Shown here: one piece after another, positions 1 to 64,000 of the stretch | How the letters are laid out: each line of letters begins with the position of its first letter | How positions within the stretch are numbered: the first letter of the stretch is position 1 | Virus record (IMG/VR): IMGVR_UViG_3300017788_000020 | Location: 565-64,564 of that record | Origin: a virus | Taxonomy: Duplodnaviria > Caudoviricetes | Length of the DNA: 64,000 nucleotides | Reading direction: 5' to 3' (one strand) | Notes under the pieces: generated by a model | Databases searched by the model: none | What the model saw: only the letters and a program-made list of their open reading frames with translations | What the model was told of the DNA's origin: nothing | Position numbers and translations under genes: made by a program

Positions 1-692
1 ATGAACGGATAGTCGCCACTCCTGACTCTGTCCCAGAACTCTGGCAGATGCAAGCACGCAGTATCACACGTTGTCAACACGGGGCAACGACGAAGCATCG
101 CAATATGACGAGCCAAATGTGTTTTACCTGTTCCAGCCGGTCCAACCAAGAACAGGAGAGCTTCTTCGATGTCATCTCCTTGTACATAGTCGTCGATCCA
201 AGACAGATCCATCAAGCTGCCGTCTTTTTCACGGAAGAAATTTGGGTTGAACGTAGTGAAATCATCCTCGGTGAGCGTCACTCTGCTCGTTTGCAGACCG
301 GTACGCCCCACGGAAGCTATGGTTAGCTCTGTGTGCGGATTTTGGTCGTCGACAGGCAGCCTCAGCGCCGTATCCAGTTCGGTACGCACTTTCTGAAAGA
401 AGTACGGATCTTCTCTCCCGTGAAATACGGATACCCGGTTCACAATCAGACACACCGCTATCAAGCGGTTACTTGCGGCGTGGTGCCATATTTTTGTTAC
501 AGGCGAATGCTCTGCCTGCCAGTCAGCGCAAAAGCTTTCGAGTGTGTTTACGATAGCTTCTTCGGTTTTCTCGATGTAATCCCATGCCGTAAAGTACGGG
601 TAGCGCTCAGGATCGATTATGCCTACAATAAGGCTATCGCCTTGGTCTCTGTCTAACGCGCTAATAACGTATTTTGTCTGTCGTTCGCTCAT
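1..692 (-). CDS. AAA+/P-loop ATPase (3' end runs off the window; absent from the ORF track)
   Basis: Hand-translated open frame from ATG at 692 (MSERQTKYVISALD...) with Walker A LLFLVGPAGTGKTHLARHIA near 120-150; start overlaps the stop of the upstream gene. Confidence 0.8.
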   Translation of the reverse strand, partial: MSERQTKYVISALDRDQGDSLIVGIIDPERYPYFTAWDYIEKTEEAIVNTLESFCADWQAEHSPVTKIWHHAASNRLIAVCLIVNRVSVFHGREDPYFFQKVRTELDTALRLPVDDQNPHTELTIASVGRTGLQTSRVTLTEDDFTTFNPNFFREKDGSLMDLSWIDDYVQGDDIEEALLFLVGPAGTGKTHLARHIAMLRRCPVLTTCDTACLHLPEFWDRVRSGDYPF

Positions 693-1117
693 ACGTAGTT
701 GTCGATTGCGTCCGTGTGACGAATATTGTTAGAGTAAGTCTGTTCTGCGGCCGCTGCCACATATTTCGCCAGAGAGGCTCCCGTGCGCAGAACCCTGCTT
801 CGCAGTAGAGGGCGCTTCCGCCCAAGTAACGGAGCATGTCGTTGTGATATACCAAATGCGACAGCTTCTTCAGAAGCTAGACCGGGCCGTACACGCGTCT
901 TGGTCGATCTGATAGAACTTTTTCGGTAAAGCCCGGCTTGGCGATGAGTTAACGGCGGAAAGACGCCGAGAAGGTACGATCGCGTTGTGGTGCAGGCTCC
1001 TCTTTCTACAACAACGTCGCGATAAGAGTTACCTATCTTATTACTTCCCGGAGACTGCGAGCTAGCCCGCCTCGTTACAGGGTCTGCGTAGCGAAAGAAT
1101 AGATCGGGCATTGTCAT
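689..1117 (-). CDS. hypothetical protein
   Basis: ATGA-coupled to neighbours; C-terminus HTDAIDNYV resembles that of the adjacent ORF. Confidence 0.55.
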   Translation of the reverse strand: MTMPDLFFRYADPVTRRASSQSPGSNKIGNSYRDVVVERGACTTTRSYLLGVFPPLTHRQAGLYRKSSIRSTKTRVRPGLASEEAVAFGISQRHAPLLGRKRPLLRSRVLRTGASLAKYVAAAAEQTYSNNIRHTDAIDNYV

Positions 1118-1566
1118 ACGTAGTTATCTAGCGCATTTGTATGAAAAGAAATAAACGACTGCTGATCGCTTGGCGTGGGTACGTTCAACCGACATGCGCT
1201 ACGCGTACACCGCAGTGCCGGACGTAACCGCGTCCTAATCGCATCGGCGCCTTCTACGCCATAGACGTCGGGATCATGCCCAAAATTGGCTAGCCAGCTG
1301 CTGTACAGGATCCTAATTCGCGGAGCGTGGTAACGACACCGGGGTACAACGTATGCGTCGGCGACAGTGGTTTTGGCTGAGATCAAGGGTCCTGCGTCAA
1401 CTAGTATAGGGACTGCGTCATGCTCTGCGTCGACCCCGCGCGCTCCCATATACCTAATCCTACCTTGTATAGTGCCGCCGTTTGCTCTGTTGCAGCCACG
1501 TATTCCAGCAGGTGTGCGCCGCCGGTCCGTGTGATAATACATATTGTGGAAGCGCTTGTCTACCAT
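1114..1566 (-). CDS. hypothetical protein
   Basis: ATGA-coupled; C-terminus HTNALDNYV. Confidence 0.55.
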   Translation of the reverse strand: MVDKRFHNMYYHTDRRRTPAGIRGCNRANGGTIQGRIRYMGARGVDAEHDAVPILVDAGPLISAKTTVADAYVVPRCRYHAPRIRILYSSWLANFGHDPDVYGVEGADAIRTRLRPALRCTRSACRLNVPTPSDQQSFISFHTNALDNYV

Positions 1567-1574
1567 AGTGCTAC

Positions 1575-2075
1575 CTAACTGACTCTAGAAAAGTTTCTGC
1601 TTCTTAACATATCTATCGCTCGTTCAGCCGTACTGGCCGTCAACCCATCCCGGAGGGTTGTTCGAACGTGAAACTCTGCGAGACTACCGAATTCGCTTGG
1701 CGGCAGGTCATCTAGAATACATATCGAATCGATTATATCGGATTGCTCCTTTAACCACTTATCGATAGCATCGCCTCGCGTAGCACGCTTAGTCGAGTGC
1801 GCCGCCTCGTCTAAAAGCGAGGTGCTGCTGTGCATTGACAAGTCCCACATACTGAGGGCTACCAACAGCAAGTGTCCGTGCGTACCGGGTTTCCAGCCGT
1901 TGACACGCCACGTAGAGCTGACAACAATTCGCGCACCAGTCGCGTGCACGATATCTTTAAGTAGCCCTAGACAATGTCTGTCTAGAGCAAACGTCGGAAG
2001 GTTGTGTCGAGCGGCCCGACCCAGTGCCCGGTCGTTGTTCAAGACACCATCAACGTCTAAGAACAAAATCTTCAT
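1575..2075 (-). CDS. HAD-superfamily phosphatase (Swiss-army-knife RNA-repair-type HAD)
   Basis: KILFLDVDGVLN motif I, IVVSSTWR motif II, ICILDD motif IV. Confidence 0.85.
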   Translation of the reverse strand: MKILFLDVDGVLNNDRALGRAARHNLPTFALDRHCLGLLKDIVHATGARIVVSSTWRVNGWKPGTHGHLLLVALSMWDLSMHSSTSLLDEAAHSTKRATRGDAIDKWLKEQSDIIDSICILDDLPPSEFGSLAEFHVRTTLRDGLTASTAERAIDMLRSRNFSRVS

Positions 2076-2079
2076 ACAT

Positions 2080-2089
2080 ATCTTATGAC
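2080..2089 (-). promoter_or_regulatory. putative phage early promoter (GTCATAAGAT variant), probably leaderless mRNA
   Basis: Variant of the motif recurring upstream of every - strand island; 4 nt from the ATG at 2075. Confidence 0.55.
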
Positions 2090-2126
2090 ATATAAAGATA
2101 CGAATTTGGCGTAAAGGGTATCAAGT

Positions 2127-2132
2127 TATACT
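2127..2132 (+). promoter_or_regulatory. putative late -10 element TATACT
   Basis: 5 nt before ATG 2138; similar boxes precede other + operons. Confidence 0.45.
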
Positions 2133-2137
2133 TCTAT

Positions 2138-2695
2138 ATGAGGCCTTATACAATGACCGAACTTCGTGCACTAGTCAGCATAGACGGGTACACACGTCTA
2201 GCAGAGCTGAAAGACGACGATACGCTCGCCCGCGTCGTCAACCACGCGGATTTTACTGCAAACAACACCGTTGTGGTTAAAAACAACGCAGGCGCCATAA
2301 CGGCTGTATCGTTGGCGAGTACCACCGTCTTAGCTAATATAGGCGCCGGACTGGCGGCTGTACCGCTAGCGGACCTTAAGACGGCTTTACAAGTACCTGC
2401 GCGGACTGTCGACGCAGTGAGAACCGGTGCGGTAACCGCGGCACCTAATACGATACATCCAATAGATGTGCGAGCGGTAGCCGCCACTATAAATCCGCCA
2501 GAGGTCCCGACGGCCGATATGTGGTTCACAGTCGTCGATGCGTACGCTTCCGCCGCGCTGCATAACATAACAATCGCCTTTGATGACGCAAACCAGCTGT
2601 ACTACGGTGCCGCAGGTAACGCGGTGATTACCTCAAATGGCTCGGTTAAAACATTCACCTATATAAACGGGACTATTGGTTGGGTAGTTCAGTGA
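2138..2695 (+). CDS. virion/tail fibre-associated protein
   Basis: N-terminal ~70 aa paralogous to 13352..14926 (VNHADFT..V.VK.N.GA / NIGAG); C-terminal T4-fibre-like repeat ending FTYINGTIGWVV. Confidence 0.65.
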   Translation: MRPYTMTELRALVSIDGYTRLAELKDDDTLARVVNHADFTANNTVVVKNNAGAITAVSLASTTVLANIGAGLAAVPLADLKTALQVPARTVDAVRTGAVTAAPNTIHPIDVRAVAATINPPEVPTADMWFTVVDAYASAALHNITIAFDDANQLYYGAAGNAVITSNGSVKTFTYINGTIGWVVQ

Positions 2696-2699
2696 GTAA

Positions 2700-5600
2700 A
2701 TGACCAATTCTGAGCATCCTAGATATGCTGGCGACGTCATTTTTCTAAAAAATGGGGTCGCCATTATTGCTAATCAGGCGATCAATAGAGAGAAGATTGA
2801 TCGTGCCAGCGTATTTTCAGCACTATTTACGCCGAAAGTTGTAACAAACGACCTGCTACAGGATGCATCGGTCGACAGTAGGGTAATAAAAGCCAATTCT
2901 GTGGCGTTCACGCGCCTCCAAACCGTTGCAGAAGGCACTTTTTTAGGGAGATTACCCAGCACAGGTACCGGTGATCTGGTTCCGATACCTATTGAAGCCG
3001 TAAAAACATCACTAAATTACGTATCAAACCAGATATTGTTCGATACGTCATCCGCAGACCTTGCAACAAACAGTATTTACGCAGTAATTTCCGCATTAGA
3101 TGCGCGTATAGACGGTATCGAAGCGACGGGAATCGACCTGACAGCCGATTATAATTGGACAGGTCTGCATACTTTTACAAAAAATGTGGCAATAAATGCC
3201 GCGTTGACTACGACAGGTACCGTAAATGGTCGAAATTTGGCCACAGACGGAAGCAAATTGGACGGAATTGAGCCGAGCGCGACCGCGGACATGTCTGCGG
3301 CTGAGATTTTAGCGGCTTTATTGACTGTAGATGGCGTAACGAGCGGGTTAGACAGCCAGTACTTAGCAGGGCAAGCGGCGTCACACTACCTAGACTGGGC
3401 GAATACCACAAATAAGCCTGATTTATCAATCACTGTTAACTTAACAGGCGCTGTTTCAGGGTCTGGCTCGCACACTTTTACGGATTTGGCTGCCGGTTCG
3501 TTAGATATAGTAACAACACTCAACAACACCGGCGAACTACTTGACCCGATAGTACTGGGCGCGTTACTAGTTCGCGCAGCGGCCACGCAAGACGGCGTAC
3601 GCCTTCAAGGCCGCGCCGGCGGATCGAGTAGCTACAACGTCACGTTGACGCCGACGACGTTGTCAGCTAGCCACACATTGACACTGCCGAACCAGTCAGG
3701 CACAGTTGCTGTACTCACAGATATTCCAACGCAGACTCGTCTACGAGGCACTACAGGCGGTACGTATACTGGCGGGGATCTGACACTGTTAGCCGGTACT
3801 GGAATATCTGTATCACAGAGCACGACGGATTACACCATCGGTAACACCGGGGTGACTCAACTTACCGGTACAACGAACCGCATAACAGTATCAGCAAGTA
3901 CTGGCTCAATAACGCTAAACACGCCGCAAGATATGCATACCGGCGCGTCGCCGACATTTGCTGGTGCAACATTCAGCGGTGACGTAGCGTTGGGTGGTAA
4001 CAAGATCACAGGTCTAGGTACGCCCACAGCAAGTACAGATGCCGCAACCAAAGGTTATGTGGACGCGGCGGTATCGGGCCTCGAGCCACACCCCGCATGC
4101 GCCGCAGCTACAACAGGGACCTTAGCCAGTATAACAGGCGGCTCTGTAACATATGACAACGGGGCTTCTGGCGTAGGCGCTACCCTCACGTTAGGCGTTG
4201 CTTTGACTACCCTCGACGGGTTCGCGTTAACAAACGGCGACCGTATTCTCGTCAAAAACGAAGCCACCGCAGCAAACAACGGTATCTATGTTAGGACAAG
4301 TAGCACAGTCCTTACACGCGCAACAGACTTTGACGCACCGTCCGAAATCGTTGGTGGCGACTACACGTTCGTCACAAACGGTACGCTCTACAACAGCACC
4401 GGTTGGGTAAACACAGACAACGTTGTCACAGTCGGCACAACAGCTGTGACCTGGGTACAGTTCTCAGGCGCTGGTACATATACCGCAGGCGCAGGCCTAA
4501 CGCTGACGGGCTCCCAGTTTGCGCACGCAGACACATCAAGCGTCAGTAACGTCAATAGTGATAACAGCGGTAACACAGTTATTCAAGATATTGCGCTCAC
4601 TTTCGACACATATGGACACGTAACGGCAGCGACAGTGGCGACCGCGACTATTGTTGTCAACAACGGCATACTGTCGGCGTCGGCAGGTACAGCGGGCGCG
4701 ACAAACACCACAGTTGCTTTAAACTTTAGCGGCGCATATAGTGCCAACGAATCAGCAGACCGCACAATCAACCCGGTTGTGGGACCAGCTTTAACAGCTC
4801 TGGCGTCCACAATGACTGGCGCAGGTACAGGCTTCTTGCGCAAAAACGGCGCGGATACTTACTCGTTAGATACAAACACGTACTTAACAAGCGCTGGCGC
4901 GGTCACATCATTCAGCGCAGGTACAACAGGCCTTACTCCGTCTACAGGTACGGTAGGCGCAATCACGTTAGCGGGTACTTTGAACATCGCTAACGGTGGT
5001 ACAGGTGCAACAACTGCAAGCGCTGCGCGGACAGCGTTGGGCGCAACGACGGTTGGCGCTAATATATTTACGCTGACTAACCCGAGCGCTATTACGTTTT
5101 TACGTATAAACGCAGACAACTCGGTGACGGCGCGTGCGGCGGCAGATTTCCGCGGTGATATAGGCGCTGGTACTGTCACATCTGTAGCCTCAGGTACAGG
5201 CTTAACCGGCGGTCCTATAACAAGTACAGGGACATTAGCGCTTACAGGCCAAGCGCTTGCTCTGCATAACTTAGCCTCGAACGGCCTCATCGTACGGACA
5301 GGCTCGGATACGGTTGCTGCGCGTACGTTGACCGCCGGTACAGCCATCTCTATCACAAACGGCGATGGTGTGGCAGGTAACCCGACGATCGACTGCACAT
5401 TCACAGAAACGGATACGCTGGCGGCCGTAACAGGTCGCGGCGCGAACACGACAACAACTATAGGTCTTCACAACGGAGCAGGCCTCGCACTTGCGGCGGA
5501 CACATCAACTGATACTCTGACAAACGCAATAGCGGCCAGTTTGTCGACTATATCGCTCACGTCAGTTGACACATGGGCTATAGCAACATATCGGGCATGT

Positions 5601-5828
5601 AAGTATCTTGTACAAATAACGCAGTCGACAAACTACCAAGTGTCGGAAATACTCGTTATACACAACGGTACCACTACAACGATGACCGAGTACGCTGTAT
5701 TAGAGACTAACGGTCCGTTGTGTACTTTCACATCTGATATCAACGGCGGTAACGTTCGCCTTTTAGCTACTATGGGTTCAGCGTCTGCGGCTACAATAAG
5801 AATACACAAGACCGTTATCGCGGTCTGA
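2700..5828 (+). CDS. long tail fibre protein
   Basis: 1042 aa, T/G/A-rich; motifs DGSKLDGIE, ITGLGTPTASTDAATKGYVD, GDRILVKNE..NGIY, IANGGTGATTASAARTALG. Confidence 0.85.
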   Translation: MTNSEHPRYAGDVIFLKNGVAIIANQAINREKIDRASVFSALFTPKVVTNDLLQDASVDSRVIKANSVAFTRLQTVAEGTFLGRLPSTGTGDLVPIPIEAVKTSLNYVSNQILFDTSSADLATNSIYAVISALDARIDGIEATGIDLTADYNWTGLHTFTKNVAINAALTTTGTVNGRNLATDGSKLDGIEPSATADMSAAEILAALLTVDGVTSGLDSQYLAGQAASHYLDWANTTNKPDLSITVNLTGAVSGSGSHTFTDLAAGSLDIVTTLNNTGELLDPIVLGALLVRAAATQDGVRLQGRAGGSSSYNVTLTPTTLSASHTLTLPNQSGTVAVLTDIPTQTRLRGTTGGTYTGGDLTLLAGTGISVSQSTTDYTIGNTGVTQLTGTTNRITVSASTGSITLNTPQDMHTGASPTFAGATFSGDVALGGNKITGLGTPTASTDAATKGYVDAAVSGLEPHPACAAATTGTLASITGGSVTYDNGASGVGATLTLGVALTTLDGFALTNGDRILVKNEATAANNGIYVRTSSTVLTRATDFDAPSEIVGGDYTFVTNGTLYNSTGWVNTDNVVTVGTTAVTWVQFSGAGTYTAGAGLTLTGSQFAHADTSSVSNVNSDNSGNTVIQDIALTFDTYGHVTAATVATATIVVNNGILSASAGTAGATNTTVALNFSGAYSANESADRTINPVVGPALTALASTMTGAGTGFLRKNGADTYSLDTNTYLTSAGAVTSFSAGTTGLTPSTGTVGAITLAGTLNIANGGTGATTASAARTALGATTVGANIFTLTNPSAITFLRINADNSVTARAAADFRGDIGAGTVTSVASGTGLTGGPITSTGTLALTGQALALHNLASNGLIVRTGSDTVAARTLTAGTAISITNGDGVAGNPTIDCTFTETDTLAAVTGRGANTTTTIGLHNGAGLALAADTSTDTLTNAIAASLSTISLTSVDTWAIATYRACKYLVQITQSTNYQVSEILVIHNGTTTTMTEYAVLETNGPLCTFTSDINGGNVRLLATMGSASAATIRIHKTVIAV

Positions 5829-5856
5829 TAGCAGGTTTCGTGGATAGGGAAGCGAA

Positions 5857-6432
5857 ATGGTAAATGAGTTTAAAGCCAAAAATGGCTTAATCACGCCTGT
5901 TGTACAAGCTACCGTCACAACAGGTACATCACCCCTCGTTGTCGCATCGACAACTGTGGTTTCTAATCTAAACTCCGATCTCTTGGACGGTTACCAAGGA
6001 TCGGATTTTCCGCGCAAGGCTGAAAATGCTACTGTGTCTGGTGCGTGGACTATCAACAACGACTTAGATATCAACGGCACACTGAAGGCCACAGCAAAGT
6101 CGTTCGTTATACAACATCCAACAAAAAAGAATAAACGCTTACAGCACGGAAGCTTGGAAGGACCGGAGCACGCAGTCTATGTACGCGGTCGCGGAGAGAC
6201 GGCCATCATCAAATTTCCCGCATATTGGAAAACGCTAGTCGATCCTGATACAATCACGGTACAGGTAACCCCGATAGGTATCGCCGACGACAACACGATT
6301 GCGGTGCATAGAATAAACAAAACAAGCGTGGTTCTGTCTTTTAGAATCACTCCGCGGCCTTATTTCTATTTCATCACCGCAGAACGTAGAGACATACCTC
6401 CGCTCGTTACGGAAATCCCCGCTAAAAAATAA
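5857..6432 (+). CDS. tail fibre tip/chaperone-like protein
   Basis: NLNSDLLDG fibre motif; C-terminal KSFVIQHP...LQHGSLEGPE...AERRD domain common at phage fibre ends. Confidence 0.7.
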   Translation: MVNEFKAKNGLITPVVQATVTTGTSPLVVASTTVVSNLNSDLLDGYQGSDFPRKAENATVSGAWTINNDLDINGTLKATAKSFVIQHPTKKNKRLQHGSLEGPEHAVYVRGRGETAIIKFPAYWKTLVDPDTITVQVTPIGIADDNTIAVHRINKTSVVLSFRITPRPYFYFITAERRDIPPLVTEIPAKK

Positions 6433-6456
6433 GGCCGCAGTGCTGCGGCCTTATTT
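6427..6456. terminator. bidirectional intrinsic terminator
   Basis: aaataaggccgcag-tg-ctgcggccttattt between convergent genes. Confidence 0.8.
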
Positions 6457-6457
6457 C

Positions 6458-6916
6458 TCAGGAACAGTTGACACCCACTAGTACATAATGTGGGTTCACG
6501 GGATGCTCCTCAGTCACAAAAGACCTGTTGAATCCGAGGAGACTACCTAACGTCATTTCGTCCGCAGAACCTCCCGGAATCTCCGCAATCAAAGACACCT
6601 CACGGTCAGCGAACAGTGTCCTAAATGCGACAGGAGCATCCGCTGTCTCCCAAACGACGCACGCGTGTCGTTTATGCACAAGACTAGGCGCGTTATGCAT
6701 GATACTTTCTTCTGTGTCCGCAAGCCGCTGCTCCAACTCGCGAATTTTTCCGCGCTGTCTATCATGGACCGTAGCGCCGTGCTTCACAGATAGGCGCAAC
6801 ACGGCCACTTCTTCACACGCATCGGAACAAAACCTCAATGGTACAGTGCTGCTGCGAATGGGTATGCCGCATGTATAGCAGCAGGTATTTCGCAAATGTT
6901 CTTTTTTTGTCATCAT
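6458..6916 (-). CDS. hypothetical protein with N-terminal Zn-binding motif
   Basis: CYTC...FCSDAC; GAGG RBS upstream. Confidence 0.65.
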   Translation of the reverse strand: MMTKKEHLRNTCCYTCGIPIRSSTVPLRFCSDACEEVAVLRLSVKHGATVHDRQRGKIRELEQRLADTEESIMHNAPSLVHKRHACVVWETADAPVAFRTLFADREVSLIAEIPGGSADEMTLGSLLGFNRSFVTEEHPVNPHYVLVGVNCS

Positions 6917-7003
6917 ACTACCTCATATGTCACTTGTTACTCGCCCATCGCCTAAAAAGTTACGCGGTATTTCGCTAGTCCATACACAATAAAAAAGCTC
7001 CAC

Positions 7004-7015
7004 AATACTTATGAC
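7004..7015 (-). promoter_or_regulatory. putative phage early promoter GTCATAAGTATT
   Basis: Exact 12-mer also at 12394-12405 and 39711-39722. Confidence 0.7.
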
Positions 7016-7042
7016 ACAAATATCGTAAGTTAGGCGTATAGG

Positions 7043-7048
7043 TACACT
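7043..7048 (+). promoter_or_regulatory. putative late -10 element TACACT
   Basis: 11 nt before ATG 7060, back-to-back with the early motif. Confidence 0.45.
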
Positions 7049-7059
7049 ATAAGTAGATT

Positions 7060-8889
7060 ATGGCTTTCGCGGATAAAAATATACTAATCACGCCAAATCG
7101 CGGCTCGACTACCGAGGTCCCGACAGTTGCGTTTGTCGGTGCCGACGTCTCAACAAACGTGACGATAGACGCGAAGATGTACCACACGAACATCCTCGAG
7201 TTTAGCGGATCGCCTGGCGTTTTGTTTAGTATATCAGCCGCCTCTAGCGGAACAATTACGCACCATGTAGCCGCCGTATTTAACAACACAATAACGAGCT
7301 CGTCAACAGTTCAAGGTACGCAATTCATATCGACTATCGCTACCGGCACCGCGCCACTCACAGTCTCGTCGACAACGGCTGTGACTAATTTAAACGCAGA
7401 TTTACTTGACGGACAGCATGGGACACATTACCTAGCTTTCGCCAACTTCACCGGATCCGCTTCAACGGCCCAGATCACCGACAACGCGGTGGACAACACA
7501 AAACTTCGCGATTCTGCGGCATTATCCGTCATCGGTCGCTCAGCCAACTCGTCAGGAGACCCCGCGGATATCGCAGCAGCCTCGGACGGGCACGTACTGC
7601 GGAGATCCGGCACCACACTTGGTTTTGGGCAAGTAGTTACGGCCGGTATTGCAGACCTTGCCGTAACACGTGCAAAGATTGAGGATGAGGCCGTAGGTAC
7701 GGATCAGATCGAGAATGAGGCCGTTACTACGGACAAGATCGCCGATAACGCGGTCACAGGAGCTAAGTTTGCCAATTACTCCATCACATCGAATAAATTA
7801 TCAGACGCCGCTGTAAATTCGGATAAAGTCGATCTATCTGACACATACACCTGGAGCGGTCCGCACACTTACTTTAGCTCTGTAAAGTTCAACAACACCG
7901 TCGATATTTCAGGCGTGACTACGTTTAATAACGCCAGCGTGAAGCTCGGTGCTGCGGTGACGGTTACGACAGACAACGGTAGCGGGTGGTGGTTCAACCT
8001 CTATTCAGGTATTAAGTTTACTGGATTATTGCTGTTCCCTGCCGTACCGAGCGTCACAATAACAGCTAACGATGGAGCAGGTAACGTATCGACGCTGGCG
8101 CTTTCCGCCGCCGGAATGAATATGACGTTCAGCGGAACCGCGGATTGGGCACTCAACAGCGTAGTAGGTAAGCTTAACGAAGTACTTGTTGCCCAAGGCA
8201 ACGACACGCCGCCTAAATTTGTACATTTGTGCCCGCCAATACGATATGCATGGACGGACTTCTATTCGCCCAACGCCTCACAGACGCAGGACCCATACTT
8301 CGGCACAGCACTAGTCAGCGGCACGCAATCCGCGTCGCCCGGCGCAACCTTCTTGATCGCAGGCGTTGCCGGTCTGAGCCTTTTACGTAGCTCAACGAAC
8401 GCAAACTCCGGTTTCCGTTGGATCACGGAGAACATCGACCGCATAGCCGGCCAGGCCGATCTCTATTTCCGTGCTATTTTAGCCATCTCGGATGATATGA
8501 CAGCCAAAACCGTACGATTCGGTTTTGGTGATATGGTCAACCAGAACGACGCGGTAGACGGTACGTACTTTGAGCTAGTGGCCGGCTCGCTCGTGTGCAC
8601 ACCGAAAACAGCCAGCAACTCGGCACGTTCAAGTGGGTCGACATTCACGCTAACAGTAAATACCTTTTATGTTTTCGAGGTATATTGGACATCAACGAGC
8701 AGCATCAACTTCACGATAAAATCGCTTGACGAGGCCACGGTACATCTCGACACTAATATTACGACAAACATTCCAACAGGTACTGCGCGCGTTTTCGGTG
8801 CAGGCCTTGTCGCAACGTCGTCGGATACGGCTGCCGATGATTTGCTAGTCGTGGATTATATGGGACACGGCTTCAGGAACAGACGATAA
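7060..8889 (+). CDS. tail fibre protein
   Basis: GTAPLTVSSTTAVTNLNADLLDG; repeated (K/Q)I.D.AVT fibre repeats; beta-rich C-terminal domain. Confidence 0.8.
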   Translation: MAFADKNILITPNRGSTTEVPTVAFVGADVSTNVTIDAKMYHTNILEFSGSPGVLFSISAASSGTITHHVAAVFNNTITSSSTVQGTQFISTIATGTAPLTVSSTTAVTNLNADLLDGQHGTHYLAFANFTGSASTAQITDNAVDNTKLRDSAALSVIGRSANSSGDPADIAAASDGHVLRRSGTTLGFGQVVTAGIADLAVTRAKIEDEAVGTDQIENEAVTTDKIADNAVTGAKFANYSITSNKLSDAAVNSDKVDLSDTYTWSGPHTYFSSVKFNNTVDISGVTTFNNASVKLGAAVTVTTDNGSGWWFNLYSGIKFTGLLLFPAVPSVTITANDGAGNVSTLALSAAGMNMTFSGTADWALNSVVGKLNEVLVAQGNDTPPKFVHLCPPIRYAWTDFYSPNASQTQDPYFGTALVSGTQSASPGATFLIAGVAGLSLLRSSTNANSGFRWITENIDRIAGQADLYFRAILAISDDMTAKTVRFGFGDMVNQNDAVDGTYFELVAGSLVCTPKTASNSARSSGSTFTLTVNTFYVFEVYWTSTSSINFTIKSLDEATVHLDTNITTNIPTGTARVFGAGLVATSSDTAADDLLVVDYMGHGFRNRR

Positions 8890-9839
8890 TGGCTAACACA
8901 ATTTTTAAAGACCTGACGACTAAAGCAGCACAACTTGTGTCAACGGACAGAGTCGTATCTATATGGTTAGGCGATTCAATTATCGCAGGGACTTCGATGG
9001 CGCCGACATCGACGATCATTGATCCAGGAAGTATATATCCTGCGACACTGACGCGCGGGCAGTTTTGGGATAAATGGGTACACGCTGATAGGCTTGTTTT
9101 ATCCGACGGTTCGTTTAGCTGGGATGACGTGACGACCACAAGCGGCGGTATCACAAGCGGTGTCGGCTATACGCCACCATTCTATGGACACTCGCTATAT
9201 CTCGGAGGCTCCGGTACCGCAGACTTTACCGCCAACATCAACCACGTAAACGCGGTAAAACACTACACAGTAGTGCTTGGTATAAGCGCGTCCAGCATTA
9301 ACGACGATTTGTCGGTTGTCACAAACCCATTGGCGCACTGGGAACCTTCTGTAGATAACGGAGCTTTTGAGCTACTTACCGAAAATTACATACAACCCGC
9401 ACTATCAAACCTACGTGCTGGTGGGACTAATACGCTGTATCTAGAAGGAATCTATTTACACATAGGTAATGATGCGTACAACGGCGCAACATACTTCCCG
9501 ATCGAGATAGCGCAAAAATACGATATCTATTTACGTAGACTAATATTCGCGCTAGAGCAGTTCCTCGAATTCTCCGGTATTCCTGTTTGTATATTACAGA
9601 CGCCGCAGCTACCTTCCGATTATGCGCATGCAGGCACTATTCGTGCCGCCCAAGCGCGCGTAGCGGCTGCACGGCCTAGAACAATCCTGGTCAACCCAAA
9701 CCAGTTTCCACAAGGCACGGACCACGTACACTTTAACGCCATGGGTAACATAAAGTACGGTTACGAGGCGGCACAGGCAGTACGCGCAGCGTTCCCAAAC
9801 CAGTTCGCACAACTAGCTGCGAAAGCCGATCACTGGTAA
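8889..9839 (+). CDS. SGNH/sialate O-acetylesterase-like protein
   Basis: WLGDS nucleophile motif, HIGND, DHVHF (DxxH). Confidence 0.7.
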   Translation: MANTIFKDLTTKAAQLVSTDRVVSIWLGDSIIAGTSMAPTSTIIDPGSIYPATLTRGQFWDKWVHADRLVLSDGSFSWDDVTTTSGGITSGVGYTPPFYGHSLYLGGSGTADFTANINHVNAVKHYTVVLGISASSINDDLSVVTNPLAHWEPSVDNGAFELLTENYIQPALSNLRAGGTNTLYLEGIYLHIGNDAYNGATYFPIEIAQKYDIYLRRLIFALEQFLEFSGIPVCILQTPQLPSDYAHAGTIRAAQARVAAARPRTILVNPNQFPQGTDHVHFNAMGNIKYGYEAAQAVRAAFPNQFAQLAAKADHW

Positions 9840-9855
9840 TATTTAACTAAAAGAG

Positions 9856-9877
9856 AAGCAGGCGCAGGCGCCTGCTT
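9856..9877. terminator. terminator-like hairpin
   Basis: aagcaggcg-cagg-cgcctgctt downstream of the esterase gene. Confidence 0.55.
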
Positions 9878-9938
9878 ATAGCTACATCTTTATGTTATGA
9901 ACCTCTTCCGCATCATTGGAAAGAGGTTCATACGTTTC

Positions 9939-10074
9939 GAAGACTTATAATGTGTGATACGCCCGTCAATACCCAGACTCTTAGCTAACAGCAGTACTTC
10001 ATGAGCTAACATGAAGTACTGCTGTTAGCTAAGAGTCTGGGTATTGACGGGCGTATCACACATTATAAGTCTTC
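9939..10074. repeat. perfect 65-bp inverted repeat (6-nt loop) copied from RNAP intein 1 (55173-55249)
   Basis: Arms 9939-10003 and 10010-10074 are exact reverse complements; one mismatch to the intein sequence. Confidence 0.95.
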
Positions 10075-10269
10075 TATGAATGTGATGTGTGCGCCCTCTT
10101 CGTTTGCCCACGCCTCTGCGGCACTTCTGACGTAGTACAAGCTGAGTAACAATAGTGCGTATAGACACAGACCACTACAAATCAGTTGTATCGCGGTCGG
10201 TTGGCGCGACACCTTTCGCCGCGTAAATGGCGCAGCCGATATCGAAAACTTATTTTTTCTTGTAAACAT
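10063..10269 (-). CDS. small hypothetical membrane protein; its stop lies in the hairpin arm
   Basis: One hydrophobic segment; last ORF of the - island. Confidence 0.45.
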   Translation of the reverse strand: MFTRKNKFSISAAPFTRRKVSRQPTAIQLICSGLCLYALLLLSLYYVRSAAEAWANEEGAHITFIEDL

Positions 10270-10552
10270 GCAACTCGACGTAGAGTTTTTCTAGCGCAAA
10301 TCCTTGCTCTACATTTAACTTCACAAGCTCGTTCTGCACTACTCTGTGCAGGTCTTGGTATGTCATACCAGAGTCGATCTCGATGCGAACGACCGGTGCT
10401 GGCGGCGCACAGACTTTGGTCGGTACTGTTTGTTCTATGTTGGACAAGGCTTTCTTGAGTACTTTATGATTACTCGATCCTTTGGTGCTCGTCGCCTTGA
10501 TGACTAGTAGCACAAGCGCTGCCGCATATGCGAAGAAGATTAAGCTAAGCAT
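10250..10552 (-). CDS. hypothetical protein with N-terminal TM helix
   Basis: MLSLIFFAYAAALVLLVIK; AGAAAAG upstream. Confidence 0.55.
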   Translation of the reverse strand: MLSLIFFAYAAALVLLVIKATSTKGSSNHKVLKKALSNIEQTVPTKVCAPPAPVVRIEIDSGMTYQDLHRVVQNELVKLNVEQGFALEKLYVELHVYKKK

Positions 10553-10748
10553 TTCTGTCTTTTCTGTACAGGAGCACACCTAGACCTACACTTGCGATTG
10601 TGCAGGATAGGGCTACCCAAAACACAGGGCTCGGGACCGCGGTAAAGGTTTCGGTAACAACATAGATACCTGCGGGTACCACAAGACCTAAGACAATACC
10701 GTGCAGCATTGCTGTTGCAATGGCTGCCGCTAGCGAATATGTTTTCAT
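10545..10748 (-). CDS. small 2-TM membrane protein
   Basis: Two hydrophobic helices; ATGA overlap with neighbour. Confidence 0.55.
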   Translation of the reverse strand: MKTYSLAAAIATAMLHGIVLGLVVPAGIYVVTETFTAVPSPVFWVALSCTIASVGLGVLLYRKDRNA

Positions 10749-10969
10749 GAGTATTCGTTGTATGATTTTTCACACAGCACATCGACCGTGATTGTCATCA
10801 ACACGGCCAGCAGTGCCATAATGTAGAGGTATAACCCAAACGCTGTTTGCGTATAGAGCACGTGACCTATCAGGCATACTGAAGTCCATACTACGAACGA
10901 CAGCGTGAAGACCAGTACTAGCATACTCGCTCGCATGCCGTACACGGGTATGTATGTAAGCCAGGTCAT
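10745..10969 (-). CDS. small 2-TM membrane protein
   Basis: Two hydrophobic helices; ATGA overlap. Confidence 0.55.
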   Translation of the reverse strand: MTWLTYIPVYGMRASMLVLVFTLSFVVWTSVCLIGHVLYTQTAFGLYLYIMALLAVLMTITVDVLCEKSYNEYS

Positions 10970-11310
10970 TTTTGTTGTTTTTTAAGTAAATTACCGGTCG
11001 TAGTTAAGCTACCACAAATCAGGGCGAGCTCTTCAAGACGGCGGTTAGAGGCGATGATCTGTAGTCTTGTCGTCTCTACCTCGTTTTCGGCTAACCTGCA
11101 GGCCTCGGCAGCCCGGCGATATACCGCCGAATCCAAATCAAATGCTTGCCGTAAGCAGTTGTTTGATGCTGATGCGAGTTTGCGGCGCTCTGTGTCAAAT
11201 CGTGCCGCTAGCTCTTTGTGGGCTACATCTGCGTCACTACACAGAGTAGTTACTTCTTGTAGGATATCGGCCACGCGATCAGCTAGTTTTTTCACGGGGC
11301 GCCTCCTCAA
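10966..11310 (-). CDS. hypothetical coiled-coil protein
   Basis: Helical/heptad character; coupled in operon; start uncertain. Confidence 0.5.
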   Translation of the reverse strand: MRRRPVKKLADRVADILQEVTTLCSDADVAHKELAARFDTERRKLASASNNCLRQAFDLDSAVYRRAAEACRLAENEVETTRLQIIASNRRLEELALICGSLTTTGNLLKKQQK

Positions 11311-11668
11311 ACACTAGCTGGAAATCCGACCAGAGACTCTGCTGCACTTCAGCCAAACATACGCCAAAATTCAGACGAGCCAACTGGGCCGAAATGTGTT
11401 GTCTTAGCGGATTTGCGTATTTTTCCCAGTTTTCACGGGTTTCGATCACCTCGTCACCGTTTTTACCGACGTAGAGCCGCGCAACGCACCATACAGGTTG
11501 ACCTAGCTGATGCACTGAGATCGCAGTGTCTAATTCCGCTGTGTGTTCGGCCAAACCGGCCGCCGCGGCAGCTTCGTTTACAATCCGTAGTAGTTCTCTA
11601 GTGAGCGAGAACAACATCACGTTAAAAGCCCTACGATTGTCTCTTAGTTCCTGGGTTAAGGTAGTCAT
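11279..11668 (-). CDS. hypothetical protein
   Basis: ORF in tightly packed - operon. Confidence 0.6.
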   Translation of the reverse strand: MTTLTQELRDNRRAFNVMLFSLTRELLRIVNEAAAAAGLAEHTAELDTAISVHQLGQPVWCVARLYVGKNGDEVIETRENWEKYANPLRQHISAQLARLNFGVCLAEVQQSLWSDFQLVFEEAPREKTS

Positions 11669-11669
11669 T

Positions 11670-12050
11670 TTAGATGTACTGTTCTATGTAGAACACGCCG
11701 CTAGGTAGCGGCTGTGTGAGCAAGACTGTTTTACCTGCGTTACCGTTGATGAGTAGCGCTTGGCGCGATGGTGCATGTACGTCAAACGGCGAAACTACTG
11801 TTATCAGCACCGGTTGATCTGGCGTGTGGTACACAAGGCGCTCATAATCCGCCCTCGCAGGCATGGCCAGTACGAACGCTTCGTCATCAGCGACGCACCG
11901 TAATTCGAATAGCGCCAATAGTGCAGCATCCATGTGCACCGCTACCACGCCTGCTGGAAAATCGCGCCGCGAGCCTCCCACAGGGACAAAAACAAATTGG
12001 CGCAATACGTCAGTTAGCGGCGATTGACTCATGGGTATTACGTATCGCAA
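11670..12050 (-). CDS. hypothetical protein
   Basis: ORF in - operon. Confidence 0.55.
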   Translation of the reverse strand: MRYVIPMSQSPLTDVLRQFVFVPVGGSRRDFPAGVVAVHMDAALLALFELRCVADDEAFVLAMPARADYERLVYHTPDQPVLITVVSPFDVHAPSRQALLINGNAGKTVLLTQPLPSGVFYIEQYI

Positions 12051-12375
12051 AAGTTAGGCCCGTTTTAAGCACCGTCTGTTCTATCGGCACATCCGCAGAG
12101 GTGCCCTCGGGGCGACAGCGGACAAGCTCCGCGTCCCATGTCACACGTAGCCCGCAACGTGCGCAGTGCGCCAACGCTTCGGTAAGGGACGGGCGTAATG
12201 TATATGGATCCGATATCAACGCGACTACAGCCAACACGTCCGGACATATATCCCCCTGTTTGTATGTAATCGAATCTGGTACCAACGCGGTGTTTTTATT
12301 GGCCTTGTTGTTGTTCTGTACTATGGTAAGAAGTTTTCTGTAGAAGAACATTCCGGGGTGTTCAGCTGTTTGCAT
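12010..12375 (-). CDS. hypothetical protein
   Basis: First ORF after the GTCATAAGTATT motif; GAGG RBS. Confidence 0.55.
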   Translation of the reverse strand: MQTAEHPGMFFYRKLLTIVQNNNKANKNTALVPDSITYKQGDICPDVLAVVALISDPYTLRPSLTEALAHCARCGLRVTWDAELVRCRPEGTSADVPIEQTVLKTGLTFAIRNTHESIAAN

Positions 12376-12393
12376 AGCTAAAAGATGCCTCGC

Positions 12394-12405
12394 AATACTT
12401 ATGAC
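12394..12405 (-). promoter_or_regulatory. putative phage early promoter GTCATAAGTATT
   Basis: Exact recurrence of the motif. Confidence 0.7.
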
Positions 12406-12428
12406 CTAAAACAGTCCGTATTTCTCAG

Positions 12429-12434
12429 TATACT
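12429..12434 (+). promoter_or_regulatory. putative late -10 element TATACT
   Basis: Upstream of ATG 12461, divergent from the early motif. Confidence 0.45.
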
Positions 12435-12460
12435 CTATATGTAGGTACGTTACGTATTAT

Positions 12461-13306
12461 ATGGTAGGTCATCCTCGTCTCATTATAGCTTTTGGTGATT
12501 CGCGTATAGGCGGTTTCGGCGCTAGCCGAACCGGCGCACGCTTTGCTGACACAATAACAGGCCCTGCTCCCCTAACTAGCCTAGCAAAGCGCTGGACAGA
12601 TCCTTCCACAAGGTTCGATATCGACGCGCAGTACAATACCGAAGATCCTTGGACTATTCACACAGATACACAAAATCTCCAAGGAACCGGGACGGTAGCG
12701 AGTTACAGTATCGCCCGCACAGATGGGCGGATGAAACCATCCGGACAAAGCCGTTACATAGTATTTTTCTCAGGAAGTGGTTCACAAACATCGAACCAGA
12801 ACGTGATCAACCCGCTGGGCACATGGGACCCTCAAGTATCTAACGGCTTGTTTGATTTATTCACACAAGGTTATCTATTACCTGTACTCTCCCTGCTGCC
12901 GCGCCCCATAGAGCTCGGCGGCATTTATTTTACACTGGGTGGCGGAGATGGCAGAACAATAGAAGCCGCTAACGATTACACAGCCGCATTAACAAGAGTT
13001 CTTCTCGGCCTAGAAACTATATTAGGCGTGGCACAGTTACCATGTGTGGCAGACATAATGCCTACACCACTAGATACAACACTGTATCCCCATCAGAATA
13101 TAGTCCGCGCACAACAACAGCATATTAATGCCAATGTAGTCACCGGGCCGCTCGCAAAAGTATATTTCGAGAACTCAGATCACCTACGCAGAATTGATTC
13201 TGTACACTGGACACACGACGGCGTACTTATAGCCGGCATAAACATGTGTAGACGCATGCTTACTGACACTAATCCGCCAGGTACCGAGCCGCTCATACTT
13301 CAATAA
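12461..13306 (+). CDS. SGNH/O-acetylesterase-like protein (paralog of 8889..9839)
   Basis: AFGDS, NPLG.WDP.V.NG.F shared with the paralog, DSVHW. Confidence 0.7.
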   Translation: MVGHPRLIIAFGDSRIGGFGASRTGARFADTITGPAPLTSLAKRWTDPSTRFDIDAQYNTEDPWTIHTDTQNLQGTGTVASYSIARTDGRMKPSGQSRYIVFFSGSGSQTSNQNVINPLGTWDPQVSNGLFDLFTQGYLLPVLSLLPRPIELGGIYFTLGGGDGRTIEAANDYTAALTRVLLGLETILGVAQLPCVADIMPTPLDTTLYPHQNIVRAQQQHINANVVTGPLAKVYFENSDHLRRIDSVHWTHDGVLIAGINMCRRMLTDTNPPGTEPLILQ

Positions 13307-13351
13307 ACCGAGCATACGTACACATAGACACAATACATATACACATAGGTT

Positions 13352-14926
13352 ATGGCTAATAAAAAACCCGTTGTAGCTGTAGGAACTTCTCCTAACTTTA
13401 CTGGTCTAGGAGAGCTGGCGGCGGCTGATAGACTAGACGGAATAGTAAATCACTCAGATTTTACTAGTAATTCCGTAATGGTCAAGGATAATCTTGGCGC
13501 AGTTGTGCCCACTAATTTAGCAACAAACACTTTATTAGGTAATATTGGTGCAGGTATAGCCTCTTTGAGTGCCGCAGATATCCGAACACTACTCAAGAAT
13601 ATCTACAATTTAACAACGACAGGTCAAGTATTAGCCTATAACGATGCCACAGACACATTAGTATCAATCGCACCTGGTACAAATGGTCAAGCATTAGTAT
13701 TTGACAACACTGTTACAGGTGGATTAAAAGCTGGTGATGTAGCAAGTCAGCTGAACGGCTTAGCAGATGTTACATTGAACACACCTGTTGTCGGACAAAC
13801 GCTAAGACATAACGGCACGTTATTTGTTAACGCTAAGCTGGCGCTGGCTGATCTCAGCAATGTCGATCTATCTGGTCTAGATGATGGCGATGTGCTGCAG
13901 TATGATCTCGGTGCAGACGAGTGGATTGCTGGACCTGTATCTGTATCTTCTGGTTTAGCATCAAACGGCGATCTCACAGCAGTTGAGATTGATATGTACG
14001 GTGGTAACAATACAGCCAAACCTATCATAGGACTGAGCCGCGTAGCTTTCCAAGCCAACATGGATATTCAATCCGGAACAGCTTGGCGAATACTACACTT
14101 CGGCACAGATCTAGTCGTGTCGAGGACACAAGCAGGAGCGGCTGGCGACCTTGTGACCACATTTAACCAAGATCGCACAGTACGCCTTCACGCATACGAG
14201 AACACTAGAGACGATAGCGCCACAACGCCTATCAACTTCTTGTACACCAACGCGACTGGTGTTGTACTGAGCTCACCTATAACAGAACTCGCCATCCCCG
14301 CTGAGCTAGATGACCTGACAGATGTTGATCTTACTACAACGCCGCCAGTCGATGGACAATTCCTTAAGTATGTGGTGGATAAGTGGGTAGCGGCAGCCGC
14401 CCCAACAGCTACCTGGATTGGTACAGCGACAAGTACGCTGAACATGGCCAACAACGCCATAACGAACAATGCTTCGTTAGCGTTCCGCGACTACGGGTCA
14501 GGTGCGTGGAGTATTGTTGGTAACGGCGCCAACTCGTTGGTATTCTCTTTTGGCGCATCCGCACGTGTCAGTGTACTCAGCACAGGCGATATTGTTCTAG
14601 GCGCCTATGGTTCAGCAAGAGCGACGGACTCTGGTACGTACCCTGTTACCAATTTCATGTACACGACAACGGCTGGGGGCTTTGCCAGAGCCGTTATCGA
14701 GACAATGCCGTATTTCCGCGATGCTGGGAATGCGACAGAGCATATCGAAGATATATTCTTCATAAACGGTTCTGATGCGATGAAGCGTTTGGCGCTAGCC
14801 GATATCCCCGCATTTGACGATCAGACAGCGGCTACAGCTGGCGGCGCCACATCAGGTAGACTGTGGAAAGCCTCATCCGGTAACACAATGAGTGTTCCGC
14901 CAGGCACGCTAATCGTATCGCCATGA
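13352..14926 (+). CDS. tail fibre protein
   Basis: L.DL.DV repeats, GQ.L.(Y/F) fibre repeats, LNMANNAITN. Confidence 0.75.
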   Translation: MANKKPVVAVGTSPNFTGLGELAAADRLDGIVNHSDFTSNSVMVKDNLGAVVPTNLATNTLLGNIGAGIASLSAADIRTLLKNIYNLTTTGQVLAYNDATDTLVSIAPGTNGQALVFDNTVTGGLKAGDVASQLNGLADVTLNTPVVGQTLRHNGTLFVNAKLALADLSNVDLSGLDDGDVLQYDLGADEWIAGPVSVSSGLASNGDLTAVEIDMYGGNNTAKPIIGLSRVAFQANMDIQSGTAWRILHFGTDLVVSRTQAGAAGDLVTTFNQDRTVRLHAYENTRDDSATTPINFLYTNATGVVLSSPITELAIPAELDDLTDVDLTTTPPVDGQFLKYVVDKWVAAAAPTATWIGTATSTLNMANNAITNNASLAFRDYGSGAWSIVGNGANSLVFSFGASARVSVLSTGDIVLGAYGSARATDSGTYPVTNFMYTTTAGGFARAVIETMPYFRDAGNATEHIEDIFFINGSDAMKRLALADIPAFDDQTAATAGGATSGRLWKASSGNTMSVPPGTLIVSP

Positions 14927-15078
14927 TGCCGATTTCCCGTTAAAACGCATTTCTATCGAGCGAAATGGCAAATAGCGCCATTTGATATCTAAAAAAGCCC
15001 AAACTACACAAGCCAGTCCGCCAAGACTGGCTTGCTCTATAATATAAGTAGCGTATTTAGCCGCTAATCTATTCACTC

Positions 15079-16479
15079 ATGAGATTATCGAGATTCCCCG
15101 CAGGGATGAAACCTCTGCAATCTGATTTAAACGCTATCAGCGAGAATGTAGAGGGCGCATTTTCAGATTTACTCAACGTATTCAGCAATAATACGCAAGG
15201 CGTTTTATTTGATGCACTGTTACCTGTGGTTACTAAAGACGGGACCACGCTGAGTGTATTCACGCCAGCGCAACATGTAGGTATTCAAGGTAACGTTGAG
15301 TACGTAAAGCAATATAGCGAACTTTTTGATGTCGACGATGGTCTAGGCGGCGAGCTTGACCTCCGTGTAGAGATCTTTTTTGTTTTTACACGGGTTCCGG
15401 TCACAGCTACTCGAAATTTCCTAAGCCTTGAGCCTATTAAAGGTGTCAACATACTGCAGAATTTCGAGGCTGAGATTGCTACACATGTTCGACCGCATGT
15501 TGTTTATCTGTGGACGAATAACTTATCCGCAAGCGGCGAAGTGCCGGCATTAGGTCCCAACGATGTCGGGCACATCAAACTGGCTACTGTTATATACACA
15601 GGGGTTGTTACTATAACGGACGAGCCGCAGAACAAGTTCACGCTACCTAACAGTGTGGTGGTGCCGACGCAAGCACACGCTGCGCAGCACATGCCGGGCG
15701 GCAGTGATCCTTTACCTATTGCCACGCTGACGAATACGCTGACAGCAGGTAGCAGTGCTGGTTTGATGCCCATAGGCGCGCTTGCCACTACAATGCAAGC
15801 TGTACAAAATCTGGTGCCGAATAATGATTCGCCTTTCTTGGCGTTCAGTATTGTAGGCACAAACACGCTTGTCAATGGTGTATACGATCCGCGCATAGCG
15901 AAAGTATCACTGAAGACAGATGCGAGCTTGACTGTGCACAACTCTAATGAAGGACAGCGTCTGGGCGTGCGTTTTGCACCTAAAGGAGCTACCGCTGGAC
16001 AGGCAGACGAGGCTGCGCGGCGCGATCACATACATGCAGTATCAGAGAGCGGTATCGTCGTAGTGAACTTAGAGCGCACGTTGGCAGCAAGCGACTTAGG
16101 TACGTTGTTAACAATAACAATCACCGCCTCGGATCTACCCCAGAATGTTAGACTGGGGCAGATACTTGATGTCAAGTATTACTGGCAGCCAAGTAACCTG
16201 AGCGAGCTCAATAATCATGACGACAACTTGGTCGCCGTGCCTTGGGTTGTCGCAGCCATAGGCGCGTTAGGACTGACTACAGTCGGTGTACGGACCAATG
16301 TTCTCGCGAACAACACGTTCCAGGCCGAGATCGGAGCCGCTGGTTTGACCTACCTTACACCGCAAATGCAGGCGGAAGTACAGTCGTGGACATCGCCGCA
16401 ATACAGTCAAGGCACATACCCATCATCGGGTAAACTCCGTATGGTTGTTATAGGTTTACGTGAGGGCGCTAATGGTTGA
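15079..16479 (+). CDS. virion structural (baseplate/fibre) protein
   Basis: HAAQHMPGGSDP and AARRDHIH motifs typical of tail proteins; TATAAT at 15038-15043. Confidence 0.6.
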   Translation: MRLSRFPAGMKPLQSDLNAISENVEGAFSDLLNVFSNNTQGVLFDALLPVVTKDGTTLSVFTPAQHVGIQGNVEYVKQYSELFDVDDGLGGELDLRVEIFFVFTRVPVTATRNFLSLEPIKGVNILQNFEAEIATHVRPHVVYLWTNNLSASGEVPALGPNDVGHIKLATVIYTGVVTITDEPQNKFTLPNSVVVPTQAHAAQHMPGGSDPLPIATLTNTLTAGSSAGLMPIGALATTMQAVQNLVPNNDSPFLAFSIVGTNTLVNGVYDPRIAKVSLKTDASLTVHNSNEGQRLGVRFAPKGATAGQADEAARRDHIHAVSESGIVVVNLERTLAASDLGTLLTITITASDLPQNVRLGQILDVKYYWQPSNLSELNNHDDNLVAVPWVVAAIGALGLTTVGVRTNVLANNTFQAEIGAAGLTYLTPQMQAEVQSWTSPQYSQGTYPSSGKLRMVVIGLREGANG

Positions 16480-17272
16480 GTTGCTTGCCGCAGACATGCC
16501 TGCAACATGCCTTGTAGGGACATTCAGTGTTTGGAAGGTTGCGGCTGATGTACCTTATGAAGAGGTACTCACGCATTTAGGCGAGCCGCTGCTCGAGGCA
16601 AAGAACCTGGTTGTGGGAAACGCATTGCACGTGCTTGTGCAACTGCTCCGAGGTAATACAGAGGACTACACTCCGGCGTACATAACGATAGGGAGCGGCG
16701 GCGATCTTGATCAAGTGTTCAGGCTAGACCAAGGTGCGCGCGTACCAGCTTCCATCGCAGATACTTACATACGACGTCCTGAAGCACGTATACCTATTGT
16801 CGTTACAGAGGACGGCGACAAACCTAATGTGTGGCATTATGTGGCGGTTGCGCGGCCGCATGAGGCGCTGACGCCTGTAATCAATGAATTAGGTGTAGAG
16901 ACCCGCAACGGTACGCTGATCTCGCACTATATAAGTGAAGAGGACAGCACGGGACGCGCTACGCGCTATGTGAAGACTTCACTAGAGTATTTGATCATCA
17001 AATGGCGCTACGAGTTAACGCTTGCGCTTAATATCACTGGCTCGGATCTTGCGCCTGTTAGCGGCGGCGTCTACCTGCCATTCACGCTGGCGAATGGCGT
17101 GACAATCATGACAGTACTTGTTGAGCCGCGGCCCGGTGCTAGTACAACACGCGCACTGTATTTCCAGCTCAGTAATGGTACTGCAGGGACGGTCGACATA
17201 CAGAACAACAGCACGTTGCTGTTCACACTAAGTGATGGTACGCCTACTAATATCGAGGTAACAACGCCGTGA
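16472..17272 (+). CDS. baseplate/tail-collar fibre-like protein
   Basis: KNLVVG...YITIGSGG...INELGV...K pattern. Confidence 0.55.
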   Translation: MVELLAADMPATCLVGTFSVWKVAADVPYEEVLTHLGEPLLEAKNLVVGNALHVLVQLLRGNTEDYTPAYITIGSGGDLDQVFRLDQGARVPASIADTYIRRPEARIPIVVTEDGDKPNVWHYVAVARPHEALTPVINELGVETRNGTLISHYISEEDSTGRATRYVKTSLEYLIIKWRYELTLALNITGSDLAPVSGGVYLPFTLANGVTIMTVLVEPRPGASTTRALYFQLSNGTAGTVDIQNNSTLLFTLSDGTPTNIEVTTP

Positions 17273-18297
17273 TCAACAAATACGCACTCGACCCCATCAC
17301 CTCGTTTGCGGCAGCTTTTGCAGGAAAAAACCTGTTAGCCGCTACTGCTGACAATATCGATACGCACGGTAAGCCGCTCACAGAGAAAGAAGAACAAAAC
17401 CGTGTCATCAAAAGTATCCGCAAACTACGCCACGCGGCAGGCGGAAATATCCACAAATACAAAGCGAGGGCTTTCCAAGCAGGTCTGCTACACGGAATAG
17501 ATCCGCTAAAAGACACTCAGTCCCCCGGATGGCAATGGTCACAGTCGCTTCCTGTTGTAGGGACGCAGCATCACGCAGTGCAGTATAATCTAGGGTACAC
17601 ACTCGGGAAACGGTACAAACATCTACCGCCAATAATCAAGCGCAGAAAGTTAGCCGAGTTGCATACGCACATAACAGCTATCCCCGAGTTTCGCGACATA
17701 CCACACATGGCGGCAGCGGCTGACGGTATTAAGCACACGCTTAAAGAAGACGCAGGCTTACCGAACGGGCGTCCGGCGAAAGTTTTACGGCTGCTAGGTA
17801 TTAAAGATACGTTACGTAGCCAAGACCGTAAATACGGGCAACGTTTGATGGCGGGGAAACTGCGATCTTGGCGAGAAAATGCAGAACGCAATGTCAGTAC
17901 AGCCGGCGAGTTGGCGGCCAAGTGGCTTGATGCGGATCGTTTTGTGGTTAGTAGCATAGACAAAATTGCACCTCTACGGGACCTCAAAAACCGCTTTGTC
18001 AATCGCGCAATCATCCGGAATCTGAAAAAAGCCGGACCTGAGTTCATATATACGCGCAAAGATGCCGCCAAGACGTTAGCGCTTCAGTCACTCCTTTCGC
18101 CTAGATTGGGTGATATAGGGCACGGCGCCAGGGCTATCAGACAGAGCTTACTCATAGACCCAGGACGCACGTTACGTAGCGGCGCCCATGTCGCGCAAGA
18201 GTTCTCAGGTACTCCCGTAAAACCGTTCATCAATCACATATGGGGCGGTGTGCCCCGATCAAAAAAAGGATTACATGGCACAGCAGATCACAACTAA
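17269..18297 (+). CDS. basic protein with KxA leader, putative internal head protein
   Basis: MINKYA N-terminus; K/R/H-rich. Confidence 0.55.
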   Translation: MINKYALDPITSFAAAFAGKNLLAATADNIDTHGKPLTEKEEQNRVIKSIRKLRHAAGGNIHKYKARAFQAGLLHGIDPLKDTQSPGWQWSQSLPVVGTQHHAVQYNLGYTLGKRYKHLPPIIKRRKLAELHTHITAIPEFRDIPHMAAAADGIKHTLKEDAGLPNGRPAKVLRLLGIKDTLRSQDRKYGQRLMAGKLRSWRENAERNVSTAGELAAKWLDADRFVVSSIDKIAPLRDLKNRFVNRAIIRNLKKAGPEFIYTRKDAAKTLALQSLLSPRLGDIGHGARAIRQSLLIDPGRTLRSGAHVAQEFSGTPVKPFINHIWGGVPRSKKGLHGTADHN

Positions 18298-20557
18298 GTA
18301 TCGCGAGTACAACACATCCGCGATTCAAAACAGGCGCTACGTAAACGTAATTACGCCAGGCGTGTACTCCGGTTACGTGATTGTCGCAAACGCGAGTCGT
18401 CCTAATGTTCTTGACATTGTGACAGGGGCGAGTGCTATATCTACACTGGTCACGGCCGAAGGTGTGGTGATTAGTGAAACAGCGAATGTACCGGGTGCCG
18501 TCAAAATAGCACCTGCCGACCCAAACTATAGTCGGTACGATCTGGTGATTGCAGAATATGCATACTCCACAGATCCAAACAAGACGCCGACGTACAAAGT
18601 CATCCGTGGTCCTAATCAACTTAACATAGGTACAGAACCTGTGAAGCCTCGACCTACAGGCGCCACGCAGATCGGCCTCGCATATGTGCACGTACGCGCC
18701 GCCGCACCGTACGTGTTGACCACGGACATTCATCCAATACCAAAAGCTGACTGGATAGATAGCCAGAAATGGGGCAACTTACGGCCAGAAATCGTAGTCA
18801 ACGACGCGGCGCTGCTCTATGTTTACCCAGGTACTTATCCTAACTCTGCGGGAACGGCGATCATATCATATCCGGGCGGATACTCGAGTCGATTGTCGGA
18901 TACCTCGCTACTAGTCGGCAGCGAGCGTTGGTACATGTTTGGTTTAACAGACGACCAGCGCGTAGAGGTAATTGCGTACGCGGCGAACAAAGACGATCTC
19001 CCCGAACTTTCTAGCGACGTATTCGCGCTGGCACGTGTGCGTGTACGTAAGGTATCTAGCGAACGCATCGAGTTGGTAGAGCTTGAGGATATGCGCATGC
19101 CCTTTACACGCGCAGGGTTCTCGGCAAACGAAGACTTAAAGTACCAAGATCTACTCGCGACATCTGTGTTTCAATTCTTGCGTGTAGAGAATTTCGATAC
19201 ACTCGACGTGGTTTTGACTGACATAACCACCGGAGGTAGTGTTGTTTTAGACAGCGCCGCAAAAGCGCTAACTATAGTCGGTAGCCCAGGTACAGAAGTC
19301 GTGTTTACTGTAGGCGACTTAGTCCTGGGTAGCGCTATCTCGACAGTTAAGCAATTCATGGTCGCCGCGGATAGCACAATAGATAACCTGGAGTTCGATT
19401 ACAGCACTGTATCTGGTACTACTGGTTTTAGCGGTAAACGCTATAAGTTGAATGAGCTAGTGAAAGTACGTTCTGTGTTTGCGACGCGCCTGTTCATTCG
19501 GTTTTATGTACCTGCGGCAGAGTTCGCAGCAAAACGTACCACGCAGTTGTTCAGCATGGGTGTGTTGTTCAACCTAGACGCCGTGGCTCTGAATACCCAT
19601 TCGATAACAGAACTCGGACTCAGAGAGCTGACTAACTCTATAAACAACTTGATCAACAACGGCGACTTCTATTATTGGTCAAAGAACACGTTGAGTGGTG
19701 TGCGCGCAGATCTCCGGACTCGCGGCGAGCTTGTGTTCCCTATATCGACTGAGTCACCGAACACAGCGGATGGTTGGCAGTTCACGAATATCAATAGCAA
19801 CTTCTCTAGCGACAGCGTCCGTCGTGTGTTTATCACACAAGCGGGTGTTAATACTACGGCGCTTCAGCTAGTGATGTCGCCCAACACAGCAAGTACCACA
19901 ACGGAACCGACTGCGCTCGAGTACCGTATACCGCGTGCGTTCGAGATGTCAGGTAAGCGACTCACCTTTGCTATCGATTTTTCCGGTGTCTCGCCTCTTG
20001 GCGCAATCACAATAGGTATTGGCCAGTTCCGCCGGACAGACGCAGGTCTGGTCTTGATTAAGACTGATGAGAACGTTATACGCAGCTTCAGCGGCACAGC
20101 ACAAGTGATTACCGCAGCCGCTATAGATACCAATACGTCTGTAGTATCCTTCTACATCAAGTTTGCGGCCAACACCACGCTCACGGCGACATTCTGGCAC
20201 GCGCGCGCAGCTATCGGCGATTATCCGGTGCTGCCGTACGCTTATGTGAGTGATGCGAGCGACAATCTCAGAAGTTACTACGAGCGCGGCCGCTTCTATC
20301 TAGCCACATATGCACAACAAGGATCTGTCATAGGTAACAGTACCCAGTTTGGCTCACCGAAACATCTCGAGTTAGGTTCGTTGGTGACACAAACAGTGCC
20401 GTCGGCAACCGGCGACCGTTCTAATAATGTTTCGGCTGTAACGTATACTTCTGATAGAGACAGTATTACAGTGTCTGCAACATCGTCTGCCTCCTCTTCT
20501 GTTATCATTCAAACAGAATGGGAGTCGTTTGTTAAGTACGAGAGTAGTGTGATATGA
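18275..20557 (+). CDS. baseplate/tail structural protein with CBM-like domain
   Basis: PGVYSG...APADPNYSRYDLV...IGLAYVHV baseplate-type N-terminus; NLINNGDF..W carbohydrate-binding-like start; AAGGA RBS. Confidence 0.65.
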   Translation: MAQQITTKYREYNTSAIQNRRYVNVITPGVYSGYVIVANASRPNVLDIVTGASAISTLVTAEGVVISETANVPGAVKIAPADPNYSRYDLVIAEYAYSTDPNKTPTYKVIRGPNQLNIGTEPVKPRPTGATQIGLAYVHVRAAAPYVLTTDIHPIPKADWIDSQKWGNLRPEIVVNDAALLYVYPGTYPNSAGTAIISYPGGYSSRLSDTSLLVGSERWYMFGLTDDQRVEVIAYAANKDDLPELSSDVFALARVRVRKVSSERIELVELEDMRMPFTRAGFSANEDLKYQDLLATSVFQFLRVENFDTLDVVLTDITTGGSVVLDSAAKALTIVGSPGTEVVFTVGDLVLGSAISTVKQFMVAADSTIDNLEFDYSTVSGTTGFSGKRYKLNELVKVRSVFATRLFIRFYVPAAEFAAKRTTQLFSMGVLFNLDAVALNTHSITELGLRELTNSINNLINNGDFYYWSKNTLSGVRADLRTRGELVFPISTESPNTADGWQFTNINSNFSSDSVRRVFITQAGVNTTALQLVMSPNTASTTTEPTALEYRIPRAFEMSGKRLTFAIDFSGVSPLGAITIGIGQFRRTDAGLVLIKTDENVIRSFSGTAQVITAAAIDTNTSVVSFYIKFAANTTLTATFWHARAAIGDYPVLPYAYVSDASDNLRSYYERGRFYLATYAQQGSVIGNSTQFGSPKHLELGSLVTQTVPSATGDRSNNVSAVTYTSDRDSITVSATSSASSSVIIQTEWESFVKYESSVI

Positions 20558-21270
20558 TATACGAATATTTCATCAAGATAGCGATGGATCCGAAGCGCAA
20601 CGCTGCGCGGATGGACCCAGCCACGAAAACACTGACTGTCCCTGACAGCGTTAAGCGTGTAGCGGACTTTTTTAAGCGTTATAGCTATGAGAACCCGGCG
20701 TCTACGCCGCCAGCACAGAAAGCGCCGGCTGTGCCTATCCCTCAGAAGACAGATGCTCCCAAAGCAGCGCCAAGATTCGGAGGTCCTTACGGGAAAGCCG
20801 TTGGCGCGGCTGCTGCGACTTACGTGGGTTACAAAGCGTTCAAGCATTTTAGGGAGAAGAAGAGACAGCGCGAGCAAGCCGCCGCACAAGCTCGGCAGCC
20901 CTTAGTTAAGGCGGCAGCGTATAAACTAGACCCCACTAGCCGCATGCACAGGCTCGCTACGGTACTCAAGAAACATAAAGAAGGGTCGCCTATGTATGAT
21001 AAGGTGCTGACGCGCGGTAAGGTATATGCAAGCGCTGCTGCAGAGCAGCAGCGCGGGCCTCTCCACCAAACCATGTCCGTAGGTAAGCGTAACGCGCAAC
21101 GACAAGTCGCGACGTTGTTCCAGAACCCCGGCGCACGTAAGAAGAGTCTCGTACCATTACCTACGACTGGTCGCTTCGGCGCGGGACATGAGGTACATAA
21201 ACAGAAGCGCGACAACACGACCTCTCAAGCAAAACATGTCGGTAGCTGGTTAAGCTCTGTGGCGCCGTGA
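20554..21270 (+). CDS. KxA-leader basic protein, putative internal/ejected head protein
   Basis: MIYEYFIKIA; internal LVKAA; GAAAATYVGYKAF hydrophobic helix. Confidence 0.6.
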   Translation: MIYEYFIKIAMDPKRNAARMDPATKTLTVPDSVKRVADFFKRYSYENPASTPPAQKAPAVPIPQKTDAPKAAPRFGGPYGKAVGAAAATYVGYKAFKHFREKKRQREQAAAQARQPLVKAAAYKLDPTSRMHRLATVLKKHKEGSPMYDKVLTRGKVYASAAAEQQRGPLHQTMSVGKRNAQRQVATLFQNPGARKKSLVPLPTTGRFGAGHEVHKQKRDNTTSQAKHVGSWLSSVAP

Positions 21271-21319
21271 CTGTGTCACAAATACAACAAACACAGCTGA
21301 CATACTGATCTGTACTACC

Positions 21320-21571
21320 ATGTTATACGACCACTTTAATAGACTAATCAAAGAAGCTCAGCAGGTTAAGCAAGCCGGCTGGGGAGCTCTCGCGGCAAAC
21401 CCGAAAGTCGGCAGAGCGTTTAATAAAACCCTTTCGTCGATAGCTAAACCTAACACACCGGCGAACCGTCCGCAAAGACTAGACACGTTGTTACAAGGAC
21501 GTGTCAGACAGGCGGGTGTACGGCCGGACGCTGTCGCACGCACCATGAGGCGCTCTTCTGTAACGCCTTGA
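21320..21571 (+). CDS. small KxA-leader protein
   Basis: MLYDHFNRLIKEAQQVKQAG. Confidence 0.55.
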   Translation: MLYDHFNRLIKEAQQVKQAGWGALAANPKVGRAFNKTLSSIAKPNTPANRPQRLDTLLQGRVRQAGVRPDAVARTMRRSSVTP

Positions 21572-21607
21572 CCAGCTCACCGCGGTAACACCTAAAGCAC
21601 CGACACA

Positions 21608-22246
21608 ATGAGCTTCGTAAAACCACACAGAATCGACGACAAAGTCGTACCCAACTTCTATGAGAAGATTCGCACACAAGGCGACTCTTCTGAATTTACT
21701 GCTGAGGCTCCCGGCAGGCGCGCATTGCTGTCGTGGGACGCAGGCATATACAATGATATGACTGGTGCATGGGAATACACACTCCCCTTCTCGTATCTAG
21801 TTAATCAAAAACAGTTACACGTGTATTGGTGCACCGATGAGTACAATGTAGCACCTCCGCGGCACAGAGGTTGGGCGCTTCTGCTGGACCTTGAGACCAT
21901 AGAAGATAGCCCAATATTCAACATACTGGCTGATCCATACTACGTAGAACTGGCCGCCGACAAAGTGGCTATCTATAACCTAGATAAGTTGTATCCGACG
22001 CCGTACATCGGCACAGGCAGCAACCCCTCACCAGGACCAGGCAGTGGTAACACGTTACTGTTCGCTGTACCACACACGGCTCTGCCGGGCACGGTCCGTA
22101 ACCGCCTGATTGTCGAAGATCAAGGCGATAATGTCGGCTTGGAGATGCAGGGTCCAGGCGACGGTATAGTACTGAAATCGCCGCAGGGTAAATCGTTCCT
22201 GATTCGGGTTAACGAGGGCGGGATGCTGACAACAGAGGAGCTATAA
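21608..22246 (+). CDS. virion structural protein
   Basis: YTLPFSYLVNQKQLHVY; C-terminal GIVLKSPQGKSFLIRVNEGGML fibre-type motif. Confidence 0.6.
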   Translation: MSFVKPHRIDDKVVPNFYEKIRTQGDSSEFTAEAPGRRALLSWDAGIYNDMTGAWEYTLPFSYLVNQKQLHVYWCTDEYNVAPPRHRGWALLLDLETIEDSPIFNILADPYYVELAADKVAIYNLDKLYPTPYIGTGSNPSPGPGSGNTLLFAVPHTALPGTVRNRLIVEDQGDNVGLEMQGPGDGIVLKSPQGKSFLIRVNEGGMLTTEEL

Positions 22247-22249
22247 AAA

Positions 22250-23293
22250 ATGGCTGAAAAACCAATAGATATTCACGAGACTTACGCAAAAGGTCAAAAC
22301 CCTTTTGTTCACCACAAAGCAATACACGCGCTTATGTTAGGTAATCCCGCAGCCGTCGGGAGACCTTACAACAAACAAGAAATAGAAACTTTCTTAAAGA
22401 GACACAACATAACGCATATACCATCTAGTCAGCACAAAGATGCCGTAAATCTGCGTATAAACACAGGGGAAGGCTTTAAAGCAGCCATGCGTGATCTCGC
22501 GCGCTCGTTTCAGCGGAAAGACAGATCTTTGTTGGGTAAAGCGCTTTCTATACCCGGCATACCCGCGACCTTCCTAACGAAATTGCGGGGATCCGACCAC
22601 TATGATCCTGGCGCGCACTCCGTTAACGTGTACGGAAAATCACCTGCGATATTGGCGCACGAGATCGGGCATGCTATTAATCAGTCGTCAACTAAACACC
22701 CTACTCTACGATCGATCGCTCTCCGTTTTACACCAGGAGGAATTTTGCGCGAAGAACGCGCAGCGTCTCATCATGCGATGAAGATGCTCTCGGAAAGTCC
22801 TGACTATAGCAAACAGGATATTCAGAGGGCGAGCCGAAAGCTGCATGCCGCATATGGTACTTATGCAGCGGGTGCGGGGTTAGCCGCGCTAGGCGGTGCG
22901 CGAAAACTGATCAACATGTCCGTGGATGCGCGCAAGGCGCGTTCAGCGAAAAAACTACTTATACCGCGCCGCAACGATTTGCGCGGGAGCCGTGTGAAGG
23001 CAGTACGGCAGTGGCGTATAGGTAAAGCGATAGATAAACACGTGCCTGCTGCGCTTAGGCGAGCCTCGGATTGGGCGGGGCGGCATCACAAGCCGATAGC
23101 GGCGGGTGTCTTAGCCGCGGCCGTATTAGGTGGGCATCTTCTAGGACGCCACCGCGCTAAAAAGTGGGTCAAAGAACACCACAAAGATGATCCAAACTCA
23201 ATGCTCGAGTTACCGGGAACGAATAAAGGATTCGCCGCCGCTCAGGCCGGGCTTATAGAAAACGTTAAACGACTACCTAAGACAACTAGCTAA
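22250..23293 (+). CDS. putative zincin metallopeptidase with glycine-zipper helices
   Basis: ILAHEIGH + EERAAS third-ligand motif, AYGTY; AAGAGLAALGG and AAGVLAAAVLGG segments. Confidence 0.65.
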   Translation: MAEKPIDIHETYAKGQNPFVHHKAIHALMLGNPAAVGRPYNKQEIETFLKRHNITHIPSSQHKDAVNLRINTGEGFKAAMRDLARSFQRKDRSLLGKALSIPGIPATFLTKLRGSDHYDPGAHSVNVYGKSPAILAHEIGHAINQSSTKHPTLRSIALRFTPGGILREERAASHHAMKMLSESPDYSKQDIQRASRKLHAAYGTYAAGAGLAALGGARKLINMSVDARKARSAKKLLIPRRNDLRGSRVKAVRQWRIGKAIDKHVPAALRRASDWAGRHHKPIAAGVLAAAVLGGHLLGRHRAKKWVKEHHKDDPNSMLELPGTNKGFAAAQAGLIENVKRLPKTTS

Positions 23294-23295
23294 TC

Positions 23296-23553
23296 GTGCT
23301 GAAGAAACTCGCCACAATTCTTACACCTAAATATCCAGACAGTAGTCCTGGTGTACCTAAGCAGACATCTGTAGATCCTGACGAGGCAGACCAGGCCGCG
23401 CGCCGCGCATTCATGGACGCTAAGAAAGCTCACAAGCGATACAAAGAGAAGTACAAGTACCGCACTATGGACCACGGTTTAGAGACCGAATTCTTCTCCG
23501 GCTCGACTAATCCGTCCACCAACGGCAAAGATATGCCAATACGAGGATTATGA
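23296..23553 (+). CDS. small KxA-leader protein
   Basis: MLKKLA N-terminus (GTG start). Confidence 0.5.
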   Translation: MLKKLATILTPKYPDSSPGVPKQTSVDPDEADQAARRAFMDAKKAHKRYKEKYKYRTMDHGLETEFFSGSTNPSTNGKDMPIRGL

Positions 23554-24149
23554 ATCTATACGAATTGTTTTTATCAAAAACCGCCCAAAAATGGCAGGTT
23601 CTGGTCGCCAAAGAAGTTGGGAGTGTAACCAAGCTTGCGGCTAAATCAAATATATCTTTGTCGCAGGCTTTAGATAATGTACAAGACGATCGCGGCTTCT
23701 TTGGTAAGGTCACTGGCACCAAGCACCTTCCGAGAATACGCAGCGTGTGGCGCCGCATGGCTAAAAGTGCGCGTCCGATTGCCGAGCATACGCGCTACTC
23801 ACGAAAATATAACCGTTATCTTTTGGATGCCTGGAGCACCGAACGTGATGCAGTAGGACGTATCGCGCCTGTTATCATGGCTGTACATGGTAGGCATAAG
23901 ATTACACCTGATCTTATTCAGCGTATAGCGGCTCAGCACGGAAGAGCAATAGAGCCGACGCATGTGTCTGGTATGGTACAGGCCGTTGCTAAACACCGCG
24001 CACGGCGCGCGCTTAACCGTAAACTTCTTATAGGCGGTGCCGCGACACTGGCCGCCGCAGGCGGTTACGGCATCTATAGAGCACTAAAGAGACGCAAAGA
24101 ACTCAAACAGCGAGCACGCAATGAATCTATACAAACAATACCTAAATAA
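23550..24149 (+). CDS. KxA-leader basic protein with C-terminal TM-like helix
   Basis: MNLYELFLSKTA; IGGAATLAAAGGYGIYRALKRRK. Confidence 0.6.
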   Translation: MNLYELFLSKTAQKWQVLVAKEVGSVTKLAAKSNISLSQALDNVQDDRGFFGKVTGTKHLPRIRSVWRRMAKSARPIAEHTRYSRKYNRYLLDAWSTERDAVGRIAPVIMAVHGRHKITPDLIQRIAAQHGRAIEPTHVSGMVQAVAKHRARRALNRKLLIGGAATLAAAGGYGIYRALKRRKELKQRARNESIQTIPK

Positions 24150-24600
24150 GCTGGCTGCTGTACTAGACCAGACATATAAGAACACGCGACTCAGTGATAA
24201 GGCGCGTCGCGCGGCTCATTTAGGTATTGCGCCGTTAGCTAAGCGGCACGCGGTCGTGAAACACGACTTCGAGCAACGTATGATAGCGCGGAATGCCGTA
24301 TCACTACGCAAAGCAAAGCTAAAGAAACTAGCAGCATCACCGGCGTGGACACGTAAAGAAGGTAAAGATCCTGAAGGCGGCCTGAACGCCAAAGGCGTGG
24401 CTTCATATCGTAAAGCCAATCCCGGCAGTAAACTTCAGATGGCGGTGACCACTGATCCGAGTAAACTAGCTCCGGACTCAAAAGACGCTAAACGCCGTAA
24501 ATCTTTTTGTGCTCGTATGAGCGGCATGCCTGGTGCGATGAAAGACGCTAAAGGGCGACCGACCCGTAAAGCGCTCGCGCTCCGAAAATGGAATTGTTGA
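24121..24600 (+). CDS. KxA-leader protein with DUF6321-like domain
   Basis: MNLYKQYLNKLAA; AWTRKEGKDPEGGLNAKG...RRKSFCARMSGM...LRKWNC, a domain common in T4-like phages. Confidence 0.75.
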   Translation: MNLYKQYLNKLAAVLDQTYKNTRLSDKARRAAHLGIAPLAKRHAVVKHDFEQRMIARNAVSLRKAKLKKLAASPAWTRKEGKDPEGGLNAKGVASYRKANPGSKLQMAVTTDPSKLAPDSKDAKRRKSFCARMSGMPGAMKDAKGRPTRKALALRKWNC

Positions 24601-24632
24601 TACATGACACTCACATAGGAGACTACCGAAAC

Positions 24633-25025
24633 ATGCCGTCACTATATGCGCTATACATGACTAAGCTGGCCGCTGTTTCCTATCACGGTTCTACAAAGCG
24701 ATTCGATACGCTCAGAGCCGGCTCATGGGTAACACCGTTCAAGGCAGATGCGCGTAGTTTTGCTGTGCCTTGGGACTCAAAGCAACTAGCACCATATAGA
24801 TCGATCAACCACCGTCCGCCTAAGAGGCTTAAATTCAAATCCGATACCGCTTTACCAAAAGATTCCCCTATCTACATCTATAAAATAAAAGGCGAAGTTG
24901 TTCCGGCTAAAACAAATACCGGTAAAGAGTATAGTTGGAATAGACAGATCACGCAAGATACGCCTGCGGTTTTAATAGAAACACACCCTTCTTGGCGAAA
25001 ACATTTTGGCGTAGCACCACAATAG
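24633..25025 (+). CDS. KxA-leader protein, possible ADP-ribosyltransferase fold
   Basis: MPSLYALYMTKLAA then YHGS..., WVTP...A.SFA, IYIYKI, E; AGGAG RBS. Confidence 0.55.
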   Translation: MPSLYALYMTKLAAVSYHGSTKRFDTLRAGSWVTPFKADARSFAVPWDSKQLAPYRSINHRPPKRLKFKSDTALPKDSPIYIYKIKGEVVPAKTNTGKEYSWNRQITQDTPAVLIETHPSWRKHFGVAPQ

Positions 25026-25049
25026 TCGACACTAAAGATCGGCCGGTAT

Positions 25050-26051
25050 ATGACACTCACACACGATAACGTATACAGTCTTGTAAACCTGTTCATGAAC
25101 GGCGGCTGGGCCGTCCGTAAAGAACAGGTTCCGGCTTTTTGGAGGATGGATAACCTTCTTCCAATAGGTCTGAATAGTTACAAGATAGAGGACGATCGTT
25201 TGCGGGTATCGTTAGGTAGTAATAAGCCATCAACTATCTCTCAAGATTTTAAATCGTTCGCAACGCCACTAGATTTCAGACGTCCTGCGCTTGGGGGCAT
25301 CTACCCCACACTACCGGCCGGTTACGAGACTACACATAGCCGAACAATACCAGGTAATACGCAACTGACTTGTAGTTTTGATGTTGTACGTGACGCCGGC
25401 GACGTACAATTTAGATTGTTCTACACAAGTGGCGCACTCACTACGTACTCTGCGCCTGTGCGTGTAGCAATAAACACAGATATACGCATAGTCCTCTCTA
25501 TGTTTGTCGCATTTACGCCCGATACTGTTGGTATCGAGATGCAGGCCGACAGGACAACATCTTTTTCAATAGACAAGATCATGCTGGCGGTAGGTCAGCA
25601 TTCAGTGTTGCCGTACACCGGCGACCCATTCAGCCAGGTATTTCCTAAGGGTGTTATCGTTCTCTCATTAGGCGATACTTGTCCACTAGGTTTCGAGGAA
25701 CTAGGTGAAGGTGATCTAACACCACTAGGTGCGTGGGAGACGCACGAGCCCGGTATAAAGGCTCGAAAAGGGAACTACCCGCGAAACGGTACCGAACAGC
25801 TCGGCTCACCTGTTCACACAGCGGATGTTTCGCAGATGCGGCCCGGCAGGGAAGATTTCCTGGAGTATGAGGGCTTTGAAGGTAAACTATTTACAGAACA
25901 TAGTGACATAGAAGCGTCTACACCTATTAAGGTGTTCACTGTTTCGCAGGGAAACCCGGACGTGGATGCTTATCGCCAGCACACGCACACGCTGTCCGAG
26001 GGGGGCTCGCGGCCCTTGTCGCTAGGACTCATGTTCTGTAAGCGGTTATGA
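25050..26051 (+). CDS. tail collar-domain protein
   Basis: PKGVIVL.LG.TCPLGF...HTH...LMFCKRL. Confidence 0.65.
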   Translation: MTLTHDNVYSLVNLFMNGGWAVRKEQVPAFWRMDNLLPIGLNSYKIEDDRLRVSLGSNKPSTISQDFKSFATPLDFRRPALGGIYPTLPAGYETTHSRTIPGNTQLTCSFDVVRDAGDVQFRLFYTSGALTTYSAPVRVAINTDIRIVLSMFVAFTPDTVGIEMQADRTTSFSIDKIMLAVGQHSVLPYTGDPFSQVFPKGVIVLSLGDTCPLGFEELGEGDLTPLGAWETHEPGIKARKGNYPRNGTEQLGSPVHTADVSQMRPGREDFLEYEGFEGKLFTEHSDIEASTPIKVFTVSQGNPDVDAYRQHTHTLSEGGSRPLSLGLMFCKRL

Positions 26052-29000
26052 ACCAGTTAACATTATTCAACACAAAGCTACCGCTTACCCTAAACGGTAA
26101 CTTCACGCAAGGACTTTCGGGCTGGTTCGGTTCGTATATCCGCCACGGCGTTACAGCACCTATAAATGAGTTTACGCCCGCTTATTTTGCTACGTTGTTT
26201 TCGGGCGAGCCTGCCGATTATCTGGACACAATACCGCCTGGTATAAACCAGTTCATCGACCTGCCAGAGTTATACACTTACCCATCAACGAGGAAGGTGT
26301 ATAACCTCACTATGCGCGTGGTCGCCCCGGATCAGGCGGTACTGAGTATTAACCCATCCACTGTGTTCTCTACAGGCGCACAGGCTACATTGGAGACGCA
26401 TCCCTTTGTGTTCAAAGGCGACGGCGAAGTCGGTGTGGCGCAGGGTACGCTTGTAACACTCTCCGCGGCAATCGAGGCGTACTCCGGTGCAGCACGCTGC
26501 GCCAAACCTGTAGCAATCAAGGTCGCCAACCAGATAGTTGACTACGTACTACCCGTGGTTCTTGTGCAGCGGACAATAGCGCCGATTCTATCGGATAAAA
26601 GCTTTGCCGCAGTTACGCTTGAGCTTATTGGTGTGCTACCTACAACAGGCACCGGTACGCTAAGGTTCATATCCGACGAAGCGACGCTGAACGCTATTAA
26701 AGACTTTGCGCGACCGGACGGTACCGTAGGTTTTCGTATAGGCGATACAATACAATTACTTGATAGCGATCGCGCTGTACGCGTAACCGCTGTAGCCACA
26801 TCACTTAACACATCCACTGGGCCGCTGTCGTATAATCTGTCTGTGGCGCCAATACTCGGCTTAGCTGCTCCCACGTCTGCCTCCGCGACGTACCGCTGGA
26901 ATGTGTTTCCTGTGACATATACGACAGCGACATATACGTTAGACGTATACAAGTATGACTACACATTAGCGTTGTCGTACGAAGCGATTGAGGGCGGCGC
27001 ACCGGGTCTACCGCAGATTCAATTCAGACAGACCGAATCGGATACTATTAGAGGTATTGGGGAAGAGATACCGGCCACAACAATTACTGCCGAAGAACAG
27101 GCTACGGTCACTATACCGCTACCTAATTCTACTTGGAATAGGCGTATAACCTATCTGACCAAAGAATTCACTAAACCGGTTAGAGGGCGCGCGCTGCTTA
27201 ATATACCACCAAGCGGGTTCACCGGCTTTATTTTGGGAGAGCCTGTACAGGTTCTTAGCGTGGCTTATGATGCTGTAATGGCGCGCGCACGTATTCGTTA
27301 TAGAGAGCTCGGGGAGTCTGGTAACCCGATATCCGCTCTGACGTACTCGCAAGCCACAAGTACATTAACGATCGTAGGTACACCAAGCGTACCACTCAAT
27401 TTAGTGCCAGGCCAGGCGATCTATTTAACTGGAAAGATGCTTGGAATGCCTCAATGGCTTCGTGTGCCTATCAGCGATCGACGCGCTCTGCTAGTGCTAT
27501 CTTATGATCTAGGTACTAATACAGCGACGGCGCTACTAGCTACCCCGCATACTGATCAACCGTCTTTAACCGGGCTACTTGACTCAACATTGCGAGTGTC
27601 TGAAACAGCTGCGCGTCAGGTCCAGCTACGGTTCGATGCTACCGGCGAGTGGCAGTTGCGCTTACAGACGCCGGCGAGCGGCGCTCCGGTAACATGGGCG
27701 GCACCGCTTTATAACAGGAACAGCCGTATAGCTGCCACGCCCGTGATCGAGTCTGTTGATACATTTGTGAGCGCTGTGCTTTATGTGGATGTTGATTGGC
27801 CTGCCGAACCGCCGACTAATCCGATTACGATAAATCTGACCGACGGTACTGTCGTGGGCCTAGCTACGTCGTCCGACAACGTGTGCCAGATCGCCGACGT
27901 CGCGCTATGGCGCGGCTACCACATACATCGGATGAATTCTTCAGACACGGCCGATTTGTTGACAACCAATCTCGGCACGAATGTTAGTATTGATCCGCTA
28001 TTGAGTAGGGTCGATCCGATCGGCGATATTGTACCAAAAGGTGTCGTGATGCTTTATACCGGCGGCACATGTCCTGCAGGCTATAAACCTGTTGACAATT
28101 TCGCTGACGCAGAGCCCTCAACACAAGGTTTCTGGAAACAGCCCACAATGCCTTGGCCGGACGTGGTTACGTATAACGCGACCACGGACACAACAACTCT
28201 GCAGTGGCCCTTCTTGCGGTTCAACCAGACCAACCCCGACGGCTCGCTCATACTTAAAAACACAGATGTCCGCTATCTAGAGTTACCTCTTGTAGACATA
28301 AACCCGGCCACGGGGGAACGCCTTACTAGACAGGTTACTATTAAGCAAGCTAAACAGCTTGTAGAGCCCGGCATGTTCTTGTCTGTAGATGAAGAAGAGT
28401 ACGTAGAAGGCCGGTCTACGCTTGTCGATAGCGACGGGGATATGACCGCGTTAGATTTATACGGCCCTGTCGCAGCAAACAGAGCCAGTTTCTTGATAAC
28501 AAACCTGACGCTGACGGCGTCTACAGATACGATAGAGGCCCCATCGACGCAACCGGTACGCTTCGGCGATAACACGCCGTCCTTATTCGGCGGTGGTTTC
28601 GGTCACATCAGTTATCCATCTGTCGACTCTGCTGTGTTTGTACCGAGACCTGTTAGCGCAAGTCTCAGTCACGATATAGGTAATTCTTTACCTAACGTCC
28701 CTACAGCAGGTCCACTCATGCCGCGCCAGACTAACGTGTTCCCAGGCGCACGTCCGTACGCGTATCTGGTCATAAACACATTAGAGGACGTCAACGGTCT
28801 CGGACAAGGCAAGTACCGTTGTCAGCGGCTGCAGTTCGCCAACCAGCCAAATCCACCGCTGGCGGTGCCGGTAACAGGTACTAACCTCACAGCAGATGTT
28901 ACGGCCAATGACGATGTGTTCGGTGCGCTAGGGACAGACCGCCCAGAATCAATCAGAACAGGCGATGTGTTTTTTGCACGCATCTATTTTCACCTAGCTA

Positions 29001-29722
29001 CGTCCTCAACAACCTCAGAATGGACGTATCACGACGGCTACCTTGTGCGGCTGGTTCAACGTTCCGGAACGAGTTGGGATGTTTACCGCTACGACGGCGC
29101 TGCGCACCGACTGTATGACGTTGGAACAGTCGGATACAAGCAAACAAACGCCGTAGGTACATCGGCCAATTTCCCGCAGCTTCTCATAAGTGGCGGCATT
29201 ATCGTACTGCAGCCAGCCAAGTTGTACGGAAATCCGTCTAACCGCCAGGAGATGCGCGGTACACTTGCACAATTCGGGGCGCCAGGACAAGGCGTCGCCC
29301 TCAGCTCGTCTTCGCCACAAGGTGTAGGTGAAGGTTACCTACAGCAACAGACGGCGCTTTCCGTGTCAGGGACTGCGCAGCTGGCGTGGGTATCTGCTAT
29401 GGTACAGGTCGGCACAGAGATGGTCGTGACCGGTAACCTAGCTAAGGTCGGGACGCGCACGCACCTTCGTGTAGAACCGTCCGGCTATCTACGCTACGAT
29501 GACCCGAGTACGCAGATCCATTACGGGGCGTCCGGCCACGCGCACACAATAGACAACACACAGGATATCCAACTCGATAATCCTCTTCCACGTGTGCGAA
29601 GTACGCTGCTAGCTCATTATCCGCCTAAACGACTGCCTGTAGGACACGGTCACGGCTTCTTAGGTGACATATCCTATACAATGCCTGCAGCATACCTATT
29701 CACTTTGTGCGAGAAGCTGTGA
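26048..29722 (+). CDS. large tail collar-domain protein
   Basis: PKGVVMLYTGGTCPAGY...HAH...HGH...FTLCEKL. Confidence 0.65.
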   Translation: MNQLTLFNTKLPLTLNGNFTQGLSGWFGSYIRHGVTAPINEFTPAYFATLFSGEPADYLDTIPPGINQFIDLPELYTYPSTRKVYNLTMRVVAPDQAVLSINPSTVFSTGAQATLETHPFVFKGDGEVGVAQGTLVTLSAAIEAYSGAARCAKPVAIKVANQIVDYVLPVVLVQRTIAPILSDKSFAAVTLELIGVLPTTGTGTLRFISDEATLNAIKDFARPDGTVGFRIGDTIQLLDSDRAVRVTAVATSLNTSTGPLSYNLSVAPILGLAAPTSASATYRWNVFPVTYTTATYTLDVYKYDYTLALSYEAIEGGAPGLPQIQFRQTESDTIRGIGEEIPATTITAEEQATVTIPLPNSTWNRRITYLTKEFTKPVRGRALLNIPPSGFTGFILGEPVQVLSVAYDAVMARARIRYRELGESGNPISALTYSQATSTLTIVGTPSVPLNLVPGQAIYLTGKMLGMPQWLRVPISDRRALLVLSYDLGTNTATALLATPHTDQPSLTGLLDSTLRVSETAARQVQLRFDATGEWQLRLQTPASGAPVTWAAPLYNRNSRIAATPVIESVDTFVSAVLYVDVDWPAEPPTNPITINLTDGTVVGLATSSDNVCQIADVALWRGYHIHRMNSSDTADLLTTNLGTNVSIDPLLSRVDPIGDIVPKGVVMLYTGGTCPAGYKPVDNFADAEPSTQGFWKQPTMPWPDVVTYNATTDTTTLQWPFLRFNQTNPDGSLILKNTDVRYLELPLVDINPATGERLTRQVTIKQAKQLVEPGMFLSVDEEEYVEGRSTLVDSDGDMTALDLYGPVAANRASFLITNLTLTASTDTIEAPSTQPVRFGDNTPSLFGGGFGHISYPSVDSAVFVPRPVSASLSHDIGNSLPNVPTAGPLMPRQTNVFPGARPYAYLVINTLEDVNGLGQGKYRCQRLQFANQPNPPLAVPVTGTNLTADVTANDDVFGALGTDRPESIRTGDVFFARIYFHLATSSTTSEWTYHDGYLVRLVQRSGTSWDVYRYDGAAHRLYDVGTVGYKQTNAVGTSANFPQLLISGGIIVLQPAKLYGNPSNRQEMRGTLAQFGAPGQGVALSSSSPQGVGEGYLQQQTALSVSGTAQLAWVSAMVQVGTEMVVTGNLAKVGTRTHLRVEPSGYLRYDDPSTQIHYGASGHAHTIDNTQDIQLDNPLPRVRSTLLAHYPPKRLPVGHGHGFLGDISYTMPAAYLFTLCEKL

Positions 29723-30801
29723 TGGTTAACTTCCATAATCTATTTACGCCGTTAGATGGTCGCCTCAACCTTGTTAACAACGGCGGGTTTACGGCCACGA
29801 CTGAGCGGTTCCAGCCGCGAGTAAACACCGCGGCCGGCCGCATACCTGCGACAACGGATCTAGTCGATGTGAGCGTCTACAGGCAGCATAGTACAGGCTT
29901 TGTTGTTCCGGATAATCAGTTTTTAGGCGCCTGGTCTTTTTCAGGAGCACGGTGCGCGGCTACAGTAAATCCATCCGACGTTAAAGGTAATGCGATAACG
30001 TCCCCTGATGGAGGTCATATGCTGAAGCTCAGTTTTATTGAAAACGGCGAGCTTGTTATGGAGCAGGTTTTTGACGATCTGAAGCGGTTCGAAGGTGTCA
30101 CGTTGTCGATAGCCTGCTCCGGTATGCACATCGAAGGCTCTCCTGTAGTCAAGCTCATGGTGGCCATAAATGGTGACGACATCAATGTCACCACGGTCTC
30201 GGCTGCTGCATTAGGAAACCACAGGCGTTTTGGTGATTACATCAAGTTGCCAGATAGCTTGACGGGATTTTCGCTAAAAATAAAGATTGTGGGTAATTTA
30301 GGCGAAGAGCTCTGTCTTGGTGGCGTGTGTGCCGTTATGGGCCACAGTACAAAAATTCCGCCGTATACATCGTCCTTACTTGACAGGGTGCTGCCACCGG
30401 GTATAGTATTTATGGTAGAAGGCACTACCTGCCCTCCGGGGTTTTCGCCCCTTCCGGAGCCCCGTATGGCGCTTGTCTCTGGGACCAAGAACATACAGCA
30501 TGTTGAACATACCGCCACCACGGTGCTAGGTTTCGATACGCATGATCATAGTACAGAACGCGTAGACGCTATTCGCAAACCTGTGGCAACATTATCTGAA
30601 ACCACGGCGCCCTTGGCGCCTACACAGACCAAACTCGTGATGGGCGCGGACTTTCATAGGTACCCAGCTACTGTAGCCTTTGCGCCATACACAGGCGAGC
30701 TACCTGTGACTGTGCTAGGACCGAACCATACCCATAAATTACAGACACAGATGCCGCACATACCACCAGTGTTTCCCATCACGTACTGTGTTAAGTTATG
30801 A
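29722..30801 (+). CDS. tail collar-domain protein with CBM-like N-terminus
   Basis: NLVNNGGF; PPGIVFMVEGTTCPPGF...HTH...ITYCVKL. Confidence 0.65.
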   Translation: MVNFHNLFTPLDGRLNLVNNGGFTATTERFQPRVNTAAGRIPATTDLVDVSVYRQHSTGFVVPDNQFLGAWSFSGARCAATVNPSDVKGNAITSPDGGHMLKLSFIENGELVMEQVFDDLKRFEGVTLSIACSGMHIEGSPVVKLMVAINGDDINVTTVSAAALGNHRRFGDYIKLPDSLTGFSLKIKIVGNLGEELCLGGVCAVMGHSTKIPPYTSSLLDRVLPPGIVFMVEGTTCPPGFSPLPEPRMALVSGTKNIQHVEHTATTVLGFDTHDHSTERVDAIRKPVATLSETTAPLAPTQTKLVMGADFHRYPATVAFAPYTGELPVTVLGPNHTHKLQTQMPHIPPVFPITYCVKL

Positions 30802-31217
30802 ACCTAGAACCTGATCACATCTATCAGCGACTACACGATGCCGGTATTCACGGGATTGATGCCGGCTACAGAAAATTCACCTTCGTGTTCAAACGCACAC
30901 TCACCTACAAAGGTGATAAATGCTTCGGACTGACTGACTGGGATCGCGGCGAAATAGCATTCGCCACAACACAAGCTAAAGATGATGCGCGCGAGACGTT
31001 GGTACATGAGCTTATGCATGTAGTACTAGACCTTGTCGGTCTAGGCGGACACGAACAAACAGGCATAATAACCCGACGGACTAACGAGGAATTAGTTACA
31101 CTAATATCCAGAGGGTTGTTGTTGCTAATGAATCTCAACCCCCGGCTATTCTCAATCATCGATGAGCAATCCCAGACCAGACCGACGGCGCCGGACGGCG
31201 ACACAGTATCACTTTAA
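30798..31217 (+). CDS. small HExxH metallopeptidase-like protein
   Basis: FGLTD...ETLVHELMH...NEE. Confidence 0.7.
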   Translation: MNLEPDHIYQRLHDAGIHGIDAGYRKFTFVFKRTLTYKGDKCFGLTDWDRGEIAFATTQAKDDARETLVHELMHVVLDLVGLGGHEQTGIITRRTNEELVTLISRGLLLLMNLNPRLFSIIDEQSQTRPTAPDGDTVSL

Positions 31218-31383
31218 GTGCGAAGACTGTTTGGCGCGCTTCGCCTTACACGCAAAAAAAGGGCTGCAAAACCCTTACCCAGTTGATCCCGATATGCCTG
31301 CGGTAGAGAATGCGGTCCTCTGCCCGCGCTGCCGCCGAGAGCAGGACGAGTTGTTCGATACGCTTGTACGTACAGCAGAGTGA
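31162..31383 (+). CDS. small Zn-ribbon protein
   Basis: CEDC...CPRC. Confidence 0.55.
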   Translation: MSNPRPDRRRRTATQYHFKCEDCLARFALHAKKGLQNPYPVDPDMPAVENAVLCPRCRREQDELFDTLVRTAE

Positions 31384-31649
31384 TGCACAGCATATTCTTT
31401 TATCGGAGTGACTGCGTGCTCTGTAATCGAGCCATCATGGAGGTGGCTCCTTTTTTTGCTAAATTAGGTAAACCATTGCTGATAAGCAAACTGACAGATA
31501 ACTATTTCTTCATACCCGGTTTACCTGCCCTAATTGTTCGTGGCGACGTGTTCAATACCGAGCAAGAGATAATAATCCTTGGCTCTAGGATGGCTGATCA
31601 GCTACATGTGCTTTTATCGGCTAAAAATCAAGCCTGTGTGCAGACTTAA
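31380..31649 (+). CDS. thioredoxin/glutaredoxin-like protein
   Basis: FFYRSDCVLC (CxxC) and cis-Pro motif GLPAL. Confidence 0.6.
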   Translation: MMHSIFFYRSDCVLCNRAIMEVAPFFAKLGKPLLISKLTDNYFFIPGLPALIVRGDVFNTEQEIIILGSRMADQLHVLLSAKNQACVQT

Positions 31650-31720
31650 TTTTTAGCTATCACGGATCAGCCGTTACGGCTAGGCGCACACTTTGTAGTA
31701 CCAGCCCATACACTATATGT

Positions 31721-32119
31721 ATGGGTTGTCCATGTGCCGTAACTGCTGCGGAATTTCCGCTGACCATAATTCGAGGTGACACTGTGCGTTGGTGTTTTAC
31801 GTTCAGCGATACTGCTGGAGCGGCAATCAATACAGGCGGCTGGCACGTGTGGCTCATTCTGCGGAAAGCGGCGGATACACGCTACGAAGACGCCTTTAAA
31901 TTACGACTTATCGTACCAAATACGCCAGAGGCCGTCAGCGGAAGCGTCGTCCTGACAATTCACTCATCTGACACAGCTACGTTGGTGCCCGGTAAATATC
32001 TGTACGAATTTAAACGCGTACTTCCCGGAGTAATGCCTAAAGATGTTTGGACATTCAAGTTCGACACAAAACCGGCGATGATGGTTACCGACACTGTTGT
32101 TATCCCCGATGACGTATGA
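31721..32119 (+). CDS. BppU N-terminal-like baseplate domain protein
   Basis: IIRGDT...DTATLVPGKYLYE; TACACT at 31709-31714. Confidence 0.65.
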   Translation: MGCPCAVTAAEFPLTIIRGDTVRWCFTFSDTAGAAINTGGWHVWLILRKAADTRYEDAFKLRLIVPNTPEAVSGSVVLTIHSSDTATLVPGKYLYEFKRVLPGVMPKDVWTFKFDTKPAMMVTDTVVIPDDV

Positions 32120-32125
32120 TCTCAG

Positions 32126-32845
32126 ATGTCATGCAACTGTACACCCATTCTCACGGAGTTCCCTTCAACGTTTGTTAGAGGTGACACGGTACGTTTTGCT
32201 GTTTGCTTTAAAGATGGTACAACGCCCGTAGATATACGAGGATGGGAACTGTGGTTTATTCTGCGTGACCGCCTAGTTGCTGACTTCGGCGAGGTGTTTA
32301 AGGTCAAATATGTTGCGCCGTCAGACGAGCTTGCGCAAGCAGGTACGGCTGTGTTGACGGTACATGCCGCAGATACAGCACGGCTTTTACCAGGAAAATA
32401 TTTCTTTGAGCTCAAACGCGTACTCACTAACACACAGCCGACCGATGTTTGGACATTTGCGTTTGATACTAAGCCTACGGTAGTTGTGCACAGTGGTACC
32501 GTGCTGTTTGAGAAGGCGACCGACCCCGTACACGCGCACGCTAGCGCGCTGCAAGGTCCGCAAGGTCCTCAAGGCATTCCCGGTGCGACCGGTATGTCTG
32601 CTTATCAAATATGGTTAAGCCTCGGTAACGCGGGGTCTGAGCAAGACTTTATAGCGTCACTCGGCGGTGGCGGAGCTGCTGACAGTCTTGTGGCACTAGA
32701 TCTTGAGGCCACACAATGGTATTGCCGCTACGCCTCTAAAATCGTTCGCATAGATCACACCACCGCACCTCCCACAAAAACACAGTACGTAGCTCAGATC
32801 ACAGACGTGCTGTGGGCTGCGAGGCAGGCTTTACCGTATCTATAA
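32126..32845 (+). CDS. BppU-like domain + collagen-like repeat protein (paralog of upstream gene)
   Basis: VRGDT...PGKYFFE; GPQGPQGIPG; GMSAYQIWLSLGNAGSEQDF. Confidence 0.7.
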   Translation: MSCNCTPILTEFPSTFVRGDTVRFAVCFKDGTTPVDIRGWELWFILRDRLVADFGEVFKVKYVAPSDELAQAGTAVLTVHAADTARLLPGKYFFELKRVLTNTQPTDVWTFAFDTKPTVVVHSGTVLFEKATDPVHAHASALQGPQGPQGIPGATGMSAYQIWLSLGNAGSEQDFIASLGGGGAADSLVALDLEATQWYCRYASKIVRIDHTTAPPTKTQYVAQITDVLWAARQALPYL

Positions 32846-32874
32846 TATAGATATAGGCTCTCCCACACATCGCC

Positions 32875-34302
32875 ATGGCATTAATCACAGACCCAGACCT
32901 CCTCGCAGATAGCGCAACGGACAACGGTTCGGCTGAGGTATTCATAAATACCACAGCTAAGACGATCAAGCTGGTGACGACAGGTGACTTATCGACAGAT
33001 GGTGTCACCTTGAAATGTCTTTATTCTTTCTTAAAAGAAGCGTGGCGTAACGACCCGCACACAAAAAACTTACCAGCCTTCGCTTTCCCGATGGTTCCGA
33101 TCACGGATGAGTCGTTCGAATTTGTCGACGGATGGAATCTCGCGAACGCCGGCTCTCGCAACCTGATACGTACAGCAGGCTGGACCGTACGTAATGTGTC
33201 CGGCGCCGTAACAGAGCAGTGGGCGGGTATCGTATCCCTGGGTACTGTAGGCGAGGCAGATCAGCCGTACTATAACCAAGGCCAGGGTAAGGTGAACTTT
33301 GTGTTGCCAGATCGCGTGAATCAAGCGGTACAGATTTACTCAGACCCCAACGGCGACGGTAATACGGCCGACGGTTTCAACAGACGTACCGTGTTTACCA
33401 TATACGTGCGTGAGCAGGGTAAATTATTCGGTTCCACCACTATCGACGATATCGGTGTCACCGAGATGGCACCTATCGCGTATAGATTCCCGCTCACATC
33501 ATCCACCGACTTAAAGGTCACACACGCCGATGTCGACATAGACGCCAACTCGGATGGGACCGCGGACGTAGCGCCGTATTCTGGTATGAGTATTACGTAC
33601 CACGCCACGCCGCAGGTCCGTAACATTGGCGGCGTAAACTATAACTTTGGTGTTATAATTGATGGGAACAGCGGCACAGCAGAGCAGATTTACGAGTTTG
33701 TGCAATGGTCGCTCCGTCAATCAACCGACATCGACGATGATAGCTCGGTGAAGATAGGTAATGTTCAGCCACGTCTGTTGCAATTCATCGGCGATACGCT
33801 ACGAGCCGCTACTTCAGGCAACGAAGACGGCGGCGGAACCGGTGTCTATATAGACAATTTCGCACCAGCTGATGTCAACCGTTTAGTATTTGTGGACAAC
33901 ACTGGTGCGGAGCGCACTTTCCCAAGAAAGGCCACGGTTACTATACAATTTGGCGCAAACTTAGTGGCTGACCCTGACGCGAAATATTGGTTATACTTCA
34001 CAGATCCCGACGAGACGCCTGATGGTGATGAATGGGGCACGGCCGGTGGACTACTTGTTCCCGTGGACGGGGGCGGCTCGATGACCGGTAATGTCAGCGG
34101 TAGTGCAAGCGTACAATTAATATACGACTATGACGGCGATACCACTGGCGGCCGCACACCAGGTACCGACGTCCCTATCATAGCGGTCGCTATCGGTCTG
34201 TCGACAGGGCAATACGTGCGCGCCTCCGGTACGGTCCAATTCCCGTCCAGTGTTATATCGTTAGTTGCTCCGCTAGAACGTAACTACGCAAACCCTGCGT
34301 GA
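32875..34302 (+). CDS. virion structural protein
   Basis: Acidic/Gly-rich 475 aa; C-terminus LERNYANP; TATAAT at 32841-32846. Confidence 0.65.
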   Translation: MALITDPDLLADSATDNGSAEVFINTTAKTIKLVTTGDLSTDGVTLKCLYSFLKEAWRNDPHTKNLPAFAFPMVPITDESFEFVDGWNLANAGSRNLIRTAGWTVRNVSGAVTEQWAGIVSLGTVGEADQPYYNQGQGKVNFVLPDRVNQAVQIYSDPNGDGNTADGFNRRTVFTIYVREQGKLFGSTTIDDIGVTEMAPIAYRFPLTSSTDLKVTHADVDIDANSDGTADVAPYSGMSITYHATPQVRNIGGVNYNFGVIIDGNSGTAEQIYEFVQWSLRQSTDIDDDSSVKIGNVQPRLLQFIGDTLRAATSGNEDGGGTGVYIDNFAPADVNRLVFVDNTGAERTFPRKATVTIQFGANLVADPDAKYWLYFTDPDETPDGDEWGTAGGLLVPVDGGGSMTGNVSGSASVQLIYDYDGDTTGGRTPGTDVPIIAVAIGLSTGQYVRASGTVQFPSSVISLVAPLERNYANPA

Positions 34303-34312
34303 TCGGTAACCC

Positions 34313-37108
34313 ATGACAGCCTACACAATTAACTCAGGCGCTGTCGTTAATTTTGACACACTCACATCGCCTAGCGTGAACGCCACGCTAGACACGTTCA
34401 CTGTCAGCAACAACAGCACGTTACTGATAGACACGGACACATTCCAATGCGCAAACCACTCGCTCGCAGGCGGGTCGCTAGATACGGTAGCGTTTGCGCA
34501 GACCGGCGGGATTGTCCGCATTGACGGTACCAACGTGTGGATAATCCCGTACACGGGAGGTACAGGCAACGCTCCGGCTATTGGACAGACTATCACACAA
34601 ACAGGTCGTACAGCTACCGGCTATTTTTTAGGTATATGGGAAACGTTTCAGACTGCGCCTACTGCAGTAGGCGCGGCTATACCATCTACCGGCTGGATAA
34701 AGATACGCGCGTTTTCCGGCGAAGACTTTGTAGACGCGGCCGCTATACAAGCTAACGGTGTCACTATCGCCACAGGAGCGGGTACGCAGCGCCGCGGGTG
34801 GATAGAGGTACGAGGTGCGGACACCGCTACCATCACAGTACCGCGCGTTGGTCGATTCGAGGTTGTAGGCGATTGGTTAGATCTGGGCACGACATCAGGT
34901 ACGCGCGGGCAAGTACTGCTTTGTCCGACAGCGGAAACAGTCGACGGCGTACTACCTGGTGTCCAGATAGAGACCGCACCCGACTCGAACGTATATGAGT
35001 GGTATCGCGGCAACGGTACCGCACCAGCTGATGCCAACACGCCTACTGATAGCTTTCGAGGAAAAATAGTGCGGCAAACGACTGCGGGTATCCGCATAGG
35101 TAACGACGGTACTAACGATGTCGGTTATTTACCGCCGGCTGGGTGCCGGGTGCGTATACCAAATGTTTTTCTGACCTGTTGTACACGCACAGTCGGGCAA
35201 GGTTCTGGACCGCGCGTACTCCCAAACGCGACCTTAGCGACGCGTCAAGAATTCGTGACGACCAACGCAGGTGAAGTAGCGCTAGACAAGTGCGTAGTGC
35301 TGTGGTACGCCAACTTCCAGCAAGCATTCAACACGGACATTGTTGACACAGCTATTGCGACGATATTGACTATTGGCGAGCAATCGGAAGCGCTTAATAT
35401 ACAAAACACGATAGTTGGTGTGACTCAGCAACAGTTAGCTATACCGCTGACCCTAGTTTCGTGTTTTTCCGGGGGCACAATAAGTGATTCAATGTTTGTG
35501 CGTTACAGCCTAGCTACTGGTGGCTATGCAGCATCCCTATCGTCCGTGAACGATCTCACGTTCTTTGATTGTGCGTTTGTTTCTGTGCTCAATAGAGCAC
35601 ACGCCACAACAGGCGCCGTCACAACAACCAGAACAAATAACTGCCGTTGGCATAACACAAACGTTATCGCTGCCGGTAGGTTTCTGCACACAGCCTGCTC
35701 AAAAGTGCAGCATACAGGTACGCTCAGTTACGCAGATGTTATAACAGGCACGACGACGTCATCTCTAGGTGTGTATATTTGCGTATTGACGAACACCGAG
35801 GCCGTTCGCTGGTACGCGGATATACAATTTCCTGTAGCAAATACGCATCCGTATCTTGGATTATTTAATACAGCCGGCGCCAACGACTCACTATTTACAG
35901 GTATAGGCACATACAGTACACCGTTGGTGCTAGGCACGGTGCAGACGAGTGGTCTCATATGGGTTAGCGGCGGCAACAACAACAATCTACGACTCAAGCG
36001 TATTTATGTAAACAACACACGCACAGGTACGTGGACCACGGTGAACTCCGATATTAATATCCTATACGAGTCTTGTTACGGCGACTACGCAGATGCGTCA
36101 CAAGTGGCAACGCTAAATAGCGTTGTGTTGGGTTGCGGCGGGACACCGGCCGTAACCGGCCAAGCAGCTGTTTACGGTACCCACTGGCAAAGTTATTTTA
36201 CATCTTCTACAGCAGGCCGTTTGATCATTTCGTGCAACGAGCCGACAGACACGACAGCCGCACAATGCACGCAGCCGACAGGTACCGGTAAGTTCACGTC
36301 AACAGGCCAAGTTATCCTTACAGCGATTGACGACTCTGTTACCTGGACAACCCCTAGACGCTTTACAGGGTTCACGGCGTTCACCAATACCGCACCTACT
36401 ATAACAGGCACGAACGCGACCAACCACGTTTTAGAATACAAGATAAATTTTGGCAGCGGCTGGCCGGATGAGGATGAGTGGCGGACGTTGTATTATACGC
36501 GCACAAGCGGCGGCGGCTCGTCAGGCAGCACTACGGTGACTATGAGTGACACGACCGGCGTGCAGGTCGACTCGTCCGTATTCGGTACAGGTATCGCAGC
36601 TAGCGCCAGAGTAGTATCGGTCGATAACGGCACGAGTATAACAGTGTCCGCAGCAAACACGGGAACCGTGTCGGGTACACTCACGTTTAATAGAATACCC
36701 CAAGAGACTATAACGGATCCCGAGGCAGGTTTTTTACTGCAGGTACGCGCCAGATGTGTCACAGCAAACGTCACGAATGCGCTGACGTTCATACAAATTA
36801 ACGTAACGACAACAACTGAGGTACAAGGTACTACCGTATATCCACTCGAACCGTTGACCATCACGCTGACCGGACTAAAGAATCCCACAGAAGTGCGCGT
36901 GTACGAGTCCGGTACGACAAACGAGCTCACAGGCTCTGAGGAGATCACGACCGGCTCATTTATTTTCGAGGTAGAGGCGGACCAGCTGGTCGACATAGCT
37001 ATACTGGGACTTGGTTACCAAAATATCCGGTTGACAGGCTACTCGTCTCAAGTATCTACATCCATACCTATTCAGCAGCAGGTAGACAGACAATACCTTA
37101 ACCCATGA
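34313..37108 (+). CDS. virion protein with probable beta-helix region (tail spike-like)
   Basis: T/N-rich beta repeats; C-terminus QQQVDRQYLNP. Confidence 0.6.
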   Translation: MTAYTINSGAVVNFDTLTSPSVNATLDTFTVSNNSTLLIDTDTFQCANHSLAGGSLDTVAFAQTGGIVRIDGTNVWIIPYTGGTGNAPAIGQTITQTGRTATGYFLGIWETFQTAPTAVGAAIPSTGWIKIRAFSGEDFVDAAAIQANGVTIATGAGTQRRGWIEVRGADTATITVPRVGRFEVVGDWLDLGTTSGTRGQVLLCPTAETVDGVLPGVQIETAPDSNVYEWYRGNGTAPADANTPTDSFRGKIVRQTTAGIRIGNDGTNDVGYLPPAGCRVRIPNVFLTCCTRTVGQGSGPRVLPNATLATRQEFVTTNAGEVALDKCVVLWYANFQQAFNTDIVDTAIATILTIGEQSEALNIQNTIVGVTQQQLAIPLTLVSCFSGGTISDSMFVRYSLATGGYAASLSSVNDLTFFDCAFVSVLNRAHATTGAVTTTRTNNCRWHNTNVIAAGRFLHTACSKVQHTGTLSYADVITGTTTSSLGVYICVLTNTEAVRWYADIQFPVANTHPYLGLFNTAGANDSLFTGIGTYSTPLVLGTVQTSGLIWVSGGNNNNLRLKRIYVNNTRTGTWTTVNSDINILYESCYGDYADASQVATLNSVVLGCGGTPAVTGQAAVYGTHWQSYFTSSTAGRLIISCNEPTDTTAAQCTQPTGTGKFTSTGQVILTAIDDSVTWTTPRRFTGFTAFTNTAPTITGTNATNHVLEYKINFGSGWPDEDEWRTLYYTRTSGGGSSGSTTVTMSDTTGVQVDSSVFGTGIAASARVVSVDNGTSITVSAANTGTVSGTLTFNRIPQETITDPEAGFLLQVRARCVTANVTNALTFIQINVTTTTEVQGTTVYPLEPLTITLTGLKNPTEVRVYESGTTNELTGSEEITTGSFIFEVEADQLVDIAILGLGYQNIRLTGYSSQVSTSIPIQQQVDRQYLNP

Positions 37109-37641
37109 TCGCGTTTGATAGCGAAAACAGTTTGATCATTCTAGGTCCGGGTACAACATCGGTGACCGCCGGATACATGTATTCGGCCTGGAAAAACTGG
37201 ATGCGCGAAGGGACTAATTCTAAATTTCTTCCTGCGTTTGCGCCATCTGTAGGCGGTGAGCCGCTGGGCGGCGGGCTGTCTGTAGGCGCCTACTTTTTCC
37301 TACAAAACGGATGGCGTATCCGGCCGCAAGAAGCAAATCACGTATTAAACATATCAGGTAATCTATTCCCTATTCCCGACACCGCCGCGCTGATTGCCCC
37401 AACGGTCGGGAACTTCAATGTGACCGTGTTATTCTCGCGCTCATCTATCGCTACTATTGTGACGACTGGTTCGGTGGCACAAGAAGACATAACCACGATA
37501 AAGCAGGCGGTAATCGATCGCCTAGATGTACCTATATCGTCTAGGTTAGGTGAGGATACACTAATAACAGGAGCAAAAACGCCAGGTACTGTCGGTAGCG
37601 CGCTGCAAGACATGTCGGCTAGAATAACCGGAGCATTATAA
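37105..37641 (+). CDS. virion structural protein
   Basis: YSAWKNW...VGGEPLGGG...YFFLQNGWRIRP; coupled to the previous two genes. Confidence 0.6.
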   Translation: MIAFDSENSLIILGPGTTSVTAGYMYSAWKNWMREGTNSKFLPAFAPSVGGEPLGGGLSVGAYFFLQNGWRIRPQEANHVLNISGNLFPIPDTAALIAPTVGNFNVTVLFSRSSIATIVTTGSVAQEDITTIKQAVIDRLDVPISSRLGEDTLITGAKTPGTVGSALQDMSARITGAL

Positions 37642-38180
37642 TGACCAATCCTTGCGACAACAGCGGCTTGAATATCCGCGTCAACAGTGCGGTACTTAGC
37701 GGCCAACTAAGTGGCATACCAGGTCCCGCAGGGCCTACAGGCTGTCCTACTTTACAGACTACGGTCAGTATACCGAATGTCAGTGTAGGTAAACACTACA
37801 TAACATATAGCAGGACCGCCGCAGACATAACGTACGTAGTCGCCACACAGGTTGGTGACACGCCGTCTGTGGTTTGGAACATACGTCACGGCGCCAACTA
37901 CAGCGGCATAGGTACCGCGTTATTCGTCTCCAGCCGCACCACAACTAGCGCAGCTTTAGGTAATAAGTTTCCTACAGAGCAGGCGTTCGCTGTTGGTGGC
38001 GCTACAGTCGCAGAAGGCTCCCATATCTGGTTATCTGTAGATTCAGCAGCCGCAGGAACTACCCTCTACTTGACACTATTCTACAAGCCAGAGTGTCTAG
38101 ACATTTTGACAGATAAAGGTATTTTGCTGGAGCAAGCAGACGGTACGGAGCATTTTGTACCTCTACTGAATATAGACTAA
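37641..38180 (+). CDS. virion protein with short collagen motif
   Basis: GIPGPAGPTG; last gene before terminator. Confidence 0.55.
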   Translation: MTNPCDNSGLNIRVNSAVLSGQLSGIPGPAGPTGCPTLQTTVSIPNVSVGKHYITYSRTAADITYVVATQVGDTPSVVWNIRHGANYSGIGTALFVSSRTTTSAALGNKFPTEQAFAVGGATVAEGSHIWLSVDSAAAGTTLYLTLFYKPECLDILTDKGILLEQADGTEHFVPLLNID

Positions 38181-38212
38181 AAAAGAAGCCGCGTAAGCGG
38201 CCTCTTTTTTTT
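38179..38212. terminator. bidirectional intrinsic terminator
   Basis: A-tract, gccgc-gtaa-gcggc stem, T-tract. Confidence 0.8.
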
Positions 38213-38507
38213 AAACGCAGCGTCTGTCGAGAGCTGCCACAAGGCTACTGATTGCAGCCTCTTCGTCGTACGCGGCATTCACCGGTACTTGATACCCCCG
38301 ATCGCGCAACATCTGCGCTACGCGTTCGAGTAGTGTCTGATGTTTATCGCAACCCGCACACAAATGCGTCGGGTCGAAGACACGGGCGTGCGCAGTCGCG
38401 TAGCGTATCTTCTCCTTAATAATCGCTATTTCCACATAGAGGTCATGCAGCGATTCATGTAAGGCGACTACCTCAGACCTGCCTCGTTCAGTGGAACAGT
38501 CAGCCAT
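38211..38507 (-). CDS. hypothetical protein
   Basis: AAGGA RBS; coupled to upstream gene. Confidence 0.6.
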   Translation of the reverse strand: MADCSTERGRSEVVALHESLHDLYVEIAIIKEKIRYATAHARVFDPTHLCAGCDKHQTLLERVAQMLRDRGYQVPVNAAYDEEAAISSLVAALDRRCV

Positions 38508-39027
38508 CCTTCCTTAGCCTTCTCGCGTCGCGAGTTACCTCGCTGTCGAACAACAAGCCACACCAAATGCTCAACCCTCGCTCCGTGATGCGGGGATCCA
38601 GCGGCAGCCAGCTACGAGCGCTGTCCACAGCCTGCGCCCAAGGCGTATGCGCCAGCGTATCCACCAGCTTTAGCCCTTCCTCGGTGAGTAAGTCTTTGAC
38701 AGCTCCACGCCACAGCTGACCACGTACAAGGCCCCGATGGAGGGCCGCACGAGCTGCCGTCACGCGCGGCCCTGCCGCATCCTTTGTGGAACAGAGCAGA
38801 TGCTGCATCAGATGCTGCAGCAGTTGCTGGTATACGGTATTACGTATCACATGCTGCACGTGTTCCCAGCGTGCGACAGTCCGCAGTTTCTTGCGGCTAT
38901 CTACAAACGCAGCAAAGTCTGCGTTAACCGTCAGAGTATCCAGAGGCGCCACCGGGCTACTTGATGCGATCCAATCCCTTCCCACGCGGGGACGGCGATC
39001 ACCTTTTTTTAGTGCGTAGATCTGCAT
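38500..39027 (-). CDS. hypothetical protein
   Basis: ORF in the sigma-like operon. Confidence 0.6.
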   Translation of the reverse strand: MQIYALKKGDRRPRVGRDWIASSSPVAPLDTLTVNADFAAFVDSRKKLRTVARWEHVQHVIRNTVYQQLLQHLMQHLLCSTKDAAGPRVTAARAALHRGLVRGQLWRGAVKDLLTEEGLKLVDTLAHTPWAQAVDSARSWLPLDPRITERGLSIWCGLLFDSEVTRDARRLRKDG

Positions 39028-39542
39028 TTCTTTTTGCTGAAAGAATTGGCCACGTCTTCCGACGTAAGCTCGTTGAAGAACCGCCGACGTATTTCTTCCC
39101 TACCTGTACGCAGTGAGAACTGTTCTTTCTCTGTGCGCGGGCGCAGATAACCGGTCTGCGCGATCTCCGTTAGCAGCGTGTGGGCATGTCTGGATAATCC
39201 GGATTTTCGGAACTGCGAGATCTCAAACGCGACGTCGTGTGTCTCGACGCAGCTTGCTACCTGCTCGACTGCCGGAAGCTCACGCGTATATTTGTCGTAG
39301 GTATCTCGCCTGAGAAACACACGCTTCTGTAGATCGACTAACCGACATCGTGCGAACCGGCGCAAAAAAGGTGCGAACCACTTTTTTGGACCGCTCTGCA
39401 GTAGCTGCTCCCACAGGTACTGCACTAGATCGTCCTGTGTGTGCCCTGCCACTTTTTGTGTGCGGGTACACCACCGAAACAGTCTTGTGACCTCGTCGAC
39501 AGGGAGCTCACGGTCACTCTGCAGTAGGTTCTTTTGACTCAC
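39009..39542 (-). CDS. sigma70/ECF-like phage sigma factor
   Basis: Region 2-like pattern TQDDLVQYLWEQLL...FLRRFARCRLVDLQKR; degenerate region 4; AGGAG RBS. Confidence 0.6.
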   Translation of the reverse strand: MSQKNLLQSDRELPVDEVTRLFRWCTRTQKVAGHTQDDLVQYLWEQLLQSGPKKWFAPFLRRFARCRLVDLQKRVFLRRDTYDKYTRELPAVEQVASCVETHDVAFEISQFRKSGLSRHAHTLLTEIAQTGYLRPRTEKEQFSLRTGREEIRRRFFNELTSEDVANSFSKKKCRSTH

Positions 39543-39693
39543 GTAGCCACTCCTTTTTGTTTTCCTCTGCTCGGGATTTGATCTCCGCGCGAATCTGTAC
39601 GACGCGCGGGTCCGTGTTTGTGGGATCTAGAAGTACGGCTAAAATTAGCCGACGCAATTCCGCTTTGGTCAGTCGCGGTAGTTTATTCGTCAT
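39514..39693 (-). CDS. small hypothetical protein (MTNKLPRL...)
   Basis: AGGAAGGGG RBS before ATG 39693, directly after the early motif. Confidence 0.55.
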   Translation of the reverse strand: MTNKLPRLTKAELRRLILAVLLDPTNTDPRVVQIRAEIKSRAEENKKEWLRESKEPTAE

Positions 39694-39710
39694 AGACGTC
39701 CCCTTCCTAT

Positions 39711-39722
39711 AATACTTATGAC
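39711..39722 (-). promoter_or_regulatory. putative phage early promoter GTCATAAGTATT
   Basis: Exact recurrence; lies upstream of the sigma-like operon. Confidence 0.7.
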
Positions 39723-39757
39723 ATTTATTGTACGAAACATGCAGCGCTTGAGTAAGA

Positions 39758-40669
39758 GTGCGCAAGATTACACTACATATAGAACGCATGTATACGTCTA
39801 CGATAGACATAACGATCCGTACAATAAATAGTTTAGGCGAACCGACGTCGGCGCCTGCGCTGTACGGTATTGTCCACAACATTCGAGGAGAGCAAGTCGA
39901 TGTGTTGACATTGGAGCGTCTTATAGAAAGCGCACCAGGTGTATATAACCTTGATGATTACTCGGTGAGTGATACGAACACGTTTCCCGGAACCGAGCTA
40001 ACAATCTTTTGGTGTACCCAGTCCACAACGGTTTCGCCAGAAACAGCGCTGCAGCGCTACGCATTGTTTGCTAAACACCCATCTGGGGTCGTGAATCGCC
40101 TCCTGACGTGGTACCCTTCGTATAGACGTAATAACCTGTACGGTTATCGTATATACAGACAACTTCGAGGGGAAGAGACGCCTACGGTTTTAGGTCAAAC
40201 GATCTACCCGTACTTCTTTGACCGCAGTGTTTATACAACTCCCACAGAGTTTCATTTAGCCAGATTTACAGTCTACGAGCTTGCGTGGCTCGCGACACCG
40301 ACAGATGAGCCCATCGAAGGTGGCGCCATACTTATGTTACGTAAAACCGAGACACGTCATTCGTTTTGCGAAGTATACGGCGAAGTTGTGGACGTGATGG
40401 GTGGCTCGAGCGCGGAGTCTGTGAACTTCTTCGTACACGAGAAGGACGCGCCACAGACGGTCAAAACGTCTTTTATGGCGCGGCGGGATGCGGTTACCGC
40501 TCCTGTGAACTGCAGGGGCGAGTTTAGTATACCGCTAATTCAAGGAGCTTTGGTAACGGCAGACATGCCTGAGGCTGGTGTGCAACGGCGATTTGTTGTA
40601 CCTAATAAAGCGCGTGTGGCGCTAAAAGACATAACCCACTATCCTGTGGAAATCAACAGAGCTGAGTGA
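39758..40669 (+). CDS. virion structural protein (Ig/FN3-like)
   Basis: LTW...GYRIYR FN3-like pattern; G.FSIPLIQGA.V C-terminus. Confidence 0.55.
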   Translation: MRKITLHIERMYTSTIDITIRTINSLGEPTSAPALYGIVHNIRGEQVDVLTLERLIESAPGVYNLDDYSVSDTNTFPGTELTIFWCTQSTTVSPETALQRYALFAKHPSGVVNRLLTWYPSYRRNNLYGYRIYRQLRGEETPTVLGQTIYPYFFDRSVYTTPTEFHLARFTVYELAWLATPTDEPIEGGAILMLRKTETRHSFCEVYGEVVDVMGGSSAESVNFFVHEKDAPQTVKTSFMARRDAVTAPVNCRGEFSIPLIQGALVTADMPEAGVQRRFVVPNKARVALKDITHYPVEINRAE

Positions 40670-43600
40670 TGCAAACAATTAACTTATATCTCAATATCCC
40701 AGCGACAGGCGATTTTCCGGGTTCGTGGGCGGGACCTATAAATGCAAACTTCGCCATTATAGACGCGCTGTTCAGTAATGCGCAGGGTCACACGCACGAC
40801 GGAGGCCCTGGTTCTGGCGGACGTATTTCGCATAGCAGCTTATCTGCCGCAGGCGCGTATTCTCACGCAGAGCTCGATGCGCACCTAGACAATATCGCGA
40901 TACACACGGATACCAAGATCGGTCAAATTGATAGACGCGTCGGAGGACTCGTAACACAATCTTTCCTTGATGTGGCTACCCTGCAATTTGAGAATTGTGA
41001 TGTTGAGCAAAGTATACCAGGCGTCGTGTTGATTAGACCGGCCGCTGGTGCGGCTGCGCCGTCAGTACAGCAGATTGCGCCGGTCGTTGCGCATATCGAT
41101 TTTACAGGCGCTGCAGGATCCTCACTGATCGAGCAGGACTGGATACTGGTCAAGAATCAACCTAACGCGGCGGGCTTTGTGATGAAAGCGCCGGCGGGTG
41201 CGCGCCTGTCAACAGGTAATGGTGCTGGTTTTTGTTCTGCGTTTTTGCGGTCAACGGTACCGCACAGTCTCGTACAGCGCGTAACTGTTAAAGTCGGCCC
41301 AGAGTACGGCCCGTCTATTGCGCAGGTGACAGACCAATGGTCACTTTGGCTACATCTCCTGGCATCGCCCCGTGCGCAGTCGTTAACTACAGCACAACCT
41401 GTCGAACTCGGAGTAAGTCTGGCACTGGAGGTACGCGCGGTTAACGGCTCGCTACGGCTCATGCCCAAGCTCGTGGCTCGATCTTTGGTAGCCACCGCCG
41501 TATTTACCGCGTTCCCAAGTCCTGCGGGATGGTCAAATCCAAACGGCGGTGTAGGTTGGACTAACCTACCTAGGACATATTTGATAGGCAGCCACGAGCT
41601 TAGCATCAGCGCTACAGACGCATCGGCAGATTTCACCATTAGCTACTACTACGAAGGTGGCCTAATCTTCACAAGATTATTTACGGCAACAGATGGGCTG
41701 TTTTTCACGGTTGTCCGCGATCTGATCGATCAGCTAGCTAATACGACGCCCGCGGTCGCAGACTGCGGACACTTCGGATTCTCGACAACATATTCGCTGA
41801 GCGGCCTTTCTTCAGACGCGCTATTCGATATCGGGGTTTTCAGTGCAGCAAGTGTAGGCGAGCGGACTACGCCGCGTATTGTTTCAATACCTACAGGCGC
41901 TGGAGGCGGTACGGTAACTGGCGTGTGTCCAACAACGAACACCGCGGATTGGGCGGGCGTCGCACTTCAGCAGTCATTTGACGTAGATGGAGCAGGTCCA
42001 GTATCTGCTAATCAGTGGCGTGTTATTAGTAACGTGGTACCGACGGCGCTGTTGTCTGAGTCATTTGTGATTCAGAACACGGCGACATCGGCAGAGCATA
42101 ACGTACACTGCGGAACACCCATACCTTCACCTATAACATCCACGCAATGCCTACGCGCGCTCGGTACATCGGCCGTCACACTCCTCGGCAGAGATCTACC
42201 TATTCCAGAATTCTCGATACTACGATTACGCGCGGCAAGTGGTAACATACCGCATAACTGGTTCGACGGCGGCTACGGAGAAGAATTTTATTCTGTTGGC
42301 GAAGAGCTACCAATATCGTTTGGTAGGTTCTCTGGTACGCAGCTTAGGGAGCTTAACCAGGCAGCGGGACACAGCCTGCAGCTCGGCATACTTGGCGGTA
42401 CGCGTCTACCGTGGGGTGCTCGGGTAACAGCAGAGATAGTTCCGCAGTACCAAGCTGATACAGATTATGTAGCTGTGTTTACGCAAGCACTAGAAGTGTG
42501 CGCAGCCGCTCCGGTTGTAGAGCAGACGCTGACCTACAAGTTCACACCAGCTAATGAGTGGGAGCCTGTCGAGCCTGGGCAACCTGTAGAGGAAGGCGCA
42601 TCTGTGGTTTTTGTATTGTCGGGCCGTAATATCCCGCTAGGTCCGGCATTCTGGACGTCTGGTAAAGGCTTCGAGCAGCTTCCCGGCTACACCCTTGCGG
42701 ATACCGCAGGTTCTGTCGGCAGCGCTCTTACGCTGACAGGTCCGGTAGACGTGTATTACAGCGGCATAATGCGCGGACGGCTGAGTGTTAACGAGGGTGT
42801 GACTGGACTGCCGCCTACAGCCCCTGTGACGGCTGTAGGATTGAGCTACAACGCTATCGCAGACCCAGTACGGGAGCTGGTGTTTGTTGCCGGACGTGTC
42901 CGCCACAACGGCTGGCAACCAGGCGGTACATCGCCGGTCGTTATGGAGCTCCGCGACACGGAAGCGCCGGCGCTTTTTAACACCGTCACATTTATTCCGG
43001 CAGCAGGAATTGCGCCCAAGGCGCCCGAGATTGTATCGGGTGTACTAACGCCTAATTTAAACGCAGGTTCGTCAGTCACACTTGAGATCCAGGTTTGGTA
43101 TCCTGACGCGGATATCGGCACCACTATCGGCGCACAATTAACGCTAACTTCTGGTTTCTCCACTACTGCAACACTTACGCGCAGCTCGGGCGGCGTGTCT
43201 GTATCTTCTTCAGCAGGCGGCGAGTTCGAGACCTGGACAGTGACGGGACTTCAGCTATCTGCGGTACCTGCGACGTCGATTCAGGTAACGTTTACTAACG
43301 TTTTACCGACGACGCCTCAGTCGTCAGTGCTCGTGCTGGGCACTGTCGGATCGGCACCAGGCTCGACACCGAGCGTTACCTACACAGCAGGCACGTGTAT
43401 AGAAGATACTGTGCAGAATATCACATTAACGGGCGTGATAAGTACCCTTGAGCCGGGTACCGTGATAACTGTTGCCGCACCTAGTACAGAGTTTCTCACA
43501 ATCGTGGGTACTCCCACATTCGTCGACGCCGGCCCCGATCGGATCTTTACCGTACGCATCGGTACTCGAGACCTTGTTGGAGGCGGAACGCTCCCCGCTC

Positions 43601-45513
43601 TCGTGTCGCTCGTCGTACGCAATCCGCAAGCAAATACTACGTTAACAATCAGTAACATACCGGCACAGCAAGCAACTGCGCCCGATATTGTGCGAGCGGA
43701 TTTAGACGCCGTTGATTCTGGTGTAACTGGCTGGTCCATAGGCGAGTTAGGTTCTCGGTGGCTGTATGTGCGCATAAACGACACAACACCGTCGCGCCTC
43801 AGTAATATCTTACCAACAGGTGTTGCGACATCCACATCTGTTATTTTTGGGCAGTTCGAGCACGTGACAGGTAATGTGTACCGCACCTTGGTTACGTTAG
43901 CCGAAGCGGCGCTAGGCGACACAATCTCGATCAAAGCCACGAACGCTACAGCCGGAGATCCGTTGGAGGATACGCTCGTCGACGCCGTTGAAATTGTCGC
44001 GACAATAAATACACAGTCGGCGTCTTTTGTGACGAACCCTAGCGAAGGTCATTACTTTGAGTTCGCACTACTAGGTCAATTCGATACCGGCGGCGAAGAC
44101 TTGCTGGTAGATTTCGTAGACGAGCTCGGTGTTTCTCTATTGAGCGGCTCCGTCACCATTACATCGCTTTCACCGTCGCTGGTGACGGGTAACGCGAGAG
44201 TGGCGAATAACAAAGACGGGAAGGGAATCACCGTTCGGTTAGAGATAGACAACACAGCTATCACAAGTCAGTTCAACACAAATACTGTAGTCAGCGTGTA
44301 CCCGCTACCCGCCATAACGGGCTTCATCATTAATCCTAATGTCGAAGGTACGGTAGGCGCAACTATAACTATTGATGGTAGCTATCTAATACCCCCTGCG
44401 CCTCCTGTAGGTAGGCCGCCGTTATCGTACGCGTATGTATTCAATCACACGGGCGTGGTTCCGATAATCACAGGCGCCTCGTTACTGCCTGGGAGCACAA
44501 GTACTAAACTAGTGTTCTCCGCTAACATAGCGGAAGGTACGGGCGGTCAATCCGTCGGCATCGATATCGTAGCGCTAGGCGGTGACGCGTTCCGTATGTC
44601 GCCGACAGTACCTATTCTAGCCGCCTCGTCAGGTAATCCGGCCATTACGTCAGTGACGCTGACTTCGGCGGAAGAAGATTCGATGGAGTTCGGCCAGACA
44701 ACCACGTTAGTTATAACAGGTACGGGTCTCGGTGCGGGTAATGTAGCCGCAGGCGACGGTCTGGCTGGCATAAGACTGTCTGTAGATGGCTTTGAAAACG
44801 CAGGCGCGGGTAATTTGAGAGAAAGCCCTCCCGGACAAGGTGTCGACGGTGGACTTTTCCGCGCGCTAATAAGCAGCCTCGATATACTAACGCAGAGCGA
44901 CACGTCTATTACTGCGCGACTGACGCCGCCTATAACGTTGGTAGACACTAAGTTGCGTGTACACCTCTTGCGGGCGCCTGGTCACGTGCTAGGTGCCGGA
45001 GAATGGCCGCAATCTGTAATCGACGCGATTACGCCGACTGATGCGCGTCACCGCGGTCTATTAGTAGACGGACCAAGCGCTGTGTCGCTTCTTAAAGTTA
45101 ATGCACTTCCTGCGCAAGGTCCGACGAGGCTAGATATGGCCAGAACATTCCAACAATGGTTGGCGACGAGCCCAACAGGCTCGAGCAGTCTTGTAGTAAC
45201 GTTTGATCGTGTGCCGACAACTATGCCTGTTATTGTGCCTGTCGCTGATGCCGTGTATCCAGAACTGGTATTGAAAGACATCAGCGTCGCAGCCGTTCCG
45301 GGCAACGCATTCGCATACACAGTGTATTTCTCATTACCGTCCGCGGATGAGGTATCAGAAGAAGGCTACCCCGGTGGTGTACTTAACTCGGTATTTCCTA
45401 TCACATTCGGCCTTCGCCTAGCAAGCGGTGTCCCTATTGTTTCAGGCGTCTACGGCATAAATACTTGGCGCTCCCCTGCACAAGAACAAAGTCTGCACAT
45501 TCCGCTTAATTGA
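40666..45513 (+). CDS. large virion surface protein with Ig-like/IPT repeats
   Basis: 1615 aa; N-terminal HTHDG..GSGGRI; repeated P.I..V / VITG.GL beta-sandwich motifs. Confidence 0.65.
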   Translation: MMQTINLYLNIPATGDFPGSWAGPINANFAIIDALFSNAQGHTHDGGPGSGGRISHSSLSAAGAYSHAELDAHLDNIAIHTDTKIGQIDRRVGGLVTQSFLDVATLQFENCDVEQSIPGVVLIRPAAGAAAPSVQQIAPVVAHIDFTGAAGSSLIEQDWILVKNQPNAAGFVMKAPAGARLSTGNGAGFCSAFLRSTVPHSLVQRVTVKVGPEYGPSIAQVTDQWSLWLHLLASPRAQSLTTAQPVELGVSLALEVRAVNGSLRLMPKLVARSLVATAVFTAFPSPAGWSNPNGGVGWTNLPRTYLIGSHELSISATDASADFTISYYYEGGLIFTRLFTATDGLFFTVVRDLIDQLANTTPAVADCGHFGFSTTYSLSGLSSDALFDIGVFSAASVGERTTPRIVSIPTGAGGGTVTGVCPTTNTADWAGVALQQSFDVDGAGPVSANQWRVISNVVPTALLSESFVIQNTATSAEHNVHCGTPIPSPITSTQCLRALGTSAVTLLGRDLPIPEFSILRLRAASGNIPHNWFDGGYGEEFYSVGEELPISFGRFSGTQLRELNQAAGHSLQLGILGGTRLPWGARVTAEIVPQYQADTDYVAVFTQALEVCAAAPVVEQTLTYKFTPANEWEPVEPGQPVEEGASVVFVLSGRNIPLGPAFWTSGKGFEQLPGYTLADTAGSVGSALTLTGPVDVYYSGIMRGRLSVNEGVTGLPPTAPVTAVGLSYNAIADPVRELVFVAGRVRHNGWQPGGTSPVVMELRDTEAPALFNTVTFIPAAGIAPKAPEIVSGVLTPNLNAGSSVTLEIQVWYPDADIGTTIGAQLTLTSGFSTTATLTRSSGGVSVSSSAGGEFETWTVTGLQLSAVPATSIQVTFTNVLPTTPQSSVLVLGTVGSAPGSTPSVTYTAGTCIEDTVQNITLTGVISTLEPGTVITVAAPSTEFLTIVGTPTFVDAGPDRIFTVRIGTRDLVGGGTLPALVSLVVRNPQANTTLTISNIPAQQATAPDIVRADLDAVDSGVTGWSIGELGSRWLYVRINDTTPSRLSNILPTGVATSTSVIFGQFEHVTGNVYRTLVTLAEAALGDTISIKATNATAGDPLEDTLVDAVEIVATINTQSASFVTNPSEGHYFEFALLGQFDTGGEDLLVDFVDELGVSLLSGSVTITSLSPSLVTGNARVANNKDGKGITVRLEIDNTAITSQFNTNTVVSVYPLPAITGFIINPNVEGTVGATITIDGSYLIPPAPPVGRPPLSYAYVFNHTGVVPIITGASLLPGSTSTKLVFSANIAEGTGGQSVGIDIVALGGDAFRMSPTVPILAASSGNPAITSVTLTSAEEDSMEFGQTTTLVITGTGLGAGNVAAGDGLAGIRLSVDGFENAGAGNLRESPPGQGVDGGLFRALISSLDILTQSDTSITARLTPPITLVDTKLRVHLLRAPGHVLGAGEWPQSVIDAITPTDARHRGLLVDGPSAVSLLKVNALPAQGPTRLDMARTFQQWLATSPTGSSSLVVTFDRVPTTMPVIVPVADAVYPELVLKDISVAAVPGNAFAYTVYFSLPSADEVSEEGYPGGVLNSVFPITFGLRLASGVPIVSGVYGINTWRSPAQEQSLHIPLN

Positions 45514-45520
45514 TAAGACC

Positions 45521-45526
45521 TATACT
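45521..45526 (+). promoter_or_regulatory. putative late -10 element TATACT
   Basis: 12 nt before ATG 45539, at the head of the head/portal/RNAP operon. Confidence 0.5.
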
Positions 45527-45538
45527 TAATATAGAATT

Positions 45539-46042
45539 ATGTCTAACATTCTAGATAAGCTAGCTGCGGCGGCTGCGGCTGCGGCGCCGCCGTCAGGAGG
45601 TCAAGGAGGTCCTCCGCCTGGTCAAGGCGATCCTGCTATGGGTGATCCTAGCATGGCGCCTATGCCAGATCCGATCGAGCAAGACAATATGCGACTTACG
45701 TCGATACTGCAGAATCTACAGCTGCGCGCAGAGGTTGTACAAGCTCAGGCAGAGCTTGAAGAACTGACCAAGCAGATTCAGCAATCGAACGCTAAGCCTC
45801 CGATGGACCCGGATAGGCCGGCACCCCGTGCAGGCAGCATACCCGATCTGGCGCACGCATCTGGTCTAACAGAGCTTCTACGGCGCACACCCAAAGGTCG
45901 GTCGCAACAAGAAGTAGGCGCGGAAACTAAAGCACGTCCCAAGGCGATCGCGCGTGATACTCAGCGAGGTGTACCGACGACACCGGGCCGCGCAGACGCC
46001 GACGCGTTAAAAGCGGCGCCCATGCAATACCAAGGATCATAA
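45539..46042 (+). CDS. KxA-leader Pro/Gln-rich head/scaffold-like protein
   Basis: MSNILDKLAAAA; low complexity plus coiled coil. Confidence 0.55.
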   Translation: MSNILDKLAAAAAAAAPPSGGQGGPPPGQGDPAMGDPSMAPMPDPIEQDNMRLTSILQNLQLRAEVVQAQAELEELTKQIQQSNAKPPMDPDRPAPRAGSIPDLAHASGLTELLRRTPKGRSQQEVGAETKARPKAIARDTQRGVPTTPGRADADALKAAPMQYQGS

Positions 46043-46043
46043 C

Positions 46044-47096
46044 ATGACTGAACTTTTTAAGTTTGCCGGAGCTATTTTGGATTGTTATGACGATCCGGCA
46101 TTTATCGAGAACCCCCGCGCTACAGCGCTTTTCGGTCGCGAGCTGCTGCCCGCAGACAAGCTGGATACGTTACCAGACTCTTGTTTCGCGGTAAAGATCG
46201 CTGGCCGAACAGGTTACAAGAGGAGATTTCCTGTCTACAACGAGACGATAACCAAGGTTTCTTGTTTGTACTTTGATAACCACTACACGAGTCTGCCGCC
46301 AGAGATACAGGCGGCCGCTGGTCATGGTCTATACAAAGCGTGTGAGAAATTTGGTATAGAGAAGCGTGCGTCCATTGCGCAGCATGCGGCAGACGCGCCG
46401 TCGACCGTCGAGCGCGTTACTGTGCGTGTGGAAGAACCTGTAATCAAAACTGCAGCAGACCTCGCTAAACTGGCGGAAGACAGGCTGGCGTGGGAGCTAC
46501 ACCGTATGCCTATCGACCAGCGCACACAAGCGGCAACAGCGTTGTTTAAAGCCGCAGGCGAGGACGCGTTGACACGTCAAGACGTGTGGGATTATGTACA
46601 AAAACCTGTTACGGGACCGCTTCTAGAAGGCGCGCTAGACGATAGGGAGATGTTATGTAAGAATGCATCCTCGGAGATGCAACACCTGTTTGCCGAGCTG
46701 CGTAACGACATAGAGGAAGCTTCCGCAGATAAAGCCGTCGAGCTGCTGACACTGTTCGACAAACACGCAGGTTTCGACATGCGTTACACGCAAGGGCTGT
46801 TAGATCCGTCCAAGGCTGTTTATGGCGGCTGGTCTTTACCGCACGTACGTAGACGAAATCAAGAGTGGTTACTAGACAAAGAAGCCGGCGTGGTTGACGC
46901 GCACACGAACTTGCCTATTGATGCGGCGACCGCTAAAGGACTTAGCGTAGAGCAACATCTGTTACATCTACAACAGAGATACCCAAAGAACTCTGAGTCG
47001 TTCCGTAAAGCCGCGTCTGTCGGCGTTACTGGACATATGGAGCAGAAATGGGGCTCTAATTACGTAAAAGCACGTAAACTATACTTTGGAGTGTAA
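46044..47096 (+). CDS. head morphogenesis protein with multiple KxA sites
   Basis: KFA, KIA, KTAA, KNAS, KHAG, KEAG, KAAS; LPDSCFA...RRFP motif. Confidence 0.6.
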   Translation: MTELFKFAGAILDCYDDPAFIENPRATALFGRELLPADKLDTLPDSCFAVKIAGRTGYKRRFPVYNETITKVSCLYFDNHYTSLPPEIQAAAGHGLYKACEKFGIEKRASIAQHAADAPSTVERVTVRVEEPVIKTAADLAKLAEDRLAWELHRMPIDQRTQAATALFKAAGEDALTRQDVWDYVQKPVTGPLLEGALDDREMLCKNASSEMQHLFAELRNDIEEASADKAVELLTLFDKHAGFDMRYTQGLLDPSKAVYGGWSLPHVRRRNQEWLLDKEAGVVDAHTNLPIDAATAKGLSVEQHLLHLQQRYPKNSESFRKAASVGVTGHMEQKWGSNYVKARKLYFGV

Positions 47097-47102
47097 GCTT
47101 GC

Positions 47103-47708
47103 GTGCAACAAATTTTCACAGCGACAGGCGTGCCGCCTCGCGTGTACAGAGACCTGTTAACAAAAGAGTTCGGTGACGCGTGGTTAACCTGGCTACCTGA
47201 AACGCTTTATGCAGAAATAGAGCGTGTATGGCACGTGCAGCTATCAAGCGAGGTGGCCAATAAAATCAATGCTTTCCGTGTGTTTCTCACGACCGATCTG
47301 TTTTACACAGATGCCGCGGCGTTCGAGCACATTGTGCAGTCTATAAACGACGTTGTGATTGATCCAGAGTTGCTTAGCCTAAGCACACCTTCTGAGATTC
47401 TGTATGCGTTATATATGATAGGTCCTGTCGATGTGACCAAATTCGGGCGCGAGGTTGTGACGTATATACGGGTGTGCTGCGAGAATTTTGGCTTGTTGAA
47501 GTATCCCCCTTTACTTAAATTTGCGCAACCGGTATACGGTGCAGCAGAACTTAACGAAGCCTTACCTAAAATAAAACCTGCGCTGTTGCCCGGCGCCGAC
47601 GACGATATTGTTGTACAGCAGTCACGCAAGCTGTATCAAGTCATAGGGGATGTGGTGGATCGTATCGGGCGCTTCCGCAACGAAGTATTGGAGACAACTA
47701 ACGTATGA
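47103..47708 (+). CDS. conserved-looking head-associated protein
   Basis: FGDAWLTWLPETL; directly upstream of the portal. Confidence 0.55.
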   Translation: MQQIFTATGVPPRVYRDLLTKEFGDAWLTWLPETLYAEIERVWHVQLSSEVANKINAFRVFLTTDLFYTDAAAFEHIVQSINDVVIDPELLSLSTPSEILYALYMIGPVDVTKFGREVVTYIRVCCENFGLLKYPPLLKFAQPVYGAAELNEALPKIKPALLPGADDDIVVQQSRKLYQVIGDVVDRIGRFRNEVLETTNV

Positions 47709-49621
47709 TAGGGTCGAATAATCTGATTGGTGGTGGCGACGCCGTAGGCGGTATAGGCAGCTCCGGCGGTCCGCGGTCGCAAAACATGTATCCGCACCCG
47801 TTCTTTGATTTAAGTAATCAAGAGATACCCAGGACTGTTAAAGAGTTATTCAGGTGGTGCCTTTACCTGTATCTATCACACTCAGAGATTGCGCCCCTGA
47901 TCAACAAAAAGTGCTCCTATGTGATAACAGATATTCTGTACGACACCGAATCAAAAAAAGATCGCGATGCGTGGCAGAGTGTGTTGGAAGAAACGCTCGA
48001 TATCAAAGAATTTGAGCTTAAAATGTTGCTGGATTATGAGATTTTTGGCAATGCCTACTGCTCAATCTCTTTTCCGTTCGAGAGGCAACTGACGTGTAAG
48101 AAATGTTCGACTAACTTCTCAATTGAGGATCCTACGTTGGACTGGCACTACCGCGACCATACATTCGTAGGAAAATGCAACAAATGCGGTGAGCGGACAG
48201 AGTATGACGTACAAGACCGACCCATCAAGCGTAAAAAGTCTCTTAAACTTATACGATGGTTTCCTGAGTATATACAAGTAGTTCAGAACGAGATTACGGG
48301 TCACGCGCGCTATATTTACAAGATTCCTAGGTGGATGCGCAAAGGTATAGTTAACGCGGAAAACGACGAGAATAAATACCTTGTTGTGGACACACCGCTA
48401 GTGTTTTTACACGCCATCAAGCGCGGCGGCGACGTAGAGCTTGACAAAGACAACATATACCACATGCGTGTACCGAGCTGCTCGTATTACGATCAGGCAT
48501 ATGGTATACCGCCGATGTTGGCGGTATTCAAAGATGCTTGGTTATTCCAAGCGTATAGACGCGCACAAGAGGCGATCGCGATGGAACACGTATTGCCACT
48601 ACGTCTCCTGATCCCGCGACCTATATCTGGTGATCACTCGCCGCACCAGCACAACGATCTTGGCCAGTGGTCAAGCCGTATGCAGAACATCGTCAACAAG
48701 TGGCGCCGGGATCCGAACGCTATATTCACCGTACCATTCCCGGCCGAGGTTCAAAGTATCGGTGGGAATGCGCAGGCGCTCAACGTGCACAACGATATGG
48801 CACAGATTCGTCAACAAATCGCAGGCGGACTGGACATCCCTAGTGACATGATCTACGGCAATATGAGTTGGAGCGGCAGTAGCGTCACGTTGCGTATGTT
48901 AGAGAACACGTTCTTAGGCCGTATAACCCAGCTCGAAAAGCTGCTGAATAAGTTCATCATCCCTAGAGTAAAGGCCTGGGCAGCTTTGCCGGACATTACA
49001 ATCAGGCACAGAGACTTTAAGATGGCGGACGACGTTCAGCAGAAGCAAATCGCCATGACGCTTCGTCAGACAAATACGTTATCCGACCGCACGGTGATAC
49101 AAGAGCTCGGCTTTGACTACGCGACTGAGCAGAAATACAAGCGGGAAGAGGAGGAGACGCGTAACGCAACGCTTGCTCGACAGATGCTGGCGCAGACAGA
49201 CGCTCAAGGTAAGGCGCAGATTGCTATGGCGGCCTTTGAGGCGCAAGCACAGGCTGCACGTACTAAGGCCGCAGAAGAGGCGCAGCGCAAAGCAGCTCTG
49301 GAATCATACAAAGAGCTCGGAAGTCCGCAAGACCGGTCGAATATGGCGAACGTGGCCCAAGCTATCGGCTCGCCTATGCCAGAGCAGATTGGCGGCTCTC
49401 CTATATCATATAGCTCCGAGGTACTTGACAGCATGGCAGAGAATGTGCTAAAAGCGACGCCGCCGGATATGATTGCAGACATGACTATGCGCTTGCAAAA
49501 ATCAAACCCGCAAATTGCGGCAGCTATTGCGCGTATTCAGCGCCGCGGCGAAGAGGCGTCACGCACCGTACGCACGTTACCGGAGCAGAAGCCGCCGCGT
49601 AGTCCTAACGCAGGTATTTGA
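47705..49621 (+). CDS. portal protein with Zn-ribbon insertion
   Basis: LDYEIFGNAY, IYHMR...YGIPP, IAGGLDIP, coiled-coil tail; CKKC...CNKC insert. Confidence 0.7.
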   Translation: MIGSNNLIGGGDAVGGIGSSGGPRSQNMYPHPFFDLSNQEIPRTVKELFRWCLYLYLSHSEIAPLINKKCSYVITDILYDTESKKDRDAWQSVLEETLDIKEFELKMLLDYEIFGNAYCSISFPFERQLTCKKCSTNFSIEDPTLDWHYRDHTFVGKCNKCGERTEYDVQDRPIKRKKSLKLIRWFPEYIQVVQNEITGHARYIYKIPRWMRKGIVNAENDENKYLVVDTPLVFLHAIKRGGDVELDKDNIYHMRVPSCSYYDQAYGIPPMLAVFKDAWLFQAYRRAQEAIAMEHVLPLRLLIPRPISGDHSPHQHNDLGQWSSRMQNIVNKWRRDPNAIFTVPFPAEVQSIGGNAQALNVHNDMAQIRQQIAGGLDIPSDMIYGNMSWSGSSVTLRMLENTFLGRITQLEKLLNKFIIPRVKAWAALPDITIRHRDFKMADDVQQKQIAMTLRQTNTLSDRTVIQELGFDYATEQKYKREEEETRNATLARQMLAQTDAQGKAQIAMAAFEAQAQAARTKAAEEAQRKAALESYKELGSPQDRSNMANVAQAIGSPMPEQIGGSPISYSSEVLDSMAENVLKATPPDMIADMTMRLQKSNPQIAAAIARIQRRGEEASRTVRTLPEQKPPRSPNAGI

Positions 49622-49624
49622 GTC

Positions 49625-50002
49625 ATGGCAAACAACCGCATAACCAACGTCCTATCAAAGCAGGTGCTAGAGGGGATAAACTCCAGCATAGCTAGCCGAC
49701 CCGCGCTAGGCGCAGCAGCTGCGAAGTTCGTGGCGCGCGGTTTGGACGAACAGCTGCGCCGTAAACGCATCGTATTGCTTAACCTACATACGTCTCGTGA
49801 ATCAACCTTCTGGCAAATACTGCAAAACACTCCAGAACGTTTCCAGATCGTAAGCGAGAAAGAGTCTCACCAGCGAGGCGAATATGTAGTGCGTGTTATA
49901 TTTTACGAAATTGGCGAAGATTTGCCCATATATAAATCACAGGCTGCGCTTATCGCTGAATACACAGGTGCGCCACAAGAAACAGAGTTAGATGATGTCT
50001 AA
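49625..50002 (+). CDS. hypothetical protein
   Basis: Between portal and RNAP, overlapping the RNAP start. Confidence 0.6.
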   Translation: MANNRITNVLSKQVLEGINSSIASRPALGAAAAKFVARGLDEQLRRKRIVLLNLHTSRESTFWQILQNTPERFQIVSEKESHQRGEYVVRVIFYEIGEDLPIYKSQAALIAEYTGAPQETELDDV

Positions 50003-53000
50003 AGAGCTTCAACAACACATACAGTTGCTAGAAGAAGTTCGTCGTATTGTGGCGAACATGTTTCCGATAACTGCCCGCAACGGCGCCACGCTGACTGTAT
50101 CCAATCTTCGTTGGTCAGACGCAGGCCAGCATGTTATGGATAACATCACTGCCCAAAAGGAGGCTAAGTTGCGCGAGCGGTCCGTTGACAGTAAGCTGAC
50201 AGCGGATGTAGAACTAAAGGATGCGACAGGGACGATACTCGATAGCCGCAAAGGCTACTTCATACTGTCGATGCCGCACATCACGTCGCGTAATTCGTAT
50301 ATCGTTGACGGCAACGAAGTTCAGATAATCAATCAATTACGTCTTCGTCCAGGTGTTTACACGACCATAAAGGCCGGGGACACCGTGGAGGCGTATTTGA
50401 ACACGACCGCCGCCGGTACATACAAGTTACTGCTCGACAGGAAGACTGGTGTTATTCGCCTGAAGGTCGGTACAGATAAGAAAGTGCCTGTGTATTCTGT
50501 ATTACTTGCCCTGGGCGCATTACCGGGCGACTTACCAGACATATTCGGTGACCTGCTTGATGTGAATGAGAAAGCCGCGCGTATAGAGCCTGATACGCAA
50601 AAACTGTTGTTGGCTTTATGGCCTTACGCCAAAAATGGCTCTTTAATTGAGAACCAACTCGAGGCGCGTAAGTTCTTAGAATCTAAACCACTCGATCCGG
50701 CGGTCAACAAACTGACACTGGGTATTTCTGGTATTGACAAGATCGACAAGGCCGCGGTAGCCGCCGCCATACGCAGATGTATTTTTATATCGAAAGGTAT
50801 GGCAGACGAGGATGACATCGAGTCGCTCGCGTTCAAGTCGATTCACTCAATCGAGGATTTTATTCCAGAACGCCTGCGGCGCAAAGAAGCGGCAGTAAAG
50901 CGCATTGTCGCTTACCAGATGACACGCAAAGCGACTATACCGGCCGTACTACCATCGTCACTCTTTGATAACAATATCAAAGACTTTATGACAACATCTG
51001 AGTTTACCAGATTCTCAGACCAAAATAATCCGATTGATATGAACGCCGTCGCGTCAACCACCACGATCATGGGTGAGGGCGGTATACAAAGTACGCGTGC
51101 GGTCAGCGACGCCGTGCGCGCCGTACACGCCTCGCACTTCGGTGTGCTTGATCCGGTACATACCCCAGAAGGACCTAAGATCGGTATTACCGGACACCTT
51201 TCGCTGGGCGCGGAGAAAATTGGGAATACGCTTTTCCTCACAGTCTTTGATGCGCGCACAGGCGAGAAAAAGCGGATGTCCGTTGAAGCGCTTATGCCGT
51301 ATACGGTAGCTTTTGCTGACCAGTATACAAACATCGGTACCGGTACACCTAAGCTGAAGGATAAATACACGACAGTCAAGGCGCGTAAAAACACCAAACT
51401 GCTTGAGGTCAATCCTGCGGACGTGGATTACATATTCAACGATCCAGCAACCTTCTTCTCGTCGAGCACGTCCGTCATTCCGTTTGTTAACAGTAATAGC
51501 GCTAACCGCGTTCTGATGGGCGACAAACACATCGAACAGTCGGTGCAATTGGCTGATCCAGACAAGCCTTTGGTTTTACACAGACTGACTAAAGTCAACA
51601 AAGGCTATCTAGAGCTCTTAGGAGAGAACTTTCTTGTTAAAGCGCCTGTAGCCGGTACGGTGACGAAGATCACACCGGACACTGTTTTCATAAAAGAGGA
51701 CAAAGGTAAGACACACGCGGTAGCTATCCATAATAACTATCCGCTCAACTCTAAGACATTTTTGCACGATGAGCCTATTGTGACTGTAGGTGAGCAGGTC
51801 CGGGCCGGGCAAGCCTTGGTACGTAACAATTTCACCAAAGACAACACGCTCGCCCTCGGTAAAAACCTTCTCGTGGCTATGGTACCTTACAAAGGTTACA
51901 ACTTCGAGGACGGTACAGTCATCTCCTACAAAGCCGCACAAAAGCTCGCATCTGTGCACAAAAACGAGCACAGAGTGGAGAAAGAGGACGGCGTGGCTAT
52001 AGGGCTAGCGACGTACATTGCCCGATACCCACAAAATCTTGATAAGTTCCGCAAAGGCTTTAGAGATAACTACGACGAGAACGGTATTATAAAAAAAGGT
52101 ACGGTTGTTCACAAAGACGACATTCTTATACCTGCCGTAAAAGAAGTCACGCTAAGTAAAACTGAATTAGTTAATATACACAAAAAGCTGCTCTCGACCG
52201 CATATTCCGATATCTCGGAAACGTGGACAAAAGACGTTCCTGGCGAAGTTGTGGATGTCATCAATGAGCGGGGCTTTGTTAAAGTTGTTGTACGCAGCGT
52301 CGAGCCGGCCGTTGTAGGTGATAAGCTGTCCGCTTTTGCAGGAGCTAAAGGCATCATTACTAAGATTCTCGGACCTGACGAAGTCTATAAGGATGAGAAA
52401 GGTGCTGAGATTGATGTGTTGTTCAATTTCCTAGGTACCCTAGGTCGCGCCAATCCCGGCTTCATACTAGAAGCTGCTGCCGGTAAAGTCGCGCAAAAAA
52501 CAGGCAAGCCTTTCTATGTCGACAATTTCAACATGACGCACGAGAGCAATCTTGCGCATGTCCAAGAAGAACTCAAGAAGGCTGGAATAAGCGACGCCGA
52601 GACCATCACCAATCCGACAACCGGCCACAAGATGGAGAATGTGCTGGTCGGTCCGCTGCATACATTAAAGCTCAAGCACATGGTCGAGCATAAATTCTCG
52701 GCCCGCGGCGCAGTCGGTCTCCCGTATACGACGCTAGAGCAGCCTAAAAAAGAATCCGGCGAGAGTGCGCAACGTATTGCGCCCCTCGACATGTCGTCGC
52801 TGCTTTCTATGGGCGCTACAGCGTTTCTCAGCGACGCCTACGGCATCAAGTCGCAGAAAAACGATGATTACTGGTTAGCGCTACAGACTGGCCGCACGCT
52901 ACCTGCGCCGCAAACTCCTTACGTGGCAAATAAGTTTGTGACGATGATGCTTGGTGCAGGTATTAACCTAAACCAGACTGGCTCTAAACTAACCGCCACG

Positions 53001-56000
53001 CCTATGACTGATGAAGAGATTTTGCGTATCAGTCACGGGGAAATCAAAGAACCACACACGCTGAAATCGTCCTCTTTCCAACCCATGAAAGCGGGCTTGT
53101 TTGATGACGACTTGACGGGCGGTATAGGCGGTAATAAGTTCTCCCACATACGACTAGCAGAACCTATTATTAATCCGTTGATGGTGGAGGCCGTTGTGTC
53201 TGTGGGCGACTTTAACTCAGGTGTCGAGGTCGAACAGGTGCTCAACGGCACTAAATCAGTCACCGCAGACGGCCTAGTCGTCGACGGCGACGGCGGTGCG
53301 ACAGGTATCGAAGGTATCCGCACTGTCCTCAAAAAAGTGGATATAGCTAAGGCTATAGAAAAGACAGGTGACGCTGCCAAAAACGCCAAAGGCTCAGTAC
53401 TTAACAAACTTAACCGCCGCTTGCGTTACCTACGGGCACTCGAGTCGATGGGTATGCGACCAGAAAACGCGTACATAAATCAGCATGTTCCGGTTATTCC
53501 CCCGAAGTTCCGGCAGATCACGGAACGGACAGACGGGTCAGTATCTGTGGCGGACGTGAACCATCACTACAGAGATCTGTTAATCATCAACAATCAGCTA
53601 GAAGAGCTGAAGAATATCGGCGTAGACAAGAAACACACGGCTGCTCTATCTAGAGCATTGTATGACGGCGCTAGCGCGTTGGCTGGTTTAGGCGATTCCG
53701 TAACAAAAGGTAGAGAATACAAAGGCCTTTTGGAAGAGATAAACGGCGTTAAGGAATCTAAATACGGCTACTTCAAGAGTAAGCTACAGTCGCGTCCACA
53801 AGACCTGTCTGCGCGGTCGACTGTTATTCCAAACCCTAAATTGGATATGGACCACATTGGTATCCCTACCAATATGGCGCTCACCATCTACACACCTTTC
53901 GTCATAAAGCGCCTCGTACAAAACGGGTACGCGCCACTAGATGCACGCAAGATGGTAAGAGAGCAGTCTCACGAGGCAGTGAGAGCTTTGGAAGTAGAGA
54001 TGGAGGACCGGCCGGTACTTATGACCAGAGCGCCATCTCTACACAAATTCAACATGCTGAGCTTTAAGCCAACACTGATTAACGGCAAAGCGGTAGAGGT
54101 AAATCCCCTTATTGTAGGGGGCTATAACATGGACTTTAACGGCGATGCCGTCTGGCACTCATGCATATTTGCTCTAGAGGCTGAGAAAGCGGATGAATTC
54201 TATGATTTTGTGTTGACTAATAGCATGTTTAATGATAGATTGTGGACGAAAGAAGAATTGGCTTCTTTCTTACACAACACAAAAATGACAGCAAGATTTG
54301 ACGTGAAGCTTCCTTATATAGAAGGACACACAGTACACTGCATAGCGCTAGAAGATTTCCCGAGAGGGGAGCGTAGCCACTGTAGCATGGGTCAGTTTGG
54401 TATTATTGAGTGGTACCAAGCGCCGCCCGGTATTAAAGCTTTGGCGTACGATAACTTAAATCAAAAACTAGAGTGGCGACCTGTCACTTTCTACTCTGTT
54501 CACCACGGATGTGAGCGTGAGATCATTAACCTTGCATCAGGTCGTCAGATGTTCGCCGATGACGACCCTCGGGCGGTATTTGGTATTGAGAGAGGCACGT
54601 TAACCTTCACTAGAAACACTCCCTCTAATGCCGCTGAAAATCAGATGTTTGTTCCTCGTGTAGCTAATATGAACGTCACTAATTACGGAGATCAAACAGA
54701 GATACAAGTAGTGACCGATAAAACACGAAAAAATCCGTTACCTGAAACGCTTGCTTTAACAGCAGAACTAGGCTACTTAGTCGGTGTTATGGCCGGCGAC
54801 GGCTGGGTGTCTACTAATGACTCAATTAACATAGCAAGTATACGCCCAGCGATTCCTGCAAAATGTCAAGCAACTATAGAACAGTTGGCTGATAGAGTTG
54901 TCAAAGACACTGTCACAATATCTACTAAGTCCTTGGGAGAAAGTGTAAGACATACGTTTAGTGCTGCCGCTGTAGCAGATTTCTTAAAAGAGATGATCGG
55001 TTCTGGCGCTAAGAATAAGCACCTACCTGTGTGGTATTTGTCTGCCAACGAAGAATGCCGCAAAGGATTATTCGCCGGCTTGATGGACACTGATGGTTCT
55101 ATTTGCGTGGTGCAGGCTGTAGCTAAAGCGAAGCCTCAGCTACAGGCTAACTATACAAGCACAAGCTTCCGTTTAGCTCATGAAGTACTGCTGTTAGCTA
55201 AGAGTCTGGGTATTGACGGTCGTATCACACATTATAAGTCTTCTATGAAAGCGACCGATACGTGGGCAGCTTCTTTCTCCAATATGGACATCAAGCGTTG
55301 GGGCGGTAAGTACATGATGCATCCGGAGAAGCTTGAAAAACTCGCCTCTATAGAGGTAGATGAGACCTCGAACATTGCGGCACGGACTGACATAGTTCCC
55401 ATAAGCTTCGATTTAGCCAAGTATATTCAAAACAGCGTCAGTATGCCGAGGAACGCCCCGAAGGAGACGAAATCGTTGTATGTAACAATACAGAGGGCCG
55501 TCAAGCTCGGTAAACTTAGCCGCATGATAGCCAAGCGCGCAATATCTCTAATAACTGAAGAGACCTTACTTAAACATCCCGAAGGTGCGAAATGGTTACG
55601 TATTGTTGACGACACTTCAGTCAAATGGGACCAAGTCGCGTCTGTCGAGAAAACAGGCGTTTGCGAGACCGGATATGACCTGACAGTTCCGGGCTACGAA
55701 ACTTTCATGAACATAGAAGGGGTCATTCTTTCCAACACGGCAGGTATCCACGTACCGGTATCGGAAGAGGCTCGCCGTGAAGCGGTCGAGAAACTTATGC
55801 CGAGCCAGAACCTGATCTCTGTTCGTCACGAGTCCGCTATGCATACCCCCGGTAAAGAGACGGCACTCGGCATCTATTTGATGACAAATCCCAAAGGGGA
55901 GCCTACGGTTGTGCGCTCGCTGGACGATGCGGTCGCACAGCATGCACGGGGTAGTCTTAAAGTCAATGCGGCGATCCGTGTTGGCGATAAAGTGACGTGC

Positions 56001-58853
56001 GTAGGACAGAAACTGGTTGCAGACGTGTTCCCGGTATCTATGCGACCAGAGCTCATGGTCGTGGACGGCGACCTGCTTAACCAGTTGTGCTTGAAAGCCG
56101 CACGCACGTTACCTGCACGAGCCGCGGGCGAGATTATTAGCAGGCTGAAAGATCTTGGGAACCACTACGTCACAGAGATAGGCGCAGGCGTATCCTTGAA
56201 GGACCTGGAGTTCGACTACGAGAAACGGGATGCTGTACTGGATAAGTTACGCAAACGTGCCCCCATCGTAGGGTTCGACACCGCCGTGGAAGAGGCCGGT
56301 AGAGAGTTAGATGCGCTACTAGCGGCTGCGACTGATAACAGGTTTGTGGAAGCAGGCGTCACAAGTAAGGCCACAAGTAAGGGCGGTATGGTACGGCAGA
56401 TGATTGTCACACCCCTCGCTATTACGGACTCTAAAGGCGCGACAATTCCGCTTGTTGTCAATAAGTCGTACGCTGAGGGACAAGACCTGGGGTCGTACTT
56501 AGGGACCACGCCAGGCGCGCGACAAGGCCTTGTTGATAAAGGTATCTCTGTTGCTGATACTGGGTACTTAAGTAAGCTCCTAGTCAATGCTAACGCGACC
56601 AATAAGATCACAGTGGACGATTGCGGTACCGTAGACGGATTACTGTTGGATGTCGACGACAAGGAAGCACTTAATCGGTTCGGCGCTAAAGAACCTATAC
56701 GCAATGTAGTTATAACACCAGAAGTGGTTCGCAAACTTAAAGCCGCGGGCGAAAAACAAATACTTGCGCGATCGCCTCTTAAGTGTCGAGCACTCAGTGG
56801 TATGTGCGCAAAATGCGCCGGTGTGAACGAATATGGTGCGGCGTATAAGATTGGCGACAATGTCGGTATCACGGCCGCACAGGCTATTGGCGAACGTGCT
56901 ACGCAAGTAACACTTCAAAAGTTCCACTGCCTTGAGCGTACTACCATCTGCCTTGTGCGAAAAGGTGCTGAAATTTTCCACACAACACTTGGGCAACTAT
57001 TTGATGAGCATGAGACTCATCAAGAAGGTGATGAAGAGGTCGCCGAGGTTAGCGCCTATGAAGTGTGGGACCGCGGCGGCTGGACAAAAGTAAAGCGAGT
57101 ACTGCGTCACGCACAAGAGCCCGGAACAGAGATGGCCTTGATTAGATCTCGTACAGGACAGGCGGTTATTGCGCAGGATAACCACCCGCACATGTTATCA
57201 AAGGTCGCTGTTGCTTGTCCTACCTGCGCCACATGGCCTAAACGTATAAACGCGCGAGGTAGTCGTTACTACTGTCGTACATGTAAACACGGCTGGTCAG
57301 ATAAACCGGAAATGACTGTTGACTACAGCATGACGGCTAGTAGCGAGCTTGGTGACAAGACGCACGCGGCTTTGATTGACACGGGTCCGGTACCTACGCC
57401 GGCCACACCAATCATCCCCGATGGTTGGTTGGCTGGTATGTATATCGCCGAAGGCTCTCGCCTAGTCAGGGGCGGTTTGTACGAAGGCTTCTGTGTGTGT
57501 CAAAATGATGGTCCGATTAAAAGTCAGGTGTATGCGCGGCTAACTGACTGGCTACCTGACAGCAAAATCCAGCTATCTAAAACCGCTGTGCGTGTGTTGG
57601 AACCCGCGTTAGGTGAAAAGCTTACAAAGGTGCACGGTACCTATTGTCGAGATAAAGGGCTGCCTCCAGGTTGGAGCGGCTACCCATCCGTATGGTTGAG
57701 TCAGTTTGTAGCCGGTGTTATTGACGGCGATGGCACGCTTGTACGTAACCGTGACAGTCGCTGGACTACAGTACGCATAGACACCACTAGTTTCTTGTTA
57801 GCACAACAGCTTGTTCATATATTACGAACAGCCGACATCAAGGCGCGTGTTATAGTGTCGCCTTGGCGAAAACTAAGCTCGCATCAAGGATACGCGGTAC
57901 AGTTTGTGTATACAGAAAGAGCGCAGCAATTCTTAGGAAATGCCTGTACAAAATTAGTGGGTGTGGCTGCGAATCCTAAGAACAAAAAAGAAGATTATGG
58001 TCATGTCGTTGACTACGTAAAAATTGTACGCTATAGCGAGGCGCCTGCCGTATACGATATCGAAACAGAGACTGGAACCTACTTTGCTAATAGTTTCTGG
58101 ACACACAATACGGGGGGTGCTGTCGGCGGCAACGTCGTAGGTTTTGGACGTATTAAGCAACTGCTACATCTACCGCAGACAATGTCCGATAAGGCGGTTC
58201 TATCAGAGGAGACAGGTGTTGTACAAGCTATCGCACCGTCGCCGACGGGTGGCTGGCTTGTCACAGTTAATGGTGTCCGCCATTTCGTTGCACAGGAGTT
58301 AGGTCTAAAAATTAAGCAAGGCGACTCCGTTGTCGCGGGGCAGCAGATCAGTCTACGCGGCGTAGTGCAGCCTCATGAATTACTGGAGACGACCGGCGAC
58401 ATCGGGCTTGTACAGAATAAGATCGTCGACGATCTAAAGGGCGCGTACGGTAAGCAGAGAATTCACAGACGTATCTTTGAGACCGTAGTCAAGCCTATGA
58501 CAGACAAAGCCAGGGTTATTCACCCAGGCGACGCTGATAAGTTGTTTAACGTCTACGCTGGTGATACCTTACTCAGCAGCGTCATAGACGACTACAACAA
58601 GAAGCTTACGGCGAAAGGTCTGCGCCCCATTAAATCGGAAACAGCTTTGATGGGTATTGTGGCGATTCCGTTCCAGGACGAGGACTTTGTTGGTAGGTTG
58701 ACACACGAGCGTCTGAAAGACACGCTCAAGGGCGCGCCTGCGCTAAACCAGACGGTTGATATACAAGGCGACCACCCCGTGTCGCGGCTAGTCCTAAAGA
58801 ACTTTGGGCACGTAGACGACATAAAGAACGCGCCAAGAAGAAAATTATTCTAA
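49992..58853 (+). CDS. rpoBC: single-chain fused beta-beta' DNA-directed RNA polymerase with two inteins (~2029 aa if both splice)
   Basis: beta: HFGVLDPVHTPEG.KIG, GYNFEDG, GDKLS..GAKG, KLKHMVEHKFSAR; beta': HIRLAEP, VPVIPPKFR, RAPSLH, YNMDFNGD, TGYLSKLL, CGT..RSPLKC..CAKC, AQAIGERATQVTLQKFH/TGG. Confidence 0.95.
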   Translation: MMSKELQQHIQLLEEVRRIVANMFPITARNGATLTVSNLRWSDAGQHVMDNITAQKEAKLRERSVDSKLTADVELKDATGTILDSRKGYFILSMPHITSRNSYIVDGNEVQIINQLRLRPGVYTTIKAGDTVEAYLNTTAAGTYKLLLDRKTGVIRLKVGTDKKVPVYSVLLALGALPGDLPDIFGDLLDVNEKAARIEPDTQKLLLALWPYAKNGSLIENQLEARKFLESKPLDPAVNKLTLGISGIDKIDKAAVAAAIRRCIFISKGMADEDDIESLAFKSIHSIEDFIPERLRRKEAAVKRIVAYQMTRKATIPAVLPSSLFDNNIKDFMTTSEFTRFSDQNNPIDMNAVASTTTIMGEGGIQSTRAVSDAVRAVHASHFGVLDPVHTPEGPKIGITGHLSLGAEKIGNTLFLTVFDARTGEKKRMSVEALMPYTVAFADQYTNIGTGTPKLKDKYTTVKARKNTKLLEVNPADVDYIFNDPATFFSSSTSVIPFVNSNSANRVLMGDKHIEQSVQLADPDKPLVLHRLTKVNKGYLELLGENFLVKAPVAGTVTKITPDTVFIKEDKGKTHAVAIHNNYPLNSKTFLHDEPIVTVGEQVRAGQALVRNNFTKDNTLALGKNLLVAMVPYKGYNFEDGTVISYKAAQKLASVHKNEHRVEKEDGVAIGLATYIARYPQNLDKFRKGFRDNYDENGIIKKGTVVHKDDILIPAVKEVTLSKTELVNIHKKLLSTAYSDISETWTKDVPGEVVDVINERGFVKVVVRSVEPAVVGDKLSAFAGAKGIITKILGPDEVYKDEKGAEIDVLFNFLGTLGRANPGFILEAAAGKVAQKTGKPFYVDNFNMTHESNLAHVQEELKKAGISDAETITNPTTGHKMENVLVGPLHTLKLKHMVEHKFSARGAVGLPYTTLEQPKKESGESAQRIAPLDMSSLLSMGATAFLSDAYGIKSQKNDDYWLALQTGRTLPAPQTPYVANKFVTMMLGAGINLNQTGSKLTATPMTDEEILRISHGEIKEPHTLKSSSFQPMKAGLFDDDLTGGIGGNKFSHIRLAEPIINPLMVEAVVSVGDFNSGVEVEQVLNGTKSVTADGLVVDGDGGATGIEGIRTVLKKVDIAKAIEKTGDAAKNAKGSVLNKLNRRLRYLRALESMGMRPENAYINQHVPVIPPKFRQITERTDGSVSVADVNHHYRDLLIINNQLEELKNIGVDKKHTAALSRALYDGASALAGLGDSVTKGREYKGLLEEINGVKESKYGYFKSKLQSRPQDLSARSTVIPNPKLDMDHIGIPTNMALTIYTPFVIKRLVQNGYAPLDARKMVREQSHEAVRALEVEMEDRPVLMTRAPSLHKFNMLSFKPTLINGKAVEVNPLIVGGYNMDFNGDAVWHSCIFALEAEKADEFYDFVLTNSMFNDRLWTKEELASFLHNTKMTARFDVKLPYIEGHTVHCIALEDFPRGERSHCSMGQFGIIEWYQAPPGIKALAYDNLNQKLEWRPVTFYSVHHGCEREIINLASGRQMFADDDPRAVFGIERGTLTFTRNTPSNAAENQMFVPRVANMNVTNYGDQTEIQVVTDKTRKNPLPETLALTAELGYLVGVMAGDGWVSTNDSINIASIRPAIPAKCQATIEQLADRVVKDTVTISTKSLGESVRHTFSAAAVADFLKEMIGSGAKNKHLPVWYLSANEECRKGLFAGLMDTDGSICVVQAVAKAKPQLQANYTSTSFRLAHEVLLLAKSLGIDGRITHYKSSMKATDTWAASFSNMDIKRWGGKYMMHPEKLEKLASIEVDETSNIAARTDIVPISFDLAKYIQNSVSMPRNAPKETKSLYVTIQRAVKLGKLSRMIAKRAISLITEETLLKHPEGAKWLRIVDDTSVKWDQVASVEKTGVCETGYDLTVPGYETFMNIEGVILSNTAGIHVPVSEEARREAVEKLMPSQNLISVRHESAMHTPGKETALGIYLMTNPKGEPTVVRSLDDAVAQHARGSLKVNAAIRVGDKVTCVGQKLVADVFPVSMRPELMVVDGDLLNQLCLKAARTLPARAAGEIISRLKDLGNHYVTEIGAGVSLKDLEFDYEKRDAVLDKLRKRAPIVGFDTAVEEAGRELDALLAAATDNRFVEAGVTSKATSKGGMVRQMIVTPLAITDSKGATIPLVVNKSYAEGQDLGSYLGTTPGARQGLVDKGISVADTGYLSKLLVNANATNKITVDDCGTVDGLLLDVDDKEALNRFGAKEPIRNVVITPEVVRKLKAAGEKQILARSPLKCRALSGMCAKCAGVNEYGAAYKIGDNVGITAAQAIGERATQVTLQKFHCLERTTICLVRKGAEIFHTTLGQLFDEHETHQEGDEEVAEVSAYEVWDRGGWTKVKRVLRHAQEPGTEMALIRSRTGQAVIAQDNHPHMLSKVAVACPTCATWPKRINARGSRYYCRTCKHGWSDKPEMTVDYSMTASSELGDKTHAALIDTGPVPTPATPIIPDGWLAGMYIAEGSRLVRGGLYEGFCVCQNDGPIKSQVYARLTDWLPDSKIQLSKTAVRVLEPALGEKLTKVHGTYCRDKGLPPGWSGYPSVWLSQFVAGVIDGDGTLVRNRDSRWTTVRIDTTSFLLAQQLVHILRTADIKARVIVSPWRKLSSHQGYAVQFVYTERAQQFLGNACTKLVGVAANPKNKKEDYGHVVDYVKIVRYSEAPAVYDIETETGTYFANSFWTHNTGGAVGGNVVGFGRIKQLLHLPQTMSDKAVLSEETGVVQAIAPSPTGGWLVTVNGVRHFVAQELGLKIKQGDSVVAGQQISLRGVVQPHELLETTGDIGLVQNKIVDDLKGAYGKQRIHRRIFETVVKPMTDKARVIHPGDADKLFNVYAGDTLLSSVIDDYNKKLTAKGLRPIKSETALMGIVAIPFQDEDFVGRLTHERLKDTLKGAPALNQTVDIQGDHPVSRLVLKNFGHVDDIKNAPRRKLF
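54147..55736 (+). mobile_element. atypical intein 1 (530 aa) with LAGLIDADG homing endonuclease
   Basis: Interrupts DFNGD|TAGIHVP (equivalent to DFDGD-QMAVHVP); LVGVMAGDG and FAGLMDTDG motifs; block F/G KWDQVASVE..GYDLTVPGYETFMNIEGVILSN; first residue Ala. Confidence 0.85.
56928..58109 (+). mobile_element. canonical intein 2 (394 aa) with Zn ribbon and LAGLIDADG endonuclease
   Basis: KFH|CLERTT...QDNHPH...LAGMYIAEG...VAGVIDGDG...VYDIETETGTYFANSFWTHN|TGG. Confidence 0.92.
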
Positions 58854-58885
58854 AAACAAAGCCGCACGCGCGGCTTTGTTTTTTT
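58852..58885. terminator. bidirectional intrinsic terminator
   Basis: aaaaacaaagccgc-acgc-gcggctttgttttt. Confidence 0.85.
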
Positions 58886-58895
58886 GTAATACGCA

Positions 58896-59348
58896 TCATA
58901 TTGCGTCATCGCCGCGCGCACCAGAAGACCTATGATGCGCATTTGTTGGTTTTTTTACATTGTTGGCGAGCACGTTGCGGTACTTTCTTGACCTGTAATA
59001 GAGCGTAGTAAGCTCTTTCGTGAGCTTGTAGATGAGCGCTCTACGCAGGTATAACTCCACAGTTGGCGCACTCTCGTCATCCAAAACCCGCCAAAGCTGG
59101 GTCAGCAACGACGGTCGCTGTTCTACCGGCGCTGTGCGCCAATTTTTGGCGATATCGAGAGCCGGCGGTGGGACAACTAGCTTATCGGTTAAATATATCG
59201 GAGCGGCGAGGCGCTTCTGTGCCTCCTCGAGAGGCTCAGCTGCGTTTAGGTATGCGACTATACGGTCCGCGCTCAATGTCACATAGGGGAACAGCTCTGT
59301 ACTTATGGTACGGTCGATACCATCGGCGTCAAGTTGGTCGTTTGTCAT
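58896..59348 (-). CDS. hypothetical protein
   Basis: ORF at end of - operon; start uncertain (59348 or 59426). Confidence 0.5.
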   Translation of the reverse strand: MTNDQLDADGIDRTISTELFPYVTLSADRIVAYLNAAEPLEEAQKRLAAPIYLTDKLVVPPPALDIAKNWRTAPVEQRPSLLTQLWRVLDDESAPTVELYLRRALIYKLTKELTTLYYRSRKYRNVLANNVKKPTNAHHRSSGARGDDAI

Positions 59349-59655
59349 AGGGTGGCTGATTGTGCTTGCGCGCGCATTCTTCTGGGGTAGTTTGGCGCTT
59401 TTCCCAGTCGTTGTATGCTGTTTCATATACTTTGCACACGCGAGGCTCGCCTGCGGCTTCTGCTAGCAAATCGATCAAAAAGAACTCATCATCCAGGGTA
59501 CATCGTTCGAGCATTGAGCGCTGCGCGTACCTTGCGTCAGCCTCTTCCACCGTAGCATGGTAGCTCAACAGAGTCTCCCCTTGGTACTCTGTAGAAAATA
59601 CGGACACGAGTTTATATCGACACGGAAGAGTTTTAGTTGCTTGTGTCATGATCAA
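59329..59655 (-). CDS. hypothetical protein
   Basis: Overlapping operon gene. Confidence 0.55.
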   Translation of the reverse strand: MIMTQATKTLPCRYKLVSVFSTEYQGETLLSYHATVEEADARYAQRSMLERCTLDDEFFLIDLLAEAAGEPRVCKVYETAYNDWEKRQTTPEECARKHNQPPYDKRPT

Positions 59656-60103
59656 CTGATTCGTGTTGGTTGAAATCTAAAGCGCACAGCATGTCGTAGA
59701 TACGGTAGTATTCTTTCAAGAACTTGCGTAAATGACGCGCATGTTTTTTGTCCAAACGGCCACGCCTATCAACAAGAATGAAGAAATCTCCTTCGTATGT
59801 GACATCATGCGCCCCCCACCTGTTCGGCAGGAGATACCCAGCAGCACCTGCATAGGTGTCCCCCATCGTATGACCAAATGTTCCTGCCCTAAGCTCAGGC
59901 AGTTTCGTCAGCTCGTTGATCGCATCATAGCCTCCGTAGTTGACTTCTTCAAATGCGAAAAAAATCCGCGTTTGTTTTTCGCCAATGCGGGTCGGTACAG
60001 CTTCCGCGGCGTTACCAAAGAGCGCCTCTACGCGATCAATAATGTCATCCGAGTCTGTGCTGTCAAACAATACTCGCATGGCGAGATAGCAGCGATCACC
60101 CAT
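59633..60103 (-). CDS. hypothetical protein
   Basis: MGDRCY...FEEVNYGG; coupled to neighbours. Confidence 0.6.
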   Translation of the reverse strand: MGDRCYLAMRVLFDSTDSDDIIDRVEALFGNAAEAVPTRIGEKQTRIFFAFEEVNYGGYDAINELTKLPELRAGTFGHTMGDTYAGAAGYLLPNRWGAHDVTYEGDFFILVDRRGRLDKKHARHLRKFLKEYYRIYDMLCALDFNQHESVDHDTSN

Positions 60104-60395
60104 TTTTCTTCATCTCCTCTAACCGCGCAACTAGATTCCGCATGCGCAGCACGCCGACAGGATTAGCGCTGTGGATATATATCTTAGGTAGTGGAAACGC
60201 CGCATTGTCGAAAATGCGACGTTCGAGCCATGTCAGTACATCATAGCCCGTGCCGCGACCGTCGTCGCCCAAATCGTGGTCGAGGCTGAGTTCTGTGATT
60301 CCGCCCCTTTCGAGCAGGGCGATGGTCTCTTCAGGCCAGTATGTGCGGATCCAGCCTTCGGGCGTGGAGCGCGTATCGTCCAGATAAACCTTCAT
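60096..60395 (-). CDS. cyclic-phosphate-processing receiver domain protein
   Basis: KVYLDDTR.TPEGW, LSLDHDLG, TGYDVL, IHSANPVG. Confidence 0.8.
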   Translation of the reverse strand: MKVYLDDTRSTPEGWIRTYWPEETIALLERGGITELSLDHDLGDDGRGTGYDVLTWLERRIFDNAAFPLPKIYIHSANPVGVLRMRNLVARLEEMKKNG

Positions 60396-60598
60396 CGGGC
60401 TTTGTAGATAGCTCTGTGTGTTGCTATTACAGGTGTGTCCTCGAAAGACTCGGGTAACGTAGCGTCACCAAGATGGTCTTTATTGTAAATCAAGCGAATG
60501 TGTCGACCGTTCTTTGGATCTAGCACTACGCTGCTAGATACAAACCACGGCTGTTTCGCGTACTTGCTGCGAAATCTTTTGATTATATCGATAGCCAC
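60392..60598 (-). CDS. small hypothetical protein
   Basis: GAAGG RBS, ATGA overlap. Confidence 0.55.
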   Translation of the reverse strand: MAIDIIKRFRSKYAKQPWFVSSSVVLDPKNGRHIRLIYNKDHLGDATLPESFEDTPVIATHRAIYKAR

Positions 60599-60666
60599 TT
60601 CGGTACCTTCAGTTGTAGTTTTTCAAGTAGGTTTTTGATTTCGTCTGTACGAGGGTAAGTTACTAA

Positions 60667-60700
60667 AACCAGGTAGGTTACTTACGTAACCTACCTGGTT
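60667..60700. terminator. terminator hairpin
   Basis: aaccaggtaggttac-ttac-gtaacctacctggtt right after the DHH-like gene. Confidence 0.75.
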
Positions 60701-60701
60701 G

Positions 60702-61592
60702 TCACCGATCTTTCGTCAACGTCAACCAGTCGACGAAAGTCTCCAGGTCCGACTGTGTGAGGACCTGGCCGCGCGGGGATCCTGCGATCCCCGCGTGACC
60801 TCCCGCCAACTCTCCCCAGAATGTCTGGACGAGTTGACGACAATCCACCGCCACAGTACCGTCACGGCGTGACACCGTGATCGCGCCGCTGGTGGTGTTG
60901 AGCGCCACCACGAGGTCTGCGACCAGACCCTCGTGGCGGTAGAGGTGGTTCGTGAACTTATCGCTCACGCGAACCACCGCCAACACGGGCCGCGCCGTGT
61001 CGAAGAACATATTGAACGCAGTCCTGAACGAACTCGCGTTCAGGAGAGCCTCTTCATGCGTGAGAGTCGCGCCCTCACGCATGAGATCCGCATCCATGTT
61101 CAGGATGCGGAGCATTGCCTGCTCTGCCTTTGCGACGAAGTCCGTCACGTCTGTGACGGACCCGTCGCGCTCCGCGAACAGGCGATTCTTCTGGGACCAT
61201 GCCCAGACGGCCGCCAACTGGCGGTACGCATCCATGGCCTGGTTCTCGACCGCGTGTGGACCATTCAGGTCCACAAACGCGGCCAGGCGCCAGAAGTCCT
61301 GGTGGCCTTCTGGCTTTGTTCCTCGGAGGGCCATTAGCCCTCCGAGGGTGTCGAGGTCAAAATGGGAGATCCCCACCGCCTCGACATTTCCCCGCACCTC
61401 TGCGGGGAAGTCGGCCGTCCGGAACAAGCAGGGGCACTGCCGTTCCGGACGAACGTGGTGGTTCAAGGTGATGGAGTCCGACGACCCCATCACCTCTGCG
61501 CCTCCGAACTCCGCTTCCACCACGGCGAAGTTCTTGTACTCGGACAGCGCGGCGCGCAAACTGTCCGGATTATTCGAAAGTAGTACCCGCAT
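60702..61592 (-). CDS. DHH/DHHA1-like phosphoesterase
   Basis: TLNHH, ISHFDLDTLGG, FVDLNGPH, C-terminal GGHAGIAGSPR. Confidence 0.65.
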   Translation of the reverse strand: MRVLLSNNPDSLRAALSEYKNFAVVEAEFGGAEVMGSSDSITLNHHVRPERQCPCLFRTADFPAEVRGNVEAVGISHFDLDTLGGLMALRGTKPEGHQDFWRLAAFVDLNGPHAVENQAMDAYRQLAAVWAWSQKNRLFAERDGSVTDVTDFVAKAEQAMLRILNMDADLMREGATLTHEEALLNASSFRTAFNMFFDTARPVLAVVRVSDKFTNHLYRHEGLVADLVVALNTTSGAITVSRRDGTVAVDCRQLVQTFWGELAGGHAGIAGSPRGQVLTQSDLETFVDWLTLTKDR

Positions 61593-61619
61593 GATTGCGA
61601 AGCTACTCTGTATTGTTGC

Positions 61620-61995
61620 TTTACAATAGGCGCAACAATAAGGCCTGACTATTAGGAAGCCGGGTAGTCATCCCGTGTGGTCCCTCTACTCGGGGCTCTC
61701 GACGCCACACCGTCCCCGTGACCCTCTGTACTACGATGGCGGGCGGGTCCGCATCCATCGCTTTGTCTCCTCCTGCCGAAACAACTAACCAGGTTGTTTC
61801 TTTTTGTGTTACGTGCGGCCAGGACTACTACGCCCGGCGGGACATAACCCGCTCAACGGCGGGGCAGTTGGACTCGGGTCCGCCTCGGTACACCGGACTT
61901 CTCGGCGTTTTCCTTAGATTTAGTACAACTTAGCGGCTGTACACGGCTCCGTGGGCCTTTAGTGTGTGCGGTAACAAAACACTATCGCACATCTC
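61620..61995 (-). ncRNA. candidate structured ncRNA or long 5' leader
   Basis: No credible ORF, several stem-loops, directly downstream of an early promoter motif. Confidence 0.3.
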
Positions 61996-61998
61996 CAC

Positions 61999-62010
61999 TA
62001 TACTTATGAC
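61999..62010 (-). promoter_or_regulatory. putative phage early promoter GTCATAAGTATA
   Basis: 11/12 match to the recurring motif. Confidence 0.65.
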
Positions 62011-62040
62011 CGGTAAATAGGTGTTTTAGTCATATTGACT

Positions 62041-62073
62041 AAAAAAAGAGCCTGTCAGACAGGCTCTTTTTTT
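62041..62073. terminator. intrinsic terminator
   Basis: aaaaaaagagcctgtc-a-gacaggctcttttttt. Confidence 0.85.
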
Positions 62074-62079
62074 CAGACC

Positions 62080-62247
62080 TCATGCGCGACAAGTCACGAT
62101 GTAGACACGGCCGTGACCGAAGCCGATGCCGAGGCCGTGGCCGAAGCCGTGGCCGAAGCCGTAGTGGATGCGGCGGAGCGTGCGGCAGTTGATGGGGCTA
62201 TCACCCCGAAGAAGCGCCAGTAACTTTGCATTGTTGATGCGTTTCAC
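62080..62247 (-). CDS. 55-aa protein with G-x-G repeat (not in the ORF track)
   Basis: GTG start with AGGA RBS; MKRINNAKLL...HYGFGHGFGHGLGIGFGHGRVYIVTCRA; flanked by a promoter-like motif (62313-62322) and a terminator. Confidence 0.55.
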   Translation of the reverse strand: MKRINNAKLLALLRGDSPINCRTLRRIHYGFGHGFGHGLGIGFGHGRVYIVTCRA

Positions 62248-62342
62248 GGTCGTGATTCCTATCTAGGGTCCCTAATTTGTTACTGCGGAGTGCAGTAACA
62301 AGTTCTTCATTTAACATATGATATAAAAACAAGTATTTTGCT

Positions 62343-62383
62343 AAAAAAGAAAGACCGCTTTCGCGCGGCCTTTCTTTTTTTTT
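62343..62383. terminator. intrinsic terminator
   Basis: A-tract, imperfect GC stem, T-tract after the HTH gene. Confidence 0.65.
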
Positions 62384-62874
62384 CACTCCTTCATGAAGGC
62401 CTGCAGGGCCGGAAGGCCCACCTGCAGACCTTTGGCGATCTCGTTCAAAGAGAGACCGCGTTGGAGGAGATCGCAGATCTCCAGGCGTCCCACGTTGAGG
62501 AGGACCGCCCTCGATGCGTTTCTGCGAGCCCCGTACCTGCGTACACCGCGTGTACGCAAGTACAGGCTCAACGCGGACTCGGAGACGCCGATGTCTTCGG
62601 CGATCTCCTTGTTTTGGAAGCCCTCACTAATGAGGGCTTTGATGGCATCGATACCATAGGCGTCGATACGCGCCGTCGTCGTCGGCGTGACGGCGGCGCG
62701 TGAAGGCTTCTGTTTTGTAGAAGCCTTCCCCACGCTCTTCCTATAGAAGAGCGTGTCGATCCATTTCTGGATCTCTTCGGGCCGCACCCCGAATTGTTTT
62801 GCGGCCCGCTCCAGCGAAAGTTCGCCGGTCTTAACGCGCAGAACTATTGCGCGTTTTTGGGTAAGCGTCATCAT
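62383..62874 (-). CDS. multi-HTH DNA-binding protein
   Basis: Three HTH-like units: SLERAAKQFGV, QNKEIAEDIGVSESAL, SLNEIAKGLQV; AAGGGG RBS. Confidence 0.75.
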   Translation of the reverse strand: MMTLTQKRAIVLRVKTGELSLERAAKQFGVRPEEIQKWIDTLFYRKSVGKASTKQKPSRAAVTPTTTARIDAYGIDAIKALISEGFQNKEIAEDIGVSESALSLYLRTRGVRRYGARRNASRAVLLNVGRLEICDLLQRGLSLNEIAKGLQVGLPALQAFMKE

Positions 62875-63034
62875 CGCTTACCCCTTTCTTCTCTCCGCCA
62901 TATCCAGGCGAAGAGAGCCGCGTTACCAAACGCGGCCAAGACCCATGTCTGGGTCAACGTGAACTCGAACATTTTAGAGATTGATCCCCAAAACGGTTTT
63001 GTGTAACAGAACCACAGTGGTGCTGTCTACATTA

Positions 63035-63044
63035 AACATATGAC
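63035..63044 (-). promoter_or_regulatory. early promoter variant GTCATATGTT
   Basis: Upstream of the HTH gene; related ATCATATGTT at 62313-62322. Confidence 0.4.
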
Positions 63045-63094
63045 ACGTTTTTGCTTATTTTTCACAGCCGAAACATGTCATATATCGATTTCAA

Positions 63095-63367
63095 CTAAGT
63101 CGTCTCTATATCGGCCAAAATAGCCGTCAACAACTCTACGTTGTCTAAATGTTTCACTAGAATATCTCTTATCCTTGATCTTTCGTCGATCAGCGAAAGT
63201 ACCATAGCCTCGCCCCCTACTTTAGCGGCATCCCAAGCATAGACGAACGAGCCCTCTACATCGCGATATAATTGACCGTCGGTCCCTCTACGGAACCTGT
63301 GTGGCTCGAGTAATTGGCGAATAGACGGCGGCGTTGCTCTAGGTTGATCTGTGTTATCTATCGGCAT
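63095..63367 (-). CDS. hypothetical protein (MPIDNTDQ...)
   Basis: ORF after the TnpB remnant; start chosen at ATG 63367. Confidence 0.5.
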   Translation of the reverse strand: MPIDNTDQPRATPPSIRQLLEPHRFRRGTDGQLYRDVEGSFVYAWDAAKVGGEAMVLSLIDERSRIRDILVKHLDNVELLTAILADIETT

Positions 63368-63393
63368 ATAGTTACAGAATAAATTGAAAAATT

Positions 63394-63723
63394 TCAATTG
63401 TCATTTGTTTTGGTAGTAACAGGGACTATATGCTCCTGTCCTTCGGTCAACCAATAAAAACCTTCTTTATTGATTTTCTTTAGGCGTTGTTGTTTGCTTA
63501 TAGCAATCAACGGCAAGGATAAGTTCAAAGAAGCATTTAAATCCGCATCTGTGGTGAAACCACACTTGTCACACTTAAATAATTTCTTTTTCCTGTTTCC
63601 TTTACGCACCCATCCGCACGATGAACATCTTTGGCTTGTGTAAGTTGGATTCTTCTTCGCCAGAAGGACACCTTCGTCTGCCACGCGAGAATCTATCTTT
63701 TCAAAGAGTTCAGCGTAATAAAG
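63394..63723 (-). pseudogene. tnpB: C-terminal remnant of IS200/IS605 TnpB
   Basis: YAELFEKI...G...NPTYTSQRCSSCG...FKCDKCGFTTDADLNASLNL; N-terminal part absent (frame runs into tRNA-Val); AT-rich. Confidence 0.85.
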
Positions 63724-63724
63724 G

Positions 63725-63800
63725 TGGTGGGCGATGAGGGATTTGAACCCCCGACTCCCTCGGTGTAAACGAGGTACTCTAACCGCTGAGTTAATCGCCC
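63725..63800 (-). tRNA. tRNA-Val(TAC)
   Basis: 76 nt GGGCGATTAACTCAGCGG...CCTCG-TTTACAC-CGAGG...GGTTCAAATCC...CGCCCACCA. Confidence 0.95.
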
Positions 63801-63863
63801 AAAAGGGGTCCGGTCACAGAGCGCAGGCGCCTGCGCTTTAAGAGAATGCGACCGGACCATGGA

Positions 63864-63905
63864 TGGTGTGTCTGGCTGGATTCGAACCAGCGACAGCTTG
63901 CTTAG
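63864..63905 (-). tRNA. 3' exon of an intron-split tRNA, most likely Arg(UCU)
   Basis: CTAA-GCAAG-CTGTC-GCTGGTTCGAATCCAGC-CAGACAC-A-CCA; 5' exon outside the window. Confidence 0.7.
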
Positions 63906-64000
63906 CTTACCACTTCGGCTTTCGCCGCCGCCTGCGCGTTCGTGGTCTGGACTATATCTTCACCGTTTCAGGTGCAGCACGTGTAGTCTCTACGGAACCC
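63906..64000 (-). mobile_element. 3' part of a group I intron in the tRNA anticodon
   Basis: R element AGAGACTAC, P8 CACC-TGAAAC-GGTG, S element AAGATATAGTCC, P9 with GAAA tetraloop, terminal G next to the exon. Confidence 0.85.

Follow-up and report, generated by a model that had tools for sequence, protein, structure and literature searches.

A polymorphic 65-bp hairpin copied from a phage's own intein gene, probably a foldback repair scar

We found that a perfect 65-bp hairpin in the genome of an uncultured freshwater phage, built from two inverted copies of a short stretch of the intein endonuclease gene of that same phage, is present in some genomes and precisely absent from others, and that both states of the site occur together within a single natural population. 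The sequence observation is confirmed, contigs assembled apart from the record contain both outer junctions, and the hairpin does not appear to be a one-off chimera. It is probably a recent structural variant, a near-neutral repair scar that arose through the capture, at a break, of a foldback copy of intein sequence from the phage itself. What is newly found is the empty-site allele, which makes the hairpin a presence/absence polymorphism; the mutation class itself is already known. The phage is represented by IMG/VR virus record IMGVR_UViG_3300017788_000020, a linear metagenome-assembled fragment of 64,564 nt with a CheckV completeness of 33%, and the coordinates below are those of the window, by which we mean the whole stretch of 64,000 nt that was analysed (positions 565 to 64,564 of the record).

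The entire insertion occupies 9939-10080 and is 142 nt long. Its two arms (9939-10003 and 10010-10074) are 65 nt each and 100% complementary, and they enclose a 6-nt loop, AGCTAA, at 10004-10009. BLAST comparisons within the record and within the window resolved the whole insert into two 71-nt inverted copies of one donor with a 6-nt offset. The first is an antisense copy at 9939-10009, the reverse complement of 55173-55243, which supplies the left arm and then the loop; the second is a sense copy at 10010-10080, equivalent to 55179-55249, which supplies the right arm and a 6-nt unpaired 3' extension of it, TATGAA (10075-10080). Read along the plus strand, the insert therefore runs antisense from 55243 to 55173 and then sense from 55179 to 55249. 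Each half is identical to the donor at 70 of its 71 positions, and the arms, which are identical to each other, share the one difference (at 9962 and 10051). Self-BLAST of the whole window revealed the match between the hairpin and the intein as the only long-range repeat, all remaining palindromes being 30-34 nt in length. Chance cannot account for a perfect palindrome of 65 bp with a match to a distant gene as well. An earlier note, made from the sequence alone, had described a perfect 65-bp hairpin with a 6-nt loop that reproduces 55173-55249 and had proposed a genome-wide self-comparison; the alignments and the self-comparison reported here bear out the description on each point.

Two classes of known element were considered for the hairpin and rejected. 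A mobile element of the MITE, REP or RPE type does not fit a single-copy sequence whose sole other match is the intein donor and which has no target-site duplication. A protelomerase target of the telRL type does not fit either, since the centre AGCTAA is not self-complementary, the record contains no Phage_integrase-fold match, and the hairpin is polymorphic and copied from coding sequence. As a separate observation, the motif TTCATA in the left flank (9927-9932, plus strand), which lies 6 nt short of the joint, can pair with the insert tail TATGAA across a 6-nt bulge, and the loop, tail, bulge and offset of the hairpin all measure 6 nt. The pairing may reflect microhomology or a ligation splint at insertion, or it may be chance; we estimate the chance of a 6-mer match within ~15 nt at <1%.

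The donor segment (55173-55249, plus strand, 77 nt) comprises codons 1728-1753 of the RNA polymerase (RNAP) ORF and encodes LAHEVLLLAKSLGIDGRITHYKSSM. This ORF (49992-58853, 2953 aa) is a fused polymerase in which beta, with Rpb2 domains, is followed by beta', with Rpb1 domains, and it contains two intein/LAGLIDADG regions. Intein 1 lies at 54147-55736 on the plus strand and matches LAGLIDADG_3 and Intein_splicing (E values of 1.3e-06 and 4e-05). The donor falls in the second LAGLIDADG region of this intein, at intein residues 343-368, within the LAGLIDADG_3 match (304-373). The single difference between donor and hairpin affects the third base of the Gly codon at 55218-55220, where the hairpin has GGG in place of the intein's GGT, and it is synonymous. 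The earlier note had placed this synonymous difference at 55220 on both arms and had concluded that the hairpin is not a simple copy of the present intein, and the alignment agrees, both arms differing from the present intein allele. In two metagenome runs, X1 and X2, which are described below, the intein contigs (records 4, 5, 10 and 11) carry the T allele and continue into intein sequence.

The insertion lies in a non-coding spacer where two gene groups converge, as had also been claimed. On the plus strand, upstream tail-fibre-like genes and a weak SASA/esterase-like gene form an operon that ends at 9839. Facing it, small ORFs with no family match line up on the minus strand in an island that ends at 10250. 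A consensus scan placed a terminator-like structure, a GC hairpin followed by a T-run, at 9877-9856 on the minus strand, which is likely the end of this island. Since the terminator-like hairpin lies beyond the insertion, the insertion probably falls within the 3' UTR of this island. Folding predicts a native stem-loop at 9900-9930, which leaves 8 nt between it and the insertion on the left side. The minus-strand island is headed by a promoter-like, enriched GTCATAAGTA motif at 12396-12405, which has five matches in the window against 0.16 expected, a number that none of 100 shuffles reached. The other copies of this motif deserve a remark of their own: four of the five copies are intergenic heads of minus-strand islands, and one (54016-54025, minus) is inside the RNAP ORF, ~120 nt upstream of the insertion point of intein 1. 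A 40-aa ORF that overlaps the hairpin (9890-10012, minus) was rejected as a gene, with no Pfam match and a start buried in the stem; its ATG is created at the hairpin turn, and it re-encodes MLAHEVLLLAKSLGIDGRITHYKSS of the LAGLIDADG fragment.

The hairpin was examined in contigs assembled apart from the record. Of the locus's sampled words, 0.86 are found in X1 and 0.78 in X2, two freshwater metagenome runs that come from separate studies. One of them may be the source sample of the record, which would reduce the independent support to a single run. Logan contigs of both (k=31) were aligned to 9300-10700. The left junction (9938/9939) was bridged by record 2 of X1 (541 nt, depth 6.7) and record 8 of X2 (60 nt, depth 4.8), and the right junction (10080/10081) by record 6 of X1 (1222 nt, depth 8.5) and record 12 of X2 (92 nt, depth 5.2). 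Every word with the hairpin-specific G/C variant is contained in a 54-nt unitig, 9939-9992, the depth of which was 18.4 in X1 and 12.6 in X2. These values are about twice the junction depths, as expected from two arms per filled genome. The 6011-nt intein contig of X1 (record 4) had a mean depth of 9.8 and is thus approximately single copy, which suggests that the inverted duplication is short; a large inverted duplication of the RNAP region was rejected on the same depth. In two further runs, X3 and X4, only flanks away from the hairpin were covered, at a depth of 2-3.

The turn of the hairpin (10009/10010) is a different matter from its outer junctions. No Logan contig of X1 or X2 extends over 10010-10020, and by our arithmetic the bin depths of 8.63 and 8.25 are fully explained by the listed records, so that the original assembly is the one source for the turn. 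Graph cleaning may have removed a connector of 30 words between a unitig and the reverse complement of that unitig, which would be an explanation and no demonstration. A contig-level counterpart of the read mapping that the earlier note had recommended across 9900-10100 came out in favour of both outer junctions in each of the two runs and left the turn uncovered.

These data bear on whether the hairpin, or at least its turn, could be a library or assembly chimera, produced by foldback reads, by inverted chimeras of the MDA type or by a de Bruijn mis-join through intein words. Strand-displacing polymerases do make inverted chimeras with short loops, and both the metagenomic assembly of the record and the missing contig at the turn are in keeping with such an artefact. 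We nevertheless regard it as rather improbable, because the outer junctions occur, at a depth matching the genome, in contigs of both runs, which belong to different studies, and because the variant-specific words stand at ~2x junction depth in both runs. In addition, the hairpin is located mid-way in a 64.5-kb contig with unique flanks, and it matches the intein over no more than 71 nt at a time, from which we infer that an assembly at larger k needed reads spanning the turn. Palindrome centres sequence poorly, according to the part of PMC4057610 drawn on here, and this, together with graph cleaning, would explain the gap at the turn. The hairpin does resemble the library foldback chimeras and long-palindrome problems treated in that part of PMC4057610 in its inverted repeat, its short loop and its hard-to-sequence centre, but differs from them in outer junctions found again in both runs with the depth of the genome, and in a clean empty-site allele.

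The empty-site allele is represented by record 13 of X2 (86 nt, depth 4), which joins 9938 to 10081 and skips exactly 142 nt. Its joint has no microhomology ('both' = 0) and no target-site duplication. In X2 the filled junctions have depths of 4.8 and 5.2, the empty site 4 and the flanks 10.3 and 7.8; the filled and empty depths hence sum to roughly the flank depths, and the filled allele makes up about half of X2. The empty-site record differs by one other letter within 10081-10136, and we infer that this letter lies ~26 nt from the joint, since 10136 is the last position of record 12 as well as of record 13. The extra differing letter identifies the empty site as a distinct haplotype and argues against a polymerase jump or a read-through slip. 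Moreover, the boundaries of the indel coincide exactly with the ends of the intein homology (71+71 nt). Taken together, the match of the boundaries to the donor homology and the lack of a direct repeat imply that the empty form is ancestral and that the hairpin is an insertion; an empty allele formed by slippage deletion was rejected on the same two grounds. With the empty allele at about the depth of the filled allele in one run, the hairpin is a recent presence/absence polymorphism and is not fixed in its own population. No empty-site contig was found in X1, for which there were contigs only, and these cannot show absence; the filled allele may be common there, something that a neutral insert would not call for.

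It is probable that the insertion arose from foldback copying and capture. According to this proposal, a 142-nt foldback (snap-back) copy would have been made of a 77-nt segment of the endonuclease gene in the phage's intein, and a break or nick in the spacer that separates the tail-fibre operon from the convergent small-gene island, a non-coding region, would have taken it up. The template for one strand would have been the intein itself or a GGG-bearing intein allele circulating alongside it. The second arm would then have been copied from the first, or else the two strands of one staggered fragment would have been joined at one end, and the product would have been ligated into the spacer via end joining. 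The insert would persist because it is non-coding and close to neutral, and the 65-bp duplex that it creates in the minus-strand 3' UTR, upstream of the terminator, would be a by-product with no selected function. The G shared by both arms possibly stems from a variant donor allele, for example that of a co-infecting strain, from an error in the first arm that was then copied, or from later homogenisation; X2 holds at least two haplotypes, which bears on the first of these options.

The hairpin has the make-up of a distant inverted templated insertion, in that its two pieces come from one distant donor locus in opposite orientation and the empty site lies at the ends of the donor homology with neither microhomology nor target duplication. 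This is the closest documented process. In the sections of the yeast study considered here (PMC11724301), complex insertions at double-strand breaks often consist of two fragments that stem from a single distant locus and are inverted relative to each other. Their overlap has a median of 50 bp, their junctions lie 2-20 bp apart, and microhomology of 0-4 bp marks the joins to the break; the same sections describe inversions that can also form within a single ssDNA molecule, and inversion junctions with a median microhomology of 6 bp (range 2-11) (PMC11724301). As far as those sections go, the phage hairpin is like the yeast insertions in its single distant locus, its inversion, its overlap of tens of bp, its gap of a few nt, its break joins within the 0-4 bp range of microhomology and a possible foldback of a single ssDNA. 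Unlike them, it is a natural standing polymorphism with copies of equal length, and it has no microhomology at the inversion junction, where the donor continues with ACGG after the loop and the insert has CATG.

The exactness of the two copies, 71 and 71 nt with a 6-nt offset at both ends, speaks against a simple snap-back plus trimming. A turn free of microhomology does not agree with plain polymerase foldback either. Matches to the Ku and ATP-dependent ligase families were not found in the 64.5-kb record, which is about a third of the genome. Equal strands of 71 and 71 nt, a 6-nt loop, a 6-nt tail and a turn free of microhomology are predicted together by one alternative alone, in which a double-stranded piece of the intein was cut with 6-nt staggers (55173/55179 and 55243/55249) and closed by a hairpin at one end. 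Closure would resemble the chemistry of tyrosine recombinases and protelomerases, the latter of which cut 6 bp apart and produce hairpin ends, and the capped molecule would have been unfolded by replication and inserted. This origin would, however, need two cut sites, which have no evident common recognition sequence, and a variant donor for the G on both arms; the 64.5-kb record, again about a third of the genome, has no gene of the Phage_integrase fold. We therefore assign it a low probability.

An origin from RNA has been weighed as well. A reverse transcriptase would have copied part of the RNAP mRNA and self-primed the second strand, and the resulting cDNA hairpin would have been captured at a break. 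The order of the insert on the plus strand, antisense arm, short loop and sense arm, is the classical shape of a self-primed cDNA, and one error common to both arms fits an error-prone first-strand synthesis. But the sense arm extends 6 nt past the 5' end of the antisense arm, for which self-priming needs a later trimming, and a polymorphism of the donor is a simpler account of the shared G. An RNA intermediate thus appears very improbable.

Folding of the hairpin with short flanks predicted that either transcript forms a perfect 65-bp stem of about -127 to -128 kcal/mol, and the earlier note's claim of a long dsRNA holds as a prediction. It is plausible that the duplex in the minus-strand 3' UTR would serve as an RNase III substrate. 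Hairpins cut by RNase III are a feature of phage transcripts, such as lambda sib in the retroregulation of int and the processing sites of T7 early mRNA. Like these, the present hairpin is a long duplex downstream of a coding region and is predicted to be a substrate of the host RNase III. In contrast to the lambda and T7 sites, which are imperfect, conserved and genetically defined, it is perfect, 65 bp long and polymorphic.

A functional RNA would take this further: RNase III would cut the duplex to yield an antisense RNA against the RNAP/endonuclease mRNA, or the hairpin would control mRNA decay from the 3' end; in one variant the decay of the island mRNA would be regulated as in lambda sib retroregulation, and the filled allele would be rising because it is useful. 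The extreme stability of the fold on both strands is compatible with such a role. So is its position, as the hairpin is probably transcribed, lying between the last island gene (10250) and the terminator-like structure at 9877-9856 and downstream of the motif at 12396-12405. In both transcripts, though, the antisense arm is locked by its perfect sense partner, and bacteria are not known to have machinery that loads such fragments as trans-acting guides. The filled allele, the sole one in X1 contigs and about half of X2, is at least tolerated, yet the site is polymorphic for presence and absence with an intact empty-site haplotype, the arms show neither divergence nor covariation that would indicate age or selection, and no counterpart was found in relatives or in collection scans. 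Rfam returned only sub-threshold look-alikes of miRNA precursors, which are expected of any long hairpin and were rejected as generic matches. We consider a functional RNA unlikely. Quite unlikely in our judgement is, more specifically, a newborn structured RNA whose filled allele is spreading because RNase III processing tunes the decay of the early operon or dampens the RNAP/endonuclease mRNA, with small duplexes acting on the mRNA of the phage itself or of co-infecting relatives that bear the intein.

The polymorphism, the lack of conservation and of covariation, and the sequestered antisense arm lead us to read the hairpin as a near-neutral scar. Of the earlier note's overall reading, the origin from the intein endonuclease gene, the convergent site and the fold stood, and the regulatory function did not. 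Antisense regulation of the RNAP/endonuclease mRNA is unsupported, given the polymorphism, the lack of a counterpart in relatives and the sequestration of the antisense arm. Interference with intein-bearing relatives is likewise unsupported, as none of five related records has the intein and none has the hairpin.

The comparison with relatives, which the earlier note had also suggested, started from eight loci of viral contigs that encode a related RNAP, fused in the same way, at 33-53% identity, a distance at which the comparison says little on the spacer itself. Five larger relative records, 537,815 nt in all, were searched, and the short fragments L007-L009 were left out. Intein 1 was found in 0/5 of these records, and the 316-aa gene that neighbours the insertion in 0/5. 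Full self-comparison of the same five records yielded no perfect long palindrome with a distant donor, and the only palindromes were two imperfect ones of 74-76% identity: one of 406 nt (74%) at 89011-89400 of record G002 (L017) and one of 166 nt (76%) at 64329-64488 of G005. With nothing comparable in the five records, the event appears to be singular and no habit of this phage group, as far as distant relatives can tell. A separate feature of these relatives is a tandem array with a 6-nt period at 64795-65062 of G004.

Wider collections gave a similar outcome. The locus had no match in 50,697 phage records by megablast and blastn, and a protein-pattern scan for the neighbouring 316-aa gene detected no related locus in IMG/VR viral contigs. 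Exact patterns of the turn, of the left flank and of the arm with the variant position open had 0 matches in IMG/VR and JGI metagenome contigs, in scans that may leave out the window's own record.

Long perfect hairpins can also be formed by template switching. Template-switch mutations, as Loytynoja and Goldman are said to have reported in 2017, create perfect hairpins in one event, and a preprint of 2023 on de novo miRNAs reportedly holds that a template switch yields a perfect reverse-complement repeat and thereby a potential RNA stem. A single event that gives rise to a perfect reverse-complement repeat, a potential RNA stem, is described in the available part of the work of Monttinen and Loytynoja (10.1101/2021.04.15.439925). 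The hairpins described there copy their immediate neighbourhood, whereas the donor of the phage hairpin lies 45 kb away and the insertion is a clean 142 nt.

If our reading of the hairpin as a captured foldback copy holds, it provides a clean natural example, in a bacterial virus, of a type of mutation known mainly from yeast and cancer genomes, and a single population shows the donor, the filled site and the empty site together. It would also mean that a perfect long hairpin, the raw material for RNA structures, can arise in a phage in a single step. For annotators it is a caution that a hairpin, however striking, may match a distant gene without being a regulator. The functional significance of this hairpin is probably small, and no long-standing question is opened by it.

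Two further observations concern other parts of the sequence. The 30-34 nt palindromes of the window lie at 6427-6456, 58852-58883, 60667-60700 and 62041-62073, and by the ORF list the first two are at convergent gene junctions; some of the four may be bidirectional terminators, and at the junction that received the hairpin the native palindrome is the one at 9856-9877. In four of the relatives, the DNA that matches residues 1-1377 of the RNAP extends over ~5.0-5.2 kb and not 4.1 kb (L006, 10001-15190; L007, 3570-8606; L008, 6305-11392; L010, 10001-15088), which suggests that their RNAP genes contain an extra insertion of ~1 kb, an intein or a lineage-specific domain, that is absent from the phage studied here.

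Follow-up and report, generated by a model that had tools for sequence, protein, structure and literature searches.

The window analysed here, a stretch of 64,000 nucleotides of tailed-virus DNA (IMG/VR record IMGVR_UViG_3300017788_000020), carries one long gene in which a bacterial-type beta subunit of RNA polymerase runs directly into beta', with two putative inteins interrupting the beta' part. The best explanation overall, which we hold to be slightly better than even, is that this gene encodes the sole RNA polymerase of the phage, made as a single chain, packaged into the virion and freed of its inteins by self-excision. The most interesting leads are the chemistry of the inteins and the coupling with an Asp-to-Asn change in the catalytic triad.

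The IMG/VR record behind the window is 64.5 kb long and is estimated to be 33% complete, which puts the missing part of the genome at about 130 kb. The polymerase reading frame within it was divided into the following features.

49992..58853, + strand: whole precursor ORF, ATG start, 2953 aa, in the order beta, beta' N part, intein 1, beta' middle, intein 2, beta' C part.
49992..52997, + strand: beta module, residues 1 to about 1002, with Rpb2_3 and Rpb2_6; solved beta chains align over 54-1040.
52317..52352, + strand: beta active-site motif GDKLSAFAGAKG, residues 776-787; both Lys retained, Arg-His changed to Phe-Ala.
52998..54146, + strand: beta' N-terminal module up to the catalytic loop, residues 1003-1385, fused directly to beta, without the Zn-binding domain.
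53094..53156, + strand: short Gly-rich loop in place of the beta' N-terminal Zn finger, residues 1035-1055, GLFDDDLTGGIGGNKFSHIRL, no Cys.
54126..54146, + strand: residues 1379-1385 with the catalytic motif NMDFNGD, in which Asn (codon AAC at 54138-54140) stands for the middle Asp of the Mg-binding triad.
54147..55736, + strand: putative intein 1, residues 1386-1915, 530 aa, predicted HINT fold with a LAGLIDADG endonuclease; starts with Ala and ends with Ser-Asn, then Thr.
55737..56927, + strand: beta' middle module, residues 1916-2312, which takes in the bridge-helix region and a four-Cys cluster and reaches into the beginning of the trigger loop.
56928..58109, + strand: putative intein 2, residues 2313-2706, 394 aa, in the trigger loop between ...KFH and TGG....
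58110..58853, + strand: beta' C-terminal module and stop codon, residues 2707-2953.

Pfam placed the beta domains first (Rpb2_3 at residues 341-407 and Rpb2_6 at 553-917, E 4.7e-51) and the beta' domains after them (Rpb1_1 at 1122-1215, Rpb1_2 at 1336-1386 and Rpb1_5 at 2169-2847); LAGLIDADG and intein-splicing domains were also detected in the ORF. A total of 194 distinct solved chains matched it at E<=0.001, the best of them a bacterial beta' (1.4e-72) and a bacterial beta (9.9e-70). The domain order and the solved-chain matches bear out the claim of the first-pass annotation that beta motifs precede beta' motifs in one ORF. The bridge helix, the trigger loop and the C-terminal beta' domains were all present, as judged from the Rpb1_5 match and from alignment with relatives and with Gp216 of phage Arash. 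The boundaries of the two inserts were set by alignment with relatives that lack inserts at both sites, and the length expected after intein removal, given earlier as about 2029 aa, proved exact (2953 - 530 - 394 = 2029); an intein-free homologue (P0152, locus L004) is likewise 2029 aa long. The predicted protein is thus shown to be a bacterial-type beta plus beta' translated as one polypeptide, 2029 aa once the inteins are gone. No match to the ORF was obtained by megablast against 50,697 phage records, and the stretch from 49000 to 59000 contained no repeat, direct or inverted, of at least 20 nt.

Polymerases of this general kind are already in print: phage bacterial-like beta and beta' were described in 2020 (PMC7481178, with 97 phage sequences), and proteomics of Salmonella phage Arash in 2023 (PMC10585845). 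In the former, beta and beta' of RNAP-encoding Caudovirales align with bacterial COG0085 and COG0086 and branch apart from the cellular enzymes. Its mReC clade consists, like the window, of uncultured tailed-phage contigs (IMG/VR, metagenomes) with beta and beta', and the window contig has both subunits matching cellular models, one of the criteria used for mReC. The part of PMC7481178 available to us speaks of two subunits, names fusion only for crAssphage, and makes no mention of inteins, sigma factors or virions. It also gives mReC capsid proteins as matching Pfam Gp23; a search with this model (PF07068) gave no match in five records, nor in the control genomes.

Arash (Gp206 and Gp216) and the Vibrio phages D69, D148 and D181 share with the window the order of portal, small ORF and polymerase. 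As in the window enzyme, their beta is fused to the N part of beta' and the Zn finger is lacking; they have sigma factor genes and genomes of similar size (181-188 kb), and identity to the window protein is 29-31%. These phages differ in that the polymerase is split, beta with the beta' N part making 1464-1546 aa and the beta' C half being encoded separately (606-609 aa) 0.6-6.7 kb downstream; the annotations of Arash and of Vibrio phage D69 show the two genes of this split form. Arash Gp206 has no intein and carries the catalytic motif DYDGD, and the small ORF upstream of it lacks similarity to that of the window.

Eight loci with a related polymerase were found in IMG/VR; the proteins at L004, L005, L007/L009 and L011 are fused and about 50% identical to the window protein, and L010 is split. 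A protein search seeded with the intein-free homologue gave at least 407 family proteins at E<=1e-10 among the best 7998 candidates scored, mostly fused forms of 2000-2080 aa (about 2030) on contigs of about 170-215 kb; one family member carries the source label K13797. Among the placeable proteins, 113 from this search were fully fused, while the insert-seeded search set held 28 that were fully fused and 49 that end 84-102 aa past the catalytic site, which is the split form. Since the fused and split counts are both sizeable, the single chain is one of two common architectures, and the beta-to-beta' junction is common to both. Inteins at other sites were detected in relatives, in beta between HTPEG and Cys at L005 and between GDKL and Cys at L007/L009.

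The virion RNA polymerases of phiKZ and AR9 are two-barrel enzymes related to cellular beta and beta', of which one set is packaged and transcribes early genes (PMC7824862, PMC13282480). According to the accessible portions of these sources, they are made of four or five very divergent polypeptides, work without a sigma70-type factor and come as two paralogous sets. The window enzyme differs in being one chain from one gene, with matches to solved bacterial structures down to E 1e-72 and with sigma70-type ORFs in its relatives; its description as fused and bacterial-looking, unlike the split phiKZ/AR9 enzymes, therefore held. Cellular rpoBC fusions of Helicobacter and Wolbachia also join beta and then beta' in one polypeptide, in the same order as in the window. 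Unlike the window protein, these have the full size of cellular enzymes and possess a Zn finger, alpha and omega.

Two departures from the bacterial enzyme were examined across the family. Mycobacterial beta' residues 17-55 aligned to query 1005-1043, ending at ...GLF, with the beta' N terminus at about 1003, and the alignment resumed at beta' 256 (query 1102). No Cys occurs in the 58 residues that separate these two stretches of alignment, and the beta' N-terminal Zn-binding domain is therefore absent. The deletion proposed in the first-pass annotation was thereby confirmed, and the domain was missing likewise in Arash and in all five fused relatives, which have the same short loop. In the beta active-site motif, the second Lys was retained in 196 of 198 family members, and the Arg-His dyad varied among these 198 (RH 83, RY 23, RA 19, RF 13, FA 10). 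Seven of the ten FA members (SAFAGAKG, as in the window) had an intact catalytic triad and no catalytic-site insert. The motif GDKxxGRHGNKG is thus present as GDKLSAFAGAKG, as first reported, but what had been called drift is normal for the whole family. By these alignments, the variant beta motif and the missing Zn finger are traits of the clade and not decay.

We then asked what else the relatives encode for transcription. A single Rpb2_6 match was detected in each of G000, G001, G002 and G004, G001 being 193,018 bp long with terminal repeats and 100% complete; five records with the same type of insert, all 94-100% complete, had one RNAP ORF each. Sigma70_r2 ORFs (E<=0.01) were present in three of the five records searched first and in four of five further records; counted over the relatives, seven of nine records had sigma70_r2 matches (six of nine above the family cut-off). 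No sigma70_r2 match was obtained in the complete G005, in G003 (a 32%-complete fragment) or in the window (a 33%-complete fragment). Under a search that covered PF01193 (alpha) and PF01192 (omega), four records, one of them complete, gave no match at E<=1, and controls were positive in 14 of 14 genomes. From the complete relatives, we infer that the source phage, an uncultured freshwater tailed phage with a genome of about 190 kb, has no RNA polymerase other than this enzyme, and that the enzyme would work with phage sigma70-type factors and without alpha or omega. As the relatives have no second RNAP gene, the newly made enzyme must also transcribe later genes.

The surroundings of the gene are as follows.

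39712..39722, + strand: promoter-like 11-mer ATACTTATGAC, 36 nt ahead of the ORF that opens the block closed by the polymerase gene.
47705..49621, + strand: gene for the portal protein (638 aa), which is 26% identical to gp204, the portal of Arash (E 6e-72), and matches PHROG portal families weakly (E 3.6e-4 and 5.3e-4).
49625..50002, + strand: conserved small ORF, 125 aa, overlapping the polymerase start by 11 nt.

The polymerase gene lies next to the portal gene and closes a + strand block that runs without interruption from 39758, and the next ORF (58896-59426) converges on it; its place at the end of the head-portal operon, as noted at first sight, is thus correct. The order of portal and then polymerase is kept in Arash, D69 and L005. 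Homologues of the small ORF (39-41% identity) lie directly upstream of the polymerase in L004, L005/L006 and L007-L009, and five more are present in the protein collection. The small ORF stays next to the polymerase even where the portal gene is 6 kb away. It showed no similarity to Arash gp205 and gave Pfam matches only below the cut-off; the best PDB profile match (E 0.046) and the best fold matches (Z 5.4; Foldseek E 0.02) were within noise.

Four exact copies of ATACTTATGAC were found in the window (7005, 12395, 39712 and 62000), all on the + strand and all in intergenic DNA, which makes up about 5% of the window. When one mismatch at most was allowed, five matches were observed against 1.19 expected, and five were reached in one of 100 shuffles. 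The 11-mer also precedes two other + strand blocks, one at 7060 that opens with a tail-fibre-like gene and one at 12461; it was absent from all 66 loci of the relatives. Scans of 45000-60500 for consensus sigma-70 promoters and terminators gave chance-level results (17 against 16.2 expected and 23 against 15.5). The position of the gene and the shared 11-mer fit co-regulation with structural genes, and the polymerase is probably transcribed together with the portal-containing structural block.

The first-pass annotation had taken the enzyme for a late-made, virion-packaged polymerase that serves early transcription. For packaging, the evidence comes from Arash, the virions of which were purified by sucrose gradient, pelleted and subjected to mass spectrometry, with 116 proteins detected (PMC10585845). 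In the accessible data of that study, the polymerase homologue Gp206 gave the most spectra of all (3516, with 128 unique peptides and 100% coverage), and spectra were also recorded for the major capsid protein (1333), for Gp216, the beta' C half (1210), for the portal (877) and for the sigma factor Gp10 (467). The second sigma factor of Arash, Gp196, is missing from the virion protein table. Virion packaging of the window enzyme is thus supported, by analogy only, through a distant relative of 31% identity with a split gene. Late synthesis is likewise suggested by analogy only, from the position in the structural block and the shared promoter-like 11-mer. What did not stand is a purely early role: because the complete relatives have this one RNAP gene, the polymerase cannot be only an early, packaged enzyme.

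The same data can be read differently. Production and use of the polymerase might both be confined to the infected cell, where it would transcribe middle and late genes, with the host polymerase, possibly redirected by phage sigma factors, reading the early genes; the presence of the phage enzyme in Arash particles would then be carry-over of an abundant protein. Carry-over is raised by the Arash authors themselves, whose preparation included ribonucleotide reductases, ligases and helicases among the 116 proteins (PMC10585845), and phage sigma70-type factors could in principle bind the host core enzyme; consensus sigma-70 promoter-like sites do occur in the region, at chance level only. Carry-over, however, agrees poorly with a protein that is covered completely and outnumbers the major capsid protein in spectra (3516 against 1333), or with a polymerase gene that adjoins the portal gene across distant relatives. 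In addition, the detection of Gp10 but not of Gp196 argues against unselective carry-over. We consider a role confined to the infected cell improbable. Loading of the polymerase into the capsid, followed by its injection to start early transcription, is judged by analogy with Arash to be a little more probable than the contrary. The earlier sequence observations on the polymerase were right, and the function proposed for it, which rests on a distant relative, is plausible.

Of the two inserts, intein 2 is the simpler case. It starts with CLERTT (Cys1), has a block-B His (...DNHPH...) and ends with ...WTHN followed by Thr; LAGLIDADG_3 (E 7.4e-13) and Hom_end (E 1.2e-6) domains were detected in it, and it is absent from all five relatives. 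By its motifs, intein 2 is classed as a canonical class 1 intein. No published account of inteins such as these, or of a single-chain enzyme, was found in a literature search that covered mostly sources outside subscription journals.

Intein 1 sits directly after the catalytic motif. A phmmer search with the 530-aa insert against 1.84 billion representatives gave 855 proteins at E<=0.001 and 251 at E<=1e-30, and the family was surveyed in 111 clusters that share the block-B signature, a lower bound on its size. Block B reads T-D-D-D-P-R in the family and A-D-D-D-P-R in the window. Asp at -1, the final Asn and Thr at +1 were each found in 111 of 111 clusters, as were Asp at B:10 and, at F:4, the Asp that corresponds to Asp1896; the penultimate residue (G:6) was Ser in 103, and His1504 was invariant. 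Residue 1 varied widely (Gln 40, Ala 15, Glu 14, Asp 14, Leu 10, Gly 5, Cys 3, Asn 2). The endonuclease Asp residues were mostly kept (D1603 in 100 and D1701 in 104 of the 111). The window copy departs from the 90% or higher consensus of the 111 sequences at three positions only, one of which is the extein Asn. By sequence, intein 1 is therefore a typical, conserved member of its family.

An AF2 model of residues 1334-1963, built from a 27-sequence alignment, reached pLDDT 77.6 and pTM 0.76 and matched both endonuclease-bearing inteins and mini-inteins (Z 20.3-14.8). The TliVMA intein aligned over 344 residues (Z 20.3, rmsd 5.8), one mini-intein over 156 (Z 18.5, rmsd 2.0; model 50..583 to chain -2..165), and a second mini-intein from 53..582 of the model to 1..172 of the chain (Z 17.7); I-DmoI-type endonucleases aligned over model residues 253-455. 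The intein fold in the model starts at 52/53 (D1385/A1386) and ends at 582 (N1915), which are the ends of the insert. The predicted structure thus identifies intein 1 as a HINT-fold intein with a LAGLIDADG endonuclease. Cys1391 and Cys1450 were considered as alternative starts and rejected, as the family conserves neither position and the alignment of folds begins at 1385/1386. A duplication of the C-extein strand and helix in the first 45 or so residues of intein 1 was likewise dismissed, the mean local alignment score over 111 proteins (17.8) lying close to that of shuffled sequence (17.4) and below that of a different part of the insert (19.0).

The splicing residues of intein 1 are unusual. 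It does not have the class 1 signature, having Ala1 and neither Thr nor His in block B. Class 2 inteins need Cys+1, Thr B:7 and His B:10, and class 3 is defined by Cys F:4, in the accessible text of PMC4031507. Intein 1 shares with the class 2 signature the lack of a position-1 nucleophile and the Ser at G:6 but departs from it by Thr+1 and Asp B:10, and it has Asp, not Cys, at F:4. The known class 2 inteins (Mja KlbA orthologues) resemble it further in Asp F:4 and the final Asn, as described there; the intein 1 family differs in that residue 1 is mostly Gln, Ala, Glu or Asp, the host protein is a polymerase and not KlbA, and a LAGLIDADG endonuclease is carried. By its residues, intein 1 fits none of the published splicing classes 1 to 3 as they are set out in the part of PMC4031507 available to us.

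The canonical residues left in intein 1 are the block-F Asp, the final Asn and Thr+1 only. As the other canonical catalytic residues are lacking, its self-splicing is argued from necessity and not from chemistry: because the enzyme is the only polymerase, intein 1 should nevertheless excise itself. Self-excision from the precursor is on this ground regarded as likely, though with considerable reserve.

It might instead be that insert 1 is not removed by splicing, and that only the C-terminal Asn-Thr bond is cut or a phage protease trims the chain, to leave a two-piece beta' as in the split relatives. The invariance of the final Asn and Thr+1 (111/111) next to an N-terminal junction without a nucleophile would suit such a cut, and a split beta' is tolerated in the lineage. 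The natural split, however, lies 84-102 aa downstream of the catalytic loop and not at the loop, and a domain of 530 aa that stayed on the Mg-binding loop would be expected to obstruct the active centre. Since the predicted fold also puts both junctions in normal intein positions, we regard cleavage without splicing as very unlikely.

The motif that precedes intein 1 reads DFNGD in place of DFDGD. The Asn codon was identical in contigs of two runs from different studies, both of which may be the source of the window; no RNA run was among those listed for the sequence. The triad was surveyed in 249 placed proteins, a sample that is biased, as the insert-seeded set was chosen for the insert.

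No insert at the catalytic site (n=103): D-D-D 103, D-N-D 0, D-D-N 0, N-D-D 0.
Insert at the catalytic site (n=141): D-D-D 124, D-N-D 11, D-D-N 5, N-D-D 1.
C-terminal side unplaceable (n=5): D-D-D in all five.

An Asp-to-Asn change thus occurred only in alleles with a catalytic-site insert (17/141 against 0/103, with the sampling bias stated), and no substitute other than Asn was observed. On a quick extein tree (FastTree, 227 rows, motif columns left out), the Asp/Asn state changed at least 13 times. When 27 independent pairs with unlike insert state were compared, Asn went with the insert in six, against it in none, and 21 showed no difference (sign test p 0.031). The nearest relative, P0210, is 91% identical in the exteins and has DFDGN together with a different intein (Cys1...Tyr-Asp) at the same site; P0182 (DFDGN with insert) lies at a distance of 0.04 from P0173 (DFDGD without insert). 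Of 51 IMG/VR loci, 31 had a motif that could be read, in every case with the full Asp triad, and the remaining 20 gave no clean motif.

Asn in the Mg-binding triad is expected to cripple catalysis. The allele might accordingly be catalytically dead or dying, with selfish inteins in the active site, one of them without splicing residues, and the Asp-to-Asn change a mark of relaxed selection in a genome that is defective or dependent on complementation. The DFNGD motif itself, the finding of no triad change in the 103 alleles that lack the insert, and the absence from intein 1 of a position-1 nucleophile and of block-B Thr or His all speak for such decay. Against it, the 8.9-kb frame is open, and the identical sequence was recovered in the two runs mentioned, with the same reservation as to their relation to the window. 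All 17 triad changes go to Asn and to no other residue, the Asp/Asn state shifts in at least 13 places on the tree, and the insert family keeps invariant residues over 111 clusters that the window copy matches. The insert-bearing gene is, moreover, the only RNAP gene in five of five near-complete genomes, and the FA beta motif occurs also in alleles with an intact triad and no insert. A dead or dying allele is hence very unlikely, if marginally less so than an insert that is never spliced out.

If the enzyme is active, the triad Asn would be either tolerated or turned back post-translationally to Asp. The observations on the insert and on the triad can be combined in a tentative reading, which we consider possible and well short of probable. 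The 530-aa insert would represent a large and hitherto undescribed class of inteins, distinct in mechanism and specialised for the catalytic loop in RNA polymerases of phages, which splice without a position-1 nucleophile or block-B His and are coupled to an encoded Asp-to-Asn change, the active site being finished post-translationally or working with an Asn ligand. Direct attack by Thr+1, or use of the invariant catalytic Asp at -1, are candidate routes of splicing; a candidate for the finishing step is Asn-Gly deamidation, perhaps while the enzyme waits in the capsid.

If it works as proposed, the enzyme would be the smallest sigma-dependent bacterial-type RNA polymerase known, one chain of 2029 aa with no Zn finger, alpha or omega. 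Such a minimal enzyme would be useful for structural and synthetic-biology work, and would show which parts of the bacterial enzyme are dispensable. The family of catalytic-loop inserts, with at least 111 clusters, offers a direct test of a possible fourth mechanism of protein splicing. If packaging and injection are true, the strategy of an injected polymerase would extend from phiKZ-like and N4-like phages to a widespread aquatic clade of about 190 kb with cultured relatives.

A small ORF is located upstream of, and in overlap with, the gene for the fused beta-beta' RNA polymerase.

49625-50002, plus strand: 125-aa ORF, 11-nt overlap with the start of the polymerase gene

Homologues of this ORF, with 39-41% identity, were always found immediately 5' of the polymerase gene in the single-chain (fused) relatives, even when the portal gene was 6 kb distant. 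Family and fold searches with the 125-aa ORF gave no match. Its product could be an accessory subunit or an assembly factor of the polymerase.

As a candidate phage promoter, an 11-mer was detected in four exact copies.

7005-7015, plus strand: ATACTTATGAC, intergenic
12395-12405, plus strand: ATACTTATGAC, intergenic
39712-39722, plus strand: ATACTTATGAC, intergenic
62000-62010, plus strand: ATACTTATGAC, intergenic

The copies at 7005, 12395 and 39712 are located 36-56 nt 5' of the first ORF in a plus-strand block, and a TAGT-like element is present about 30 nt upstream of each of these three. The 11-mer was not found in the loci of the relatives. Other features of the window include an ORF with a Zn-metallopeptidase-like match (22250-23293, plus strand; PF04298, E 2.4e-7), a small ORF with multiple helix-turn-helix matches, among them a sub-threshold match to sigma70 region 4 (62383-62874, minus strand), and a tRNA-Val gene with anticodon TAC (63725-63800, minus strand).

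Within the polymerase ORF, a cysteine-rich stretch separates the splicing part of intein 2 from its endonuclease part.

57216-57284, residues 2409-2431 of the polymerase ORF: CxxC...CxxC stretch

This stretch looks like a small zinc ribbon. For intein 1, contigs from three sequencing runs (coded X1, X2 and X3) were compared with the window. A low-depth contig of 151 nt from run X3 matches 54083-54146 with one letter different. The point at which it diverges from the window coincides exactly with the N-terminal boundary of intein 1, and the letters beyond, read in frame, resemble the beginning of a further insert from the intein 1 family. This departure at the boundary into insert-like sequence suggests that very close relatives carry different insert alleles at this site. 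In the endonuclease part of intein 1, a stretch of about 55 nt (55190-55249) has twice the contig depth of its surroundings in runs X1 and X2, and the contigs continue unlike the window beyond 55249, indicating that this short stretch is common to another locus, which does not lie within 49000-59000.

At least four more insert types were observed among relatives at the intein 1 site, DFDGD|T of the catalytic Mg-binding motif (proteins P0182, P0187, P0209, P0210, P0222, P0211, P0217, P0230, P0234, P0126, P0198 and P0223). Some of these inserts end in Tyr-Asp, Trp-Asp or Gln-Asp, not in Asn. For those ending in Tyr-Asp, the residue preceding the insert is Asn in all five cases, as if Asp and Asn had been exchanged across the splice site. 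Inserts were also found in beta, at HTPEG|C... in relative L005 and at GDKL|C...SGN|S in relatives L007/L009. Insert-bearing polymerases reach 3719 aa in the phmmer match set of the 530-aa intein 1. The polymerase of this lineage is a hot spot for inteins: at least four conserved active-site motifs are occupied by inserts, and one protein can carry up to three or more.

Follow-up and report, generated by a model that had tools for sequence, protein, structure and literature searches.

An asparagine in the Mg loop of a phage RNA polymerase

We analysed a contiguous stretch of 64,000 nucleotides (the window) from a large freshwater phage. An open reading frame on the + strand (49992..58853) encodes a fused beta-beta' RNA polymerase (RNAP) of 2953 amino acids containing two inteins, as judged from its translation, Pfam domains and homologues. 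Scores above the Pfam cut-offs were obtained for Rpb2_6 (174.5 bits), Rpb1_2 (64.4), Rpb1_5 (64.1), Rpb2_3 (43.8) and Rpb1_1 (40.2). We identified 111 homologues of the window RNAP, most of which are about 2000-2050 residues long and lack inserts. When both inserts were removed, the window protein was co-linear with the intein-less homologue P0006 (aligned over 2-1399 and 1897-2950). These results bear out a statement made in a preliminary description of this DNA, that the rest of the enzyme is intact. Nearly all genes neighbouring the RNAP gene were unnamed in PHROGs.

The catalytic Mg loop, located by alignment to the D-x-D-G-D of the homologues, reads NMDFNGD (54126..54146, + strand; residues 1379-1385) and is equivalent to NADFDGD. 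The preliminary description had placed this loop at 54123..54146. The motif is as described there, but the start includes a Tyr codon (54123-54146, TAT AAC ATG GAC TTT AAC GGC GAT, is translated as YNMDFNGD), and the loop proper occupies 54126-54146. The AAC codon at 54138..54140 (+ strand) specifies Asn 1383, which replaces the second Asp of the triad, lies at extein position -3 to the first intein and, in every homologue that was read, corresponds to the second Asp position of D-x-D-G-D. As encoded, the window loop DFNGD keeps two of the three Asp residues. It occupies the same position as the Asp460/462/464 loop of E. coli beta' (NADFDGD), with the flanks N-x-D-F-x-G-D followed by x-x-G/A-x-H-V-P and the same domain order, and a profile of the window C-extein aligned to E. 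coli beta' starting at residue 466. The loops of two-barrel RNAPs have the second Asp, whereas the window has Asn; published accounts call the triad universally conserved (10.1101/2024.06.20.599782; PMC5467207).

The region 53400-54900 was identical in contigs of the public runs X1 and X2 (word depth about 11 and about 10, respectively; contigs were compared), which come from two studies and are possibly the source of the record rather than independent of it. Runs X3 and X4 spanned just portions of this region, and a short X4 contig (depth 2) matched 54083-54146 with one differing letter and then diverged. The Asn could reflect an error of assembly or sequencing at 54138, or a dead allele in a defective genome: the record is a contig from a metagenome, with a completeness of about 33%, and both runs that match over the full length may be its source. 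We regard this as very unlikely: two assemblies at a depth of about 10 concur, the open reading frame is intact, and the same change is found in at least four intein lineages from many samples. With AAC in frame in the 2953-residue ORF and the X1 and X2 contigs in agreement, the earlier reading of an Asn encoded at the middle Asp holds, and the Asn in the Mg loop of the window RNAP is real, in an otherwise intact enzyme.

Two inteins in the polymerase gene

Directly after the Mg loop lies intein 1 (54147..55736, + strand; residues 1386-1915), delimited by its junctions, Pfam, hhalign and a structural model. This in-frame insert of 530 residues, between DFNGD and TAGIHVPVS, is absent from 86 homologues; in P0006, for example, the junction reads DFDGD|TAGIHVPVS. 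The C-extein of the window starts with Thr +1 (55737..55739, + strand), co-linear with P0006. Intein 1 begins with Ala1 in place of Cys, Ser or Thr, and ends Leu-Ser-Asn, such that its C-terminal junction is GVILSN|T, with Asn followed by Thr. Its penultimate residue is Ser, with no penultimate His, and hhalign aligned its block B, ADDD, to TEHH of a canonical intein clade, so that T-x-x-H is absent. The match to this clade nevertheless had a probability of 100% (E = 3e-41). A LAGLIDADG homing-endonuclease motif region is present at 55056..55265 (+ strand; insert residues 304-373), and PF14528 (LAGLIDADG_3) scored 29 bits (cut-off 22.5). The family is large (855 library representatives at E <= 1e-3) and has no nucleophile at position 1, where Q, A, E, D, L and others are found; position 2 is mostly Gln, and is Val in the window.

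The AF2 model of intein 1 had a pLDDT of 79.8 and a pTM of 0.70, with the N-extein flank below a pLDDT of 50. Its top Foldseek matches in the PDB were the inteins TliVMA (7qss, E = 2e-19), PI-PfuI (1dq3) and PI-PkoII (2cw7), with E values of 2e-19 to 3e-16. With 2cw7 it also shares the LAGLIDADG domain (profile match E = 7.5e-13), and the solved inteins likewise have a terminal Asn followed by Thr. Intein 1 differs from them in having Ala1, Asp for the block B His and Ser for the penultimate His. The predicted fold of intein 1 is thus that of a homing-endonuclease intein, and the insert had rightly been called an atypical one.

The lack of Cys, Ser or Thr at position 1 is shared with class 2 and class 3 inteins. 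Class 2 inteins, such as Mja KlbA, combine Ala1 with Cys +1, whereas intein 1 combines Ala1 with Thr +1. Intein 1 contains the stretch GYDLTV, the Asp of which we take to be block F position 4 by Mtu RecA numbering. Class 3 inteins, for example MP-Be DnaB, are described as using a block F Cys (PMC2807308), at position 4 within a Trp-Cys-Thr triplet, where intein 1 has this Asp. By these motifs, intein 1 appears to fit neither class 2 nor class 3.

Intein 2 (56928..58109, + strand; residues 2313-2706, 394 residues; junctions and Pfam) is canonical, with Cys1...His-Asn|Thr and LAGLIDADG. The Pfam search used 56946-58130, which is offset by 6-7 residues. This intein is inserted in the trigger-loop region (KFH|TGG), is absent from the homologue P0005, and is unrelated to the question of the Asn.

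Distribution and inheritance of the asparagine

We asked how often the triad contains Asn among homologues with and without an intein at the loop. The N-extein set consisted of the window and 111 matches, with P0012, whose loop was unreadable, left out. Asn was found in 6 of the 25 proteins with an intein at the site and in none of the 86 intein-less proteins; Fisher's test on 6/24 against 0/83 gave p = 7e-5, and p = 3e-4 when the window was left out. In the set assembled with the window intein, 128 of 148 new proteins had a readable loop, and these comprised 118 with three Asp, nine with DFNGD and one with NFDGD. In both sets an Asp of the triad was replaced by Asn alone and never by another residue. 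Taking all 24 Asn cases, 18 were DFNGD and 23 had the change at the second or third Asp, the sole exception being P0122, in which the first Asp is Asn; a dedicated scan for Asn at the first Asp found no viral loci. DFNGD lies behind at least four of the six Asn origins. When the Ser1...His-Asn intein was searched for independently of the loop, DFNGD was present in 3/3 proteins and 6/6 viral loci, three of the latter being the seeds' own contigs.

Pattern scans gave a similar picture. The pattern [FY]NADFNGD[QE]M, scanned across 185,579 species with one genome each, yielded a single intact rpoC, from a MAG. A tighter DNA scan found NADFDGN in an RNAP context at three loci (L277, L281 and L282), and matches to loose DNA patterns were mostly due to chance, with an RNAP context in 1/11 loci, 0/13 loci and 4/135 matches among the matches listed. 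GGYNMDFxGD occurred at two loci in viral contigs, both of which read DFDGD, and this search found no near relative of the window. A homologue search among shorter proteins gave four matches, all D-x-D-G-D.

The link between the Asn and an intein inserted right after the loop is well supported, and the window Asn is very probably both real and intein-linked. The idea that DFNGD would accompany only the window intein fared less well. Asn in the triad is indeed confined to intein-bearing alleles, but several inteins are involved; 118 of the 128 relatives of the window intein keep three Asp, indicating that this intein family does not generally require Asn, and a different clade, Ser1...His-Asn, is always DFNGD. 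Nor do all close homologues read DFDGD irrespective of the intein: P0005, the closest, carries another intein and reads DFDGN, and the intein-less P0006 reads DFDGD. Asp-to-Asn replacement in the Mg loop is a recurrent class, seen solely beside an intein at the loop.

We then compared the trees of inteins and exteins (FastTree or quick IQ-TREE, with rows from the Asn-pattern scans included). The intein tree, of 119 rows, accounted for the Asn state with 6 changes, against a mean of 20.2 for shuffled states, with 0/200 shuffles as low; the N-extein tree, of 201 rows, required 19. All 7 members of the Ser1...His-Asn clade were DFNGD, all 4 of the Cys1...[YW]D (Tyr/Trp-Asp) clade were DFDGN, and the LSN family holds a 7-row clade that is DFNGD throughout. 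One RNAP subclade comprised 25 rows, 7 of which were DFNGD; these 7 formed a single intein clade with a support of 99.8, whereas monophyly of the same rows on the extein tree was rejected (AU p = 0.0002, for a clade chosen after the tree was seen). A sign test on independent pairs was weak, with 4-7 pairs in one direction, 0 in the opposite direction and a median p of 0.06. These trees indicate that the Asn state is inherited with the intein lineage and not with the polymerase lineage.

In the intein tree the window intein stands alone on its branch, and its nearest relatives, 41-47% identical, are all DFDGD, so that a recent private mutation is conceivable here. Over its whole length it is 21-25% identical to the Ser1...His-Asn clade and 37% identical to LSN-type members. 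A chimeric origin with the Ser1...His-Asn clade was considered and discarded, as an N-terminal match to that clade was absent. Intein columns that co-vary with the Asn were also sought; two were common to all 8 DFNGD rows, which is about the number expected by chance with three origins.

Inheritance with the intein could mean that the Asn is a passenger without benefit, either co-converted with the homing intein or a recent private mutation in this phage, in which case the RNAP would be impaired and the allele kept by intein drive. Homing co-converts flanking DNA, as described in PMC2790892 and PMC2330249, the Asn codon is 9 bases from the junction and its state follows the intein. In addition, the window alone has DFNGD on its intein branch, and inteins turn over rapidly at this site, the window, P0005 and the X4 contig (which departs exactly after 54146) all being different. 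A purely costly Asn should, however, favour reversion from AAY to GAY in a single step, and yet Asn is retained by every member of three deep intein clades (0.3-1.4 changes per site) in many extein backgrounds, is the only substitute ever found, and occurs with exteins that are intact across about 2000 residues. We therefore consider a passenger Asn unlikely.

Possible roles of the asparagine in splicing and catalysis

Natural pairs of alleles provide a view of how the polymerase copes with the Asn. P0047 (DFDGN, with an intein) and P0048 (DFDGD, intein-less) are identical at 388 of 400 N-extein residues. P0005, the nearest relative of the window, has exteins about 90% identical to it, and the 40 residues flanking the insertion on both sides are identical save for DFNGD versus DFDGN; the inteins themselves differ. 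The record of phage G002 is complete (178 kb, terminal repeats, CheckV 100%), and its sole beta' catalytic locus reads DFDGN.

It may be that the Asn is simply kept and the enzyme works adequately, in which case the tightly bound Mg would still be ligated by the side-chain oxygen of Asn and the cost would be borne solely where an intein benefits from a less acidic junction. A complete phage that encodes just a DFDGN enzyme is consistent with this, as is the 97% identity of P0047 and P0048, which leaves no space for compensating changes. Tolerance would account for all three positions of the Asn, including those in Asn-Thr and Asn-Phe contexts, and for the concentration of the changes at the second and third Asp. 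The second Mg is described as contacting Asp460 alone (10.1101/2024.06.20.599782), which suggests that the other two Asp residues serve only the tightly bound Mg. Against tolerance, Asn is missing from all 86 intein-less homologues, the DFNGD pattern turned up in a single intact rpoC, and the excess of Asn-Gly positions is left unexplained. Replacing one Asp alone reportedly leaves E. coli RNAP strongly defective. The related enzyme YonO is reported as inactive when all three Asp are changed to Asn (PMC5467207), and an unconverted Asn would hence be expected to be costly. A working Asn enzyme is possible, though we hold it to be doubtful.

We propose instead that the Asn codon was co-converted during intein homing, selected later, or both. 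Selection could act on splicing: loss of one carboxylate from a metal-binding acidic triad near the scissile bond may aid clean splicing. Extein residues beside the N-terminal junction are reviewed as influencing the first splicing steps (PMC4031507), which is the same kind of pressure as we invoke for the window. The spliced enzyme would be made as DFNGD-TAGIH (junction peptide ...DF[N/D]GD-TAGIHVPVSEEAR), and deamidation at Asn-Gly would then restore the Asp, spontaneously, with the assistance of Mg in the active site, or with the assistance of the intein. The Asn would in this way be a pro-residue.

Asn is the one residue able to become Asp, and Asn-Gly deamidation is fast; we count the excess of Asn-Gly (18/24 DFNGD) in favour of deamidation. 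Late synthesis of the enzyme and its storage in the virion, both of them probable, would give the reaction time. In Salmonella phage Arash, the nearest cultured relative, purified particles are reported to contain homologous RNAP proteins as some of their most abundant components (PMC10585845). Some observations point the other way. To our knowledge, Asp-Gly is present in the Mg loop of every RNAP, so the folded state must already suppress succinimide formation, a point against rapid conversion once the enzyme is mature. IsoAsp would be expected as a major by-product. Asn-Thr and Asn-Phe are slow contexts for spontaneous deamidation, so DFDGN (Asn-Thr once spliced) and NFDGD (Asn-Phe) indicate that Asn-Gly chemistry is not a general answer. 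The Cys1...Asp clade is a mirror image, with Asn at -1 and an intein that ends in Asp, as against Asp at -1 and an intein that ends in Asn; such an arrangement would permit transfer of an amide from extein to intein.

For Asn-Gly, deamidation, already suggested in the preliminary description, is our narrow favourite over an enzyme that works with Asn. The pro-residue reading, in which a neutralised triad permits splicing and later deamidation completes the active site, is put forward only tentatively, and the full chain from an intein-linked Asn through a splicing benefit to deamidation is a conjecture that falls short of even chances.

The message or its reading, rather than the protein, could be altered, if A-to-I editing turned AAC into a GAC-like codon or if the codon were misread in a site-specific manner. 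This is formally possible, AAC and GAC differing by one A/G, but we consider it extremely improbable: the only tRNA gene of the window is for tRNA-Val, the sequence near the Asn codon seems unlike the bacterial editing context, and editing leaves the link to the intein unexplained. The stable inheritance of the Asn codon in several deep intein clades makes editing unnecessary for the pattern.

Our literature search found no described case of a host catalytic residue replaced in intein-bearing alleles, nor any account of an intein next to an RNAP triad that carries Asn. Asn-Gly deamidation is known as a slow protein timer, and the window likewise has Asn-Gly in a flexible loop of an enzyme that is probably stored in the virion. 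Unlike in such timers, the Asp produced would be a catalytic metal ligand, and the reaction is predicted here from the Asn-Gly dipeptide.

The Asp triad of RNAP has been regarded as invariant, and yet apparently viable natural phages encode Asn at one position, only beside an intein. An enzyme that works with Asn would mean that the rule of the triad is softer than believed; a post-translational change of Asn to Asp would mean that a catalytic residue is completed post-splicing. In the latter case, splicing and deamidation would together mature a virion-stored RNAP in two steps, possibly in a timed manner, and precise loss of the intein would be lethal if the Asn is a pro-residue. The matched natural pairs, P0047/P0048 and the window/P0005, allow direct testing. 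The link between Asn and intein also bears on the abundance of unusual inteins at this RNAP site. Either reading would be new, and both ways the intein would have remodelled codons for the active site within its host gene.

An atypical intein abutting the Mg loop of a fused polymerase

The 2953-aa ORF on the plus strand (49992-58853) exceeded the Pfam cut-offs for the multisubunit RNA polymerase beta and beta' domains. Most of the 111 homologues recovered with its N-extein (the polymerase part preceding the Mg loop intein) consist of one chain of about 2000-2050 aa, and the ORF therefore represents a fused beta-beta' enzyme with two inserts. Its Mg loop, NMDFNGD, occupies aa 1379-1385 (54126-54146, plus strand), and the Asn reported in the preliminary description was confirmed as AAC at 54138-54140: contigs from two public runs, both possibly the record's own source, showed zero differences over 53400-54900 at a word depth of about 10. 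The source record, an IMG/VR virus contig of 64.6 kb from fresh water, is about 33% complete. Directly 5' of the polymerase (47705-50002) lie ORFs of 638 and 125 aa, neither with a PHROGs match, in an order that matches the portal gene and the small gene that precede the polymerase in Salmonella phage Arash. The sole tRNA in the window is a tRNA-Val (anticodon TAC; 63725-63800, minus strand). In Vibrio phages D69 and D181 and in Arash (L001, L002 and L003), the fused gene ends about 90 residues past DYDGD and the remainder of beta' is a separate gene; the beta part of D181 is also interrupted by a homing-endonuclease gene.

A 530-aa insert directly follows NMDFNGD, starting with Ala and ending in Leu-Ser-Asn before Thr, while close homologues such as P0006 read from NMDFDGD straight into TAGIHVPVS. 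Pfam detected a LAGLIDADG domain above cut-off and a C-terminal splicing motif below it. The predicted structure of the insert, modelled on 26 family members (pLDDT 79.8), best matched the homing-endonuclease inteins 7qss, 1dq3 and 2cw7 (E 2e-19 to 3e-16), and a profile of the family aligned with a canonical intein clade at the same site over 445 columns with a probability of 100%. This intein belongs to a large and unusual family (hereafter LSN, after its ending): the search of a library clustered at 50% identity gave 855 representatives at E<=1e-3. In block B, the window has A-D-D-D and the family T-D-D-D where the canonical clade has T-E-H-H; with Ala1 and the Leu-Ser-Asn end, this means that, judged by sequence, the position-1 nucleophile, block B His and penultimate His are all missing. 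In many library members of the family (P0123, P0142, P0178, P0183 and others), the protein starts from a conserved Met some 58 residues inside the intein, suggesting that the genes are split or that the endonuclease part has an internal start. The window counterpart (about 54315-54320, aa about 1443) reads KMTARFDVKLPY, and the frame is continuous there.

The second insert, in the trigger-loop region (aa 2313-2706; 56928-58109, plus strand), is a canonical LAGLIDADG intein running from Cys1 to His-Asn before Thr, with two CxxC pairs. It is absent from P0005, a 90% identical relative.

Triad Asn and intein occupancy

The loop and both junctions were read in every homologue. Set A comprised the window and the 111 matches of the N-extein search, which was blind to inteins; P0012 was unreadable. 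All 86 proteins lacking an insert at the site carried three Asp, whereas Asn was found in 6 of the 25 with an insert, as DFNGD (window and P0046) or DFDGN (P0005, P0010, P0044 and P0047). Fisher's test, computed on 6/24 versus 0/83, gave p = 7e-5 (3e-4 with the window removed). Set B comprised the best 150 of the 855 representatives matching the window's intein. Loops were readable in 128 of its 148 new proteins, the other 20 being fragments that start within the intein: 118 had three Asp, nine had DFNGD and one, P0122, had NFDGD. The non-triad middle residue varied widely in Set B (F, Y, H, N, L, M, V, I, T or C); triad positions held Asp or Asn and nothing else. In P0122, which neighbours the window on the intein tree, GGFAS-NFDGD precedes an LSN-family intein running from LQRG to VLSN before Thr. 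In these sets Asn was thus confined to intein-bearing polymerases (0/86 intein-less), a co-occurrence that the preliminary description had proposed to test, but it is not tied to the window's intein type, since most of Set B retains three Asp and a clade of inteins running from Ser1 to His-Asn (Ser1..HN) also carries DFNGD.

Pattern scans extended the census. Among the matches listed in polymerase context, all seven from the metagenome collection (G[YF]NxDFNGD) and all five DFNGD matches from the viral collection precede an intein with Ser first and Thr-His-Asn or Thr-Arg-Asn last, and no DFNGD polymerase without an intein was found in either collection. DFDGN followed by a Cys1 to Trp-Asp intein and Thr occurred in three viral contigs as one sequence, and Asn at the first triad position gave zero matches in viral contigs. 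A control scan ([FY]NADFNGD[QE]M) of one genome per species, with the 185,579 species scanned as denominator rather than genomes matching the canonical pattern, returned one stop-ridden fragment and a single intact cellular DFNGD. The latter (L288), from a Salinibacterium sp. MAG (5284-b contig in genome_contigs), is an ordinary intein-less rpoC with the loop AAFNADFNGDQMAVHLPLS, which may reflect true variation or an error in the MAG.

Inheritance of Asn with the intein

Inteins at the Mg loop site are all homologous to each other. Asn states required 6 changes on a tree of 119 inteins (shuffled mean 20.2), against 19 on one of 201 N-exteins. The large trees were built with FastTree, without L268 and L273, which repeat L214 and P0268, and without inserts shorter than 380 or longer than 720 aa; hits of the Asn-pattern scans stayed in, which adds Asn rows but does not inflate the two-tree contrast. 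DFNGD was universal in the Ser1..HN clade (7/7) and in one clade within the LSN family (7/7), as was DFDGN in the clade running from Cys1 to Tyr-Asp or Trp-Asp (4/4); P0232, the window and P0122 were singletons. Within a 25-row polymerase subclade, seven DFNGD rows formed one intein-tree clade (support 99.8) but required 6 changes on the extein tree, where monophyly of this group, named post hoc with the tree already seen, was rejected (AU p 0.0002). Loop-independent searches with the Ser1..HN intein found DFNGD in 3/3 proteins and 6/6 viral loci, three of the latter being the seeds' own contigs. Asn therefore tracks the intein lineage and not the polymerase lineage. Because the window's intein family is mostly DFDGD and the window stands alone on its branch, its own Asn could have arisen recently or be left over from an intein that occupied the site before.

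Closely related enzymes differ at the site. P0047 (DFDGN, with intein) and the intein-less P0048 (DFDGD) agree at 388 of 400 N-extein residues. The window and P0005 are identical at 357/400 and 372/400 residues on the two sides of the site, and their 40-residue flanks differ solely in DFNGD versus DFDGN, yet their inteins differ. A 151-base contig from another study (run X4) follows the window to 54146, the last loop base, with one unplaced mismatch in 64 matched bases, and then enters yet another insert with an LSN-type-like start. Intein turnover at the site is therefore rapid. The only beta' catalytic locus of a complete 178-kb phage record reads DFDGN, so such enzymes are not spare copies. 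That the window's Asn is an artefact or marks a dead allele seems very improbable. No paper on triad Asn next to a polymerase intein, or on inteins inserted at this position, turned up in a full-text literature search.

Splicing and the fate of the spliced enzyme

In these polymerases, triad Asn occurs only beside an intein, is passed on with it, and is kept by all members of three deep intein clades. It might merely be carried along as a passenger, but we regard this as unlikely: reversion is a single transition, and so retention throughout three deep clades, with never another substitute, argues for selection. The gain would most simply lie at the junction, where an acidic metal-binding triad sits at positions -1, -3 and -5 relative to the scissile bond. 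An Asp at -1 favours premature N-terminal cleavage. The first splicing steps are influenced by flanking extein residues, as described in a review (PMC4031507).

The spliced enzyme may simply cope with Asn as such. This is possible, if doubtful; it is simpler in one respect, as it also accounts for DFDGN and NFDGD, two contexts in which deamidation would be expected to proceed slowly on its own, and it agrees with how rarely Asn takes the first triad position. Of the triad, the first Asp alone also contacts the second Mg, according to one study (10.1101/2024.06.20.599782). Editing, also raised in the preliminary description, is hardly credible.

We tentatively prefer, without calling it probable, the full chain in which Asn serves as a pro-residue and the spliced enzyme would regain Asp through deamidation, as first proposed from the sequence. 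Only Asn can turn into Asp, which fits deamidation, as does the excess at the Asn-Gly position, by far the commonest (18 of 24 Asn cases and at least four of six origins). The reported inactivity of a YonO triple Asn mutant (PMC5467207) is also consistent with it. The nearest cultured relative is Arash, with about 30% identity and a matching gene order downstream of the portal gene. Its RNA polymerase proteins are reported to rank with the most abundant ones of purified particles (PMC10585845); an enzyme stored in this way would have time to convert.
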